Assembly: GCA_964234715.1 (NCBI GenBank)
Contig: OZ174281.1
Strand: one strand, 5' to 3'
DNA length: 64,000 nucleotides
DNA from: Podarcis melisellensis
Taxonomy: Eukaryota
This document shows positions 1-64,000 of this stretch, piece after piece. A program made the position numbers and the translations under genes. How positions within the stretch are numbered: position 1 is the stretch's first letter; every line of letters begins with the position of its first letter. Under the pieces are notes generated by a model, which did not search any database, had not been told where the DNA came from, and saw only the letters and a list, made by a program, of their open reading frames with translations.

Positions 1-467
1 GACTAACAAATACTACAAATAATCTTTTCATACAGTCCTTTGGGTGAGGTCTGCAAGCTGGATATGGTGGTTTGAATGTTGCTGCAGACTGGATTGAGTG
101 GTTTCCTTGTATTTTAGTCTGGCTGTATTGTGGTATTCACCACTTCAAGATCCTACGAGATAGAGGGTGGTCTTAAAATAAATAAAAACCAAGGTTAAGA
201 ATTCTGCTTGTGGAGATAATCTAATTATATGGTACAATTATATATTTCTCCTGTTAGTTGATACCTTTTGGTCCTGCGTGTGAGTGTGTAGCTGATGGGT
301 TGGCAAAGCATCCTGCAAATGTTTTAACTGCTGGGGCTCCCATGTTTATGAGCAAAAGGGGAGAAGATGGTTTATTTTTCAAAACTGTAATTAATGGATG
401 GGTGTTATTTGTTGCTTATTTTGGTTCAATTGATTCAACAAGGTAATTATAAAACTTTTCTTTTCAG

Positions 468-1617
468 GGGATGATGGTTATGAGCAGATTTCAAGTGATG
501 AAGATGGAATTGCTGACTTGGAACGTGAGACGTTTAAGTACCCGAGCTTTGACATCGAGTACACTGCTGAGGATCTAGCCAGAGTGCCACCTGTGACCTA
601 TGATCCTTTTGATAGGGAACTTGGGCCTCTTCTGTACTTTAGCTGTCCCTACAAGACAACTTTTGAAACCGAAGTTGCTAAGATGAAAGATACAGATCCA
701 GACAAGGAAAATTCAGGGGCAGTTGAGACCTCTACTAAATTGACTGAACTCCTAGAATTATATCAGGAGGAGAGGGGTGCAAAGTGGGTCACTGCTCTGG
801 AAGAAATTCCAAGTTTAATAGTCAAAGGGCTAAGCTACTTGCAGTTAAAGGACCCGAATCAGGATTATATAAGCCAGTTGGTTGACTGGACAATGCAGTC
901 ATTAAACCTACAGGTAGCCCTGAGACAGCCGATCGCTTTGAATGTCCGTCAGCTTAAAGCTGGGACAAAACTTGTCTCCTCGCTGGCAGAATGTGGAACT
1001 CGAGGGATAATGGGCCTGTTGCAAGCAGGAGTAATTAATTCTCTATTTGAACTGCTGTTTGCGGATCATGTCTCTTCTTCTCTTAAACTCAATGCTTTCA
1101 AAGCTTTAGATAGCGTTGTTAGCATGACTGAAGGAATGGAGGCATTTTTGAGGAGCGGCTCAGAGGTGCATGAAAAAAGTGGTTACCAGAGACTACTAGA
1201 GCTCATCCTGCTGGATCAGACAGTAAGGGTCGTCACTGCCTGCTCTGCAATTCTGCAGAAATGCCACTTCTATGAGGTTTTGTCCGAGGTCAAAAAGTTT
1301 GCTGACCAGTTAGCGGAATATCCTCCATCTCTTCCTAATCACACTGAGCCTGAACAGGATACGGACACTGGACTCGAAAGGGGTAACCAGGAATATGAAA
1401 ATGATGTGGACACTCCAATGGATATGGACAGCCTTCTGGAGTCCTCCAGTATGAGTGAAGGAGAAGTGGAGAAACTCATTAACCTTTTGGATGAGATCTT
1501 GCATTTGATGGAGACTGCCCCTCACACTATGATCCAGCCACCGGTGAAATCTTTCCCAACAACAGCACGTATTACAGGGCCACCAGAAAGGGACGACCCT
1601 TTCCCAGTGCTCTTTAG
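468..1617 (+). CDS. VIRMA: VIRMA large internal exon
   Basis: tttcag|GGGATGAT...TTTAG|gtgagt; GDDGYEQISS...DDPFPVLFR. Confidence 0.95.
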
Positions 1618-4600
1618 GTGAGTGGCCTTAGTTTTTTTATGTTTCAAAGGGATACCTGTTTGTTTACTTTCTGCCACTTGGTTGTTGACATGAGTACTTG
1701 TCATGCATGTCATGTGTGCTGCTTAATAAGGGTCTTTCAATGTTGGGAGATGTTCCAGCCTAGACTGTTGTCTCTTTTCCCCCTTTCCCACCGTGTGTCT
1801 TCTGTCATGCCATCTCATAACTAAACAAAACTCCTCCACTGTCTTCATCAAGTCTCTTCACTCTAATCCTTTAAGTCAGTGAGGTGGTGGAGAACAGTGA
1901 CAGACTTGAACTGAGAAGATCTGGATTCAAATTCCTGCTCACGTTTGAAGATTAGTGAGTGCTTGTGGGCACATCACAATTTCTCAGCTTCTATTGCAGT
2001 GTTCATTAATTCCACTGGGTCTGTTCTGAGTAAAACTTTATTGAATCCCACCCACAGTTGTACACTTCTGCAGCTATTTCACATACCATTGCATTGAAAG
2101 TAGTAATAAAAAATTCTGCCAATGTACCATATTTTGAAGTGGAATTGAGCATGCTGCTTCTTACATATTTCCAGGTACCTTCATAACCACAATTTCTTGG
2201 AATCTGTCACGTTGCTGTTATCCAATCCAATAACGAATGTGCACCCTGGGGTGCTTCAGTCCACCAGGGATATACTGAGGTTTTTGGCACAGTCCCAGAA
2301 GGGCCTTCTTTTCTTCCTCTCTGAGTATGAAGCCACAAACCTGCTGGTTCGAGCCTTTTGCCATTTCTCTGACCCTGATCAAGAGGAAGGTCTCCAGACT
2401 GATGGGGCAAGCGATGAAGCCTTTCCCCCATGGCTTCTTCATTCAACACAGACGCTGCAGTGCATTTCAGAACTATTTTGCCATTTCCAGCGCTGCACAG
2501 CCACTGATGAAACTGACCATTCAGATCTCCTGGGAACGCTTCATAACCTTTACCTGATCACTTTTAACCCTGTGGGAAGAGCTGCTGTCGCCCATGTCTT
2601 CAGCCTTGAGAAGAATCTCCAGAGTCTTATTACTTTAATGGAGTTCTATTCCAAAGAAGCATTAGGGTAATTATCCTATTATTTTTTTTAACCTTGCTTT
2701 AGGTTTTATGCTTTTAAATGGATGTTTGTAGGTTGATGTGGGTTTCACAAACTTTAAATTTGGGGTTGTTCCTTGTTATGGAACTTTGCTGCAGTAAGAA
2801 TCCAACTTCTTACCCTCCTCATTTTTCACCTTTTACGAAGCCTTCCCTTTAAAGAAGTGAACCAGGCTTTCCTTGTTCTGGGGTGGTACACGCTTATTCC
2901 TCAGCATAGTCCGAGGATATGTATGGGCTGGCTCATGAGTTATTAACCTCTTCATCCCAGTCAGTGCTTGGTGATTTGGCTCTGATGGCTGCTGGGCAGA
3001 CAGGAAATCCTTGAGATGTTTAAACAGATTTCTCACCCCCACTCTCCAATCCCTGCTTTTAAATGGGTGGGCTCAGGATAACTAGGTCTGAAAATATATC
3101 TCTACAGCATACGCAGCTGTGCTATTTCCTCTGAAAAAACCCACACAAAAACACCGTGGATGACATGAAAGAATAGCTAAAAGCAAAGCCAAACATTTTT
3201 AAACCAAGTGCTTCCTCCTCATCTTAATGTCCTGTAAGATTGATCTTTTGCATATCCACCATTGTGGAGATTTGCGGGTTATCTGCACAGAAGTTCTATG
3301 TTGCATGTGACAGAAATGTGGTGGGACAGGAAGTGTAAGCTGCATGGCTGCTTTCTGATTCCTTCATGTTGTTATGAGAGCATTTCATGCTTCTCTGAAA
3401 CTGGCTACACAGATCAAGAGCATAATTTAGATAAACATATCTTAGATGCTGGCGTTAGATTCACAATCGAAACAGTGGGGTTTTCAGATCAAAGTGGCAT
3501 ACACAACTTTAGCTTGTGCTAAGGAGGTGAATGTTTGCCTGTGGCATGGCTTGTATGCATTTGAAATCAGAGCCATTCTTTATCCCTCCTGTAGGTTACT
3601 GCTATATTCTGATCAATATAATTGACGTTTCTGTTTTGAGTTCTGAAAAGATTATGAGAAACTAGGAGAAAAGGCTGAGTCAATCAATCATTTGCAAACT
3701 CCCACTTGTAGTATGAATTTTTTCTTCTCCATACGAAATAATCGTTTTGTAAATGAAAATCTGAATAGTATTCTGTAAGTATACGTGTAAGGATTCAAAT
3801 GTGAAGTGTGTCATAATTTTCAGAAAAATCTGTTTCAGCGATTCCAAGTCAAAGAAGTCAGTTGCCTATAATTATGCTTGCATCCTTATTCTGCTGGTGG
3901 TTCAGTCCTCCAGTGATGTCCAAATGCTTGAGCAGTATTCGGCACCCCTGTTGAAGCTTTGCAAAGCTGATGAAAATAACACCAAACTACAAGGTACAGT
4001 ATGTGCTGTTAATGGGGCAGTTGCTGGAAGTAGTTTAGGAGAAATCTTTTTGGTGTCGGCTAAGGCTCTCCTGACCTTCTGGTTTTTGATAATGCGAGTA
4101 ATGAGATTCCTTTGGTAAATACAGATTACTAGAAAGGCTCATTGAAAAACTGTGTAGCTTTTTTCCTAGTGTCAAAGAGGCTTTGGAACACAGAAAGTTC
4201 TCTTGTTTGTGTAGCGTACTGTTCATTGGTGGGAGTCATTCAGTAACTGCAGAAAAAGATTCAGGGTTTGAAATCTTCTAAGGAAGCAACGTAGGGGGCT
4301 CCTGTTCAAAGAACAAACTAAAAAAAGTCACTGGACACTGATGATGACCTGAGAGCTTCCACTGTAAGTGTGTTTCTCAAATTGGAGCTGTTGTAATCTT
4401 GTCATGCCCACTTCAAGACAATGACTGATGAAAGGAGACCCCTTTGTGTGCAGACTTTTACATTGCACGGACTGTTTTATTATACATGGCTTTTTAAAGT
4501 CCCAAGCAGCCTTGGGTCAGAATAACTAGGGAACCCCACCTGCCCATGTTAGCCTGCCTGGGACCTTCATTCCACTTTAAGGATCTCTTGTCAGTCCTGC

Positions 4601-7600
4601 ATCTGAAACAAGGCAAATAGGAGGTAGGAGAGAGAGCCTTTTTGGCTATAGTGCTGAAGATTTGTAGAGACCTCTCAATAGGTGTGCCTCACTCTTTCAT
4701 GACCTGCTTTTAGCCTGGTGATAAAGGCAACATTACAAAAGTGTACCTTTATTAGAATCTTGATTTTTATCACGAATTGTGCTGTTTTAAAATGCTGTGC
4801 TGATTCTGTGTTTTTAAAACTCTGTTTTGGTTTTCCTCCTGCCAGTACTTCCATTGAATTTTCAGTCTGTTTTTGTTTTTGAGAGACAAGATAGCCTTGG
4901 CTTGCATACAATAAAGACTAAGAAATTCAAGTTATTCCGAGCTGAGGAAAAAACTTTCATTTTAGAATATGCACACAGGAGGCCTTTGTAGCTAAGATGG
5001 GGTTTAATATTGAATATTCAAGAGATTAAATGTTTGAATTAAGCTGGGCAAAATTGCCTTTTGGGACAAANNNNNNNNNNNNNNNNNNNNNNNNNNNNNN
5101 NNNNNNNNNNNNNNNNNNNNNNNNNNNNNNNNNNNNNNNNNNNNNNNNNNNNNNNNNNNNNNNNNNNNNNNNNNNNNNNNNNNNNNNNNNNNNNNNNNNN
5201 NNNNNNNNNNNNNNNCTGGGTTTCCCCAGCCACTCTGGGCGGCTTCCATAGAAACCAAAAATACACTAAAATACCACACATTAAAAACTTCCCTGACAGG
5301 GCTGCCTTAAGATGTCTTCTGAATGTCAGGTAGTTGTTTATCGCTTTGACATCTGATGGGAGGGCGTTCCACAGGGCGGGCGCCACCACCGAAAAGGCCC
5401 TCTGCCTGGTTCCCTGTAGCTTTGCTTATCACAATGAGGGAACCGCCAGAAGGCCCTTGGCGCTGGACCTCAGCGTCCGGGCAGAACGATGGGGGTGGAT
5501 ACGCTCCTTCAGATATACTCGGCCGAGGCTTTTTATGGCATCGAATCCAATATTAAAATATTTTCAAAATCCTTGTAAGCCTCATAAAGCTGCAACCACA
5601 TACGTTGCAGTAAGTTGAATTGAAATCATAGGGATTTATTACCACATAGGATAGTAGCCCAAGTCATACTGATTTCCCCAAGTCATACTGAATGGAAGTG
5701 AACCTTTTTGATTGTTTTAATGCAAATAAGCTAACTTTTGATAAAGACATCCCTGGACCTATAGAAATAGATCTTCAGCAGTGTTCTTGGTGCTTTCAGC
5801 TGAAGAAATCAACTGAAATGTGGTATAATAAAGAATAATTTCAGACCAAATAAAAATTTGGCTCATATGTATGCAGTGAGTCTTTATTCTTTGAATTAAA
5901 GCAGTTTTAACGTTGTATTAAAAATTAACTTGATTTATATACAAAGGCCTGCAGCTCTAATGCTTGTCACTGTATTTTTGGAATGCATCATTTTACATAA
6001 TGCAGCATTCTTCAGGTTTCCTTGTTTGTTTTAGAACTTGGCAAATGGCTGGAACCCTTGAAAACACTTCGGTTCGAAATTAATTGCATCCCAAATCTCA
6101 TTGAATACATTAAGCAGGTTAGTAAAAACCATTCTCAATGCCTGCATTTTCTTAAAAAATCCATGCCTAGCTATTTCATTTGTTGATCTTTTGCAATTGT
6201 ATATACAGGAGGCAAAATTCATAAAGTTTGCTTGGTACTCCTTTATCCAGAAATGTTTTGTTACAAGTACATTCTATATTGGACCATTTTGCGTGGTGTT
6301 TTTAGTATAATCCTCATAATAATATTTTTTTTAAGTAGTCAACGCATTTCAAGAAGGAATTGTTGGTTCTCTGTTTCTAATAGTGTCCTTTTTGAAGAGC
6401 AAAACTAGATGTGACCTTATTAATGGAACTGCTAATTCAATGCAGTTTTTTAAAAGTAAATTGCAGCCATGGGGAGGGTGAAAGATCAGGTTATTAGCTG
6501 GTTTTTATTCACATTGGGATTTCTACTGGATTGAAACTACAGCTGTGGAGAGAGAGTATAGCTCCACTTCTCCCTTAAGGCTCCAATCAAGATTGCTTCC
6601 TTCCTGGTTGGTATTTACTTAAAACATTTGTGTAATTATCTAGTTTGGCTCTAAGGTGTTGTGTCTTTTGTGGTGACCTTCCATTAGAATTTTCCATCCT
6701 TCTGTTACTTTTACTTGGATGCCTCGTATAGAAAGGGTGGGAAGAAGTTTTGTAGACCAGTTCCCCACTTCTGATGAACCACCTAAATACTGGCAAGTAG
6801 ATTGGACCAAAGATGGACATTGGTCTGATGCAACAAGATGGTACTTAACATTCCTAAGCAAAAGAGTGCACAATCAGAATAACTTAGCCTAGATTAGTTA
6901 TTCTTTAGATGTTAAAAAAGAAGTTCCATGTTGTATAAGTCAATAGATTAAAGAGATTCTAGTAAAAAAACCTAATGGCCCTAACACTCAAGTTTGAAGT
7001 CAGCCTACCGTTTGTTGCTCAGAAGCAAGATAAAGTTCTCTACTGCACCCATTTTTGTTGAATATTGATCTTTAATAACACGAGTCTTATTTTTCAAATT
7101 TTATTTTAAAGAATATTGATAGCTTGATGACCCAGGAAGGAGTTGGTCTTCCTACTGCACTTCGTGTCCTGTGCCATATTGCATGCCCTCCACCACCCGT
7201 TGAAGGTATAATACTTGCTTTTAACATTGTTCCATTTCCTTTATAAGAGTACATCAGATTTAATCACCACCTCCTATAGCCATTGAAGTAAATTGTTTCT
7301 TTGGACCATTTTCTGTTGCTGACAGAGCACGTAGAATTTTTGGATGGGAAAGTTAAGAGTAAAATGTAAGGATTCTGTGCCCCATAATAAATTTGGTGTC
7401 ATGTAAAAATGTATGTTCTTGGTCATGGACAGAAGTCTCATAAAAAGGAACCATTGCACCTGATCTATATTTTCCTAATGACTGAGATAAAGGCACAACA
7501 TGGTTTTTCTCTTTCCTCCCCATCTCCATTTCCCATTTCCTCCTAAAGGTCAGCAGAAGGACCTGAAATGGAACCTTGCAGTCATACAGATGTTCTCTTC

Positions 7601-10600
7601 TGAAGGAATGGACACTTTTATTCGTGTTCTGCAAAAGCTAAACAGCATCCTTATTCAGCCCTGGAGACTCCATGTCAACATGGGGACTACCCTCCACAGA
7701 GTCACTACGATTTCCATGGCCCGGTGCACCCTCACCCTCTTGAAGACCATGTTGACCGAACTGCTGCGTGGAGGGTCCTTTGAGTTCAAAGATATGCGTA
7801 TTCCTTCCGCACTTATTTCTTTACACATGCTCCTGTGTTCTATTCCCCTCTCTGGACGTTTAGACAGTGATGAACAAAAAATCCAGAATGACATTGTCGA
7901 CATTTTGTTGACTTTTACCCAGGGGGTTAATGAGAAGCTAACCATCTCGGAGGAAACTCTGGCCAATAACACTTGGTCCCTCATGCTAAAAGAGGTCCTC
8001 ACTTCTGTTCTGAGAATTCCTGAAGGGTTTTTCTCTGGTCTTATACTGCTTTCTGAGTTGCTGCCTCTGCCGCTTCCCATGCAAACCACTCAGGTATGTA
8101 AAAACTATCAATTATTTGTAAAAGGCAAGAAAATTAAAAGACTGATGAAGAGGATGGGTAGGTAAGAACTGACTGATAAAGAGTTGTGCAGTGGATCTAT
8201 CCATTTGATGGATTGTATACCAACCTCCCTCAACCTGGTGACCTCCAGTGTCATTGGACTCCCATCAGCCCCAGCCAGCATAGTGAATGGTTAGGGATGA
8301 TGGGAATCATAGTCCAGCCACATGTGAAGAGATGCAGGCTCCCCATCTCTCATTTAAAGGGCTGATAGAGGGGATTCGTCCTTTTGATGCTGGATGCTGA
8401 GTGGGGATATTTCTCCTTAGCTGGGAGGCAATAACTCTATATATTGGAGCACATATATTGGCTACAAGGGTTTTTATGAGTGCCTAAAGAGCACCAGGTT
8501 AGTGTGCCTTGCATGTGGTGTTGGAGAAGAACTCTACGTTTTGGCACTCTCATAGAGTTAATTTTGCTTTTCTGACAGGTCATTGAACCGCATGACATAT
8601 CGGTGGCTCTCAACACTAGGAAACTGTGGAGCATGCATCTTCACGTTCAAGCGAAATTGCTGCAAGAAATAGTACGGTCCTTCTCTGGCTCCACCTGCCT
8701 GCCTATTCAGCACATGCTGAGACGCATTTGTGTTCAGTTGTGTGACTTGGCTTCGCCAACTGCTCTCCTTATTATGAGGACTGTTTTGGATCTGCTTGTA
8801 GAAGATTTGCAAAGGTACGTTTTTTATACTTTGTCCTAAGGGTCTTTAAGTAGCAGTGCTAACCTGGTGCCCTTCAGAAGTTTTGGTCTACGACTCTCAC
8901 CATAGCTGTGCAGATTAAGGATGATGGGAGTTTTGTTGAAGGCTTCTGTAGAACCTTTGCATGTTGAGGCTGGAAAATGGGCTATGCCTCTCCTATCTCA
9001 TTCATGAATAGGCAGTGGCTGCCTTGGATTTAGGCCTTCTGTTTCTCTCCATGCATGGTGATGGCTCTTGAAGGATGGAGCTGTGTGATGGCTCCTCCAG
9101 CTGGGAAATCCTGAGGGCTGCAGTAAATTGCTGCATGTATGGCATGAATATGACATGGAGAGGTGGGCTTCATACAGTTGGTGATAAGAGATGCCTCCAC
9201 ACATGGAGAGGGCTGAAACATAGCATTTCTTTTCAATACTTTGTTAGGCTTACTGACTTTGGATACCAAAGTCAAAACTGTAGTGGTTATCTCATCTTTG
9301 CTGGCAACTAGATACACAGTTAATTAATGACCACAACCTGAAAACAATCAAATTACAGTGGTAGCTCGGGTTAAGAGCTTAATTAGTTCCAGAGATCCAT
9401 TCTGAAATGGTTCTTAACCTGAGGCATGCTTTCGCTAATGGGGCCTCCACTTCCTGGTTAGCAACCACTTCCTGGTTAGCGGAGTTTGTAACGAAGTGTC
9501 TCTAACCTGAGGTACCACTGTAATGGTAATAAGCTCATTTGCAACAAATGCAGATAGATAGATAGATTTATATTACAGTGGTGCCCTGCAAGACGAAAAA
9601 CCCGCTAGACGAAAGGGTTTTCCATTTTGGAGGCGCTTCGCAAAACGAATTCCCCTATGGGGTTGCTTCGCAAGACGAAAAAAATCTTGCATCCCCCCAC
9701 GGGTTTTTTTCGCTTTTTTCGCCCTTTTCTTAAGCCGCTAAGCCGCTTATCAGCTGTTCCGCTGATAAGCCGCTTAACAGCTGATCGCTGGAAGCCGCTT
9801 GACAGCTGTAGCGCTAATCCGCTAAGCTGTCAATGGGCTTGCTTCGCAAGACGAAAAAACCGCTAGACGAAGAGAATCGTGGAACGAATTCTTTTCGTCT
9901 AGCGAGNNNNNNNNNNNNNNNNNNNNNNNNNNNNNNNNNNNNNNNNNNNNNNNNNNNNNNNNNNNNNNNNNNNNNNNNNNNNNNNNNNNNNNNNNNNNNN
10001 NNNNNNNNNNNNNNNNNNNNNNNNNNNNNNNNNNNNTTTAATGGAAATTTCAGATCAGAAGTTTGTTTTGTCATACATGCATGCAGTATATTTGTCTTTT
10101 CTAATAAGAGCATTGGTGTCACTTCAGCAACCCAGAAGACAAAGAGAAGCAATACACTGGCCAGACTACCCGCTTGCTTGCGTTACTCGATGCCCTGGCT
10201 TCACACAAAGCCTGTAAACTGGCTATTTTGCACTTGATTAATGGAACTGTGAAAGGGGATGAGAAGTATGCTGAAGTTTTCCCAGAGCTTTTGTCTTTAA
10301 TGCGAGCTGCAGGGGACAACATTATTCACCAGCAGTGTGCGGAGTTCTTGGCTTCTATTTTGCAGTCTCTCTGCGATCAGGTATTTAAAAATGAAAATCT
10401 AAAGAGCCCTCAATTTCATTCTGTATTGATTGTGCACATGCATGTGGGCAGTGGGGGTGGGGCTGCCCTGGAAGGAGCTCAAGGCTCCCCTTAGCAAACA
10501 AGTCAGGCTTGTCCAAGAAAATACGAAAAGGATGTCCCTACTCTCCATCTCCCCATAACAGCTAGCCAGCATGCCTTCAAGGAAGGAGAAAAATATACAT

Positions 10601-13600
10601 GGAGGAAAACCAACATAAGCTAAAAGTTGTGTGTATGTGTGTAGAAACACAGTTTGTTTCCCAGATATAAATCTCCGCTCATTTCAAAACTCAAGACACA
10701 TTCCAATTGGTTCTCTCTGGTCACAACTCCTGAACAACTGTATTCATTAAAAACCTGTTCTTCATTAATTCACAAATTGTACCAAGGCTGAATCTTCTTT
10801 CAGGAATTCACGAGTTGCACCAAGATTGAGTCCCTCTTCCTTTAATTGCATTCCTAAGTCTTATAAAACTATGCCATACCTATTTCCTGAGCCAGGAAGA
10901 AGAACCTTGAAACCGTTTGGTTTCTGGCAGAGAGGGATTGTTGCTGCCATCAACTCCTACCATAAATCTACCTCTCCGTTTGCGAACTAATTGCATATAG
11001 GCATATATTTGCACAGCTATATAGTATATCCCTATCTATTCTCGGTGAGGCTGGTGGGAGTTCATTGTCACCAAAGGGCCTCAGATTCCCAATTCTTTTA
11101 GTAGCTGCACTCAAGAGCAGGCCGTTTCAAGTTCCGCTTTATAGAGCTTAATGAAACGGCTGTTGAGTGACACTTCATGTTTCTTTGCAAAGCTAAATGC
11201 TTTTAAATAAGGTTGGCCAGGAATCAGAAATTAGTGCTCAAGAGATTTTTCGCTTAACAGGGGTCAGCAAACTTTTTCAACAGGGGGCCGGTCTACTGTC
11301 CCTCAGACCTTGTGGGGGGCTGGACTATAATTTTTGGGGAAAATTGAACAAATTCCTATGCCCCACAAATAACCCAGAGATGCATTTCAAATAAAAGGAC
11401 ACATTCTACTCATGTAAAAACACGCTGATTCCCAGACCGTCCATGGGCTGGATTTAAAAGATGATTGGGCCGGATCCGGCCCCCGGGCCTTAATTTGCCT
11501 ACCCATGGCTTAACAGGTTGTGAACAGCACTCCCTGTGCTGCATGGCAGACATTGCAGCTGTGGACAGTCTTGTAACTGTGAAGTCCTGTGGTGTGTGAT
11601 AGTAGAGCTTTGCTTTTTGAAAAACCCCACTTGGTTGGTGCAAGCTCTAAAGTGGCTTTTGCCATGGCCCCAAGGGATGCCTGTGTGCCTTTCTGCCTTT
11701 TGTAATACTGTGATTTCCCTTTGCAGGACATTGCATTGGTCTTGCCCAGTTCCACGGAGAGCACTCTCTCTGAATTGGAGCAGCTTTCAAATTCGTTGCC
11801 AAGCAAGGAACTCATGGCTTCCATCTGTGACTGCCTGATGGAGACATTTTCTAATGCTGAAAGCAGCTATAACTGTTTGCTGACTTGTATCAGGACAATG
11901 ATGTTCCTTACTGAGCATGATTATGGATTCTATCACCTGAAGAGGTACATTCCACAAACATACTCACACCGCAGAAATGTTTAGTCCAGCTCATCTTCCC
12001 CCCCAGTAGGGCTTACAAAGCAGAAGATTGTGCTTAATGTAATGTCAAATTTCACAGGCAATGGTAACAGCAAGAACATATCAGTGTGGCATTTTTTTTG
12101 GTGCTATTAATCTTCTCTTTCTCTTGGAAAGAATTGTTCAAAGCTAACTGTACAATAAAACACTCAGTTTTCAAATTCCTTTTAAAAAATGATCTGGCAG
12201 TGCTCTTGTATATAGTACAAATACTTTTGTGAAGATGTTAATTAGGGCTGCTGGCTGATTAAAGAAACCTTAGTCAGTTCATCACATGGGTTTCATTAAG
12301 TCATCAGATTTGCTTTAATGTGCATGTAATTGAACCACAATTCTGAACAAAGCGTCCTTGTTTTATTTCAGGTAGTGTCTGATATGACGTAAAAGGTATT
12401 ATCTTAGAAGATGTATTCCCTCCTATATGTGAGAGGAGGAATTGCTTCTTCTAAGCTTTTTTTTTTTGGATTTAAAACATATTTAAATGCTGTTTAATTA
12501 ATCAAGGACATCCTTTTAATTAACTGAAACATTGAAATACATATAAGTTCATTCAGTTGTGTTTCTGAAACTGCCTATGTTTTAAGTGCTTTAGACCTAT
12601 TAATCATATTTTTTTCATCTGCTGTGTCAAAAACTGGATTGTTAACAACCTTTTTCTTTGAAATGAAAACAGCTCTCTAAGAAAACACTGTGGGGCTCTG
12701 CACACTGGATTGAAGCGAGTAGTGAGCAGCTTTAATAAGGACCCTGGAGAACTTGCGTCTTCATTTCTGGATTTCCTGAGGCAGATACTGAATTCTGATA
12801 CACTGGTGAGTAAATGTGTACAGGGGGCTTTCTGAAGCTTTGCCTTCATTGCATTCTGTTGCATTTCAGCTCAGGAAAAGTAGCTGCAGTTTTCTTTAAA
12901 GCGTACAGCTATAATACTTCCATCATACCTCCAAATTATGGTTATCAAACAGAATCCCAAAGGGCCAATTTTATTTATTTATTATTCAAGGGGATTTATT
13001 TCCTACTTTTCTGTTACAATAATAATACTTAAGGTGGCTTACATCATTTTAAAAATGTACGCACACAAACACACACAAACTCGAAACAACAAATAAGTAA
13101 ACATTAAATCAGTAAAAACAGAATATAGTTTGCAGCAGGTGAAAACGAAGGAAACGTGAAAACCATTCAACCTTGTAGGTTATGTGCTGGCAGGGATAAA
13201 AATGCCTTAATAGAGTAGTGAAAAGCCATGAGAGAGACAGAGAGAGTTCTAGCAAGAAACATTGGAAGGTTGGAAGGACAGGGAGATGTCAAAAAAAGAT
13301 GTCATCAGTTAACTGCATTATAGTGCTGTGGTGTTACTGTTTTTGTACTCACGTAGTGTACTTAATCTTCCTTAGGGATGTTGTGGGGATGACGGAAGTC
13401 TTGCAGAAGTTGATGGAGCCCATCCTGCCAGAACTTTGGGTCTTACCACTGCAGAATTAAAATACCAATTACAAAACAAAGAAGAAACTCCTGAAAATCT
13501 GCTCCTCGAGCTGGAAAAGCTAGTTTTGGTAATGTAATGTTCATATTTTTTGGTGTTGGTGCCAGATGTTTGAGAGTTAGGAGTCTGATGGTTTCTCATT

Positions 13601-16600
13601 GCTACTGTTCTTATTTGATTGTGATGCATTTTATATGTTTTTTTAAACATTCGTGTATGTATTCATTTTTATGCAGCGTTTTTGAACACTGCCCATGTAT
13701 CTTAACTAGATGTCAGGCTACAAATATTAATAATAATTATAATTTGTAACTAGTGATAAAGTTAGGATGATTGTGTTGCCATTGTTTAGTACTGTTAGGA
13801 ATGATCACTGTGGTTATTAGTTATGTATATTAAGCTTAGCTTTACATAAAATTATCAGGCTATACCCCTTGAACTTATTTATTACATTTTTCCTGCCCTT
13901 CCTCCCATGGCCAATTATCTCCACCGCGTACAATTTGTTTCTCAGTAGCCCTGTACACATACTGGATAACACTTCAGGCACCTGATCGACTGGGGCCTAG
14001 TCCACAAAAATGTACACTATAATAAATCTGAGTAGACCTATTGAAATCAGTCCATTGATTTCAGTATGACTGACTTTATGTCCATGATGCCATATGTCCA
14101 TGATGTCAATTGAACATGTATTTATTGAAAGAGTTGCTGCTAGTTTGCTGCATCTTATCAGGTGGCAAAAATACTTACATTTTGCCTGAGCTGTTAGTGA
14201 CTGCAGTGTTTCTTACACAGGAGCGCTCAAAAGAAGATGACAGTCTGGAATCTTTATTGGACAATGTTGTTGGACTTCGGCAGATGCTGGAATCTGCTGG
14301 CGATCCTTGTCCACTGAGTGATCAAGATGTAGAGCCAATCCTTCCTGTACCAGAATCTCTCCAGCATCTTTTTAATAATAGGTAAAGTGCTGAATGTGCA
14401 TCTGTGTCTGTGAAGAACTAGAATCTCTGAAAACCAGGTGTGTGTGGTGGTATATTTGGGACCGTGTTTAACTTCATGCATTTATCTTTATGGGCTGTAT
14501 GCATTACAACAGAGACTACCCAGTTCTCTTGTCTCAGTCCATCACCACACCTCCTTCTCCCCCCCCCCCCGCAAATGATAGGTTGAGGTTCTGAGAGTTG
14601 CCCAATTCTTTCAAGATCTTGTGACACAAGTATTGCACAAGTATGATGGATGTGCTTCTTTGTCAATTGTGATCTCTCCCCTTCTTTTTGTCAACATTGC
14701 TAATCCTTTTTCTGATCCTTCTTTATTTGGAAATAATAGGCGTTGAGTAGTCCAGCTTTCCTTTTATCATTGATCAGTGTCTTTCTTGAACAAAGCATAG
14801 ACTCAATGTGTCCTTTTCGTTTGTCTTGTTTTAAACATACATAAAATTGTTTTCAACTTCCTCACCATTACTTATCACAGTTTGGTTTATCACAGTGTTG
14901 ATTGTGGACAGTGTCCCTGGACAGATAGAAGGACAGGGCGTATGTTTTTAAAATAACAAAATAGATAGTGTACCAATTGCTAAACAAAATACAGACGTGG
15001 TACGGTCCCTGTCCTAGAAGGCTGTCAGGCTGTTTTTGATGACACAGGAAAGTAAAGTGCTTGATAGACATTGCAAAGAATAGGAGACAAGAGCACCTGG
15101 TCATAGCAGAGGTTCAAGCCATGTTCTCCATTGGGCATTAGGATGCTCCAAGTGGGATTGTGTTCTTGAAGAAGGAGGTGGTGAAGCCATGGCCCTTTAG
15201 GAAATGTTTTATTGGAGGAGTGGGTGATGAATACCAGTGGGTAATATTTATTTCATATGGAGACAGCGAACACTGACCGCTATTTTTTTAAAAATACATT
15301 TGATATTACAGGACTGCATACATCTTGGCAGATGTCATGGATGACCAGCTGAAATCTATGTGGTTCTCACCATTCCAGGCTGAAGAAATTGAAACTGACC
15401 CTGACATGGTAAAAGTCTTGAGTTTTTAATACTTGAATGAGTGGGAACTGGAGCATTTATAGCTTAATTGTCAGCAGTATTTTTGAGACCCCATTCATAG
15501 TGTAAGCAACAAAGAGGAATGTTAGGAATGTAGACAGATAAAAATGGGCTACTCATTTAGCAGCAGCCTTCTAAAAGTGTTTCCTGTTTGGGGATGCTGA
15601 CAGTTGTCTGGGGGAATGATTAAAGTGGAATGAATTTCTCACTCTTACAGGTAAAGGTTGACTTAATTGAACTGTCAGAAAAAGGATGCAGTGACTTCGA
15701 CCTGCAGGCGGAGCTGGAGAGGTCGTTTTTGACAGAGCCTACTTCTCCGGGTCGGACAAAAACCACAAAAGGCTTTAAACTTGGCAAACACAAGCACGAG
15801 ACGTTTATAACTTCCAGGTAACCAGTGGTTTTGATTGTGACTGTGTACCTAAAGGTGGATTTTGATTTTGCCACTGCATTGGTGATATATTTGTAATCAC
15901 GGCATAGTGGGATCCAAGTAGATTTGAGTCACTTGAAAGGGTCCCGCCTACAAGTTGTTCTGCTGCAGCACTCTCTTTGAAAACCAAAATTTAAAAAAAT
16001 AGATTTTACATGAACAGATTTTGCTGGTGCAAGGGAAGGGAGTGGAGGAGGAATGGCTTCTGTGAACGATAGAACTAACATGGGTTATAAAAGGCAGAAT
16101 CCAGTTCTACCCAGAAGAAATTTAAAAGAGCCTGGGTTGGAAAAAAGCATCTTACATCCTCTATAATGCTGCAGACAGGTGTGCCCGAGCAAAAACAAGA
16201 AAATTGACTGTGATAGGAACCTTAGAAGGCAACACCTTTTTGCATATTGTGCCATGTAATAAGGTAGTACACATAAAGGAAGGGATCTCTTCTTCTCAGA
16301 AGCCCGCCTTCATCCTAGAAAGTGGCTTAAGTAACTTAACTCCTGGAGCCAAGGGATGAGGGCATCAAAACTAAATTCTTAAGTCACAAATGGGCAACCT
16401 TCAGCTCAGGTGCCACATGGGGTCCTTGAACCTCTTGAAATTGCCCCCTTTCCCCATCCCATCACAGTTACTTCCTTTCATCTTGTCCTTTTTACCCATG
16501 GATTTTTAAGTGGTCTATCCTCATTCCTATGTAGTTTCCGAGCAATTGGAAGGGGCAGAATTGTATTTGATAAAAAATTGTTTTTGACTTATTTCATGGT

Positions 16601-19600
16601 TGGCATGGCTTGGGGAAAAGAATAGTTTCCCTCCCAGCTGCCTGAGAACAAACTGTTAGGCTTCTGCCGTATATGTATATGGGAGAGAGTGGGTTAGCAT
16701 GGAACACCATGCCAAACTATACCTTAGCTTAATGTTGGTTTTCTACAGAGGAGGTTATGGCCTCTGAGGTCCTCTTCTTTCTGCTGCTGTGATGTGATTT
16801 GGCTCACCACGTTGTCTGAACCCGGTTTCTTGGTTTGTCTAGCTCCAGACAAACCACAAACCTGGGTTTGGAGAAGAAACTAGCCCAACCATGGCTTTGC
16901 TTGCAGCAGAACAAGGGGAGGTGCATATTGGCTGTGATCTTTTCTTTCTCAAGTTTGACACTTGTGTGATTGCACTAAGCCACTGGTCTTCAGCTGGTGG
17001 GTCAGAACCTACTAGTAGGTCACAAGACCTGTTCCAAGGTGGATTGCAACAGGTGCATTGCCACCATGCAGATAAATACATGGTGAATAATTAAGAAATG
17101 TGTCCCCAAGTGCATGTTTGGGTGCAAAATGCGTCCTGGGTTTGAAAAGGTTGAAGATACCTGCACTAAGCCATAGTTCGGCTTAGCCTTATGTGTGAAC
17201 TAGATCAGAAAGAGAGGTTATTCACAAAGAAATTACTTTTAATTTCCAGAAGAGTCATGCTGTACTAAAAACATCCTCTATATACTAATATGAGAGTAAC
17301 TCTGTCAAATCTAATCTGGCTACCTCGAATCTGAAAATTTAAAAATTGAAAATTGAAGAAGGGATGTCTTTATTCCAAATTATTCAATCCAGAACGTCTT
17401 TGTCTGTGCCTATCATTGGTTCAAGCTCCAGCAACCACCATGCCGTTTGGATTAATTGCCACTAAAATTTTTGACTGAACAACTAACACTAATGCAGATG
17501 AATAGCGAGAGACAGGATAAGGGCTTAGAAAGGATAGGAGAAAGAGACCTATTTGCAAACGGCACGTCCGTATGGTTTTTCTAGCTTGTGAAGTATTGGA
17601 AAAGGTTCACATTCTCCTGTATACATTAATACCTGTGTCCTGCTAAACCAAAAATTGCTTGTTAATGAATTTACCATGCAAAATTTCTGGGCCTTAACAG
17701 TGGGAAGTCTGAATACATCGAACCTGCCAAGAGGGCCCATATTGTGCCTCCTCCGAGAGGAAGAGGCAGGGGAGCATTTGGCCAAGGCATTCGGCCCCAC
17801 GATATCTTCCGTCAGAGGAAGCAGAACACAAGCAGGCCGCCCTCTATGCACGTTGACGACTTTGTGGCTGCCGAGAGCAAGGAAGTGGTTCCACCAGATG
17901 GGATACAGCCTCCCAAGAGACTGCCTAAAGTTTCACAGAAGATTTCTTCACGGGGCGGGTTCTCAGGGAATCGAGGAGGGCGAGGAGCCTTTCACAGTCC
18001 AAACAGATTCTTCACGCCACCTGCTTCGAAAGGTAGGTTTTCTGGTCCACCTGAAATATGTGAGCTTTATGCCTTCTGGAGGACAGATTTGAGGTTCAGC
18101 GTGTTCCTTAAAGCGAAGTTAGTTGTAGCACTTCTGCTACTATTCACCATTGCAGCTATCTTTTTGGGGGTTTGGAGTCATGGAATTGTAGAGTTGGAAG
18201 GGATCTTGAGGATCATCTAGTCCAACCCCTTGCAATACAGGAATATGCAGCTGTCCTTTACAGGGATTGAACCTGCAACCTTGGCGTTATCAGCACCATC
18301 CACCCAGCTGAGCTATCTTTGCAGTAAACTTTGTCCACAAAGGATGCAATCTCAGGTTTTGGCCTTCTAGCCACTGCCCCCTACAAACTGAGATGTTGTA
18401 AAAAAAAAGTTTGACGTTCTTTGATTCTCCAAACAGACCTGTTGCTGTCCCCATTTTACAGATGGGGAATTGAGAGGTAGAAGGAATGGCTTGTTCAAGA
18501 CTGATAAATTTAGAACTTGGACCTCTCAAACTAGTGTCCCGTAATCTGGCTGCCTGGCTAAGCTAGGTGCTACCTTCCATCCAGCATATATGAAGCCTTT
18601 CAACTCAGATTGTGGAGCTGAATATTTAGAAACAAAGGCAATTCACAAATGGCTTATTTGTTGTGCTTTTTCATTTAGGAAATTACAGTCGCCGTGAAGG
18701 AGCTAGAGGATCAAGCTGGAGTGCACAGAGTTCTCCACGAGGCACCTACAATGAAAGCAGAGGCGGCCAAAGCAACTTCAACAGGGGCCCACTTCCACCT
18801 CTAAGGCCGTTAAGTTCAGCAGGTTTGTGGTTTCCCTCCCCTCACAATACTTCGTTGAAATTATATGCACAATCAGTTCAACCAGTGGTATTTTTCTTCA
18901 GTTTTGATTTATGGCACTTATTTCCTTCCTTTCTGTTTTACATAAAGCACCAAAAGACACCTTAAAAATTAAGTCAAAAATAATAAAATAGCTAAATGCA
19001 AACTCAAAAGAGACTGGATCCTCAGACAAAAATGTCACTTTTAAAAGTTGGTCAACAATTATGGGAGTTGTAGCAATATTTAGAGGGCCACAGGTTCCCT
19101 GTTCCTGCTTTATTGCATTTATATACTCTGTTTGCTAAGCATGGATTACAACTGAAAGCAAAATAAACAGTTCAAAATATAGATTTTTGGGGGTGGGGTG
19201 GGGGGAGAGTTTCAGGCTGCTGATGTCCCTTCATGAGCTAATGACCTGATCTGCTTTGCATGGGCTTTTGATTCTGGGGTTGATCCACTGAAGGATAATT
19301 TTCATGTTTTACTTGCCAATTGATGAAACTATTGCATTGTAAATAAGTGTACATGTATGATGAAGAATACCAAAAGGTTGTGCTGTTCATTTTGATCTAT
19401 GATCTGCAGTCTTAGCAAGATTAAATATATCACATATTTCCAGCCTGATTTTATAATAGAATCAGAGATGGAAGGGAACCTGAGGGTCATCTATGCAGGA
19501 ATCTCAGCTAAAGTGTCCATGACAGATGGTCATCCCACCTTAATGAGGCTTGCTCAGTAGTAAGCCTTAATTAATGAAGCTTACGTGAAACTAGGTGTGC

Positions 19601-19991
19601 TTAGGATTCTAGTATTAATAGGTTTGCCTCGGTGTCTGTTGTATAGTAAGCAAAAAACCTGGCCATTATGATGACTATACATTGTTGGTTAAATGTATAT
19701 TGAGTTGTTCTGTATTAATATTATAGGTTGGAGGCTGTTTCTAAAGGCTTCAGTATAGTTGCAATGCATAATTTGGCCCTTATTGTAGGAATCATCACTG
19801 TACTGTTACCAGTTATCTCTCTCTTTTTTTAAGGCTACCGGCCAAGTCCTCGTGATCGTGCTTCCAGAGGCCGTGGCGGAATTGGGCCATCTTGGGCAAG
19901 CACAAATAGCGGCAGTAGTGGTGGCTCAAGAGGAAAGTTTGTTGGCGGAGGCAGCGGAAGAGGGCGTCATGTCCGCTCTTTTACTCGATAA
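468..19991 (+). CDS. VIRMA: VIRMA (KIAA1429, virilizer homolog), 3' 17 coding exons; 5' exons lie upstream of the window
   Basis: Exons 468-1617, 2175-2666, 3839-3993, 6035-6117, 7112-7205, 7549-8093, 8579-8814, 10128-10380, 11727-11944, 12673-12805, 13376-13528, 14221-14381, 15312-15408, 15651-15817, 17701-18032, 18679-18822, 19834-19991. All junctions are AG/GT and phase-consistent. Peptides GDDGYEQISSDEDG, RQRKQNTSRPPSMHVDDF and the C-terminus GRGRHVRSFTR* are recognisable VIRMA. Confidence 0.97.
2175..2666 (+). CDS. VIRMA: VIRMA exon
   Basis: ccag|GTACCTT...TTAGG|gtaatt; YLHNHNFLES...SKEALG. Confidence 0.95.
3839..3993 (+). CDS. VIRMA: VIRMA exon
   Basis: DSKSKKSVAYNYAC...NTKLQ; AG/GT flanks. 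Confidence 0.93.
5216..5530 (-). mobile_element. L2/CR1-clade LINE 3' fragment
   Basis: Minus-strand ...AFSVVAPALWNALPSDVK...FRRHLKAAL, typical of an L2 RT C-terminus; abuts an N gap. Confidence 0.75.
6035..6117 (+). CDS. VIRMA: VIRMA exon
   Basis: ELGKWLEPLKTLRFEINCIPNLIEYIKQ; ttag|...|gttagt. Confidence 0.92.
7112..7205 (+). CDS. VIRMA: VIRMA exon
   Basis: NIDSLMTQEGVGLPTALRVLCHIACPPPPVE; AG/GT flanks. Confidence 0.92.
7549..8093 (+). CDS. VIRMA: VIRMA exon
   Basis: GQQKDLKWNLAVIQ...LPLPLPMQTTQ|gtatgt. Confidence 0.95.
8579..8814 (+). CDS. VIRMA: VIRMA exon
   Basis: VIEPHDISVALNTRKLWSMHLH...VEDLQ. Confidence 0.94.
9356..9520. mobile_element. Tc1/mariner-pogo (Tigger-like) MITE
   Basis: TA|CAGTGGTAGCTCGGGTTA ... 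TAACCTGAGGTACCACTG|TA. Confidence 0.8.
9576..9906. mobile_element. Tigger-like MITE, right end lost in an N gap
   Basis: TA|CAGTGGTGCCCTGCAAGACGAA ... TTCGTCTAGCGAG[N]; internal repeats GCTTCGCAAGACGAAAAAA and AAGCCGCT. Confidence 0.7.
10128..10380 (+). CDS. VIRMA: VIRMA exon
   Basis: NPEDKEKQYTGQTTRLLALLDALASHKACK...LQSLCDQ|gtattt. Confidence 0.92.
11258..11507. mobile_element. hAT-like MITE
   Basis: CAGGGGTCAGCAA ... TTGCCTACCCATG; GCTTAACA repeated at both ends; closely similar copy at 36543-36792. Confidence 0.75.
11727..11944 (+). CDS. VIRMA: VIRMA exon
   Basis: DIALVLPSS...EHDYGFYHLK. Confidence 0.93.
12673..12805 (+). CDS. VIRMA: VIRMA exon
   Basis: SLRKHCGALHTGLKRVVSSFNKDPGELASSFLDFLRQILNSDTL|gtgagt. 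Confidence 0.92.
13376..13528 (+). CDS. VIRMA: VIRMA exon
   Basis: GCCGDDGSLAEVDGAHPART...LELEKLVL|gtaatg. Confidence 0.92.
14221..14381 (+). CDS. VIRMA: VIRMA exon
   Basis: ERSKEDDSLESLLDNVVGL...LQHLFNNR. Confidence 0.93.
15312..15408 (+). CDS. VIRMA: VIRMA exon
   Basis: TAYILADVMDDQLKSMWFSPFQAEEIETDPDM|gtaaaa. Confidence 0.93.
15651..15817 (+). CDS. VIRMA: VIRMA exon
   Basis: VKVDLIELSEK...KLGKHKHETFITS. Confidence 0.94.
17701..18032 (+). CDS. VIRMA: VIRMA exon (RGG-rich region)
   Basis: GKSEYIEPAKRAHIVPPPRGRGRG...FFTPPASK|gtaggt. Confidence 0.95.
18177..18316 (-). mobile_element. Short tRNA-derived SINE with CR1-like 3' tail
   Basis: Minus strand has a tRNA-like head (...GGTGCTGATAACGCCAAGGTTGCAGGTTCAATCCC) followed by a CR1-type tail GGTTGGACTAGATGATC...CCCTTCCAACTC; second copy at 56990-57118. 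Confidence 0.65.
18679..18822 (+). CDS. VIRMA: VIRMA penultimate exon
   Basis: GNYSRREGARGSSW...PLRPLSSA. Confidence 0.94.
19834..19991 (+). CDS. VIRMA: VIRMA last coding exon
   Basis: GYRPSPRDRASRGRGG...GRGRHVRSFTR-TAA. Confidence 0.95.
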
Positions 19992-20159
19992 ACACACCAT
20001 TGAGAACATTCTGACTGTGAACCTTTCAACATGATGGCAAATTGCTTGAGTGCTTGAGGACCAACGCTAGACTTACTGGTATCAGGGGGGCAGAAAAGAG
20101 ACTTTTTTTTTTAGTTTGGAAAAAAATCCCATTTTGTTTGATACAAGATCTGAGGTTTC

Positions 20160-20165
20160 AATAAA
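20160..20165 (+). terminator. VIRMA polyadenylation signal AATAAA
   Basis: AATAAA about 170 nt after the stop codon, followed by a T/GT-rich downstream element. Confidence 0.7.
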
Positions 20166-20989
20166 ACTGTTTTTTTGTGTTAGTGTGTGTGTGTTTATAG
20201 TAGCCTATGCTTTTATGGTACTTATGCCAGAAATACAAGTTTAGATTTGGTTTTAACAGTCTTGCAACTGGGGTAAGTAGAACCAGCCATTCCAAGGCAA
20301 CAATGTTTTATTTAACAGTTTATATCCCACTTGATCGTAAAACAACCACCTCTAAGCTGTTGACAAAAATATAAAGTAAAACAATTTTTGAAAAACAGGT
20401 ATTTAAAAGCATCTGTTAAAAAATGATTAAAATCAACAGTCACTGCTTCTATGAAAATGTTTAATAGTGGAGCCATGCATGTAGCTGCCTGAGCAGCAGT
20501 TGTTTTCCTTTGCATGTATTTTCCATCTCTGCGTATAGTGTGCACTCTTACCAAATATCTGAGTCCTTAACTTCAAGAATACATAATCTGTAAGCTTTCA
20601 CTTCTATATATACATACACCCACACACAACACGCATATGTTATATTAGTTTTATTAGGTCAATTCATTTCGTAGGATACCATAGCCAATGGTATGGGCCA
20701 TCTCTTGTCAGCTGACACAAGCAGGAGCAAAGGCTTGTGGGAAGTTGGTCCATTTCTCTCAGGTTTTTCCCCTGCCTGATGCAGCCGTACGTTCCTCCTT
20801 GGCTCTCCTGGCTTAAGCCAAGTTTCATTAGATTCCTTCATTTTTCTATTTGCTTCTTTTTTGTTTCTTCTCCTGAGTACACATAACTTTGTTCTCTCCC
20901 TACCCCTCCTTCAGATCTTTTTATTATTATTATTCCTAAGAGTAAAACTGAAAAATAGTAAAACCATAGGACAGGAATAAACTGAAAAA

Positions 20990-21420
20990 AATAACTGAAA
21001 TAAACCGCTAAGCTAAAAACAGACCAAAATGTTAACTCCTTCATGTCTGGAAAAACTTGCCTGAACAAAAATGTTTTAGCAGACACTGGAAAAAGTGCAG
21101 TGAAGGTGCTTGCCTGATGTCAATAGATATGGAGTTCAAAGTCTGGGTGCTGCCATACAAAAAGAGCTTTTTTTACAAGTGTGGTGCGCCTGTAATAGTG
21201 CCAGTGCTGCAAATCAAATTGACTGAATAGAAATATATGGGGTAAGGCAATTCCTGAAGTAAACTGTTTCTAACTGTTAAGGGCTTAATATACGAATGCT
21301 AACAGCTTGAAGTTGGTTCGGTAACAAACCTGCAATCAGTGCAGATCTCTGAGTGGAGGTGTTATCTGCTGACAGAATCTCATTGCTGTCAGCAGGTGGC
21401 CTGCAGCATTCTGCACTAAT
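20990..21420 (-). mobile_element. Degenerate L2-like LINE 3' fragment (boundaries approximate)
   Basis: Minus-strand frame ...AKTFLFRQVF resembles an L2 RT C-terminus. Confidence 0.45.
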
Positions 21421-21506
21421 TGTCAGTTGCCAGATCCAGCAAATGGAAGCACCACATAAAGCAGACTGCAGTAATCTAATCTTAAAAAAATAGCCACCTA
21501 TGGCTT

Positions 21507-21713
21507 TCACTTCATGCTTTCCAGTCGGGTCAGAGGTCGAACATGTGTTGCTTTCTTGCTTCCATCCCTAGTCAACCGACAGTCTTCCTGGAGAGTCTTC
21601 ACTAACTCCAGTAATTCTAGCTTTTCAAGCTGTGCCTGCTCCAGTTCTTGGTGATGCTGCCTCTCTGTTGCCAGCAGGGTACGCATGTCAGACGACATCC
21701 TGGACATCTGGCT
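21507..21713 (-). CDS. RNF41/RNF151-like last coding exon
   Basis: ttttcag|SQMSRMSSDMRTLLATERQHHQELEQAQLEKLEL...ESMK-TGA. Confidence 0.85.
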   Translation of the reverse strand, partial: SQMSRMSSDMRTLLATERQHHQELEQAQLEKLELLELVKTLQEDCRLTRDGSKKATHVRPLTRLESMK

Positions 21714-24700
21714 CTGAAAAGCGTAAGAGAGTTTTTCAAGTGTTGCATTGGGACTGCCTGTTAACAGTTAGATGCTCACAATTTCCTATCTATTACATTT
21801 GTTTCTTCCCCTTCCTCCAAGGACCTGAGGGTAGCATACAGATAACGAAAGCCTAGATTTCATGGATCTGCCCCTTTCAGGTATCCAGACTGCTGCAAAA
21901 CAGATCTGTTTCTGCCCGCTCTCCAAGGCAAGGGAAAGAGGCTGCATTGTCCTGGAATGACTTGGGCCCAGACCCAAATGCTTCTGTACCCAGAGTTTAA
22001 AGGTAAAGGGACCCCTGACCGTTGGGTCCTGTCGTGACCGACTCTGGGGTTGCGGCGCTCATCTCGCTTTATTGGCCGAGGGAGCCAACGTACAGCTTCC
22101 GGATCATGTGGCCAGCATGACGAAGCCGCTTCTGGCAAACCAGAGCAGCGCACAGAAATGTCATTTACCTTCCCACCAGAGCGGTACCTATTTATCTACT
22201 TGCGCTTTGACGTGCTTTCGAGGGTAAAGCAAAATGTGCATGGGCATTCTGAGGGCTATTGCAATGATTATGCTCTCCCTGTTATCCCAGTAAATTTGGG
22301 GAAAGATAACTCAGCAGGTGGGGGATGTGTGGTAGGGAAGACTCTTCTAGGCCAACTTGGAAGTAATCTGATTTTTATTAATGGTCCATCTCCAAATTAA
22401 TATAATATTAATGGGACTGGAGGAAGTTTGCCAGTCACCAATAGCAATGCTTCCTTGCCTATGCAAATTGTAGTTAAAATACCTGCTGCTGAAACCATTG
22501 GTTCTAAGATAGATGCTGTAGGTGAGACTTCCCCAATTTGATGCTCCCCAGCTGTTGTTGGACTTCAACTCCCATCAGTCCCAGCTGGCTTGGCCAGTGA
22601 GTGATGATGGGAATTTTAGTCCAAATTACCCGGATAACACAAGGTTGGGGAAGGTAGGTGTCAGGTGCTACCCTCTGGAAACTGAACAAGAGTACAGCAT
22701 AGAATAAAGCTGTCAGGAATACCAATTCACCAGAGACAACGTTTCAAGGGAGGGAGATGACCTTGTAGCTAAGGGCAATACAATCTGTTTACCTTTAGCT
22801 CTTCAATCTGATTTTGCAAAAAACTCTCCTTTTGCACCATATGCTTCCTTTGAGAATCTAGTCGAGATTCCATCTCATGTTTTGCCTCTTCCATCTGGCA
22901 GATCATCTCTGACCTTAAAAAACAAAACACTTTTCATTACTCAGCCTATCTGTCTTTAATCTGAATACACAGGAAACTTGAAACGTACGCGCATTCAGTT
23001 TTATGCGCTTGGCAATTATTATTTTTAAAAGGGGGCGAATGTCTGGGGGAAAACAGACTGTGGCAATCCCTCCCGCCATTGTCTTATCTTACTGTTCATC
23101 CTGCTTTAATTCTGAAAAGGATTGCTTGGACTGAAACAAACAACATGCACCTGTTCGTATGTAAGCTAAGTTAATACGCTGATTTGTTTCCGCTTGGGAG
23201 GAGGGCAGCTGGTGCAGCCGAACAGTGTGGACCAGCAAAGTGATCATTCACAAAAAGAGATGGTTTGTTTTAGATTGGGACTTACCATTATACAGGGCCA
23301 CTAATTAACAGGAAGTAGTGTTTAATCCATCGGTTTTGTGCTAATAATTCTGTAAGTCACAAACAATATCTGTTTTTTTAATCCTCCATCTGTTTTATGC
23401 CATATCTGCATCTTCCTTTGGCCCAAGATAAACATCTCATTTTAACAGCCCCAGCTTCACTCACATGGGCAGATCCCATAAGCTAGTACTGGCAAAGAAG
23501 CTTTTCATTTATGATTAACTTTGGTTTCAGGTTACCACCAAGCAGCGCACGAGCTTATGTTACACAAAAAAGATGTCAACAAATCTGTTATTTCAATCAA
23601 ATCAGGATGATAGAATACCAGGTGTAACTCGGGTGGGAAGATAGGAGGAAGAGATGGTGATGGCAATAGAAGCAATTTGCCAAGTTACCAAATTGGTTTC
23701 CTGAGCACCCAGGAAATTGCAGCAATATTGAAGAACAGCCCCCTTGTGTATGTTTTAGAGAGATGGGCAAAATATTTAAGTGTCAGTTCATGCTTTAGGC
23801 ATGGCCACACTTGGCCTTCCAGATGTTTTGGGACCACAACTCCCATCATCCCTAGCTAACAGGACCAGCGGTCAGGGATGATGGGAATTGTAGTCCGCAA
23901 ACATCTGGAGGGCCAAGTCAATCCATGAGCAGCCAAGGTAAGGGGAAGAATAGCTTTACCTGAGCAGTTCGAGTTCTGTTCTCAGCTCTGCCACACAGTT
24001 ATGTTGCGCATCGTCAGCACTGAGGATGGCATACCCACAGCCTTTGGGGCACTCGCGGCTCCTGTATTCGCACACTGCCAAGTGGCTGTCTAGGTTACGT
24101 CTTTCAACCCGAGCTGGGCAACCTGATTGGAAAGCAGAAGATTGGAGGAAGTGCAACAGAGAGAGAGAATTATTTCATTTCCCCCATAATCTTCTGACAT
24201 GGAGACCCCAGAGAGGTCACTTCAGTGCTGTTAATGCAGCAAAAACAATGTGGAAGGCAGCAGTGACAAGCTACTAGTTTCTGCAGTCCCTGTGATTCTC
24301 CAGCAGTTTGACTTACCCCTAGAGGTACACTCCATTGTCTCTCAAGACAGAAGGATGCTAACAACAGCACCACCACCACTCTTGAGGAATCTAGGTTAGT
24401 GTTTCCTATTGTGTGCAGGTACAAGGATTCTCCAAAGGGGCAATGGCACATCAGCGGTCTTTGAGTTCCCCAAACACCATCACTGAATCCATACTTTGCT
24501 TTGGCTAGTGTTGGCAATAGGTAGAAATGGAACAGGAAGGGATGTTCACACAGGAAAAGAAACCGAGAAGGCCCACTCTGCAACAACCACTAACTCTGAA
24601 TTCCCTTTAGTCTACATTCCAGAACCGTGGGACTGAATTCAGGTGAAAACGGAGATCTACCATCTGTTTGAAAGATAACCATCTCTGCATTCTACCTACC

Positions 24701-26871
24701 GCTATTTGAACAGGGGACCCGGCTGCATTCACACTCGCGTTCATGTCGGTCAATGGATTCCAGTGAACACACCATTTCACAGCCACACTCTCTGTTCCTG
24801 CAGTGAATCTGGAGTCGATTGAGATCGTTCTTCATGTATCTGGGTACAGAAGTTAATTATTTTTATTCTTGCAATATTGCTTGCTAAGATATATCACATG
24901 CTCCCCAGTTCTCCAAGTGGTAAGACATTCCAGAGTCAGTGCTAACTGCTTCAGTTTTCTTTGAATGAGGCCACATGGCAGATTAACCATGATTGCGTAA
25001 TATTTGGTTTTCTTGAAAGTATACAGGCAGAGCACAGGCGAAGCTAAACAGCAGATCCCCAGAAAGGCAACTTGCACCACAAGGCATTTCTAGCCTTTAT
25101 GTTAAGAGCTTCCACACTCTACCTTCTGCCTGTCTATCCCCTAAAACTGCTGCACTAACTTCCATACATTACACCGGCCACCCACTTCAGCTTGGCTGTG
25201 CTGTCACCCTCCTTACTCCTAACGTTCTGGAGAAATATCTGTATCAAGAATCCATCTTCTAACAATTAGATCCCATACAAAGACATCCCCTGGCTACTGT
25301 GAGCCATTAACCATAATATCCTTTCCTCAAAACTTAAGACTATGATCAGCCATCGCTTTAAGGCAGGGGTGGGAAATCACAGGTCTGATCACTGAATGTG
25401 ACCCCTCAGACCTATCTGGCTGTCAGGATTTCTTCCCTGCTATACCCCTCACTGGCCCTGCTCACCACTGGCATGTTGCCCCTGGAAGGCAACACCCCCC
25501 TGTCACAATTAAAATGCACGTTTCCAGAACGTTGGCAACCCTAATGAAGTAGAAACACCATGGCCAACTTGTGTTATTTGGCAACACAGTAAGTCAACAC
25601 TTGTTTGTGACATGTATGTTTAAGATGTGTTCATTCTTTATTACATACAATACTTTAAAAACATGTATCGTGGGTATTACTACTTATGCTGTCCTATCCT
25701 TTTGTTTTTCAAAAGTTGTGCTTTTAAAACCTTAGCTGTTAGTAGGTTAATGAAGCTTGAAGCAGTTTGCTCCAACCATGAGAAAAGGAGATTGGTCAAA
25801 CCAAAAATTTTCCTAGCAACTGCACAGATGTCCTAGCAGAAATTATTTTTGTGTGTGTGTGTGTGCGCGTGCGTGTGGTTCTTCTGTGCAAAGCAGCAAG
25901 GTTAACAGGAGTGCAATCAGAGGTGTGAATTCAGATCAAGCCAAAACTTTGTGATGCAAGCAATCTGGACTTTGCTACTTACTCTGGACCTATGTAATAG
26001 GATTATGTTTCCATGTACGAGAAGAGGACAATATAGAGATATTTTTGATAACTGGAACTTGGCACTGGATCCTGTGGGACAGAACATTCTTGTCTATCCT
26101 TTATTTCTATAAAAGCAGTTCCCTCATTATTTGAATTTGGAAAAGGCTACACAGTGAACCCCCAAAGAATTAATGTGTCTGCAGCACATCCTGCTGCCTC
26201 ACTCTTTTCTTATACAGTGGTACCTCTGGATATGCACACCTCTGGTTGCGTATCCCTCAGGATACGAACGCGGCAAACCCGGAAGTATTTTTCTGAGTTT
26301 TGCCGCGTGCGCATGCGCAGAAGCGCTCTACCGTGCTGCGCACAGAACAGGCACCTCTGGTTGCAAATTCCTCAGGATCCGACTGCAGCTCTGGAATGGA
26401 TCCTGTGCACAACTGGAGGTACCACTGTACATTTATTTCCTTGTAGGACATTTTCTCTTCAGAGTGAAATAGACCAAATCTAGGCTTACTAAGCCTAGTC
26501 AATTTCATTAATTCGCATGACATATGGGGTAGTAACTTTAGTAAGGAAAACCAATCAAACAGGATGCTCCATCCCTCAGCCTTACATTTGCACATTTGCT
26601 CAATCTACTAGTGTAGGATTAGATTTCATGATAGCGGCAAATTGGACTCAGAAATAATTACGCACCTGTAAAGCGGTCGAAGGACAGACAGATCAAGTGG
26701 CTGACGATCTTCTGGGCAGTTGCTGTGATGAACAAGCCACCCGTGTATGCAGGAAGTGCAGAAAGCATGTTCGCAAGGAGCCTGCAAGGGATCTTCCAAC
26801 ACATCTCGGCAGATGCAGCACAGGAGACCTTCATTCACGTAACCTACGAAGCGCTCAATATCATATCCCAT
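21507..26871 (-). CDS. RING finger / TRAF-type zinc finger / coiled-coil E3 ubiquitin ligase, RNF41(NRDP1)/RNF151-like, 278 aa
   Basis: Minus-strand exons 26871-26666, 24839-24700, 24122-23960, 22913-22793, 21713-21507 total 837 nt, in phase, all GT-AG. Protein begins MGYDIERFVGYVNEGLLCCICRDVLEDPLQAPCEHAFCTSCIHGWLVHHSNCPEDR (NRDP1-type RING with Asp as last ligand), followed by Cys/His zinc fingers and a coiled coil. Confidence 0.9.
21999..22221 (-). mobile_element. Sauria SINE, 5'-truncated
   Basis: (ACCTTT)n tail on the minus strand; core AGCGGTACCTATTTATCTACTTGC shared with the other copies. Confidence 0.85.
22793..22913 (-). CDS. RNF41/RNF151-like coding exon 4 (coiled coil)
   Basis: SEMICQMEEAKHEMESRLDSQRKHMVQKESFLQNQIEELK|gtaaac. 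Confidence 0.88.
23800..23920. mobile_element. Small palindromic squamate MITE; related copies near 8220-8345, 22525-22655, 44660-44790, 45805-45900, 55105-55180
   Basis: CCAGATGTTTTGGGACCACAACTCCCATCATCCC ... GGGATGATGGGAATTGTAGTCCGCAAACATCTGG inverted arms. Confidence 0.65.
23960..24122 (-). CDS. RNF41/RNF151-like coding exon 3 (TRAF-type zinc finger)
   Basis: GCPARVERRNLDSHLAVCEYRSRECPKGCG...HNCVAELRTELELLR. Confidence 0.9.
24700..24839 (-). CDS. RNF41/RNF151-like coding exon 2
   Basis: YMKNDLNRLQIHCRNRECGCEMVCSLESIDRHERECECSRVPCSNS; AG/GT flanks. Confidence 0.9.
26215..26427. mobile_element. Tigger-like MITE
   Basis: TA|CAGTGGTACCTCTGG ... CTGGAGGTACCACTG|TA. Confidence 0.82.
26666..26871 (-). 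CDS. RNF41/RNF151-like gene, first coding exon (RING domain)
   Basis: Acceptor ...cacggcag| at 26890, ATG at 26871, donor TACAG|gtgcgt. Confidence 0.92.
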
Positions 26872-27692
26872 TTTCTCAACGACCTCTAGCCTGCCGTGGA
26901 AGTGAAAGCACAGAATTAGTAACTGCGGCCACATTACCTTTGAAAGTCAAGTGAGCACATTATCACCCTTGCACCTTAAGATCTGAAGAGTTATGATGCA
27001 GAGGGAGTGAAGTGGCTTGCGAGTTTTATGCTGTGGACCGTCAGAATCTGGATGCAATTCCAATTTGCAACTTTTCCCCAAGCATGCAAAGCCATAGCAT
27101 AGACAAGAGCAAACTTACACTTTTTTGTTCATTTAGTTGCACCTCAACCCTCAAGAGGGCCCTTTTTATAGAAAAATGCATGCAGGCATTGATTTCAAGC
27201 TTCTTTGCAACATGTCACAGCCCCTCAAAAAATAATACATTGCCTTTTCAGTATTCAGTTTCTTCTCAGAGAAACCCTAATTAGATTTAGGAGGATTAAT
27301 GCTTCTTTCTCCATTAAGCACGTAAAGCAGCCAGAGCACCTGATCAAAGCAACTAAGGGCCACCTGCTTCTTTCTCAGGTGTCATTCTAGAAAGATTCTC
27401 TGGATTAAGTGGCATATGGAATGGGTTCTAAACACTGAGTTTACAAAGTGTTTATAATGTAAACTGTGCATGTGTTTTGAGATGCTAAAAAACTGTTGAA
27501 CAGAACGTACTCACTCTGTAACAACACAGTTCCATATTTTTAATGGTGAGGCTATTTTTCTTTTTTAATATGGAACATTCTGATACTTTCTGCTGGAATA
27601 TATATATATATATATTTGGTAAAGCATAATGTTATAGAACAGGCACGTCCAACTCCCAAGAGACTGCAATTTACTCCCAGTATAAAAAAACT

Positions 27693-28156
27693 TGCCAACA
27701 AAGGACCATATAGTTAAAGCCATGGTTTTCCCAGTAATGATGTATGGAAGTGGGAGCTGGACCATAAAGAAGGCTGATCGCCGAAGAATTGATGCTTTTG
27801 AATTATGGTGCTGGAGGAGACTCTTGAGAGTCCCATGGACTGCAAGAAGATCAAACCTCTCCATTCTTAAGGAAATCAGCCCTGAGTGCTCACTGGAAGG
27901 ACAGATCCTGAAGCTGAGACTCCAATACTTTGGCCACCTCAGGAGAAGAGAAGACTCCCTGGAAAAGACCCTGATGTTAGAAAAGATGGAGGGCACAAGG
28001 AGAAGGGGACGACAGAGGACGAGGTGGTTGGACAGTCTTCTCGAAGCTACCAGCATGAGTTTGACCAAACTGCGGGAGGCAGTGGAAGACAGGAGTGCCT
28101 GGCGTGCTCTGGTCCATGGGGTTACAAAGAGTCGGACACGACTAAACAACAACAAC
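27693..28156 (+). mobile_element. BovB/RTE LINE 3' fragment with TSD
   Basis: VKAMVFPVMMYGSGSWTIKKADRRRIDAFELWCWRRLLRVPWTARRSN...; (CAA)n tail; 11-bp TSD ATAAAAAAACT at 27682-27692 and 28157-28167. Confidence 0.92.
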
Positions 28157-28214
28157 ATAAAAAAACTGGCAGTGATCTACCCATTGTCATTGGAGAGAGG
28201 AGGAGGATGAGTCG

Positions 28215-29540
28215 GGTTGGTGGATTGCATGAGCATTATTGTCTTGGAAGATGTTTAGTAGGGCCAATTCTGGGGTTGATTTCTAATACTTGCTATTTTA
28301 CGTATTTCTTGTATGGCTGTTGTCCAGAATAGTTGAATTCTGGGGCACTCCCACCACATATGGAGGTATGTGCCTGTGGAGGTGCATCCTCTCCAGCATT
28401 TTGGTGAGGTTCCTGGGTGTATTAGCGCTAGTTTTCTTGGTGTTAGGTACCACCTGTAGGTGAGTTTCAGAGTGAGTTCTTTTTGTTTATATGGATTTAA
28501 AGGGGGGAGGGGTTTAGACCACATTTTGGTCCATAAAGTGGGGTTAATATCATAGCCTATGTTATCCTCCCATTGTTTTTGATTGTGTCTAGGGGGTTCG
28601 TGGGATTTTGTAGTATTTTGTATATTGCGGATACCATCCTTTTACCGTGTCCCTTTGTTGTTAGGAGGAGGTTTTTGAAGGTTGTCAGGGGCCTAGTTGC
28701 TGCTGATTTTACTGCTGGGTTGTTTAAGAGGGCATGTAATTGGTGTTGTGCTAACCAGGGCATTTGGGTGTCTTCTAGTTTGTCCTGTATTTCTTGTGTT
28801 GACAAAGGTTTGTTATTTTTATAGAAGTCTATCAGGCGATATAAGGCTTAGGTTTTCCAGGTTTTTATCTAAAGGTTTTGTGCTGCATGGTGGAATAATG
28901 AGTGGTACGCCAGGGGAATTAGTGGGGATGGGGTTGGGGATAGTTTGCCTATTTCTGTTTTCCATACTTTGAGCATGGTCTGTGTGCACCTGTTAAGTGC
29001 TGTGGGAATTTTCCTTTGTTTGGGAGGAGTGGGTATGCTGTGGTGCAGGTATTTTCAATTGTGTCCCTCTCTAGGTGTATCCAGTGTTTTGTCGCATCTT
29101 CTGGTATATATGGGATTATATGGCATTTTTGGTTGGCAATGTAATATGCTTCTATGTTGGGGATTCCCCATCCTCCTTCTGAGGTGGGGAGGTGCAGGTA
29201 TTTGGGGCTTATTCTTGGTTTTTTATGTGAGAAGATAAAAGAGTGTAGTTTTCTCTGCCATCTGCAGAGTTGCGTTGGGGGAATCAAGATTCTGAGGGTT
29301 TGGAATAGGCAGGTTAGTTTTGGGAGCGTGATCATTTTGATCATGGCTATTTTGTCTGAGAGAGTGAAATTCATGTTGTTCCATCTCTTTAGATCTTTGT
29401 TAATTTGTCGCCACAAGGGCTTGTAGTTGTGGAGGTACAATTTATTGAGGTTTCTGGTTATTTGTACCCCTAGGTATCTGAACTTGGTGTGGCAGTTTTA
29501 TTTTGGTGACATTAGTGAGTTCTTTTTGGGTGTGAAGAGG
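28215..29540 (-). mobile_element. Degenerate L1/Tx1 LINE ORF2 3' fragment
   Basis: Frameshifted peptides KIAMIKMITLPKLTCLFQTL, EGGWGIPNIEAYYIA and zinc knuckle CWRGCTSTGTYLHMWWECP. Confidence 0.85.
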
Positions 29541-29981
29541 TGTGTTGACATCCCTGTTACAGAACATAAAGTAAGCAAATTCTTACATTTTCCTATCAGT
29601 ATAGCCTGCTGTGTTCCCTATAAAGATTTCTATGTTATAAAAATGGCTCTGTACAAACGGTGATTTTTAATTGCTTCATCGCGCCTCTTTCCAAGAACAT
29701 GGAAAACACGTTTATTTGTTAAGCTTCCTAAGTAAATGATCCCTGCACTCAACCCACTGGTCGCAATTAGCTACCACCTCTACTTTTCACACAGCTACAG
29801 AAAACATATTCTAAATTTTGACAGCAGGAAACAACAGAGGAAAGGGGAAGAAAGCAGATGGGAAGCAGCATATGACTGTTTTGGTCAAAACTGTTAGGGC
29901 CAGCCTTTCCAACCCTATTTTGCACATCTATGCTCAAAAGTTCAAGCCAGCACAGTTGGTCAAAACATTTGGAGGGCAAAT

Positions 29982-30165
29982 GAGCCAGTGTGGTGTAGTG
30001 GTTAGAGTGTTGAACTAGGACCTGGAATCCTCATGTAACCTTGGGCCATTCACCCACTCTAACTGGGTAACCTTGGGCCATTCACCCACTCTAAGATACC
30101 TCACAGGAGAGAACTATGTATGCCACCTTGAGCTCCTTGGAGGAAAGGTAGGACATAAATAAAAT
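29982..30165 (+). mobile_element. Degenerate tRNA-derived SINE with an internal 28-bp tandem duplication
   Basis: A-box-like GTGGTGTAGTGGTTAGAGTG; GTAACCTTGGGCCATTCACCCACTCTAA twice; A-rich tail. Confidence 0.55.
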
Positions 30166-30899
30166 GAGAAGAATAGGTGCAGCTGGGGATGGGAACTAGG
30201 CTAGGGAACATTCTATCTGGAGATGCTGGAGGGGCCAGGCAAGCAGATGCTCTTACCCCTCAGCTATGGCACTGGAGAGTCGTATTTTATTTTACTTTAT
30301 TTCACAGAATTTATAGGCCGCTTGAGTGTAGAAGAAAAAACAAACCCCTGAAAGTGGTTTTACAGAAAGCCACGACTCCTCCATCTTATGCTATAACAAC
30401 TGTCAGCAAAAACAGACTAAGGCAGCTGCTCCAGATTCAGGATGTCAGCAACTTGGTTTAGAACCGTAGTTGCCCACAGGGGGGCAATTTGATTTTTAAG
30501 GGGGGCAATTCGAGAATGAGTTATTAACAGTTCATGGTCTTTTAGGCTTCCTCCACGGGAATAGCTCACTTTTTGAATACTAAGAATTATACGTCAAGTG
30601 GGAGGGGGGCGCATCAGGATTTTAAAGATGCTTAGGTGGGGCATGGCCAAAAACGGGTTGGGAACCACTGGTACAGAATCGCAGAATGGTACCCAAGGTG
30701 CTTTTGACAAAAGTGGGCTGCTGGTTCCCCGAAGTTCACCCTGCAACCTATTGTTAAGTCTCTTTAAAAAAAACAATAAAAGCTGAGCACCCTTGCAAAT
30801 TGGTTTTAGTCTTTTCTCTCTTTTTTTGGGGGGGGGAGGGTTACTTTTTAAAAGCATAGGCAAAAGCGCTATCAGAAAACAAGGGGAGCCACCTGCCTC

Positions 30900-32250
30900 A
30901 AAGCTTCCCTCCCAAGGCAGGTTTCAGGGTGGCGATTCCTCTCCTCCTTCCCGCCCTCCAAGCGAAAGCCCAGAAACGGCTCTTCTTCGCCTCAGCCGCT
31001 TCGCGAAAGCACGCTTCCGCAACATAAATGCTCAGCACAGGCCACCGTCCAGTCCCTACGCGCCTCCACCCCCGCCAATAAGAGGAGTAAGGGGCTGGCC
31101 TGGCCCCGCCTTCTTCGCACGCGACCGCTCAGCTGGCCCCTTTCTTCGGAGTAGACTTAGAATATATCTAGAGTCGCACGTGCTTTGCAACTTCCGAGTT
31201 TTTCGTGATGCTTTAGGATTTTAGAGCAGCTTTCTTTTTTTTTTTTTGCAGCAGGGCGCGTTCTGCTAAAGCAAAAGAAAGCAGGAGCCCTTCCTCTTTC
31301 CAACTCGGATCTTATTTATTGCAGTGTGGGGTGGGGGGAATGTTTCAAATTTCAGAGGAGCCATTCGGTTAGAGAAGACAATGGATCGCAATGGATTGTT
31401 TTTGAAGTAATTTCAGCACCGGGTGGGAAAGAAAATCGCCACAACGCCTCCGCCCTATCCTGGATTTTGGCAGAACAAAGGTGGCAACCCTAGAACTTAA
31501 CCCGGGAGGGCGCAGGTTGGGAGAGGCTAGGCTAATAAGAGGCGTTTGGCAGGGAAAGGCGTTGCCTGTAAATCCACATTAAACCTCAGCGCCACAACTT
31601 ACGCTACTATCCTGGCTTTGCCCGTTGTCTTCTATGGGTAGCTCTGAGCGGGGAAGAAAAGGAGAAAAATATACCCTATGAGTTCCAAATCTGTGTTGGA
31701 GTGAGTTGCTCTATATTTTTATCTCTATGACACTTGGCAATTCATCCTCTTCAGCCTCGCGAATTGGTTAACGTCCTCCTCTGCCAGTGCCGTATTTTCC
31801 TGCGAAAACGAGTAACCTAGGCAACGGGGGAAGGAGAGGAAGGCACTTTGCGACAAATACGCTTGATGGCCAGAGCGTAAGCGTACCCGCCGGCCCGCCA
31901 TGTCGAGCGCGGCAAAAGCACCAGCGGAGCATGCGCAGTAGGTTTTCCTTCGTACCTCCTGGCAGCCCTCAAGAGAGGCGAGGCGGAGGCGAGCGCCGCG
32001 CATGAATGCTGGTCATGCGCAGTGGGGCGAACGGAGGGCGCGATAAATTGAGAGCGGCCTGGGGCGATCGGCTGCGCATGCGCCGTTTGGCGAACGAGAG
32101 GGCGGCGGTGCTGTCTTGGCGGGACGGTTAAATTGCAAAGTAAGTGCGGCGTCGTGTTAAGACTGGGAGGGGGCTGAGGCAGTCCTTCCTCAGAGGCATA
32201 GGGTGGGGGATTCAATAACTGGGCTGGCTGCACCCAGTGCGCTTCTGCTT
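30900..32250. promoter_or_regulatory. CpG island, probable bidirectional promoter of RAD54B (+) and the RNF41/151-like gene (-)
   Basis: High CpG density against a CpG-poor background; NRF1 motif TGCGCATGCGC at 32073-32083 plus partial GCATGCGCA copies near 31929 and 32014; GC and CCAAT boxes near 31070-31110; E2F-like TTGGCGGGA near 32116. Confidence 0.8.
32060..32139 (+). other. RAD54B: RAD54B probable non-coding exon 1 (start approximate)
   Basis: Strong donor GCAAA|GTAAGT at 32139/32140 within the CpG island; the next exon carries the ATG 16 nt in. Confidence 0.65.
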
Positions 32251-32860
32251 TTCAGGTTTCCGTTTCCACAAACACGAAAGGTACTCTGTACATGCTCAGA
32301 AGCTCTTGCTCCCTCGGTTCAGTTTTAACAAGACCGTGTTTTCTTTCCTTCGGTGGACAAATATTTGCTTCTGGTGCTCGCTGTAAGAACCTAAAGAGTA
32401 GTTTTGTTCCTGCATGTATGAAATTAATAAATATAAGCAACTGACACAAATGGCCAGCAGAGGCCCGAGGAAATAGAGGGCTTTATGGCTTTTTTTTTTT
32501 TTAGCAAGCACCAGGACAACATCATTGCTGGCATTTGCCTTGGCTCACAGTGGAGGTGAGGAGAGGGTTGCCACCAGAAATGAAAAGTTGCTATGAAATT
32601 AATCTCTTCGGACTGTGGCAGAGTCAGGAGATGAATGTAGTGGGTTGAATGTAGTGATTGGGCCGGTTGATACAAAAAAAAAAAAAAAGGTGCTCCCATG
32701 GGTAGTCTGGTGCTTAAGAAATCATGATTAAAACTTTCAACTTAACCTGAGAACATAAAAGTCTTCACCTGGCACCAAAATAGTGATGGGTACCAAGTTA
32801 GCCTCCCTCAGGACTCCAAATAATACTGAGAATGGCTTGACCACAGCTGCCCTCTTCCTA

Positions 32861-33215
32861 AAGGTAAAGGTACCCCTGCCCGTACGGGCCAGTCTTGACA
32901 GACTCTGGGGTTGTGCGCCCATCTCACTTAAGAGGCCAGGGGCCAGCGCTGTCCGGAGACACTTCCGGATCACGTGGCCAGCGTGACATCGCTGCTCTGG
33001 CGAGCCAGAGCCGCACACGGAAACACTGTTTACCTTACCGCCGGAGCGGTACCTATTTATCTACTTGCACCCGGAGGTGTTTTCGAACTGCTAGGTTGGC
33101 AGGCGCTGGGACCGAGCAGCGGGAGCGCACCCCGCCGCAGGGATTCGAACCGCCGACCTTTCGATCGGCAAGTCCTAGGCGCTGAGGCTTTAACCCACAG
33201 CGCCACCTGCGTCCC
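32861..33215 (-). mobile_element. Full-length Sauria SINE in RAD54B intron 1
   Basis: Minus strand starts GGGACGCAGGTGGCGCTGTGGG, has B-box GGTTCGAATCC and an (ACCTTT)2 tail; TSD TCTTCCTA. Confidence 0.9.
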
Positions 33216-33422
33216 TCTTCCTACCACCCACCTAATAAGGCTGGTACACCTGGAGGAGAAAGAAGAGGAACCATACTTCCTAGTTTTTTTGGGTATTTTC
33301 TCCCTGGTGTGAGAACAGCAATAGGATATGTTCTGGAAAGTATTTAAGAGTTTCTTTCTCTAGGGCTTGCTTTTTAAAGCAAACTTCTTTTTTTGCTGTT
33401 TTTCAGACGAACAGAACTGAAC

Positions 33423-33545
33423 ATGAGACGATCAGCAGCTCCTAGTCAACTGATGGGAAATTCAGTCAAAAAGCCAAGGTTTATACCTCCAGGAAAAACC
33501 CATATGTTATCTCTGAAAAAAGAATCTGAACACTCAGGCTCAGAG
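33423..33545 (+). CDS. RAD54B: RAD54B exon 2 (coding part)
   Basis: Acceptor at 33407; [24 protein letters not shown]...; donor GAG|gtaata (an in-frame GC donor at 33569 is also possible). Confidence 0.85.
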
Positions 33546-36500
33546 GTAATATTAAAATGGAGGAAGAAAGCAAGTGTAATATTATTACTGAATGAAAACT
33601 GAACTTGAAGAATCTATGTCAAAAATCCATGAATCTTAATTCTCACTGGGGCAATATGTTTTTCTGGCCTAGGCTATAAGAGGCTTACAGAGTCAGATGC
33701 TTCACTCGCAAATTCTTCCATATAGAAGATAAGCTGTCAGGGAGTGCCAGTATCACTTCCACCCTGATACTTAAATTTCTGTATGCAGGGATTTATTTAT
33801 TTTTCGGTGGGGGAGTATGCAATCATGTATGCTGCCACTTGCAACCTGAAGCTGTCCAGCCCAGATGCATGTTTACTTGTAATTTTGCATTCTGCTCTGT
33901 TAGTCCATGTGCAAAAGGGTCCTGAAAGCAAAACTATAGACAAATTGTCTGAAAAATGACTCCAAAGCTAAACATCAGTGGCATCGGTGGAAACTGGTTC
34001 ATGCAATGGCAGCGTTTGCATGTCACAATAGTTGATGGTTTACTGTCAACGTGCAGAAGTCTCCCACTTCATTCCTCCCTTCTAGCCAGCAGAAGAAAAA
34101 AAACACAATCCCTGGCTTACTGTTACATTCAAACTAGGGATTGTGATTTGTTTCATTCAAAGCAAACCACGATGTGAAGCCAAAGTTTCTAGGTTTACCA
34201 GCGAAATAAACAATGACTCCCAGTTTGGATGTAATGGTAAGCCAGGGATTTCGGTTTGCTGCACCCACTTTCCCCAAGTGGATGAACAAAGTGGAAGTGA
34301 TCACTTTGTGCATGGTAAACTATTACCTTTGGCATACTAGAACACACAGACCAGGCCTTGGTTCTTTTACATGTGTGTTAAAATTGTTCCATGGTTTGTA
34401 CAGTATCTTTATATTAATATGGAACTTAGGGATGCTGTGTGAACACAATGCTTGGTACTGAATAAAGCCACAAATAATAGATTCATATGTTATTTCAAAG
34501 TACATATGTGCAGAAGGTCGATGTTAGCCTTCCTGTCCTAGAGAAGCCTTTCTCTCACTACTTCAGTTTTCATATGTGTTCTTTCCCCAAAGTTCTCTTA
34601 AGGATGGCTAGAGAAATATATCTGCTCCCAGTAACTCTGCCCCAGTCCCAGAAGTTCTCCATTGGGCACTTCTAGCCTCATCCTTATGTTTTGACCTTCT
34701 CTTAGAATGGTAAGGCCAGGGAATGCACACAAACCACTCTCCACTGGCTTGGAAATTGTGGAGAGAGCATAGTTCAAGCTAGGCTTCTCACGGTGCCTCC
34801 TTCCCTCCTTGGAGCTATCTCCATCATATGAACTTCTACTTCTTTCAGGCTTCAGCTTGTATTTAAATAAGAAAAAGCTACACACTTATTTTGATACTGT
34901 TGCATGAAAAGTTGTGTACAACCTAAACTGTTTCAATGTATTGTAGGTACATGAGGGACAACTGAATGGCTCAACATCTGTAAACATCTGTTCTACAACT
35001 TGTGACTTAAGTTCTACACTGGCTGTGAAATCTGATCAAGGAGAATTTTGCTCTAAAAATAATAATAACGACTGCCATTTTGTAACTGGAGTGAAATCAC
35101 CATATAGAACTAAAATAGGTAAGAAAACAAACATTTGAATGTTATCCTAGTAGACTGTTTTAATATAAAGCACAGCAGTTTTAAAGATTGCTTATGAAGG
35201 AAAGCTGTCAGGAGCTTGGGAGCATCTGACTGAGGATGAGTTTTTTTCTCAACAATGATACTGTCAGTGTTTCAGGTTCTCAAAATGAGGAAAGAGCAAA
35301 ATTGAATAGATGAAAACAAATAGCAGCCACTTTCAAGGGACCAAAGAGTCTGACAGGCACTTGAAGAGGGACACAGTATATAGGTGTTTATATGATACTA
35401 TTGACACTCATCTGTCTCAAAAGACAATGGAGTGCACCTCTGGGGGTGAAGTAAAACCACTAGCAGGGATGGCCAACTCTCAAGAGACTGTGATCTACTC
35501 AGAGTTAAAAACTGGCAGTGATCTACCCCCTTTTTGTTGAGTTTTTTTGGGGAGGAGGAAGGCCCGTTTTTTAGGACTTGGGAACATGAGTTCTGTGAAC
35601 TGTAAACAATAAATGAAGGTTAAATAACTCCATCAAAAATAAATCTATATCTACTAACTGTAGACTGTGACATAATGATTTCTGTATTTTTTCATAGTAG
35701 GGTGGTATGCGTTTGAATAAATTAAAAACCTGTCAGATCCCACACTTGCCTTATTATACTCTTTCAGATTTGTTTATCCACTTGCCCAATTTTATGATGC
35801 TTGGTGTTCGTGCTGCTTTTGATAAATTGTACTTTGTTTGAAGGATCCTTTTTGTTGTTGTTAAGGCACGCTTCTGACCTGCAGGATGCTTGGTTCTGGT
35901 TTTCTGGTTCCATTTGGTTTTCTGGTTCTTTTAATAGCCTCTCTGGCACTCTTTTTGTTGGATTGTTACATTTGTTTTTCTGACCCTGTTTTTAAATTGG
36001 CTGCTTTGAATGGTTTGTGACACAGTTGTACTCCCACTTACCTGGTTAGAAGTTCTACCTGATTGAATAGGACTGACCTAAGAAGAGACATGTATAAAAC
36101 ATTGTTGTATCTTCCTAGTCTACAGGAGGTTCCCCTATTTCAGAGGTGGAAACCGTTTTTTCCAGCCCAAGGGCTACATTAACTATTGGCCAACCTTTCA
36201 GGTGACACATGCCATTGGTGGGCAGGGCCATATCAATGGATACAATAGGCTTGCTTCTGCATCCATACCACCCTCTCTGTTCTCCAGCCAGGAATTACCA
36301 GACTTCAGGGACTCTCTAGCCAGACAAAAACATTTGAGGAGGTTGTGAAACAGGGTTAGTAAGAGGTGTAGTCTGGGAAAGAGTGTATGATGGGGGCAGG
36401 TCTGGATTGCCCCCCCCCCAGCCTGAGATTCTTTACCTTTGCCTTATTCTATAATATATGAAAGGTGGGGGATGGAATATTTGCCTTACTCATACACATG

Positions 36501-39500
36501 TTATTTTATTTTCTCTCATTATATTTTTATATTGCCCTTCCTCAGGGGTCAGCAACCTTTTCCAGCCACGGGCCGGTCCATCATCGCTCAGACTATGTGG
36601 TGGGCCAGACTATATTTTGAAAAAAAATATGAACAAATTCTTATGCCCCACAAATAACCCAGAGATGCATTTTAAATAAAAGGACACATTCTACTCATGT
36701 AAAAACACGCTGATTCCCGGACTGTCTGTGGGCTGGATTGAGAAGGCGAATAGGCCGCATCCAGCCCCCAGGCCTTAGGTTGCCTACCCCTGCTCCAGAG
36801 AGCTCAGAGCTGAGGTCATGGTGCTCTACTTGAGCTATGAGTCAATAAAATTGCCAATGAATATAGGTATAAACATAATTAACAGGCAAATTGTGGGTGA
36901 ACCTTGCTTGAAGTTGCCCACGCCAAATAGCTAACTTTAAAAAAAAATGTTTATTGTTTGGCTTCCCTCATGCAATTATTAGGGCTAAAGTAGCAATTGG
37001 ATTAAATCTTCCCTCAATATCTTCTCAGACTTGATACAGGGTGTTGTTGTTTAGTCGTTTAGTCGTGTCCGACTCTTCGTGACCCCATGGACCAGAGCAC
37101 GCCATGCACTTCCACTGCCTCCCGCAGTTTGGTCAGACTCAAAGATTTCCAAATCCTAATTACAAATGTAATGATCTGTCCATTTTGGTTCTCTTAGGGT
37201 CCCCCCCCCCATCTTCAATTCAGTTCTCCACACTTCTGCGGCAATTTGCATTTTATAAATAAATCATGAAAGTTCCATGCTTATCCATATGAAATATTTC
37301 AGAATTTACACTTGGGCAAAATGTCCATTAGTTAACAAACTTCCAAGAAATCTTCATCAGGCTGGACGTAAAGCAAAATGGGGGGGGGGGGGGAATGGAG
37401 GGAATTTGGCTGATGCTGTCGTTGCCAGGCAGTCTGGATTTGGTCATTGTTTTAAGATGGAAGTGCAGGAGGAGGTGGCAAACTTAATTGGATTAGGCTA
37501 GGAGGTGCTATGCCGGTTTCAGGTTGCACCAAGGACAAAGAACCGCACAATGGCTGATCTCCTGTTTTTGAAAATGTAAAAGCCAGATGTCTCCCCAATC
37601 TGTCTCAAGTCTTAAGCAAAACACCCTTGTTAGATGGAGAACAGGAATAAAGATGCTTTAAGATAGGGATATTTTCATTTGTTAGATGTGTGTCTCTTTC
37701 AGTTTCCTTGGCTTTAAATATTGCCTTGGGCAGGAAAGAATTCTGAATGGCTGTCTTACAGGATGTCATACTTTATCCTCACAACAACCTGGTGAAGGGA
37801 GGAGGCCAGGCCAAGATGTGGTGCTTTGATGCTAGAAAGTGACCTTCATGGAGTGGGTTTTCCAAGTCCAAATCCAACAGTCTCTCCTACTTCCTTTTAC
37901 AGTACTATATATTTTCTGAGAGAAAAAAATACTGTGTGTGAATACCTGTGTGATTTGGGCAAACAATAGTTAAAAATTGATGTTTTCCATTTGTGCAATG
38001 GTTGGGTTTCTTAACATAATAATAGCTTTTTGGTGGAAGTTATGAAAAGCCCACACAGTACAATGAATCCAGAACCCTGATTGAATGTTGTGTTTATTAC
38101 TTGACTCCCGAGAGCTATTTTTTAGCCACAACCCTGCTGAATGGTGACCATGGATGCTGTGAGATGGGTAGATTACGGAACGGCACAGCTGCAAGGGGTG
38201 GCAGAATATGAAAAGAACTTGATGTTAACGTTCCCCCCCCCCCCAGCTCTTTTGTTCATGGCACTCCTTCTTTTGAGCGACTGCCTCTTTAAAAAGTGTG
38301 TGCGTGCGTGGGAAGCCGAGGCAAGCTGCAAAGTGCTGGGGAAGCTTAGCTTTACTGTGAAGCCTGAGCCTGAGTGAAACCTAACTAGCTAGGCGATATG
38401 CAATTCCTGATTGACAGCAGGACTAGCATTATGCAAATACTGCCAGAGAGAACAGCAGCTAGGGAGCCGTGATCAGGGGCTCTGTTAGGGATCTCTCTAC
38501 ACACGCCCGCTCCTAAATCCCCCTGTTTGTTGTTTTCATTTCTCCTTTTGCTGTGGTGGTTCGGCTTAACAATCAATAAATGACCAAAAAAAAAAGTTGT
38601 TGCTTTCTTGGGCATGAATAAATCCAATCCTCTGTGCAGTTTCAGTTTCTTGTCAGCTCAAAGAGATGTGCGTGAGCTTGTTAACTCAGGATGAATTGGG
38701 TAATATTTAGCAGGGTAATGTGCTAATCTTTAAACCTTTTATGTTTTCAATCCGGTGTATGTATGGGTCTCTTGACACAAAAGTGTGTGTTTTGCCTGCT
38801 TCTCCTCGTCTCCTTCAATCTGAAGCCTTATGTAGGTCAGGCTTGGCTTAAGCAGATTTCCTGAACCTGCGTCAGCTTAAGCTGAAGGAATTTTAATAAA
38901 CCCTCCCTTGTAGGCGTGGGCCTAAATGAGACAAGCCTAGTTAAGCCTGATCTTTTTCTGTTTGTGAAAAAGAGCCGAGCAGAGCTAGGATCTGCGTGGT
39001 GGTTTCAGGAACTGCTTCTTCAAGCTGGAGAGAACGATGGTTGGGAAGGCCAGGTCCTCGAATTTTACCTTGTCTGAAAAGCTCGATTTGCTGAAACTTG
39101 TCAAGCCGTATGTTAAGATTCTCGAAGAGCACACCAACAAGCACTCGGTCATAGTGGAGAAAAACAAATGCTGGGACATCATAGCCGATAACTACAATGC
39201 CATTGGAGCTGACCGCCCTCCTCGCACCGCGCAGGGCCTGCGCACCTTGTACAAGAGGCTCAAGGAATATGCCAAGCAGGAGCTACTGCAGCAAAAAGAG
39301 AGCCTTTCTGATTATAAAAGCTACATCTCTGAACCGACCAAGAAAGTTGTGGAGATGATCCCCCAGATTTCCAGCGTGTGCTTGAGGGAGAGGAGCAATC
39401 TGCCATGGTAAGTTGACTTTTACATTGCGCCTGGATGGCCGCTATAGCGCCTCCTGTCTTCTCTGGCCATCCCCTTTTGAGCTACATGCCTTAGCCTTTG

Positions 39501-42500
39501 GGAAAAGTTAGAACCTTGTGATTATTGTTATTTTTTACTTCTTTAATTTTTAAACAGTGACTGACTTTTCTGTTCAACTTCCAGCCGCATTTCAAAAGAT
39601 CTTATTGTCAGACCCTTGGCAAGTGAGGGTTAAGAAAGAATCCAAGGGAAATAGGAGCTCCAACTTTTACCCCTCCCCTTTTAATAGGCATAGCATTCAA
39701 ACACTGACCAAGCAAAAGGCTGTTCTACATTTAAGGTAGTACTGCGGTCAACTTGCCTCTGCATACGGAAGCTGATGCCTGTTTTGGATAATATCTATCT
39801 ACATAAAGTCGAGCAGGAGAACAAAGGAGCCTCTCTCAGTACAGTGTGCCCAGTCAAGGATTATGTTAATCTCTCAGGGTGGAATACATTTTGACTGAAT
39901 TTAGACCTTTTAAATGATTTTACTTCGCATGCTACCATGCCTTTTTAAACAATGCAGATGGATTGTTTTAAACAATCACATCCTCGGAGGCCAGTATGCA
40001 AATTAATGCTCTAATTTAAACTGCGAAAAAGAGGGTATGGAGCACATTTACAGGGGTCGTGCGCAGACAGATCGGAACACTGCAGTCACACAAAAGTCTT
40101 CATATTTTCCAGCAGCCTTTTAGTGTAGAATCAAATCGGAGCCTCTCTAGATTTGAGCCAGACGTAGAGCAGGCAGGCTGTCTTCAAGGTTTCTTGCAGG
40201 GCCTTTGCTTATGCCGCCCTCCCCCTCAACAACTGACTTGCAAAACACGGCTGCTCAAAAGCTTCCCAGACCAGATTTGTCCTGTGCCTGGATGCAGACA
40301 TTTTAAAAACCAGGGGGAGTCGAGCAGCTCTCTTCCTTACTCCTGTCGCAAGCCATTTAAATTCATGTCACTTACTGTGCAAAACAAATATGTTAATCTG
40401 AGTTTCCGGGAAAACTGGCATGTTTGTGCACACTGGCCAGTCCTTGATTTGTACTGCCTCTGGTTGCTCTGAATGGTAACAGTCGTCTAAATCCCACCAT
40501 GGCAGATGCTGTAAAAATAACATGGTGGTGGGCCTTTTGGTGAAATAATTCTGTATTGCCTAGGGTAAATAAGGTGTAATCAAAATGGACTTTTTCAGCA
40601 CAATCCTTTATCTTTCTACACAGAAGTAAGCCCCTGTTGAGTTCACTCAGGCATACTCCCATCTAAGTACTGTATGTATAAATCTGTAATAGCATGTTAG
40701 AAGGATGTGTGTATATAATTTCCACAATACTGATGTAGATTGAAATGGTCAGCATAAGCCACAAGTATGGGGCAACTTTTTCGGTGGTCATATACTCTTC
40801 CTTTAACCCCTTAGCCAATACAGCAGGTTTCTTTTGTAGCTTAATAATTTTGTAGTAGTGGAAATGGGTGGATTTGTAATTAGCTGTATTTTATTTTGTC
40901 TTGTAAGCCATTTTGGGTGCTGTGTGAGCAGCACAAATGTGGCACACAAATGTTTTGAAAACATTAATAGCTTGCACCTTAAAGACCATTGAAATCTGAA
41001 AGAGTTGTTTTTTTATTCAATAATAAATGTTTCCCAAAAGCATCAGTTTACTTACAGTTGGAGAAACAATCCCCTGATCCTGACCATATTATGCTGGAGT
41101 AAATTTCATTAATCTGAATGACACTGACTTCCCTCTGGTTGTTTGGGATCTAAGTGAAAAGCTTTTCTAAATCCTTTTTATACATAATATATTCCTTTTT
41201 TTCAAGAGAGAACTTGTGGACCAAATTGGCCATCCTCCCAACCAACCGAGGTTCTGCCTCTTCATCTCTCCACCGCTTCCCATGACTATTGTTTCCGTGT
41301 CAGTCTCTGCTGTCTGGAAACCATTAATTTCTTCCTCCCATTTGATTAACAGAAACCTGATACGTAGGACCATTGAGTCATGGAATGGGGTTGGCCAACA
41401 GGGATAGATAAAAATGATGCATAGCTCCAAATTTCCAGTTCCCAATCAAAAGTCACAATTGAGAAGCAGAAACACAATCTGCTCTGCGTCATCTCTCTAA
41501 AATGCTCCAGTGGCTGGATGAAGTGGTGGGTTGGATGAGAGTAATAAACTGAGTCTGAAATCATAACATGATGGAGGTTCTGTGTGTGAGTCCAGGAAAC
41601 TGGACTCATTGAAGGAGCAGGTGCACCATCCAGGGTGTCACTGGAGGCACAGGTGTCCTCAGTGGCTAGGAGGACCTTTTAACAGCTATGACCACTCATG
41701 CATTGGTAACCTCAGGGTTGGAGAACTGCAATGTCCTCTGCACATTTGAGGTTGTGTTGGAGGCTTCAACCAGTGTAGGACGTGTGAGAGCAAACAACTG
41801 CCAGTATTTAACACCTTATCCACTGCATTTTCACTGGTTGCTAGTCTGCTACCAAGCCAAGTTCAATGTTATGGTACTAACATATAGAGCCCTATTCGGC
41901 TCAGGATCAGGTTGCTTGCGAAACCTTCATAACCCTTATGCACCTGGTAACTCCCTGCGTTCTACAGGAGACTTTCTTCTCCAAAGTCCCCCAAATATCA
42001 AAAGCCTGCTTCACAGTAAGTTGAAGCAGGGCCTTCAGTGCGGCCGCCACTGTTTTGTGGAATAAGTATCTCTATTGAGATACCAGAGGTGCCCACCCAC
42101 TACCTGTACTTTCCAGAAATAATGGAAGACATTTTTTGTTTTGACAAGCAGCATTTTTTGTTTTTCCAGCAGGTTGAAAAGGTCGCAGCCTTAGGTGTTC
42201 CTTTTTACTGTTTTTAAAACTAATTTGAGCTGTTGGTAAATTGCCTTGAGGCACATGCAAAAGGAGATTCATAATATTACCGATTAATATATTTACCCCC
42301 CCCCCCCAAGCTCACATTGCTTATAACAAGAGTTCAGTTCGTAAGCAGCCAATGACTCATATTTTTCCTATATCCACGGGCTGGCCTATCGTGCAGTGTC
42401 ATTTGACTGACATTGCCATTCTCTGTTGCCTGTTATGACCCTGAGCGGTGCTTTTGTGGGGGTTTTTTCTTTTCATTTTGTGTATTCGGAACTGCAGTTA

Positions 42501-45500
42501 AAATTACCGTAAATCATTATAGCTTAATTCAATTGAAAGGTGTTTGAAAATTTATTAGAATTGTTTTGTTGCCTCTTGCCAAGTAGTTAGAAAGCTCAGG
42601 GCGGCCTTTTTGAGGCCAGTTAGCTTAAGGGGCAAAAGGTATTGGGCTTTGTGCTCTCTAAGATTTGGCTGAAAGACAAAAGGGGGTGTGCAAACCTTTA
42701 CTTGTTCATTGTCTCTGTGCTCCTAATCTCCATCCCGTGAGCTTCAAAGTGCATGTTTATTAATGATGTGAACCCTGTGGTCCAGGGAAGCCATGGGGGG
42801 GGGATTCACTTTGGTGCCCTAAACTGGCAGATGAGGAATGCGGTAGGCACCTTCCTGGTGCAACGCCTCTCAAACCCCAGCCCAGCTGTTTTTCTTGCAT
42901 AGTCCAGCATCAGGCCTTTGTTTACCAGTAGTCCAGAGTTAGAAACTCAGATATATAATATAATCGCCAAATGGCACCTTAAACTTAGGTTACGGTCATC
43001 ACAATGGACTGTCCAGGCACCTTCTTTTGCAATGGGGTTTATTATATTTATTAATTATATTTTTATACTTATTTATATTTTAAATGGCAAGTCTCAAAGC
43101 AGTTTACAACACATTAAAACATCAAATAAAACAATCCAGAATAAAATGAATTCAAGCTTTGAGGAAAATACTCCAGAGCCTTTTCTAAGCGATATTTTGC
43201 TTTCCCCAGTTGCCAACCTTGCATCCAGGAATCTCCACATGGCTGCAGTTGGACCTGGGCCAGTCAAAAACGCTCCTGGCTAATTTCCAACTGCCTGTTA
43301 TATGCAGTTAGCCCCTTAAAAAAACAGTGGGTATCAAATGGTTCTCTCCCAAAAGGTAAGTAAGTATGCAGGCCTTGGATAGTAAATCTACCATGAAGAA
43401 AGGTTCCAGTATTTGGAGCTATTTTGTTTAGCAAAAGGGAGACACTAAGGAGGTATATAAAGTTACACATGGTGTAGGGAAGGTGGACAGGGAGAATCTT
43501 CTCTCTCTGAATACTAGGGAGGGGTCATCCAGTGAACTGGAAGGTGGGAGATCCAAGACAGAGTAAACAGAATACTTCTTCACACAGTGCATAATTAAAC
43601 TATGGAATTTATTGGTTTGCACAAGATTTGGTAGCAGCCACCAACTTAGATGACTTTAAAGAGAACTCTAGACACATCGATGTCAATGACTACTAGTCAT
43701 GATGGCCCCAGAATCAGAGGCAACATGTTTGTGAACCAGCATGCTTGTGCTGACATCCTTCTTGCGAGCTTCCTGTAGGTACCTGGTTTGCCACTATGGG
43801 AAAGAGGATGCTGGTTTAGATAGACCTTGTGTCCTGGACTAGTAGGGTTCTTATGCTTTTAATACTTAAGACTCCTTGCGTTGCCCCTACCAAAGCAGAT
43901 TTCAGCTCCATCCCTGGACTTGCACAGTAATCAAGTACCTATGCTCTGTTTTGACCGAACACCCATGCTCTGCAGGTAGCTGACTAATAAAATAGGGTTG
44001 GGCCACCCTAGTGAAACACACCATTGAATTCTGCTGTTACCCAATAACCTTGTTGAAGACGGTCACTTCCTTATGAAACTAGTAACAGCAGATTTAGTCT
44101 GGGTGGATCAGCATATGATTTGTTTGGAGGCAGTGCAGAGTTAGGAATCTAATTTGGCATTTGATGACCAATTCCAAGCTTTGTTAAAACTGACATAACT
44201 GACTCATACTAAACAGATGCCTGAGGGATTCTGAATACCAATTCCACCATGGTAACTGTCTCTCTTAATTAAGGAATAGAGGTCTCCCCACACTAGTAGA
44301 TGAAAACTTGCATTCTTCTTAAGTTTATAATATAAATGTGAATCTTTGATATAAGCTAGTTTTTGTAAGATAGCCAGTTAGCACACACTGAAGGCATTTT
44401 GTGAGAACATTAATGCAGATTTCCAGCCCGATCTTCATCTCTATTAATGTAGTAAATTATATTTCCAGCTTTCAGAATTTTGGTCGGACTGTTGACCCCA
44501 ACATTACTCTGTATTGTATTGTATCTTGTTTTTCATAGATGTTTTAAAAAATATTTAAGAAACAATGATAAATAGGGAAGTTGGTCCTGGTGCTTCACCA
44601 GACTGTCCAATGTCTTTTATAGCTGCTTAGCAGCTTGCTGTCCTGTTAAAGGACTTTTGCATGGACAGAAAGCCTCCAGATGTTAGACTACAGCTCCCAT
44701 CTTTCCTTACCATTGGTCATGCTGGCTGTGTCTGATAAAGGAGGGGAGTCCTACAACATGTGGACATTCACAGATTCCCCATCTCCAGGCTTGAGTCACA
44801 ACAGTTTCTATCCTTTCTGGTTCTGGTGAAGCTAGGCTCTCCAATCCATACTACGATCTACTTGGGCGCAGGGGAAGATATGTAATTTGGTGGAAGGGAG
44901 AAGGAAAGGAAAGTCCTCTCCTTTATTGGAGGTTTTTAAGCAGAGGTTGGAATCTATCATAGATGCTTTAGTTGAGATCCCTGCATTGTAGTGGGTTGGA
45001 CTAAATGACCCTTGGGGTCCCTTCCAGCTCCACAGTTCAGTGATCCTATGATCTTCAGTAGTCTCTCCCATACCTTCCTTCATACTTTCAAGGCCCTCTG
45101 GAAAGGTGGAAGTGAGAGAATGTTGCTCTTTCAGGATTTCACCTAATCTGGAGTAAGCTGAGAAGCTGATCTCGAGCCCACCTCACAGGTCCTCTGAAGG
45201 GCAGGATCATTCACTTACCTTGCACTGTACTGGGGAACATTTGGAAGCAGCTAGAAATTCTCTCACCACTTCCAAGTGCTTCCCAGCCCAGTGCCAAGTA
45301 ACCAGGTTACTCTTGCCCTCCCCACCCCCCTAGACAACCTGAGAAGGGAAGAGTTGGAGTAGCCACAAATAATCACTGACTATTAAAGCCAGGTAGCACT
45401 TGTGACCCCCAGAACTCAAGTGCTGAGATACTTACTTTGAATAAGGAATGCTGCAGGATGTGTGGAATATAGATATATAGATGGAGAAAGAAATGCTTTG

Positions 45501-48500
45501 AGAGAAAATATTATTCAGGCCCTCGGGAAAGGAAGCCATACAAAACCCTTAGAGCTATACTGGCAGGAATGGTTTGAGATTTTATTGCTCCTTTCATTCA
45601 GTCAATATGATGTTGATGTTTAAAATAATCTACACTCCTCCTTTTCTCTGTATTTCTTTCTTCACTTTTTCAATTAGATTTTATTATTCATCATATGACA
45701 AAGTCAGGTAGCCTTATGCTCTATGTGTACCCCTCTCAGTGACAAATCTACATATGAACAATGGTAGTGTCTTTTTATCAAATGTTAATTCACAAGTGGT
45801 TTAGGACAGCCTTCCCAACCTGGTAGCTGCCAGATGTGCTGGCTGGGGCTGATGAAAGTTGTACTCCAAAGCATCTAGAGGCCACCAGGTTGGGAAGGCT
45901 GCCTTAGAAGTTGAGTTTTTGCCTTTTTTGTGGACTAAGAAGATCCTTTTTCTTTTCTGTTAATGATGAAAATATTATTTGTCTGTTTTTAGTGCTACAC
46001 CGGATAAAAAAATAGTTGCTACTACCAGCTCACCACAGTCAATGATAGAGCACCAACCTGCTGCCATCACACTGGAGCTGGATGAAGACGAGGAAGATGT
46101 CAAACCACCTGCATCGTTGATTGTAGAGTTACAAACACAGGAGAGCTTAGAGCAAAGAGATGAAGAACATTTGGTCCATGCAATGGAGAGATCTCCTTCA
46201 ACTTCCCTGTCTTCTGTGGATATAAGAATGTTGTCTCCATCTCCCATCCCCAGAAGAGATGAATTTTTCAGGCTTGAAACTGGAGAACGATTTAGACCGG
46301 CATGTGGGGGATATGATCCCCAGATGTTGCAAATGCTGAAAGAAGAGCACCACATCATTTTGGAAAATCAAAGGAAAATTGGGCTCTATATCCAAGAAAA
46401 AAGGGATGGCTTGAAAAGAAGGCAGCAGCTGGAAGAAGAGCTATTGAGAGCAAAAATTAAAGTAGAAAAGTTAAAGGCGATACGACTACGTAGGGATCTT
46501 CCTGAATTCAACAATCTTTGAATATTTAGCAATTCTGCTTAAAAACCAGGGTTATTTCACATTTCTTTTTGATCTAGAAAAGAAGTATTTACCCAAGTTT
46601 TGGGGGTAGGGGTATGCATGTTTTTCCATTTTGTTTCTCATGCAAATTTGCAAAAAAAATTAAAGCCATTTCTCGCTGGTCTTCCCAGGTTTTCTGATTT
46701 AAAGTAGAACCAGATCTAAGACTAAACCCCCCCCATTTGAAATCTTATGACCACATGACTGTTAGCAAAAGCAAATGATAACTTATACAGCTGTTGTAAA
46801 ATATGCTGATCTTATTCTTTTTCATTTTTTGGTGAATCAGTTCTTATCTGTCCTTTGAAATACTCTTTTATCTGTGAGTCAATAAACATATGCAAAATGG
46901 AGAAAAATACTATCTTTGTTTCCTCCTTTCATAAAACTTGTGGAAATGGCTGTAGTTCAAATGAAGTATTTATCATGGAAATATCTCACCAGCAATTCCT
47001 TTCTAATTTGACCTGAACAAGGGTGGATATAATGGTGGCATTTGTACATCACAATAAGCCATAGGTAACTTTTGAGTGTGCTCTGCAGAGGGCTCCTCCT
47101 TCACTCCTCTAGACTACAGAAGCAACAAATCATGATCTCTGGATCAGTGTTACATCTGAGCTAGGAATCTTCATTTCAGACACACCACACTGTTAAAGCA
47201 AGTTTTGTTCTTGGCTTACCAACTGTGGTTTGTTTTGAGCAAAATAAGCTATGACTCCAGGTTCGCAAATAATTCTTCGCCAAGGATTGCAATTAGTTGC
47301 TCCTACTGGGTATAAAGGAGAAGTGAAGCATGCACAATATTCATGGTAACTATGGTTTATTGCAGCACTGCGGTACTTCTAATAGTCGATCAGCAAAGCC
47401 TTTTGGCCCAGATGCATCTTTACCTATCCTGCCTCCCCTTCCAGAGTCACATAAGATGTCAAGCGTAGGGCAGTTGAGCATGGCTTAGCTAAAATAGCCA
47501 CAAGGGCCAAATGGGAAGTCCTAGCAGTCCTAATTAGGCTTGCAGCCCAAAAGTTCCTTGTCACTGGTTTAGGGCTTATCCATACTTGCCTATTGTCTTG
47601 CTCTTCCAATCAGAGGTTTGCACTTAAATGCTCTGTGTCCAAGCGGTTTTAGGGTTTTGTTTTTGCCCCAAGATTTCCTCATGGAAACCTACTCTTTAAA
47701 GTTGAATTGGAGCAAAAATCAATTTGGGTTTTCCACGGATTGATGGTTCCTCTGACTGAGCTTTGAAGAGCAGGTTTTTGCAGGGAAAGCTCCAGGGGGC
47801 AGGGGAAAGGTGCTCAGACACTGAGTTTTAAATTGCAGAACGTGTCTGGAATGAGCGGAGGAAAGGTAAAGGTGTGGACAAGCCCTTACTTAGGACATGC
47901 AAACTGGGCCAGAACATACTAAAATGTAATTATAAAAGTACAATAGTGAGAGTAGGCTTTTGAAGGGGAAGTACCATAGCCCAATGGTAGAGCTCAATAG
48001 AAGGCAGCTTCCTCTGCTTTTTTAAATGATTCTGAGTTTTAGGTGTGAAATATTTAATTATTTGTCTGTTTCTGAAGCTGCTAGCTTGTACTTGCCTAAC
48101 AGTTCCAGTTGAACCAGTTTCCTGCACGCACACACTCTTGAATTTTGGCTTCCTTTCAGGGGCCCCTCCACCACCTACATAAAGCTTCTTCTATTTCTGA
48201 TATGTGGAAAGGATATCGCCCTGTAAAATAAGAGGCAGGGAAAGAGATTACTTCCACGTAATCTTGTTTGGTTTAGTCCTTTCATCCTTTATCCTTCTTT
48301 ACCTACACTTAGGGAGCATTGCTTGAATACTCTCAGTCTCCCTGCCGCCACCCCCAATCTGTGTTTCTGGGTTTTTTGTTTTGTTTTCATGAGCTCTTTA
48401 TTCCTGGAAATAAATTGGCCTTAATAAAGCTTGTAAACAGTTTAGGAGTGTAGAGATCACTGATTAACTATTTTGGAGAAGTTGCCGTAATCTTGATCAG

Positions 48501-51500
48501 TAGCATATATAAGTCTAGCTACCTGGTGACAAAATATGTATCCCCCTACTCCCATAAACTTCAAAACCCTTTAGAGTGCAAATATTTATTTAAAAGATTA
48601 TTGTGTTTCACCACTCCTTACTTACGGCAATTAACATCTTTATAGATCAGAAATTTTCTGATTTTATGGTTAATTTTAACTGATTTTATCTTTTGTAACT
48701 TGATTGCTTAGAACTCTGGTGTTAAGCAATATATACATAGCTGACATAATAAATGAACAAATAACCATAACCACTGCATTATTAAAATGAGCACAGGAAC
48801 TTTTCTTCCCACTCCCTTGGTATCCCTGTGCCCAGTGCTCCCCCCCACCTCCGCCAGAAAAATAAGTGCCAGCACTTATTAACAACCAAAAAAAGAGGTG
48901 CTGGGATTGCGTACTCTTGAGTATCCCCTGAAGAAAGCACTGATGTGCCCCCTAAATCTGTTCTGGGGTTTCCCTCAACCCTCTGCAGCCAATTTGGGGA
49001 GGGTGTGGGGGAAGAGGCAGGGGCAGGGGCAGGGAGTTTATGACCATTGCCTGGATCGTACCCAGCCTCATTGTTTTAACATCTGAGCTCCAGCTGTTTC
49101 TTAGCTGCTAGGACAATTAAGCAAGTATACATGGAACTTCAGGCAAGCTTTGAAGCAGAAACCCCAGACTTTCAGATTCATGGCTGGAATTATGGCCCTC
49201 AGTCCTTTTACTTGGACCTGTTCTTGGCTTGGTTGCCTTCTGTTTGATAACATGCTTTAAAGCATGTTGAATTTGATTAGGCGCTTCAGTGTTTATATTA
49301 CTTGGACTAGCTATGGTTCCGGACTTCCCTTTGTTCTTCTTTGGCTTGCTTTTCCTGGCTCCTCTTTCCACACCTGCTCTGTTCCTCCACTTGTCTCTCC
49401 CCCACCCCTGTTATCCTCTTACTCTTTAGCCCATACTAGGGTCGTCTTCTCTTCTTCACCTGTTTATTTTTTGGGTATAAGGTTACCTGCTTAAGCACAA
49501 ATTGAACTGATGAGGGGGTTGCCCTGCCCACCAGGTGTACCCTATCAAAAGTCTGACTTCCTGCCAGTGGAGAGGTGGGTAGTGACAACCCCCCTTACTT
49601 CCTACAGAGAAGGAACTTATCACAGTAAGTACCAATGTTCACTTTTCCCCAAGAACAATTTCTGAAGGTTTTTAACAAAATAGTTTGTGGAATTGGACTG
49701 ACCAGAGATGACAATGAAGAAATGGTAATGGCATCTCCAGAAGCCTGCCTCCAAAATCCATCATTTTACACATATCCTCAACAGTGGTTGTGTTGAAAGC
49801 CTGGACAACTGGTGAAGAGGCTGACAGGTCGCGTGGGTGGAATCTTTTTTGATGTTGAGTGTTTGTTCAATAGTCATTCAAGTGAAAGCAGAGGTTCATG
49901 AGTAGGCAAGAGAGGACAGGGATTGAAAATCAGGAAAGGGTCAGGCAGGGTAAAGATATTCTCAGCAAGTTTATCAAAGACTGTGTTTGATTTTAATTGC
50001 CACCATTATAAGGATCTCGACCAACTGGAAGATAGGGCTGGAGAAAATAAAAGCCTGGTAGATCCTACAACAGTAAGAGCAAGGGACTTCAACTCTTTCC
50101 AAATATTTGATGCTGCCTGAATACTGCAAATATTTGTCTCTGGAACACAGTGTGCCTACAGAGGTAACAGGAAAACAAAATTGGTCATAATCCTGAAGTC
50201 CAGCAATGACCAGGACAACGAGTCAAAGGCTATACTGCCACTGACTGAGAAGCTAGACCCGATTTCTAGCTCTGAGTCTCATGTTTGGGATCAGGGGGTT
50301 CACTGACTATGAGGCTGACTGGCAGGAAGTTGCTAAACTGAATCCCATGGACCAGGGCCATAGAACTAGAACTGAGACCCTCACAGGCGGCTAGTTCTGG
50401 CCTGAGAAACTGAGTGCCTCCTATGCTATCCCACCAGTCTGACAGTGCATGGGACACCTGGAGCAAAGGAGAAGTGCCTATCTTCAGTTCAGAGGGCTGG
50501 TCCTTTAAGAGTCTCTAGTGCTCCAATAAAAGAGGTGGAGGATCAGAAAGATGGACTTGGAGGCAAAGGCTCACCTCCAACCCTTGTCAAGCACGTTGTT
50601 CATTAGGAGCTCTCCATGGTGCTGCAGCAATCAACCTGCCTTGCTCTGTGGGCAGCACCTCAGGACTAGAATAGGATAAAATATCTGATGCAGTCCAGAG
50701 ATAAAGTTCACAAGTATCCCATTCTTTCTTTCCTTCCCTGTGCTGCAAAAAATATTGAAATATTTTGGAGTTAGAAAAAAATACTGATATGGATAGCACT
50801 TGCTCAGGGATCTTACTAACTACATTAGTGCAAAATGATAAGGTTAATGGGATTTTAGGAAATCAAGGAACATTTGTGTGCTTAGTTAGACTCCAGATTA
50901 CTAAATTCTAGAAATTTTGCTTTTTTAATTTACACTAAAGGAAGTTGGTAGACAGGATGGGCAGAACATGAATATTTAGATACACATGACTACCTTTGAA
51001 TAACCCTTATTAAAATTGGTTGCTACTATTAGTTTCCTGTTTAAATTATTGAATGAATTACATTTATGTAAATCGGGTTTATGTAATGTGGTTTGGAAAG
51101 ATTATGTCTTCCCCTTCCAAGAATGTCTTTGGCTTGTCTATATGGAATTGCTTCTGCATAGCATATTAAAATGCTTAAAAAATGAATAATCTTTCTGACT
51201 TCTTCCAAGGTAATCCTACACATTCTACACAGGCAAGGATGTTCAAATTATGTAGATAGTGAGTACTAGAATAAACCATGTTTCTGCTCCACTGTAGAAA
51301 GCATGATTATTAGAGTAGACCCACTGAAACCAGTGTACTTGAAATTTTATTGCTTGAATTGCATTTTTCAGTATACAGTATGGTCATTTAAAATAAAATA
51401 AAATAAAAAGAATTATGCTACAATGTGGGCAAGAGATACTAGATGGTATTAATGACCTGTCTGGGTTATATTTAAATAGGCTCAGCATTGGTTCTAGTAA

Positions 51501-54500
51501 ACTTTTCCCCTTTTCTTTTGAAGTTATGGGAATTTCAAATTTAGTGTGGAAGTTTCAATTTTTTTTTTTTAAAAAAAGAAAGGCATATAGCCCATCTAAA
51601 AGCACGAAGAAAGGGGAAAGACTGACAGCTGAGCTAGCACTCACAGCTGTCATTTCATTTGCCTCCCTGGGCTCAGCCTGAGGGACGTGTTACAAGCGCT
51701 CTCCCTATCTTTCCCCTTGTTTGTGTGTCTTCGCCTCTACAGGTCCAGCGTGCCCAGTGACAACAGCAACAGTGAGGCACCAGGAGGAGCCTGGCTGCCT
51801 CACAAAATACTTCAGCGTAGTGTGGTGCAAGGCCTCCAAGAAAAAACACAAGAAGTGGGAAGGTGATGCCATTCTTATTGTGAGAGGGAAGTCGGTGATC
51901 CTGAAAGATACAGAAGGCAGAGACATTGGAAGAGGTAATGCCAAATTAGAGTGCAACTCTGATGTGTAGAAGTTCAGCACTGCCCCCAAAGGAATGTGTG
52001 CTTGAATAAAATGAAAACAGTTGTTTGTATGGTCGGCATTACAATGGAGTAGGAAATTTGGCAGTGGCGCAGTCTTTGTCGGTGATTGGCTGAACTGTTC
52101 TTGTGTCACAGAGAAGTAGGAAAGCCAGAATTGTCTCTGGCTGCTTGCTATTGGTTATGGGCTCAGATCCAAGAGAGAAGGGCCAGGCAGGTGCAGGGGC
52201 TTTGGAAACAAAGAGTGAAAGAGGCAGAGGGGCCTGAGAAGGAAGTAGGTCAGAAGGAACAGAGGGACTTAGGGTATGAGTACTGGTGCTTGAGAAAGAT
52301 CTGGAGGAACGTGGGGAAAGACAAGGAGGAGTCTGAGAAGAGAACTGGGAGAAAGAAGACGGTAGTTAGGAAAAGATGCATGTGACCAGGAGCTTCAGAG
52401 GCAGAGACCTGCCTCTGATTTGAAATAAGCAGCCAAATCTCAGGCTGAAGGCCCCTTAAGGCTCATATTTAATGCACCCCACCATTTTGGTTTTTTTTTT
52501 TTACTCTAACTGATAAATCCAACAAATTATTTGCTTTGTTCTGATGGTTCAAAAGTCTAGTAATACTTCACACCCCTTAATTCAGGGGTTCTCAAACAGA
52601 CATGCATGGAGCTGGTTGGGGGAATGCTCTGGATAAGCATGAGAAGGAGGCTGCAGGGCTTTAGAGGAATCGATGAGAATTGCCTTCTCCTTCCCTTCGT
52701 CCAGCAAGGAGTCTCCATTGGATCTTGGAGCCTTTCCGTTCATGGACAGAGCACTCTGGATCCAACCTAATGTGGCCAAAGTCTTCGTCTAACTTTTACC
52801 TGACAGCTTTATCATGACTATTATTTTAATTTTCTGTTCATCTCAGCTAAACATTTTGCGGCCTGCCTTAGGTGCTGGATACAAAGTCAAAGACCTGGAG
52901 AATTTTGACCAAGGCCAGACTCTGATGGTTGGAGGCAAAGAAATTGAAGTGATGGGCATAATTGCAGAAGAGGACTTCAAAAGCGGCAAGTGTTTTCAGT
53001 CTGGTGTGAAGACTGCCGAGGAGATTTGGAACGTCTCGCAAGCTGCTGCAAAACCATTCTGCAACCCTTTCAAAAATGTATCCAAAACTAACACTGACGG
53101 AAATCCTCCCAAAGGCTCCCAGAACTATAACCCACGTCATGATCCATGCGCACCAAGTGAGGATTTTTATGGTTCACCTGCTTTAATCTGTTTTTAACCT
53201 CTGTATTATCCTCTTCTGAATTTGAATAGACTGGCAGGATTAGGCCCTGGTTTTTTTGGCCTCCTCTGCTCCAATATATTGGGGTGAATATTTTTTTAAA
53301 TAAATTTCGAATCTACATGAGGAGATGTGCAGGGGTTGCTAGTAGCAGGCAATAATACATTTAAATGGACAATCTGCAACTAATGCCCCCCCCATCAGAT
53401 TAATTTGGAGAGGATGCTTTCTTTTCTGCAGCAGCCTAACCTTTCCCAGCCAGGGGCCCTCCAATTGTTTCTTCTTATTGTTATAAGAAAAAACTGCTCC
53501 TTTTCCCTTGTGGGGTACCCAGGAGCCCATATAGAGTCCTTTTGTAGGTTCTCTATTGGTAGGAGAAAATAACAGAGGCCAACCAGAGAATCTTGAGGAG
53601 CAAAGCAGCTAGTAAGCCTGATCTTTATTACCGTATTTTTCGCACCATAGGGCGCACCGGACCATAGGGCGCACCCAGTTTTTTGGGGGGGAAATAAAGG
53701 GGAAAAAATTATTTCCCCCCAGGTGCGGGGCTGGGGTGGGGGAAGCTAGAGCTTCCCCGACCCCAGCCCTCAAACAGGCAGCTCTCCGCAAGCAGCGGGA
53801 ACGCTCCCGCTGCTTGCGGAGAGGTCCGCGAAGCCTGGACGCGCTGAGCTCAGCGCGCCCAGGCTTCGGCATGCAGGCACCTCTCCGCAAGCAGTGGGAA
53901 CGCTCCCGCTGCTTGCGGAGAGGTCCGCGAAGCCTGGACGCGCTGAGCTCAGCGCGCCCAGGCTTCGGCATGCAGGCACCTCTCCGCAAGCAGCGGGAAC
54001 GCTCCCGCTGCTTGCGGAGAGGTCCGCGAAGCCTGGACGCGCTGAGCTCAGCGCGCCCAGGCTTCGGCATGCAGGCACCTCTCCGCAAGCAGCGGGAACG
54101 CTCCCGCTGCTTGCGGAGAGGTCCGCGAAGCCTGGACGCGCTGAGCTCAGCGCGCCCAGGCTTCGGCATGCAGGCAGCTCTCCGCAAGCAGCGGGAACGC
54201 TCCCGCTGCTTGCGGAGAGGTCCGCGAAGCCTGGACGCGCTGAGCTCAGCGCGCCCAGGCTTCGGCATGCAGGCACCTCTCCGCAAGCAGCGGGAACGCT
54301 CCCGCTGCTTGCGGAGAGGTCCACGAAGCCTGGACGCGCTGAGCTCAGTGCGCCCAGGCTTCGGCATGCAGGCACCTCTCCGCAAGCAGCGGGAGCCCAG
54401 CGCTGGGCTCCCACTGCTTGCGGAGAGGTGTGCGAAGCCTGGAGAGCATGAGGGGTTGGTGCGCACCGACCCCTCTCACTCTCCAGGCTTCAGCGAAAGC

Positions 54501-57500
54501 CTGCATTCGCACCATCGGACGCACACACATTTCCCCTTCATTTTTGGAGGGGAAAAAGTGCGTCCTATGGTGCGAAAAATACGGTAACTGTTGCAACAGG
54601 GTCTCACTGTCACATGCAAGAGACAGGAGGGACTCCAAACCATGCGCTCAAGCCCTTATATAGACTTTTGAACTGCCCACCCTGGAGCCCAAAACCACCC
54701 CTCCATACATCATACATACATCAGAGAAGGGGCAGACTACAACAGAAGCCTGAGTGCATTGTTTTTATCCTGTCTGCCAGGTTACCTGATTGGATTACCT
54801 GGGCATCCTGACCACTCTTTTGTTATGATAGCTACTCAATTCCTGAATCCAGGTCACAGGCTCACCCTATTCATTTCTTAAATGTGCCCTTGAGACAGGA
54901 TTTGTGAGCATAGAGACAATGGGGAGGCTCCCCATTTCCTTCGACCTTGCAGAGAAATATTTGAGGTCGTTTGGGAGAGACAAAATGATTTCAGGACTTT
55001 TTTCTGTGGGGTTTCAGATATGTGCTTGCTTGGTACATTTATGAACATTTATTATATATATGACTTTAACATTCTTATAACATTATAATTCACATCAGCG
55101 CTAACTGTTGGGCTTGCTGGCTGGTGCTGATGGGAGTTGGAGTCCAACAGCAGCTGGTGGGTACCAGGTTGGGGAAGGCAGCAGTGGCTAGTCAAATATT
55201 CCTTCATACCTTGAGGGCATATCCACACCATGCATTTAAATCAAAACAAGAGTAAAATCTATTTAGGTAACATTGACAATCATTTGCTGTTCTGCTGCTT
55301 TACTTAATCTGATAATTAAAAACATAACTGTGTTTGCCAGCTGTCGATTCTCCCCCAACCAGTAGCTTTTACTGAATAAACAGTAATGTTGCTTTCATGA
55401 TTCCTGTGCTTCAAATTTAAGATTGCTTAGTTATGCTGCGCCCATCCCCAAATCACCAGCGGTTGTTCAACAAGTTGGGCTTGCCTGTGGTGGATGTTGT
55501 TGTGGACCCCCACATTGTAAACCATCTTCGACCGCACCAACGGGAAGGGATCACATTTCTTTATGAATGTATGATGGGAATGAGGTAAGAGGATAATCAT
55601 TTTGTACTTCTTTTTAAATTGCGTGAACAAAAGCTGAAGTATGCCTTTCAGTCATCTGCAGTAAATCACACAGGTGGGCAAACTTTCTTTCTGCTTTCTG
55701 ATTTCATCGGTCTTTTTAGAACCTTGGCATGGGGTGGGGGGCAGGCTGGTATCTCTGAAGCTTATTGAGAATTGGCCTATATGTCATGGGTATGCTGTAG
55801 TGGTAGGAAATGGCATAGCCCTGGTGGTTAATTCAGTTGAATTGCATTTGGACCAGCTACAGCAGGAGGTTTCTATTAATGAATAATGCAACCGATTCTC
55901 TCCTAGCAAATTCCACCCTCAGAGAAGCAGGGCACTCATTCGAGATACACTTGACACGTTACACATTAACAGGGAAGTTAGTGAGAAAGCTCATTGTTGA
56001 AATTGCTATGCCATTTGCTTAATATAAACTCTAATTTGAAGTAGGGATTTTAAACTTCAATCCTATACCCACTTACCTGAGTGTAAGCCTCATTGGACTT
56101 CTGAATAACAACAAAGGAGAAGACCACAATGAAAGGAGAAAGTTGGGATATTGATTCCTGTTCATTCAGTAAAACTGTTCCAATCTCATTCCCTTATCAG
56201 AGTAAGTTGAGAAAGCTTTTGCCAAAGTTAGGAGCTTTCTACAAATTTGATTCAGGTTGTATAAGAAAACAGCCTCAGAAACTTAGAAGGAGATGTATTC
56301 TAAGCAAAAATACTAGATTAAGCTAATAAACATAAATGTTATTTTGTTATTCATTTTTGTAGCATTTTCTGTATATTAATGTTTTTACCCTTGTGGGGTT
56401 TTTACCCTTTCTGGTTTTGCACTAAATTGAATTATTTGATATGCACCTTGTAACAACATTGTCATATTATTGAAGGTGTGTGACTGAACCAACACATACA
56501 AATAGTAAGTAAATGAAATAAAAATCTAAGGCCAGGCCTCAATACATATTTTTGTGAAAAAGAACAAAGGACTTGCATAGCTTAACAATATGGATTTTCC
56601 TAAGAATGGTTTGCAGAGAATTGCCAAGCTTTAAAAGAAGAAGAATAAAGTATCAACCATGCAATTGTCTTTTTTCAGAGTAAGTTGTAGATTTGGAGCC
56701 ATTCTTGCAGATGAAATGGGTTTAGGAAAAACTCTGCAGTGCATTTCAGTCCTCTGGACTCTCCTGCGTCAAGGGCCATATGGATGCAAACCTGTAATAA
56801 AACAGGCACTGATAGTCACTCCTGGGAGTCTGGTGAAGAACTGGGGGAAAGAATTTCAAAAATGGCTGGGAAGTGAGAGAATCAAGGTGTTCTTAGTGGA
56901 TCAGGTGAGATAATAGTCCTGTTTGTACATCATGTTAAACCATTCTTAAACCACTGTTAATTGAAAAATGCCAAAGAACGTTCTGCAGATAGAATCCTAG
57001 AGCTGGAAGGGACCCTGCGGACCATCTAGTCCAACCCCCTGCAATGCAGGAATATGCAGCTGTCCCTTGTGGGGATTGAACCTGCAACCTTGGCATTATC
57101 AGCACCACGCTTTAACTGTTTTGTCATACACTATCTTCTTTCCACGCGGCCTACTTCTCGCCCTGAGCTGCCCCTCTTCCTGACTTCCCTTAAGGCTTTG
57201 CAGTGCCCAGCTGCTAGCATTGCCTCATCATGTCACCATTTCCCTTTCCATTGGTCAGCTCCAAGAGCGAGGGTGTGGGAATCTTAGCAGTCTTTAGCAA
57301 CTTTAATCAACCTGCAGTGTTCTCTTTACATTCTCCCAATAAAGAAATGCCCATACTCCTTTGCAACATGTGTTTTTTAGAAATCCTTTTCTTCCACTCC
57401 TCTGGTCTACCCAATTGTAATTGACCCATTACCATAAATTTGAGCTCAGTAAACTTGCCGATCAGAAGGTCGGGGGTTCGAATCCCCATGACGGGGTGAG

Positions 57501-60500
57501 CTCCCGTTGCTCGGTCCCTGCTCCTGCCAACCTAGCAGTTCGAAAGCACCCCCGGGTGCAAGTACATAAATAGGTACCGCTCCGGCGGGAAGGTAAACGG
57601 CGTTTCCGTGCTCTGCTCTGGTTCGCCAGAAGCGGCTTAGTCATGCTGGCTACGTGACCTGGAAGTTGTACGCCTGCTCCCTCAGCCAATAAAGCAAGAT
57701 GAGCACCGCAACCCCAGAGTCGGCCACGACTGGACCTAATGGTCAGGGATCCCTTTACCTTTACCTTTAAACCTTACCTGTGTTGGAGCCATCCCCCATC
57801 TCCCCTCCCCATCTGCTCCTGGATGGTTAAAAGACTGCTTTCAATAATGCACACTTAAGTATTTTCATCTGTTTCATTTGTAATCATCAACAGGAATAGA
57901 ACCTTTCTTGAATTCCTCCCACTTACTTGGCATTCTCTCTTCTATTTCTGTGCTTTGCTATTCAGGCATAAAGTTGCTGCTACTGTGAGCTGTACCTACT
58001 TGGATAAAGTAGGTATAGCTCAAAGCGATATGTCAAAGAAATTCCCTTTAAGTTTTCAACTCCAGCTTGAGCTGCAGCTGTGAATTGCAGTGGGGCAGGG
58101 ATGGGGGTGGGGAAAGGCAGAGTTGGATGGGGAAAAGGATCCTGTTATTAGTCAGAGTTAGCAGCAACGTGAACTTCAGGAAATTTTCTAGTGAGAGTTG
58201 CTGAATGCTAAGATTGGCTTCTCTTGCTTAAAGTTGCAGTAACCTGGTGGGCAATTTGGGCAGGGCAGCAAAACAAACACACATAAACCATCGTTAGGGA
58301 GGTACTTACATTCACATGTAATACTAAGCCATAGTTAAGGTCAGTAAAGCAACAACAAACCATGGTTTGTTTTCACAAACATGGCATAGTTAAGGCATTT
58401 TGCTGGGTTAGTATGTAACGCTAAGCCATGGCTTATTAACTAAGATTTCTTTAAACCATTGTTTAACATGATGTGCGAACCAGGAACAATGTTCACCTGT
58501 CACCTGTAACAATGCTAGGTACTTTCCTTGGTGTTTGGATAGACCTTAGTTCTATTTTTACTGTTGCGGAGCCTGTTAGCTGGTTTGAGAATGTTTACAC
58601 TGCGCCTTGTTAGCATTTGTATTCCTATTGTAAAAAACAGTTGAAAAATCATTTTGAGTGTTGCTTTTTGCTGCTTCCCCATGTGGGGACAATAAAATCT
58701 AGATGTAACTTTACAACTCTACATTGACATGCTGTGTGGTGTTGTCAATGGAGCCACCCAAGGACTTGCAACACAACTGAGTAGAAGCACCTCAGCATTT
58801 GTGAATANNNNNNNNNNNNNNNNNNNNNNNNNNNNNNNNNNNNNNNNNNNNNNNNNNNNNNNNNNNNNNNNNNNNNNNNNNNNNNNNNNNNNNNNNNNNN
58901 NNNNNNNNNNNNNNNNNNNNNNNNNNNNNNNNNNNNNNNNNNNNNNNNNNNNNNNNNNNNNNNNNNNNNNNNNNNNNNNNNNNNNNNNNNNNNNNNNNNN
59001 NNNNNNNNNNNNNNNNNNNNNNNNNNNNNNNNNNNNNNNTGCCAGGAGGAGGATAGCATTTCCTGTTATGGGCCTACCGTGATCTGTCATTCCACCTTTC
59101 TCCTCTGCTGTTAAAACAAATGTAACAATTGATACGAAAAAGGGCAAAAACCCCCAGAACACTAGGGTGCCTCCCCCTCACCAGAGCCATTATTCTCCTT
59201 TGCAATTAACAGAAGGTGCAACATTTTCTGATTGGAGAGTGTGCATGTGAATTAGGATGTTTATATGCACATGCATGCATAAGAAGCCCACATCATGGTC
59301 AGTGTGAGAAACAAGATGCTGGGCTTGACAAACCACTGCCCTCATCTAGCAGGGCTTCCCACACGAAAGCAATAGCCCTCTCTCGCTCTTCTTCCCCAGT
59401 GGCTGGTGTTCAGGGGCATGGTGCCTGTCATCCAACAGGTAGTGTACAGCCATCATGACTATTGGCCACGGATAGCTTTCTCCCGTGTGAATTGGAGTAA
59501 TCACCTTTGAGAACCATCTAAACTAGCAACTATGCCCATGTCTTATGGCAGTGACATACACAGATTAACTAACCACTGTGTGAGGAAGTAAACACACAGG
59601 CGTTTTTGTTTCTTTAAACTGCCAACTTGCCTGACCCACAAAGCATTATAATTCTCTCTACGATCTGCAGGATCACAAAGTAGAAGAGTTCATCAATTCC
59701 CCACTTTATTCAGTCCTGATCATTAGTTATGAGATGTTTCTACGCTCCCTGGACCAAATACAGAAGGCGCAGTTTGGCCTTGTCATTTGCGATGAGGGAC
59801 ATCGCTTGAAAAATGCTGCTATTAAGACGACGACTGCACTTGCCAGTCTGTCTTGTGAGAGGAGAATTATTCTGACTGGTGAGTACTTAATCATCCTGTT
59901 GCCACCAAACGGACTAGCACGGGGATAAAATAAGTGTTTGTCACATTTATGAATGTAGCTGGAGAGGGAACACTTCTTAGGATACTACATGAAGAGTTAT
60001 TTGTGTCCAAGCAAGATGTTGAGATCAGACCCCGGTAGCTGGAAGCACTGTTTGCCATACAGTAAAAAAGATAAATTTACATTGTAATGCTAAAGATGAA
60101 TAAAACGTAATCAGCTCGGGGGGGGGGGCAGCCCTTCTGAAGGTGTAAATGCATTCCTTTTCTCTTCCAAGGTACTCCAGTACAAAATGATCTGCAAGAA
60201 TTTTATGCATTAATAGAGTATGTAAATCCTGGAATACTTGGTCCTTTGTCTACATACAAAAAAGTATATGAGGAACCTATTCTCAGATCCCGAGAGCCTT
60301 CAGCAACAAAGGTACATTATCATCAAAATCTGGAATTGAACAGCGTGATTTAAAATTAAGGGGCACCCGGTGCTGCTTGACAATATGAGGAATGAACCGT
60401 TCTTCTGGATGAGATTGTACAGAAAGGCATTACAGTACTTAACTTTACCCTTGCAGTGTTACATGTGTTCATACTTCTAAAAGCTGAGTAGGATTTTCAG

Positions 60501-62082
60501 AATTTATTGTACAACACAAACGGCTCCATTTGGTCTTAGCTCCCTATAGTGGCTTCCATTGCTGAATACTATTGAAAACTGGCAAAATGCTCATAACTTT
60601 TGCTGAGTGGGGTGTGCACAGAGCACATCAGTATACAGAGGCACAGCATATTTGGCATGATGAGTGGGAAGGGGCCATAACCTAGAAGCAGAGCCCATGT
60701 TTTGCATGCAGAAGGTCTCTAGTTCAAAAGGGGTTGGAAAAGATCCTTGCCTGAAATCCTAGAGAGCCAGTCCCCATAAACGATACAGTAGTAGCTGGAC
60801 TAATGGTCCCATCTGTTACAAAGGAACTTCATATGCTCATAATATGCTCATATTTTGAGGATCCCTACTGGTATTGGATGAGTCACCCAGTATCAGGGGT
60901 GGGTGGCAAGTTTGGGGTTCATTGCAACAGTTGTCCTCAGGCACAGTACTTTACTCTTCCCTATAGGAGTGAAATGACAACTATTAACTTACGCAGGAGA
61001 AAGTTAAGGGGTGTATGTTAACAGTGGCTAAGTCTGCTTCTTCCTCATGGAAACCCTATTGTCTTAACTCTGCTCCAGATTGCATTTCTTAGCCAAGGTA
61101 GAGTGGTATGCGAACTTGAGAACTGGATTTATCATTCCCTCTATTTCTGAAATTCAGGTGTGGGTGCCATTGCTTTGTGTAGCCAAGATGTCACCACCCA
61201 CCCACTGTAGGGGGATGTATCAGAACTGCACATGTTCTGTACTGACTGACTGGGGAGGGGGTGGATGGAATGGAGTATCCTGGAGGGGGACGTGTCTGCC
61301 TGACTCAAAGAGGAACACTCCTCAATACAACATTGCAGGTCTCTAGATCTATAAAGGTACCCCTGCCCGTACGGGCCAGTCGTGTCCAACACTAGGGTTG
61401 TGCGCCCATCTCACTTAAGAGGCCGGGGGCCAGCACTGTCCGGAGACACCTCCGGGTCACGTGGCCAGCGTGACAAAGCTGCTTTGGCGAGCCGGCACCA
61501 GCGCAGCACACGGAAACGCCGTTTACCTTCCCGCTATAAAGCGGTACCTATTTATCTACTTGCACTTAGGGGTGCTTTCGAACTGCTAGGTGGGCAGGAG
61601 CTGGGACCGAAAGACGGGAGCTCACCCCGCCGCTGGGATTCGAACCTCCGACCATGCGATTGGCAAGCCCTAGGCGCTGAGGTTTTACCCACAGTGCCAC
61701 CCACGTCCCTTCACTCTATATCTATAGACCATTACTATTAAGCTGAGATTGTTTGTATGAGCCAGATTGACTGTCCTTTTCATTTACTTAGGAAGAAATT
61801 GAACTGGGAGAGAGAAGAGCAGCAGAACTGACTCGCCTCACTGGACTCTTCATTCTGAGAAGAACCCAAGATGTCATAAACAAATTCCTCCCTCCTAAAT
61901 TGGAGAGCATACTTTTCTGCCGCCCAACAGCACTGCAGCTCGATCTCTATCGAAGTCTGCTGAGCTCTCCGTTTGTTAGATCTTGCCTTCAGGGTAGTCT
62001 GGAAAACAGCTCCCATTTAATATGCATTGGAGCTCTGAAAAAGCTTTGCAACCACCCCTGCCTTCTCTTCAAAGCAATAAAG
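33423..62082 (+). CDS. RAD54B: RAD54B SNF2-family DNA repair/recombination translocase, coding exons 2-10 (gene continues past the window)
   Basis: Exons 33423-33545, 34947-35118, 51743-51934, 52872-53156, 55422-55584, 56679-56904, 59671-59878, 60172-60311, 61792-62082, phase-consistent. [10 protein letters not shown]-terminus; [19 protein letters not shown] (Walker A), CDEGHRLKN (DExH), [18 protein letters not shown]. Confidence 0.97.
34947..35118 (+). CDS. RAD54B: RAD54B exon 3
   Basis: tgtag|GTACAT...ATAG|gtaaga; open frame, phase 0 to 1 bridges exons 2 and 4. Confidence 0.8.
36543..36792. mobile_element. hAT-like MITE (same family as 11258-11507)
   Basis: TIRs CAGGGGTCAGCAA / TTGCCTACCCCTG; shared core ATGCCCCACAAATAACCCAGAGATGCATTT. 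Confidence 0.78.
37042..37140 (-). mobile_element. BovB/RTE extreme 3' fragment
   Basis: Reverse complement resembles 28060-28156, including the (CAA)n tail. Confidence 0.85.
39037..39407 (+). CDS. FSBP: FSBP exon 1 (coding part)
   Basis: ATG at 39037; donor CCATG|gtaagt. Confidence 0.95.
39037..46521 (+). CDS. FSBP: Fibrinogen silencer-binding protein (Myb/SANT-like DNA-binding domain plus coiled coil), 299 aa, nested in RAD54B intron 3
   Basis: Exons 39037-39407 and 45993-46521 total 900 nt; [36 protein letters not shown]... and ...[22 protein letters not shown]. Confidence 0.95.
41680..42160 (+). mobile_element. Degenerate L2 LINE RT 3' fragment
   Basis: [12 protein letters not shown]...[24 protein letters not shown]. 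Confidence 0.7.
43430..43670 (+). mobile_element. CR1 LINE 3' fragment; further CR1 3' ends at ~44900-45055 and ~63240-63315
   Basis: CR1-like end: ...ATACTTCTTCACACAGTGCATAATTAAACTATGGAAT... Confidence 0.6.
45993..46521 (+). CDS. FSBP: FSBP exon 2 (coding part)
   Basis: ttttag|TGCTACA; stop TGA ending 46521. Confidence 0.93.
46881..46886 (+). terminator. Candidate FSBP polyadenylation signal AATAAA
   Basis: AATAAA 360 nt after the stop codon, with T-rich sequence downstream. Confidence 0.55.
51743..51934 (+). CDS. RAD54B: RAD54B exon 4
   Basis: [29 protein letters not shown]...GRDIGRG. Confidence 0.93.
52872..53156 (+). CDS. RAD54B: RAD54B exon 5
   Basis: [27 protein letters not shown]...PRHDPCAP|gtgagg. 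Confidence 0.92.
53631..54584. mobile_element. Non-autonomous Tc2/pogo-type DNA transposon containing a palindromic minisatellite
   Basis: TA TSDs at 53629-53630 and 54585-54586; 27-bp TIR CCGTATTTTTCGCACCATAGG(G/A)CGCAC with 1 mismatch. Confidence 0.9.
53782..54428. repeat. 99-bp GC-rich tandem repeat, 6 full copies plus a variant 7th; each unit is two palindromes
   Basis: CTCTCCGCAAG recurs at 53782, 53881, 53980, 54079, 54178, 54277 and 54376. Confidence 0.97.
55422..55584 (+). CDS. RAD54B: RAD54B exon 6
   Basis: [13 protein letters not shown]...[30 protein letters not shown]. Confidence 0.94.
56679..56904 (+). CDS. RAD54B: RAD54B exon 7 (Walker A)
   Basis: [16 protein letters not shown]...[10 protein letters not shown]...VDQ|gtgaga. 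Confidence 0.95.
56990..57118 (-). mobile_element. Short tRNA-derived SINE with CR1-like 3' tail
   Basis: Similar to 18177-18316. Confidence 0.65.
57453..57768 (+). mobile_element. Sauria SINE, slightly 5'-truncated
   Basis: B-box GGTTCGAATCCC, shared core, CCTTTACCTTTACCTTT tail. Confidence 0.88.
59671..59878 (+). CDS. RAD54B: RAD54B exon 8 (DExH)
   Basis: [22 protein letters not shown]...CDEGHRLKN...RRIILT. Confidence 0.95.
60172..60311 (+). CDS. RAD54B: RAD54B exon 9
   Basis: [24 protein letters not shown]...EPSATK. Confidence 0.95.
61353..61709 (-). mobile_element. Full-length Sauria SINE
   Basis: Highly similar to 32861-33215; imperfect TSD CTCTA(G/T)ATCTATA. Confidence 0.9.
61792..62082 (+). 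CDS. RAD54B: RAD54B exon 10
   Basis: [26 protein letters not shown]...[16 protein letters not shown]|gtttgt. Confidence 0.95.
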
Positions 62083-63429
62083 GTTTGTATATTGTGCTTT
62101 GTTTAAACACATTGTTTACAAAGCATCTCACATTATCGGTGCCAAGAAAAACACAGTGGACAGCATTTCAGTCAACATAAAGACCACATAAGCATATCAA
62201 TAAATTCACAAATTACAGTAATTCAAAACGTGTTTATCACAAAAATACAGTGAAACTATTCCCAATTATATTAATTCACCTAAAAAACCTGATTCAGCAA
62301 CATGATAATCTGGGAGTAGGAGCAAACCTTGAAAGTTGTGAATAACTATGGTGCTTGCAGAGTCAACAGATCTGAGTGGGCAGTGAGAGGAAGAAACAAA
62401 TTACATGCATACATTGTGTGGCAGGCACATCTCTTATTTCGGGCAGTTCACCTCCCAGCTTTTATCTGAGCTTCCCTTGTAGCCCCACCCCCATCTCTCA
62501 CCTGGGGTTCAGATCATTACTCCCTCTAACACAGCCCTAATGCCCTTTGATGTTTACCCTTTGGGAGTGACCTGCCCATGGCAGCTTTGGGAAAGATGCT
62601 TCCCTCCCAGATACTGCTGCAGATATATGCCCCCCCCCTCGGTTTCTACTTTCTCACCTGGGCACATGGAACAGCTCTAGAGGGTTGTTAATATCAGCAG
62701 CGGCAGCTGCAGCTGCAGTTGAAGGCATTGGAGGCAAGGATCAAATTCTTTTCCAGCCCTTCAGATGTTCTGGCTGCTGTTACAGGACAAATGAATTTTC
62801 TTTCTCTCCCTTTCCCTTTGCCTCAAGGCTGCCCTGTTTGTTACTTACTACAGCAGTGCCAGCTGCTGCTGCTGCTGCTGCTGCTACCAGCAGATCAGCA
62901 AAAATCCCTTGAGAAATTATGTACTTCAGAAAGTAGCCGCACCTTTTGATTTCTTCAAAAACCTCAAGCCTGGAAAGTGTGAAAATGAAATGCTAACCTT
63001 TATCAGTTCCATTTCTTACAGTCTTTATTCTCTTAGCTGGCTTCTGCACTCATTATTAATTGGGCTTTTCTTATCCCGTCTCCCCAACTCCCTCTCAAAC
63101 TAGTTAATAAAAGATGTCAAGAGATGCCAGCGTATTTTATCTTGTCCTTTTAGAAAGCAATGCCTATTGCTTCTGTTGTATTATATTGCCAGTAGCAGCC
63201 ATGATTCCTTCAGGGCAATCTTTTAAAAATGTATGATCTCCTTGAGGTTCCTGCATTCCAGGGGGTTGGACTAGATGACCCTCGAGGTCCCTTCCAAATC
63301 CCTACAAATCTATGATGCTACCTTTATGGAATCTTTTCCATGCTGATTTTCCTGCCAAGGACCTGCCAAGCATCCCCTGCCTAAGATGCTTCTTTATTTG
63401 CTTGGAAATACATTATATTTATCTATATT

Positions 63430-63467
63430 TGTGTGTGTGTGTGTGTGTATACACACACACACACACA
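63430..63467. repeat. (TG)n-TATA-(CA)n self-complementary microsatellite
   Basis: tgtgtgtgtgtgtgtgtgtatacacacacacacacaca. Confidence 0.85.
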
Positions 63468-64000
63468 TACACACAAAACGTAGTCATTTCCTCTGCCTTC
63501 CCCAACACACGCACACAGTGGATCAGGCCCACAGGCGGAGGCAGGATGTGTCATAGTAAATTTTACAGGCAGCTCTCTTGTTCCATCATGATGCTGTGTG
63601 TGTGCAAAAAAGCCACGGTCCATAGTGTGATACCCAATTTATTAGTACTGGAATAATTGCAGTCCTGTATATAGTTTCATGGGAGTAAGCTCCATGGAGC
63701 TAAGTGGTGCTGATTGCATAGTTTAGACTTGTAAACCTTACTGAGCTTTAACAAGAGTTTTTTCAAGCCATGCAACTTTTTGCCTTTAATTAGAAACACA
63801 CACAATCCTACAAAGAAGCGTTGTCATTTAAACTGCTGGCATGAAGTGGGAGCTCTGTCAAAGGAAAAGTAAGAATTAATACTTGCAGTATTATCTACGT
63901 ATTCAACATTTTGGGATATTCTGTCCTCAATGCTTTATAACACCCACTTTGGCTACAGCATCCTTTTATTCACTTCAGAGCAGCTGAAGAAGGAAGAAGC

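Follow-up and report, generated by a model that had tools for sequence, protein, structure and literature searches.

The stretch of DNA analyzed here (the window, 64,000 nt of Podarcis melisellensis contig OZ174281.1) was found to hold, on its minus strand, the lacertid orthologue of rnf41l, an intact, transcribed and correctly spliced gene that is under purifying selection. We put the probability of this joint best explanation at roughly 0.88. The analysis established how the gene is built, that it is transcribed, to which family and syntenic block it belongs, and that it evolves under selective constraint. The gene is already known, being present in RefSeq and Ensembl annotations, and therefore no new kind of element was added. 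It is an ordinary gene, but one without a published function; our literature search found no paper on rnf41l, on RNF151 together with RNF41, or on RNF151 together with RAD54B.

Reading of the sequence and a script check gave five coding exons with 834 coding nt (278 codons), no internal stop, and four introns, all of the GT..AG type. Coding exon 1 (26666..26890) was delimited by sequence, splice sites and RNA contigs; it begins with 19 nt of 5′ UTR (26890-26872), and its coding part (26871..26666, ATG at 26871) provides 68 codons plus 2 nt. Exon 2 (24700..24839), which encodes the first C2HC zinc finger, is bounded by AG/GT sites and RNA joints. Exon 3 (23960..24122; zinc fingers 2 and 3 and the start of a long helix) and exon 4 (22793..22913; a coiled-coil segment) were placed by the same kinds of evidence as exon 1. 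In exon 5 (21507..21713) the coiled coil finishes and a disordered tail follows, with the stop codon TGA (21509-21507) directly after ...LESMK.

Transcript contigs from four public runs, belonging to four studies, matched all four predicted introns exactly (joints 21713/22793, 22913/23960, 24122/24700 and 24839/26666, the last of these seen in four runs), and a single contig of 1033 nt spanned all five exons. The acceptor site of coding exon 1 falls at position 26890: contigs matched up to 26892-26894 and then continued into 103-114 nt of an upstream non-coding exon. At the other end, contigs stayed colinear with the window from 21715 to past 21300, giving a 3′ UTR (21300..21488, minus strand) that extends below 21300. 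Differences from the related species were many in the 3′ UTR and few in the coding part. An earlier, sequence-only reading of this DNA had described a clean five-exon ORF of 278 aa and proposed tissue RNA-seq as a check; splice sites and RNA contigs confirmed the ORF, and the predicted introns were carried by spliced contigs in the four runs.

Homology searches were run per exon, with exons joined only for pairwise comparison and for the tree; a 98%-identical Podarcis protein (P0197:34-311, the Podarcis proxy) served as the full-length stand-in for domain and alignment searches. Exon 1 encodes the MGYD N-terminus and a C3HC3D RING with the CPEDR motif (Pfam RING, E 5.6e-10). Exons 2 and 3 gave weak Pfam matches to Sina/TRAF zinc fingers (Sina_ZnF and zf-TRAF, respectively), and zf-TRAF reached E 2.5e-5 on the proxy. 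The ligands of finger 1 (C82, C89, H101, C105) occupy columns that are invariant in 35 orthologues, and those of finger 2 (C112, C117, H129, C133) and finger 3 (C140, C144, H156, C158) occupy columns that are invariant or nearly so in the same orthologues; all 20 of the 20 zinc-ligand positions are conserved in the lizard protein. Exon 4 carries a block, ESRLDSQRxHMVQKE, that is nearly invariant across the rnf41l family. AlphaFold2 predicted a single helix over residues 158-259, with a block pLDDT >90 over residues ~160-250, and modelled the zinc fingers confidently and the RING only moderately (pLDDT 53-72). Pfam found no USP8_interact domain (PF08941) in the proxy or in Elgaria, no MATH domain in the window exons or the proxy, and no PDZ domain in the proxy; the protein ends after the coiled coil. 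The sequence-only reading had likewise named an NRDP1-type RING (CPEDR), TRAF-type zinc fingers and a coiled coil, which Pfam and AlphaFold2 supported, and had seen neither a USP8-interacting nor a MATH domain, in agreement with Pfam on the proxy.

The closest solved folds were those of the TRAF6 RING-zinc finger region (Foldseek E 3e-7), TRAF5, LNX1/2 and SIAH1; no RNF151 or RNF41 N-terminal chain was found in the PDB. TRAF6 (PDB 3HCS, 5VO0) was the best match both by structure and by profile (HMM search, E 2e-16 over residues 2-157), sharing a RING, a rod of C2HC fingers and a coiled coil. However, the lizard protein has three fingers, an identity of ~26% and no C-terminal MATH/TRAF-C domain, and membership of the TRAF family was rejected on the last of these grounds. 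LNX1 and LNX2 (PDB 5H7R, 5DIN) provided the best PDB sequence match for the RING exon (E 6.7e-11, with CPxDR) and a structural match at E 3e-4. LNX proteins have PDZ domains, whereas the rnf41l family has none and instead carries a PDZ-binding tail in most species; the LNX/PDZRN family was rejected for this lack of PDZ domains.

Family membership was clear from pairwise comparison and from the tree. The window protein was 98.2% identical over all 278 residues to the Podarcis muralis protein that RefSeq lists as “RING finger protein 151-like”; over the same length, identity was 88% with Elgaria, 82-83% with birds and crocodilians and 79% with shark. For the proxy, identity was 61% with amphioxus and 52% with snail. 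The family spans molluscs to birds, amphioxus and a brittle star included, and is much older than the vertebrates. The tree was a quick search with a midpoint root that included NRDP1-type and other RING-zinc finger sequences. In it the rnf41l sequences formed a clade of 26 (SH-aLRT 97), those with an NRDP1 C-terminal domain fell outside, and the window protein was sister to Podarcis (96) inside the squamates. Tetrapod members show 70-98% full-length identity and have in common five coding exons, a RING, three zinc fingers, a coiled coil and the position between RAD54B/FSBP and VIRMA; the lacertid protein differs in ending nine residues early. Annotations in fish and lamprey name the family rnf41l (“ring finger protein 41, like”), and NCBI names for its members vary among RNF151, RNF151-like, NRDP1-like and PDZRN3-like.

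The gene lies head-to-head with RAD54B/FSBP and tail-to-tail with VIRMA. It is flanked by VIRMA exons (518..18965, plus strand) on one side and, on the other, by RAD54B SNF2 exons, with a RAD54B coding exon at 33378-33599, and an FSBP-like Myb exon at 39037-39411. A G+C-rich stretch (30900..32250, GC 0.47-0.50) is a candidate promoter region shared with RAD54B; in zebra finch, 5′ exons of the rnf41l transcript come within ~2.3 kb of the RAD54B gene. All three neighbors (RAD54B, FSBP and VIRMA) were seen in flounder and Podarcis, RAD54B in shark and zebra finch, and VIRMA in frog. The RAD54B/VIRMA order was not found within 10 kb in lamprey and amphioxus, and neither gene was seen within 10 kb to either side of the Dromiciops locus. 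The flanks given in the sequence-only reading were thus present as exons on both sides in the window, and the synteny comparison that it proposed found neighbors retained in flounder, shark, frog, zebra finch and Podarcis. It had also held the gene to be distinct from RNF41 and probably auto-named RNF151-like in annotations; the position outside the NRDP1-type sequences, together with the missing USP8_interact domain, upheld the former, and database names the latter.

It is possible, though we consider it doubtful, that the gene is the direct counterpart of mammalian RNF151, which would then be either its orthologue, moved elsewhere and evolving fast, or a duplicate of rnf41l specific to mammals. 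If so, the loss in placentals would be limited to the copy at the original locus, and the earlier claim of a distinct paralog would be wrong or half right. Mammalian RNF151 is a small protein with a RING and TRAF-type zinc fingers, similar in length to the lizard protein. We take human RNF151 to lie at 16p13.3, elsewhere than VIRMA-RAD54B, with a RING presumably far less similar to that of the lizard protein. In many source records the gene of birds, snakes and fish goes simply by “RING finger protein 151”, and no second RNF151-type family was present among the non-mammalian matches listed, a non-exhaustive set. The chicken gene (chr2:126.03 Mb, 125 kb from CDH17) is also used as “RNF151” in the literature, a 2026 QTL paper having taken the chromosome-2 gene adjoining CDH17 as RNF151 and discussed it via mouse spermatogenesis (PMC12841298). 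The same paper, however, describes expression of this chicken gene in liver, unlike a testis-only gene such as mammalian RNF151, which is testis-specific and whose knockout leaves male mice fertile (PMC9277888).

Evidence against a direct RNF151 counterpart came from the names themselves. Isoforms of one wallaby gene were named RNF151-like, NRDP1-like and PDZRN3-like, and therefore names reflect best hits and not orthology; marsupials moreover keep the rnf41l gene under a “-like” name. From an exon-1 search of 1.84 billion representatives the best 150 were taken, of which the closest ~35 were rnf41l-type with at least 66% identity and the others that were inspected or named mostly of invertebrate or unnamed origin. 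No mammalian RNF151 was identified among these 150, most of them unnamed, which argues weakly in the same direction, and none was among the listed protein-search matches. A C3HC4-type sequence (P0106) was tried as an RNF151 lead and rejected, its relatives being rotifer and unnamed proteins, and cluster look-ups yielded invertebrate or unnamed records only. The relation between RNF151 and rnf41l bears on nomenclature and on whether placentals truly lack the function, and the inconsistent naming has a practical cost, as the reading of the chicken chromosome-2 gene through mouse spermatogenesis illustrates.

The lacertid rnf41l orthologue departs from its family at the C-terminus. The family tail is KRKPREVTVI (KRKxREVTVI), a class-I PDZ-binding motif, with an EVTVI end in most animals and an [ST]-x-[VIL] end in 71 of 108 near-full-length relatives. 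Neither the window protein nor that of Podarcis has such an end, as TGA terminates both at ...LESMK. This TGA stands where the first of the nine conserved terminal residues was encoded, and beyond it come another stop and the deletion of one codon. Comparison of tails across orthologues recognized a vestige of the ancestral last codons (21489..21506, minus strand; AAG CCA TAG GTG GCT ATT), and the homologous site in Podarcis muralis reads TGA AAG CCA TAG GTG GCT GTT ATT TAA, with the stop at the same place. This is a lineage-specific tail loss, and it does not count against orthology.

Such a loss might be a first step toward decay of the gene's function, but constraint elsewhere argues against this. 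The sequence-only reading had suggested dN/dS as a check, and the comparison of coding sequence with P. muralis gave 7 synonymous and 5 non-synonymous differences, with a dN/dS of 0.19 (binomial p 0.0055), against a background of ~6% difference in flanking and intron DNA. No rate excess was detected in the lacertid lineage with shark as the outgroup. The remainder of the gene is under purifying selection. It is very improbable that lacertids carry a young pseudogene or a gene in decay here, with the tail-removing stop as its first disabling lesion. The premature stop, the second stop and one-codon deletion in the vestige, and the rapid change of tail-less marsupial copies, including a broken third zinc finger in wallaby, would fit such decay. 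Against it stand the 278 intact codons with every zinc-ligand position kept, the low dN/dS and unremarkable rate, the spliced transcripts from four studies, and the stop itself, which is common to at least two lacertid species and therefore old. Finally, identity with RNF41/NRDP1 proper can be dismissed: source names (“RNF41 ligase”, “NRDP1-like”), the MGYD N-terminus, the C3HC3D RING with CPxDR, the TRAF/Sina-type zinc fingers after it and ~50-60% exon-1 identity to NRDP1-type sequences favor it, but RNF41 has PF08941 (E 4e-54 in an NRDP1-type sequence), whereas the lizard protein has a long coiled coil in place of that domain and sits in a separate clade that sequences with USP8_interact fall outside.

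The fold suggests that the rnf41l protein works as a RING E3 ubiquitin ligase, in which the RING and first zinc finger would dock a ubiquitin-charged E2, by analogy with TRAF6 and LNX1. Through the long helix of ~100 residues it would assemble into dimers or trimers, and the short tail, ending in most animals in the PDZ-binding motif EVTVI, would bring in partners. Because the premature stop removed the EVTVI tail, PDZ-dependent targeting was presumably lost in lacertids, with the ligase core kept. Ligase activity, oligomerisation and PDZ binding are thus what we infer for this protein.

In mammals, protein-search matches came from marsupials only; no placental or monotreme protein was found among them, and no placental one even with a marsupial query. 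The marsupial copies evolve about four times faster and are also without the C-terminal tail, and the wallaby copy, with its third zinc finger broken, is partly decayed. The earlier proposal that the gene is retained in non-mammalian vertebrates held in that it occupies the same locus from shark to bird; it did not hold as a boundary, as marsupials keep a copy. We lean slightly toward a history in which a very slowly evolving, bilaterian-wide E3 ligase with a conserved PDZ-binding tail was lost outright in placentals and is being lost in marsupials, masked by the label “RNF151” although RNF151 is unrelated. In that reading, rnf41l has never been studied because of these losses.

If that history is true, the “RNF151” label leads authors to credit a bird and fish gene with the testis function of an unrelated mouse gene, and the independent tail losses of lacertoid lizards and marsupials would be natural experiments on tail function. 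By these findings rnf41l is an old and strongly conserved predicted ubiquitin ligase that may be missing from mammals, the group that has supplied nearly all work on ligase biology.

The rnf41l feature, a RING-zinc finger gene on the minus strand at 21507-26890, is real, already annotated under several names and of modest interest. The minus strand of 21400-27100 was read and the model was rebuilt by script, placing the coding exons at 26871..26666, 24839..24700, 24122..23960, 22913..22793 and 21713..21507. All introns started with GT and ended with AG, and the joined frame comprised 278 codons with its sole stop at the end; the intact 278-aa, five-exon ORF described in the sequence-only reading had thus been correctly read. 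Transcript evidence came from one search for sequencing runs with the 5.7-kb stretch, from which four runs (four studies, two organisms) were compared as contigs, informing on presence and splicing, not on level or tissue. Matching runs contained 14-16% of the words in the stretch, the share taken up by exons. The joints 21713/22793, 24122/24700 and 24839/26666 were present in all four runs and 22913/23960 in three of the four, each with GT..AG ends on the strand of the gene, and a single 1033-nt contig ran across the complete set of five exons (26892 to 21357). Two contigs carried 103 and 114 extra letters upstream of ~26892, indicating that one or more non-coding exons, located beyond 27200, precede the exon starting at 26890.

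Intronic stretches at ~21998-22221 (intron 4) and 23797-23916 (intron 3) showed huge summed contig depth, up to 2e5, in all four runs, with many loose contig ends; they are high-copy repeats, probably SINEs. Intron 4 measured 1.08 kb in the window (21714-22792) and 5.9 kb in Podarcis muralis (L007:16566-22447), so that these close relatives differ by about 4.8 kb. The P. muralis "isoform X1" has a 33-residue N-terminal extension read from a repeat-like stretch (...GAGCTCAAGGTGGCATACA...) at L007:10001-10080, corresponding to ~30100-30180 on the minus strand of the window. Other orthologues lack it and all begin MGYD or MGFD; the extension probably stems from an exonised repeat or from faulty annotation. 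In the Phrynosoma platyrhinos model (P0008, 183 aa), the RING exon was joined straight to the coiled-coil exons, skipping both zinc-finger exons.

A search with exon 1 against 1.84 billion representatives returned about 35 rows at 66-94% identity before a fall to 62% or less. In lamprey these relatives carried the names "Ring finger protein 41, like" and "NRDP1-like", and fish entries were called "rnf41l" or "RING finger protein 151". A wallaby and a snail had "RNF151-like", which is also used in P. muralis and was the automatic name that had been anticipated. A word search with the full-length-compatible lizard isoform found annotated orthologues in squamates, birds, crocodilians, turtles and amphibians, and further ones in sharks, rays, bony fish, amphioxus, a brittle star and molluscs. 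Over its full 278 residues, the window protein shared 98.2% identity with P. muralis "RING finger protein 151-like isoform X1"; the figures were 88% for Elgaria, 82-83% for birds and a gharial, and 79% for a shark. This marks the window as DNA of a lacertid near P. muralis but distinct from it.

In a tree of 62 rows (first 230 residues, quick search, midpoint root), the window protein fell inside a 26-row clade (SH-aLRT 97) holding every named rnf41l row, including two mollusc rows and those of amphioxus and the brittle star. Rows carrying the C-terminal domain of NRDP1 fell outside it; the tree does not resolve the deeper branches. The proposal of a distinct paralog was therefore upheld with respect to NRDP1-type proteins, from which the tree and the missing USP8_interact domain both separate it. 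Mammalian RNF151 could instead be an offshoot of the rnf41l gene, which we consider rather improbable; the tree contained no bona fide mammalian RNF151 row, and the shared source names cannot decide the matter because isoforms of one wallaby gene bear three family names.

When the exons were scanned singly, Pfam recognised the RING of exon 1 at E 5.6e-10, and exons 2 and 3 gave weak matches to Sina/TRAF zinc fingers. USP8_interact was absent from Elgaria and from the Podarcis stand-in (the P. muralis protein), whereas an NRDP1-type row carried it at E 4e-54; MATH and PDZ domains were likewise not found by Pfam in the stand-in, in agreement with the sequence-only reading on USP8-interacting and MATH domains. 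Among PDB sequences, the RING exon matched LNX1 best (E 6.7e-11), which shares the CPxDR ending. Across a 35-orthologue alignment, the eight RING ligands (C3HC3D) and 9 of the 12 ligands of three C2HC fingers were invariant, and C140, C144 and C158 were conserved in 90% or more of the rows. AlphaFold2 run on this alignment modelled the zinc fingers confidently and the RING with moderate confidence, and predicted a disordered tail and a single helix at residues 158-259 (block pLDDT >90 for about 160-250). The closest solved folds were the TRAF6 N-terminal region (E 3e-7), TRAF5, LNX1/2 and SIAH1, and a PDB profile search concurred (TRAF6, E 2e-16 over residues 2-157).

The expected flanks were also borne out. 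VIRMA exons extend on the plus strand to about 18965, and RAD54B exons include 33378-33599, which matches the zebra finch RAD54B locus, and the SNF2 exon at 56659-56913. Within RAD54B, on the plus strand, lie an FSBP-like Myb/SANT exon at 39037-39411 (Myb_DNA-bind_5, E 1.4e-20) and, at 45979-46521, another long ORF of that gene; the nested gene is also annotated in flounder (320 aa) and P. muralis (299 aa). The neighbours were kept in other non-mammalian vertebrates: all three (RAD54B, FSBP, VIRMA) adjoin rnf41l in the P. muralis annotation, and in flounder RAD54B (934 aa), with its nested Myb_DNA-bind_5 gene, is head-to-head with rnf41l, and an 1818-aa gene whose exons correspond in order to those of lizard VIRMA is tail-to-tail. 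RAD54B is head-to-head with rnf41l in shark and zebra finch, and an 1812-aa gene is tail-to-tail in frog. A zebra finch transcript contig placed two non-coding 5' exons between rnf41l and RAD54B, the outermost ~2.3 kb from RAD54B. None of these neighbours was found within 10 kb of the lamprey and amphioxus orthologues; the amphioxus gene is intronless (Branchiostoma lanceolatum, L006:10001-10831) versus five coding exons in vertebrates. Between rnf41l and a G+C-rich region, 27565-29440 holds two long ORF fragments on opposite strands, with no Pfam match; their motifs resemble tails of LINE reverse-transcriptase ORFs, with a BovB/RTE-like end at 27692-28210 and an L1-like piece at 28949-29440.

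Retention outside mammals had been proposed, and non-mammalian vertebrates do keep the gene; however, so do three marsupials. A search started from the Dromiciops protein gave 306 hits; the best 120, none weaker than E 6e-101, included Dromiciops, tammar wallaby and koala as the only mammals, with no placental or monotreme protein. An intact placental orthologue should rank near the top, so the annotated proteins of the collection contain none, pseudo-exons lying outside this scope. The Dromiciops protein was 70% identical to the Podarcis stand-in, against 78% for shark, and had 47 unique changes relative to the shark outgroup versus 11 in turtle (p 2e-6). The rate of change in marsupial copies is about four times that in sauropsids. 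Two ligands of the third zinc finger were lost in wallaby, and the conserved PDZ-type tail was missing in all three marsupials (P0246, P0322, P0237). The Dromiciops gene (L003) spans 18.8 kb and falls inside the extent of a gene model that gives weak abhydrolase hits.

A feature missed by the sequence-only reading was the early stop and loss of this tail in lacertids. Most relatives end in KRKxREVTVI or in a variant of it, for example KVTTI in snails and RITII in amphioxus, and the C-termini of 71 of 108 near-full-length rows fit the class-I PDZ-binding pattern [ST]-x-[VIL]. The window and P. muralis proteins stop nine residues early, directly after LESMK, with ancestral tail codons still legible past the TGA (TGA AAG CCA TAG GTG GCT GTT ATT TAA in P. 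muralis), although more eroded in the window. The tail is likewise missing in the teiid Salvator, whose C-terminal letters differ. Phrynosoma platyrhinos (P0008) keeps the full EVTVI tail, so iguanian lizards retain the motif lost by lacertids. Coding DNA differed between the window and P. muralis at 12 of 837 nt (7 synonymous and 5 non-synonymous changes), while introns and flanks differed by about 6%. The dN/dS, a check the earlier reading had proposed, was 0.19 (p 0.0055), and no rate excess was seen in the lacertid lineage relative to the shark outgroup. Lacertid rnf41l is thus under constraint despite tail loss.

Judged by its modelled fold, the rnf41l protein is probably a TRAF6/LNX-type RING E3 ligase. 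On this reading a charged E2 would engage the RING together with the first finger, and dimers or trimers would form through the long helix. In most species the tail is predicted to anchor the protein to PDZ scaffolds, an anchorage that would be gone in lacertids. The literature searched made no mention of rnf41l. A chicken QTL study found "RNF151", at chr2:126,031,779-126,041,077 (126.03 Mb) and 125 kb from CDH17, in liver and discussed it via mouse and human testis data (PMC12841298). We infer that this position fits the VIRMA-RAD54B block, and the chicken gene is most likely the rnf41l orthologue; the transfer of function from testis data (PMC12841298) may therefore be misplaced.

What the first reader, a model, noticed from the sequence alone, without database searches (positions are those of the whole stretch)
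53631..54584. Tc2/pogo-type MITE carrying a 99-bp tandem array built from two alternating near-perfect palindromes
Seen in sequence: between 27-bp TIRs with TA TSDs lie six or more 99-bp units. Each unit contains hairpin A, CCTCTCCGCAAGCAGCGGGA-ACGC-TCCCGCTGCTTGCGGAGAGG (20-bp stem), and hairpin B, CGAAGCCTGGACGCGCTGAG|CTCAGCGCGCCCAGGCTTCG (20-bp arms, 1 mismatch, no loop), joined by short linkers. About 85% of the array can fold, giving roughly 13 consecutive cruciforms in DNA or dsRNA stems in RAD54B pre-mRNA. Established: CCGTA termini with TA TSDs are characteristic of Tc2-like pogo elements. Inference: this is a mobile vehicle that disperses a CpG-dense, hairpin-forming satellite. It could seed a lizard satellite family, form a fragile site, or act as an ADAR/Dicer substrate.
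Basis: partly seen in the sequence, partly recalled or inferred. Interest (0 to 1): 0.8.

Follow-up and report, generated by a model that had tools for sequence, protein, structure and literature searches.

The report
Lizard MITE carrying double-hairpin repeat array
A small non-coding "jumping gene" in an intron of a lizard DNA-repair gene carries six tandem copies of a 99-base unit made of two hairpin-forming palindromes; this is a lizard example of a known kind of element, but the same repeat also rides in a second, unrelated transposon shell in a related lizard.

Summary
Window 53631-54584 is a 954-bp non-coding element with 27-bp terminal inverted repeats (26/27) and TA on both sides. It holds 6.3 copies of a 99-bp unit at 98% identity. 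Each unit is two palindromes.

It lies in a + strand intron of an SNF2-family gene that looks like RAD54B.

The best reading is a tandem-repeat-containing MITE of the Tc1/mariner-pogo superfamily, the kind already described as miDNA4 and Xstir in Xenopus and DTC84 in a clam.

New here: translated array ORFs led to Podarcis lilfordi loci on two chromosomes. There a homologous 99-bp array (9.2 and 10.2 copies, about 88% identical) sits inside a different TA-flanked element with CAGTGG-type inverted repeats. So the array is a dispersed, mobile module shared by two transposon shells.

The arms of hairpin A change together across arrays. Replication template switching explains this without any function.

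The Tc2 label is plausible but unproven. The ideas about fragile sites, ADAR or Dicer, and seeding of a satellite are untested.

First-stage notes of this scan list similar elements on other pieces of the same genome, including a "99-bp x10" copy. I could not read those.

This is a new member of a known kind, of moderate interest.

The parts
53629..53630 (.). Left copy of the TA target-site duplication
   Evidence: Read directly; identical TA at 54585-54586
53631..53657 (+). Left terminal inverted repeat, 27 bp, starting CCGTAT
   Evidence: 26/27 match to the reverse complement of 54558-54584; 0 matches in 100 shuffles
53661..53674 (+). Second, direct copy of the 14-nt subterminal motif also contained in the inverted repeat (candidate transposase binding site)
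   Evidence: Four copies of the motif in the window, all inside the element; 0 of 100 shuffles reach four; family D3
53686..53720 (.). Weak G/A/T-rich hairpin (H1)
   Evidence: -11.9 kcal/mol, z = -1.7, not significant alone
53728..53769 (.). GC-rich hairpin H2, unique to this element
   Evidence: -23.8 kcal/mol, z = -6.5
53775..54394 (.). Tandem array, 6.26 units of 99 bp, each unit = hairpin A + hairpin B + 17 nt of linkers
   Evidence: TRF. Five differences from consensus: three CpG transitions and one shared C>G in units 1 and 5. CpG observed/expected 0.93
54376..54427 (.). Variant hairpin A' (52 nt): same outer arms as A, with a longer inner palindrome
   Evidence: Alignment; fold -29.1 kcal/mol, z = -9.2
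54432..54494 (.). Variant hairpin B': same outer 10-11 bp stem as B, different interior
   Evidence: -27.0 kcal/mol, z = -7.4
54506..54524 (+). Internal copy of the inverted-repeat core, in left-end orientation; with the right inverted repeat it forms an 80-nt terminal hairpin
   Evidence: fold of 54505-54584 is -29.4 kcal/mol, z = -10.5
54558..54584 (-). Right terminal inverted repeat
54585..54586 (.). Right copy of the TA target-site duplication
52793..53194 (+). Open frame containing the upstream exon of the host gene (RAD54B-like)
   Evidence: Stop-to-stop ORF. Pfam found no family in this ORF, so the exon call and the RAD54B likeness rest on my reading and memory of the peptide
55421..55585 (+). 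Open frame containing the downstream exon of the host gene
   Evidence: Stop-to-stop ORF; no Pfam family in this ORF. The next + strand exons at 56635-56910, 59635-59925 and 61792-62103 hit the Pfam SNF2-related domain (E 8e-19 to 1e-10)

Best explanation
A non-autonomous cut-and-paste DNA transposon of the Tc1/mariner-pogo superfamily inserted at a TA in an intron of the RAD54B-like gene. It is MITE-like: its core is about 430 bp if one unit is counted.

Its interior is a chain of GC-rich palindromes. One two-palindrome module of 99 bp has been tandemly amplified to 6.3 copies. The likely route is replication slippage or unequal exchange, possibly started at the short CAGGCA repeat that borders the unit. 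This happened recently.

The module is not private to this copy. It is a dispersed lacertid repeat that travels inside TA-inserting elements, changes copy number (6 to 10), and has moved between two shells with unrelated inverted repeats. DNA-repair template switching is the likely route, and the CCGTA-type element is the likelier birthplace because it keeps diverged paralogues (A', B') next to the array.

The palindromes stay symmetric because one arm can template the other during replication (quasi-palindrome template switching), combined with homogenisation within arrays. No host function is needed.

Shown: the anatomy, the youth of the array, the dispersal in P. lilfordi, and the paired arm changes.

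Inferred: the amplification mechanism, the direction of transfer, neutrality, and the superfamily subgroup.
For: - Ends: 26/27 inverted repeat and TA on both sides. The 14-nt subterminal motif occurs four times.
- No coding capacity: Pfam gives only sub-threshold or no-stretch hits on the stop-free array frames. Rfam gives only generic hairpin hits far below gathering scores.
- Youth: units are 98-100% identical, three of five substitutions are CpG transitions, and CpG observed/expected is 0.93 against 0.2 in the flanks.
- In-situ paralogues A' and B'.
- Dispersal: array-frame translations hit three 'hypothetical predicted proteins' of Podarcis lilfordi, on contigs of three different lengths, which I take to be three chromosomes. 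DNA of two of them was read. L004 has 9.2 units and L005 has 10.2 units. Each array lies inside a TA-flanked element with a 22-bp CAGTGG-type inverted repeat. The two elements are 96.6% identical and their flanks are unrelated.
- An array-less member of that second family is in this window at 9576.
- Paired arm changes in hairpin A: two pairs differ on both sides, with an A.C intermediate in L004. The chance of two or more such pairs among 10 random substitutions is 0.0044.
- Precedents: miDNA4, Xstir and DTC84; template switching creates and maintains hairpins (PMC8794818).
Against: - Only one CCGTA-type copy could be read. Whether that family carries the array as a rule rests on an unread scan note.
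- A Podarcis muralis gene model preserves the left 93 bp of such an element but continues with a different interior.
- No transposase partner was found, so the superfamily call rests on the TA duplication and the form of the inverted repeats.
- One of the two compensatory pairs (alignment columns 27-34) may instead reflect different symmetric deletions from an A'-like ancestor.
- Hairpin B gains uncompensated mismatches in both lineages.
- The high CpG content persists at 3.4% divergence between the lilfordi copies. This could hint at something other than neutrality, such as protection from methylation or GC-biased conversion.
Confidence: 0.78

Rival explanations
1. Locus-specific expansion. 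An ordinary MITE with a single A+B module inserted here, and the array grew afterwards at this locus only. This copy would then disperse nothing, and the arrays in P. lilfordi would be independent expansions of a shared single module.
For: - No second CCGTA-type copy is in the window.
- Units 1 and 5 share a variant, as expected from in-place block duplication.
- Copy number differs between every array seen: 6.3, 9.2 and 10.2.
- In miDNA4 most copies hold one monomer (PMC12054243).
Against: - L004 and L005 share the same right-hand array junction and are independent insertions, so in that shell the array was present before transposition.
- A scan note reports a 1382-letter copy with 'x10' 99-bp units. 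Its length fits 334 bp of unique sequence plus 10.6 units (unverified).
Confidence: 0.14
2. Functional element. The array would be kept palindromic and CpG-rich by selection. Candidate roles are an intronic orphan CpG island or regulatory element, a hairpin source of small RNAs, or a structure needed for transposition or amplification of the MITE.
For: - Paired arm changes in hairpin A.
- CpG observed/expected of 0.93-1.15 in all three arrays, although the two lilfordi elements are 3.4% diverged.
- Very stable RNA and DNA folds.
Against: - Template switching gives the same covariation without selection (PMC8794818).
- Hairpin B decays.
- Units carry 1-nt indels.
- There is no Rfam family match.
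- The insertion sites are unrelated.
- No expression or methylation data are available.
Confidence: 0.06
3. Assembly artefact. The array, or its copy number, would be produced by mis-assembly of a repeat.
For: Near-identical 99-bp units are hard to assemble. There are N runs elsewhere in the window.
Against: - Five unit-specific substitutions.
- Clean unique junctions on both sides.
- Homologous arrays of similar size in an independent assembly of another species.
Confidence: 0.02

Closest known systems
miDNA4-Xt, a Tc1/mariner MITE of Xenopus tropicalis with an internal satellite motif (Scalvenzi and Pollet 2014, as described in PMC12628747, PMC9659126 and PMC12054243)
   Same: A vertebrate Tc1/mariner-type MITE with a tandem-repeat motif between the inverted repeats. 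The monomer number varies between copies, and the element is proposed to seed satellite arrays.
   Different: miDNA4 is AT-rich (63% AT) and 300-600 bp long, and most copies hold one monomer. Here the unit is 70% GC, rich in CpG and made of two near-perfect palindromes. The same unit also occurs in a second shell with unrelated inverted repeats.
Xstir/Xmix MITE and tandem repeats in Xenopus (Hikosaka and Kawahara 2004, via PMC12628747)
   Same: [quoted passage not shown] The repeats derive from the MITE interior, and stem-loop formation is invoked in the mechanism.
   Different: The superfamily and the unit differ. Stand-alone arrays have not been shown here.
DTC84 and pearl-type tandem-repeat-containing MITEs of bivalves (PMC3879986)
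   Same: A composite MITE with a central region of up to several tandem monomers that are related to a satellite.
   Different: The host is an invertebrate and the ends differ. The monomers are not double palindromes.
Anolis carolinensis TcMar-N4_AC and TcMar-N6_AC non-autonomous elements (PMC3014272)
   Same: TA duplication, 23-25-bp inverted repeats beginning CYGTAT/CCGTAT, a squamate host, and no known autonomous partner. The authors linked N4 to a Tc2-related frog element.
   Different: Only the first 6 nt and a few later positions of the inverted repeat agree (about 11 of 20). No internal array was reported.
Tetris and foldback elements of Drosophila (PMC4079207)
   Same: A DNA transposon whose tandem repeats gave rise to a satellite.
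   Different: In foldback elements the repeats build the long inverted ends. Here the array is central and direct, and the ends are short and unique.

Membership tests
Tc1/mariner-pogo superfamily, non-autonomous (MITE-like) element | TA target-site duplication | tested here: met
   TA at 53629-30 and 54585-86. Three-bp and 4-bp alternatives do not match.
Tc1/mariner-pogo superfamily, non-autonomous (MITE-like) element | Terminal inverted repeats | tested here: met
   27 bp, 26/27.
Tc1/mariner-pogo superfamily, non-autonomous (MITE-like) element | No transposase gene; small size | tested here: met
   No real Pfam domain in any open frame. The element is 954 bp, of which 620 bp is array.
Tc1/mariner-pogo superfamily, non-autonomous (MITE-like) element | Multiple dispersed copies with unrelated flanks | tested here: inconclusive
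   There is one copy in the window. The left 93 bp recur at 25/31 aa in a P. muralis gene model. Hits of the inverted repeat in bacterial and metagenome collections were chance matches.
Tc1/mariner-pogo superfamily, non-autonomous (MITE-like) element | Ends shared with an autonomous DDE/DDD transposase-encoding partner | not testable with these tools
   No squamate genome or Dfam/Repbase search is available.
TcMar-Tc2 subgroup | Sequence similarity of the inverted repeat to Tc2-group elements | tested here: inconclusive
   Only the CCGTAT start is shared with Anolis TcMar-N4/N6, one of which was linked to a Tc2-related frog element.
Tandem-repeat-containing MITEs (miDNA4, Xstir, DTC84) | Array of tandem monomers between the inverted repeats | tested here: met
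Tandem-repeat-containing MITEs (miDNA4, Xstir, DTC84) | Monomer number varies among transposed copies | tested here: inconclusive
   Met for the CAGTGG-type carriers in P. lilfordi: 9.2 against 10.2 units at independent sites. For the CCGTA-type there is only an unread scan note.
Tandem-repeat-containing MITEs (miDNA4, Xstir, DTC84) | Same monomer also forms stand-alone satellite arrays | not testable with these tools
   This needs a whole-genome search.
Foldback elements (FB, Tetris) | Long inverted ends built of tandem repeats | tested here: not met
   The array is central and direct. The ends are 27 bp and unique.
Known structured RNA or miRNA families (Rfam) | Score at or above the family's gathering threshold | tested here: not met
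   The best hit is MIR1437 at 85.6 bits against a threshold of 168. All hits are generic hairpin matches.

The most novel reading that the evidence does not exclude
The 99-bp double-palindrome array could be a self-contained, CpG-island-like mobile module of lacertid lizards. It would hop between unrelated TA-inserting transposon shells and be kept palindromic and CpG-rich by selection rather than by mutation bias. Candidate reasons are that its hairpins serve MITE amplification or produce small RNAs. It would then be scattering orphan CpG islands or cruciform sites through genes and seeding satellites.
Probability: 0.1. Interest if true: 0.65.

Novelty: new member of a known kind. Interest (0 to 1): 0.42.

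Why it matters
- It adds a squamate, GC-rich example to the short list of vertebrate MITEs that carry and spread tandem repeats.
- One repeat module occurs in two transposon shells. That bears on how satellites are born and dispersed.
- The arrays give a clean natural example of palindrome arms changing together. This is relevant to the debate on template switching versus selection for hairpins.
- Practical point: the 99-bp period (33 codons) keeps four frames open. These arrays have been annotated as "hypothetical proteins" in Podarcis lilfordi and should be masked.
- Each copy plants about 0.6-1 kb of CpG-island-like, cruciform-prone DNA inside genes. Here the gene is a DNA-repair gene, which is testable for effects on methylation, replication and splicing.

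Tried and rejected
- Exact scans for the 21-nt inverted-repeat core: none in viral contigs. The single metagenome hit and two bacterial-genome hits (L001-L003) lie inside a small bacterial ORF and are chance matches.
- Literature search for the inverted-repeat string returned only unrelated C. elegans primers.
- Rfam at a permissive threshold gave only sub-threshold generic miRNA-hairpin matches.
- Pfam on the four stop-free array frames gave CUE and UMP1 hits with no passing stretch, which I reject as noise. A coding reading is also rejected because P. lilfordi units carry 1-nt indels (97-100 bp) that break the frames.
- The bacterial promoter and terminator scan is irrelevant and found nothing.
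- DNA for the third P. lilfordi locus (P0001) was withheld.
- The search of earlier findings by sequence was blank, and only titles were available for related notes.
- A 3-bp (Harbinger-type) or TTAA (piggyBac or Kolobok-type) duplication does not fit the flanks.
- The large HMMER protein search was not run. The claim does not rest on absence of relatives.
Full report
**1. What is there**

The element runs from 53631 to 54584 (954 bp). Its first 27 bases and the reverse complement of its last 27 agree at 26 positions, and TA lies directly outside both ends. The 21-nt core of the inverted repeat occurs only at these two places in the 64-kb window and never in shuffles.

A 14-nt motif inside the inverted repeat occurs four times, all within the element. 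Two copies are direct at the left end (53644, 53661). Two are inverted at the right end (54511 on +, 54558-71 on -). No shuffle reaches four. These are candidate transposase binding sites. The right end can fold as an 80-nt hairpin.

Tandem Repeats Finder gives 53775-54394, period 99, 6.3 copies, 98% matches and no indels. Each unit holds two palindromes. Hairpin A has 19-21 bp arms and a 4-nt loop, at -26.4 kcal/mol. Hairpin B is 20+20 nt with one A.C mismatch, at -21.3 kcal/mol.

After 26 nt, the seventh unit turns into two variant palindromes. A' has the same outer arms as A and a longer inner palindrome. B' has the same outer stem as B and a different core. With hairpin H2 (53728-53769) and the right-end hairpin, nearly the whole element is a chain of stem-loops. 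As DNA it folds at -497.7 kcal/mol, z = -70. The array plus variants folds as RNA at -659.6 kcal/mol, z = -37.

**2. Age and composition**

The six full units differ from their consensus at five positions. Three are CpG transitions. The other two are one C>G variant shared by units 1 and 5.

The array is 70% GC with CpG observed/expected 0.93. The 2-kb flanks have 0.19-0.23 and the window as a whole 0.32. The array is therefore young, or shielded from CpG decay.

**3. Context**

Stop-to-stop frames on the + strand show exons of one gene. Those at 56635-56910, 59635-59925 and 61792-62103 hit the Pfam SNF2-related domain. Pfam found no family in the two frames that flank the element, 52793-53194 and 55421-55585. 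I read them as the two nearest exons from their peptides.

From memory, the N-terminal peptide at 33378 and the exon peptides match RAD54B, which the first-stage notes also name. The element therefore lies in an intron, and its + strand would be transcribed. The four long open frames across the array exist only because 99 is 33 codons and the unit has few stops. They have no real family match.

**4. Relatives elsewhere**

DNA pattern scans of the available collections gave only chance bacterial hits.

Translating the stop-free array frames and searching the protein collection worked. Three "hypothetical predicted proteins" of Podarcis lilfordi have a 33-residue period. They lie on contigs of three different lengths, which I take to be three chromosomes.

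DNA was obtainable for two of them:
- L004 (OX395135.1) has a 99-bp array of 9.2 copies at 4932-5839.
- L005 (OX395142.1) has 10.2 copies at 4953-5957.

Units are about 88% identical to those of the window and about 96% identical between the two lilfordi arrays. Neither locus has the CCGTA-type inverted repeat.

Each array instead lies inside a TA-flanked element whose 22-bp inverted repeat begins CAGTGGTGCC. These are L004:4615-6320 (1706 bp) and L005:4816-6422 (1607 bp). The two elements are 96.6% identical, share the same right-hand array junction, and have unrelated flanks. An array-bearing element has therefore transposed with its cargo.

In L004 the array is bracketed by a 20-bp direct repeat (4914-4933 and 5841-5860, 19/20), and the array begins and ends inside truncated palindromes. 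This looks like a secondary acquisition.

An array-less short member of this CAGTGG family is present in the window itself at 9576. It runs into an N stretch, which I did not fill.

A Podarcis muralis gene model (P0004, otherwise retrotransposon-derived) preserves the left 93 bp of the CCGTA-type element at 25/31 residues. It continues with a different interior.

Outside the 99-bp unit, the CCGTA-type element shares nothing with the CAGTGG-type elements.

**5. Palindrome evolution**

I aligned 17 distinct units from the three arrays (A3) and scored them against the two-hairpin structure. 93% of cells pair, against 28-45% when partners are slid.

Hairpin A has two pairs that differ on both sides:
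- Columns 18-43 are A-T in the window, A.C in L004 and G-C in L005. This is an intermediate followed by its correction.
- Columns 27-34 are G-C in the window and C-G in lilfordi.

With 10 substitutions placed at random on the unit, two or more compensatory pairs arise in 0.44% of trials.

There are caveats:
- The events are few, and the units are related by concerted evolution.
- The second pair can also be read as two different symmetric deletions from an A'-like longer palindrome. That would still be an arm-symmetric change.
- Hairpin B only gains lineage-specific mismatches.

Replication template switching between the arms of quasi-palindromes produces exactly such one-step "compensatory" changes and can create and maintain hairpins (PMC8794818). 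Selection is therefore not required.

**6. Comparison with what is known**

MITEs that contain tandem repeats and may seed satellites are established. Examples are miDNA4 (a Tc1/mariner MITE of Xenopus tropicalis with one to many monomers), Xstir/Xmix, DTC84 and pearl in bivalves, and Tetris in Drosophila.

For the subgroup, Anolis non-autonomous TcMar-N4/N6 elements have TA duplications and inverted repeats beginning CYGTAT/CCGTAT. The authors linked N4 to a Tc2-related frog element. The match is only six leading bases plus scattered positions, and no autonomous partner could be sought.

I found no paper describing such an element in lizards. Dfam and Repbase could not be consulted.

**7. Verdict**

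The element is best filed as a new lizard member of the tandem-repeat-containing MITEs. It has three features worth noting:
- The unit is a pair of near-perfect, CpG-rich palindromes.
- The same unit rides in two shells with unrelated inverted repeats.
- The arms of one palindrome change together.

The functional suggestions (fragile site, ADAR or Dicer substrate, regulatory CpG island) remain untested.

First-stage notes of this scan list look-alike elements on other pieces of the same genome, among them s1-489316, "99-bp x10 array of double hairpins", 1382 letters. That length equals 334 bp of unique sequence plus 10.6 units. I could not read those sequences and treat the notes as leads only.

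Noticed in passing
window 9576-9906 (+), running into the N stretch 9907-10036: A short TA-flanked MITE with a CAGTGGTGCC-type inverted repeat and no 99-bp array. Its ends are 91-94% identical to the array-bearing elements of Podarcis lilfordi (L004, L005). The right part is hidden by N and was not filled. Just upstream (about 9510-9521) is what looks like the right end of another CAGT-type element.
   Followed up: partly
L004:4914-4933 and L004:5841-5860: A 20-bp direct repeat (19/20) brackets the 9.2-unit array inside the P. lilfordi carrier. The left copy and about 190 bp are deleted in L005. This suggests the array entered that shell by a repair or template-switch event.
   Followed up: partly
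L004:5001-5747, L005:5001-5471 and L005:5474-5890: The P. lilfordi annotation calls 'hypothetical predicted proteins' on these non-coding arrays on both strands (P0001-P0003). These are annotation artefacts of a stop-poor 33-codon period.
   Followed up: yes
window 38989-39408 (+): A 140-aa open frame with a strong Myb/SANT-like DNA-binding domain (PF13873, E 2e-20) inside an early intron of the RAD54B-like gene. From memory this recalls FSBP, which is nested in the human RAD54B locus. It could also be the Myb-like ORF of a Harbinger-type transposon.
   Followed up: no
window 32868-33182 (+), 57465-57773 (-), 61355-61738 (+): Three copies of one interspersed repeat, seen as near-identical pseudo-peptides in the ORF list. 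It is probably a SINE-like family.
   Followed up: no
L004 and L005 arrays versus window array (alignment A3 columns 18 and 43): Both lilfordi-specific changes in hairpin A create new CpGs, and array CpG observed/expected is 1.1-1.15. The arrays appear to gain rather than lose CpG. This may reflect GC-biased conversion or a lack of germline methylation.
   Followed up: no
window 28258-29497 (-): Long open frames that resemble the C-terminal region of a non-LTR retrotransposon ORF2 (judged by eye from the peptides).
   Followed up: no
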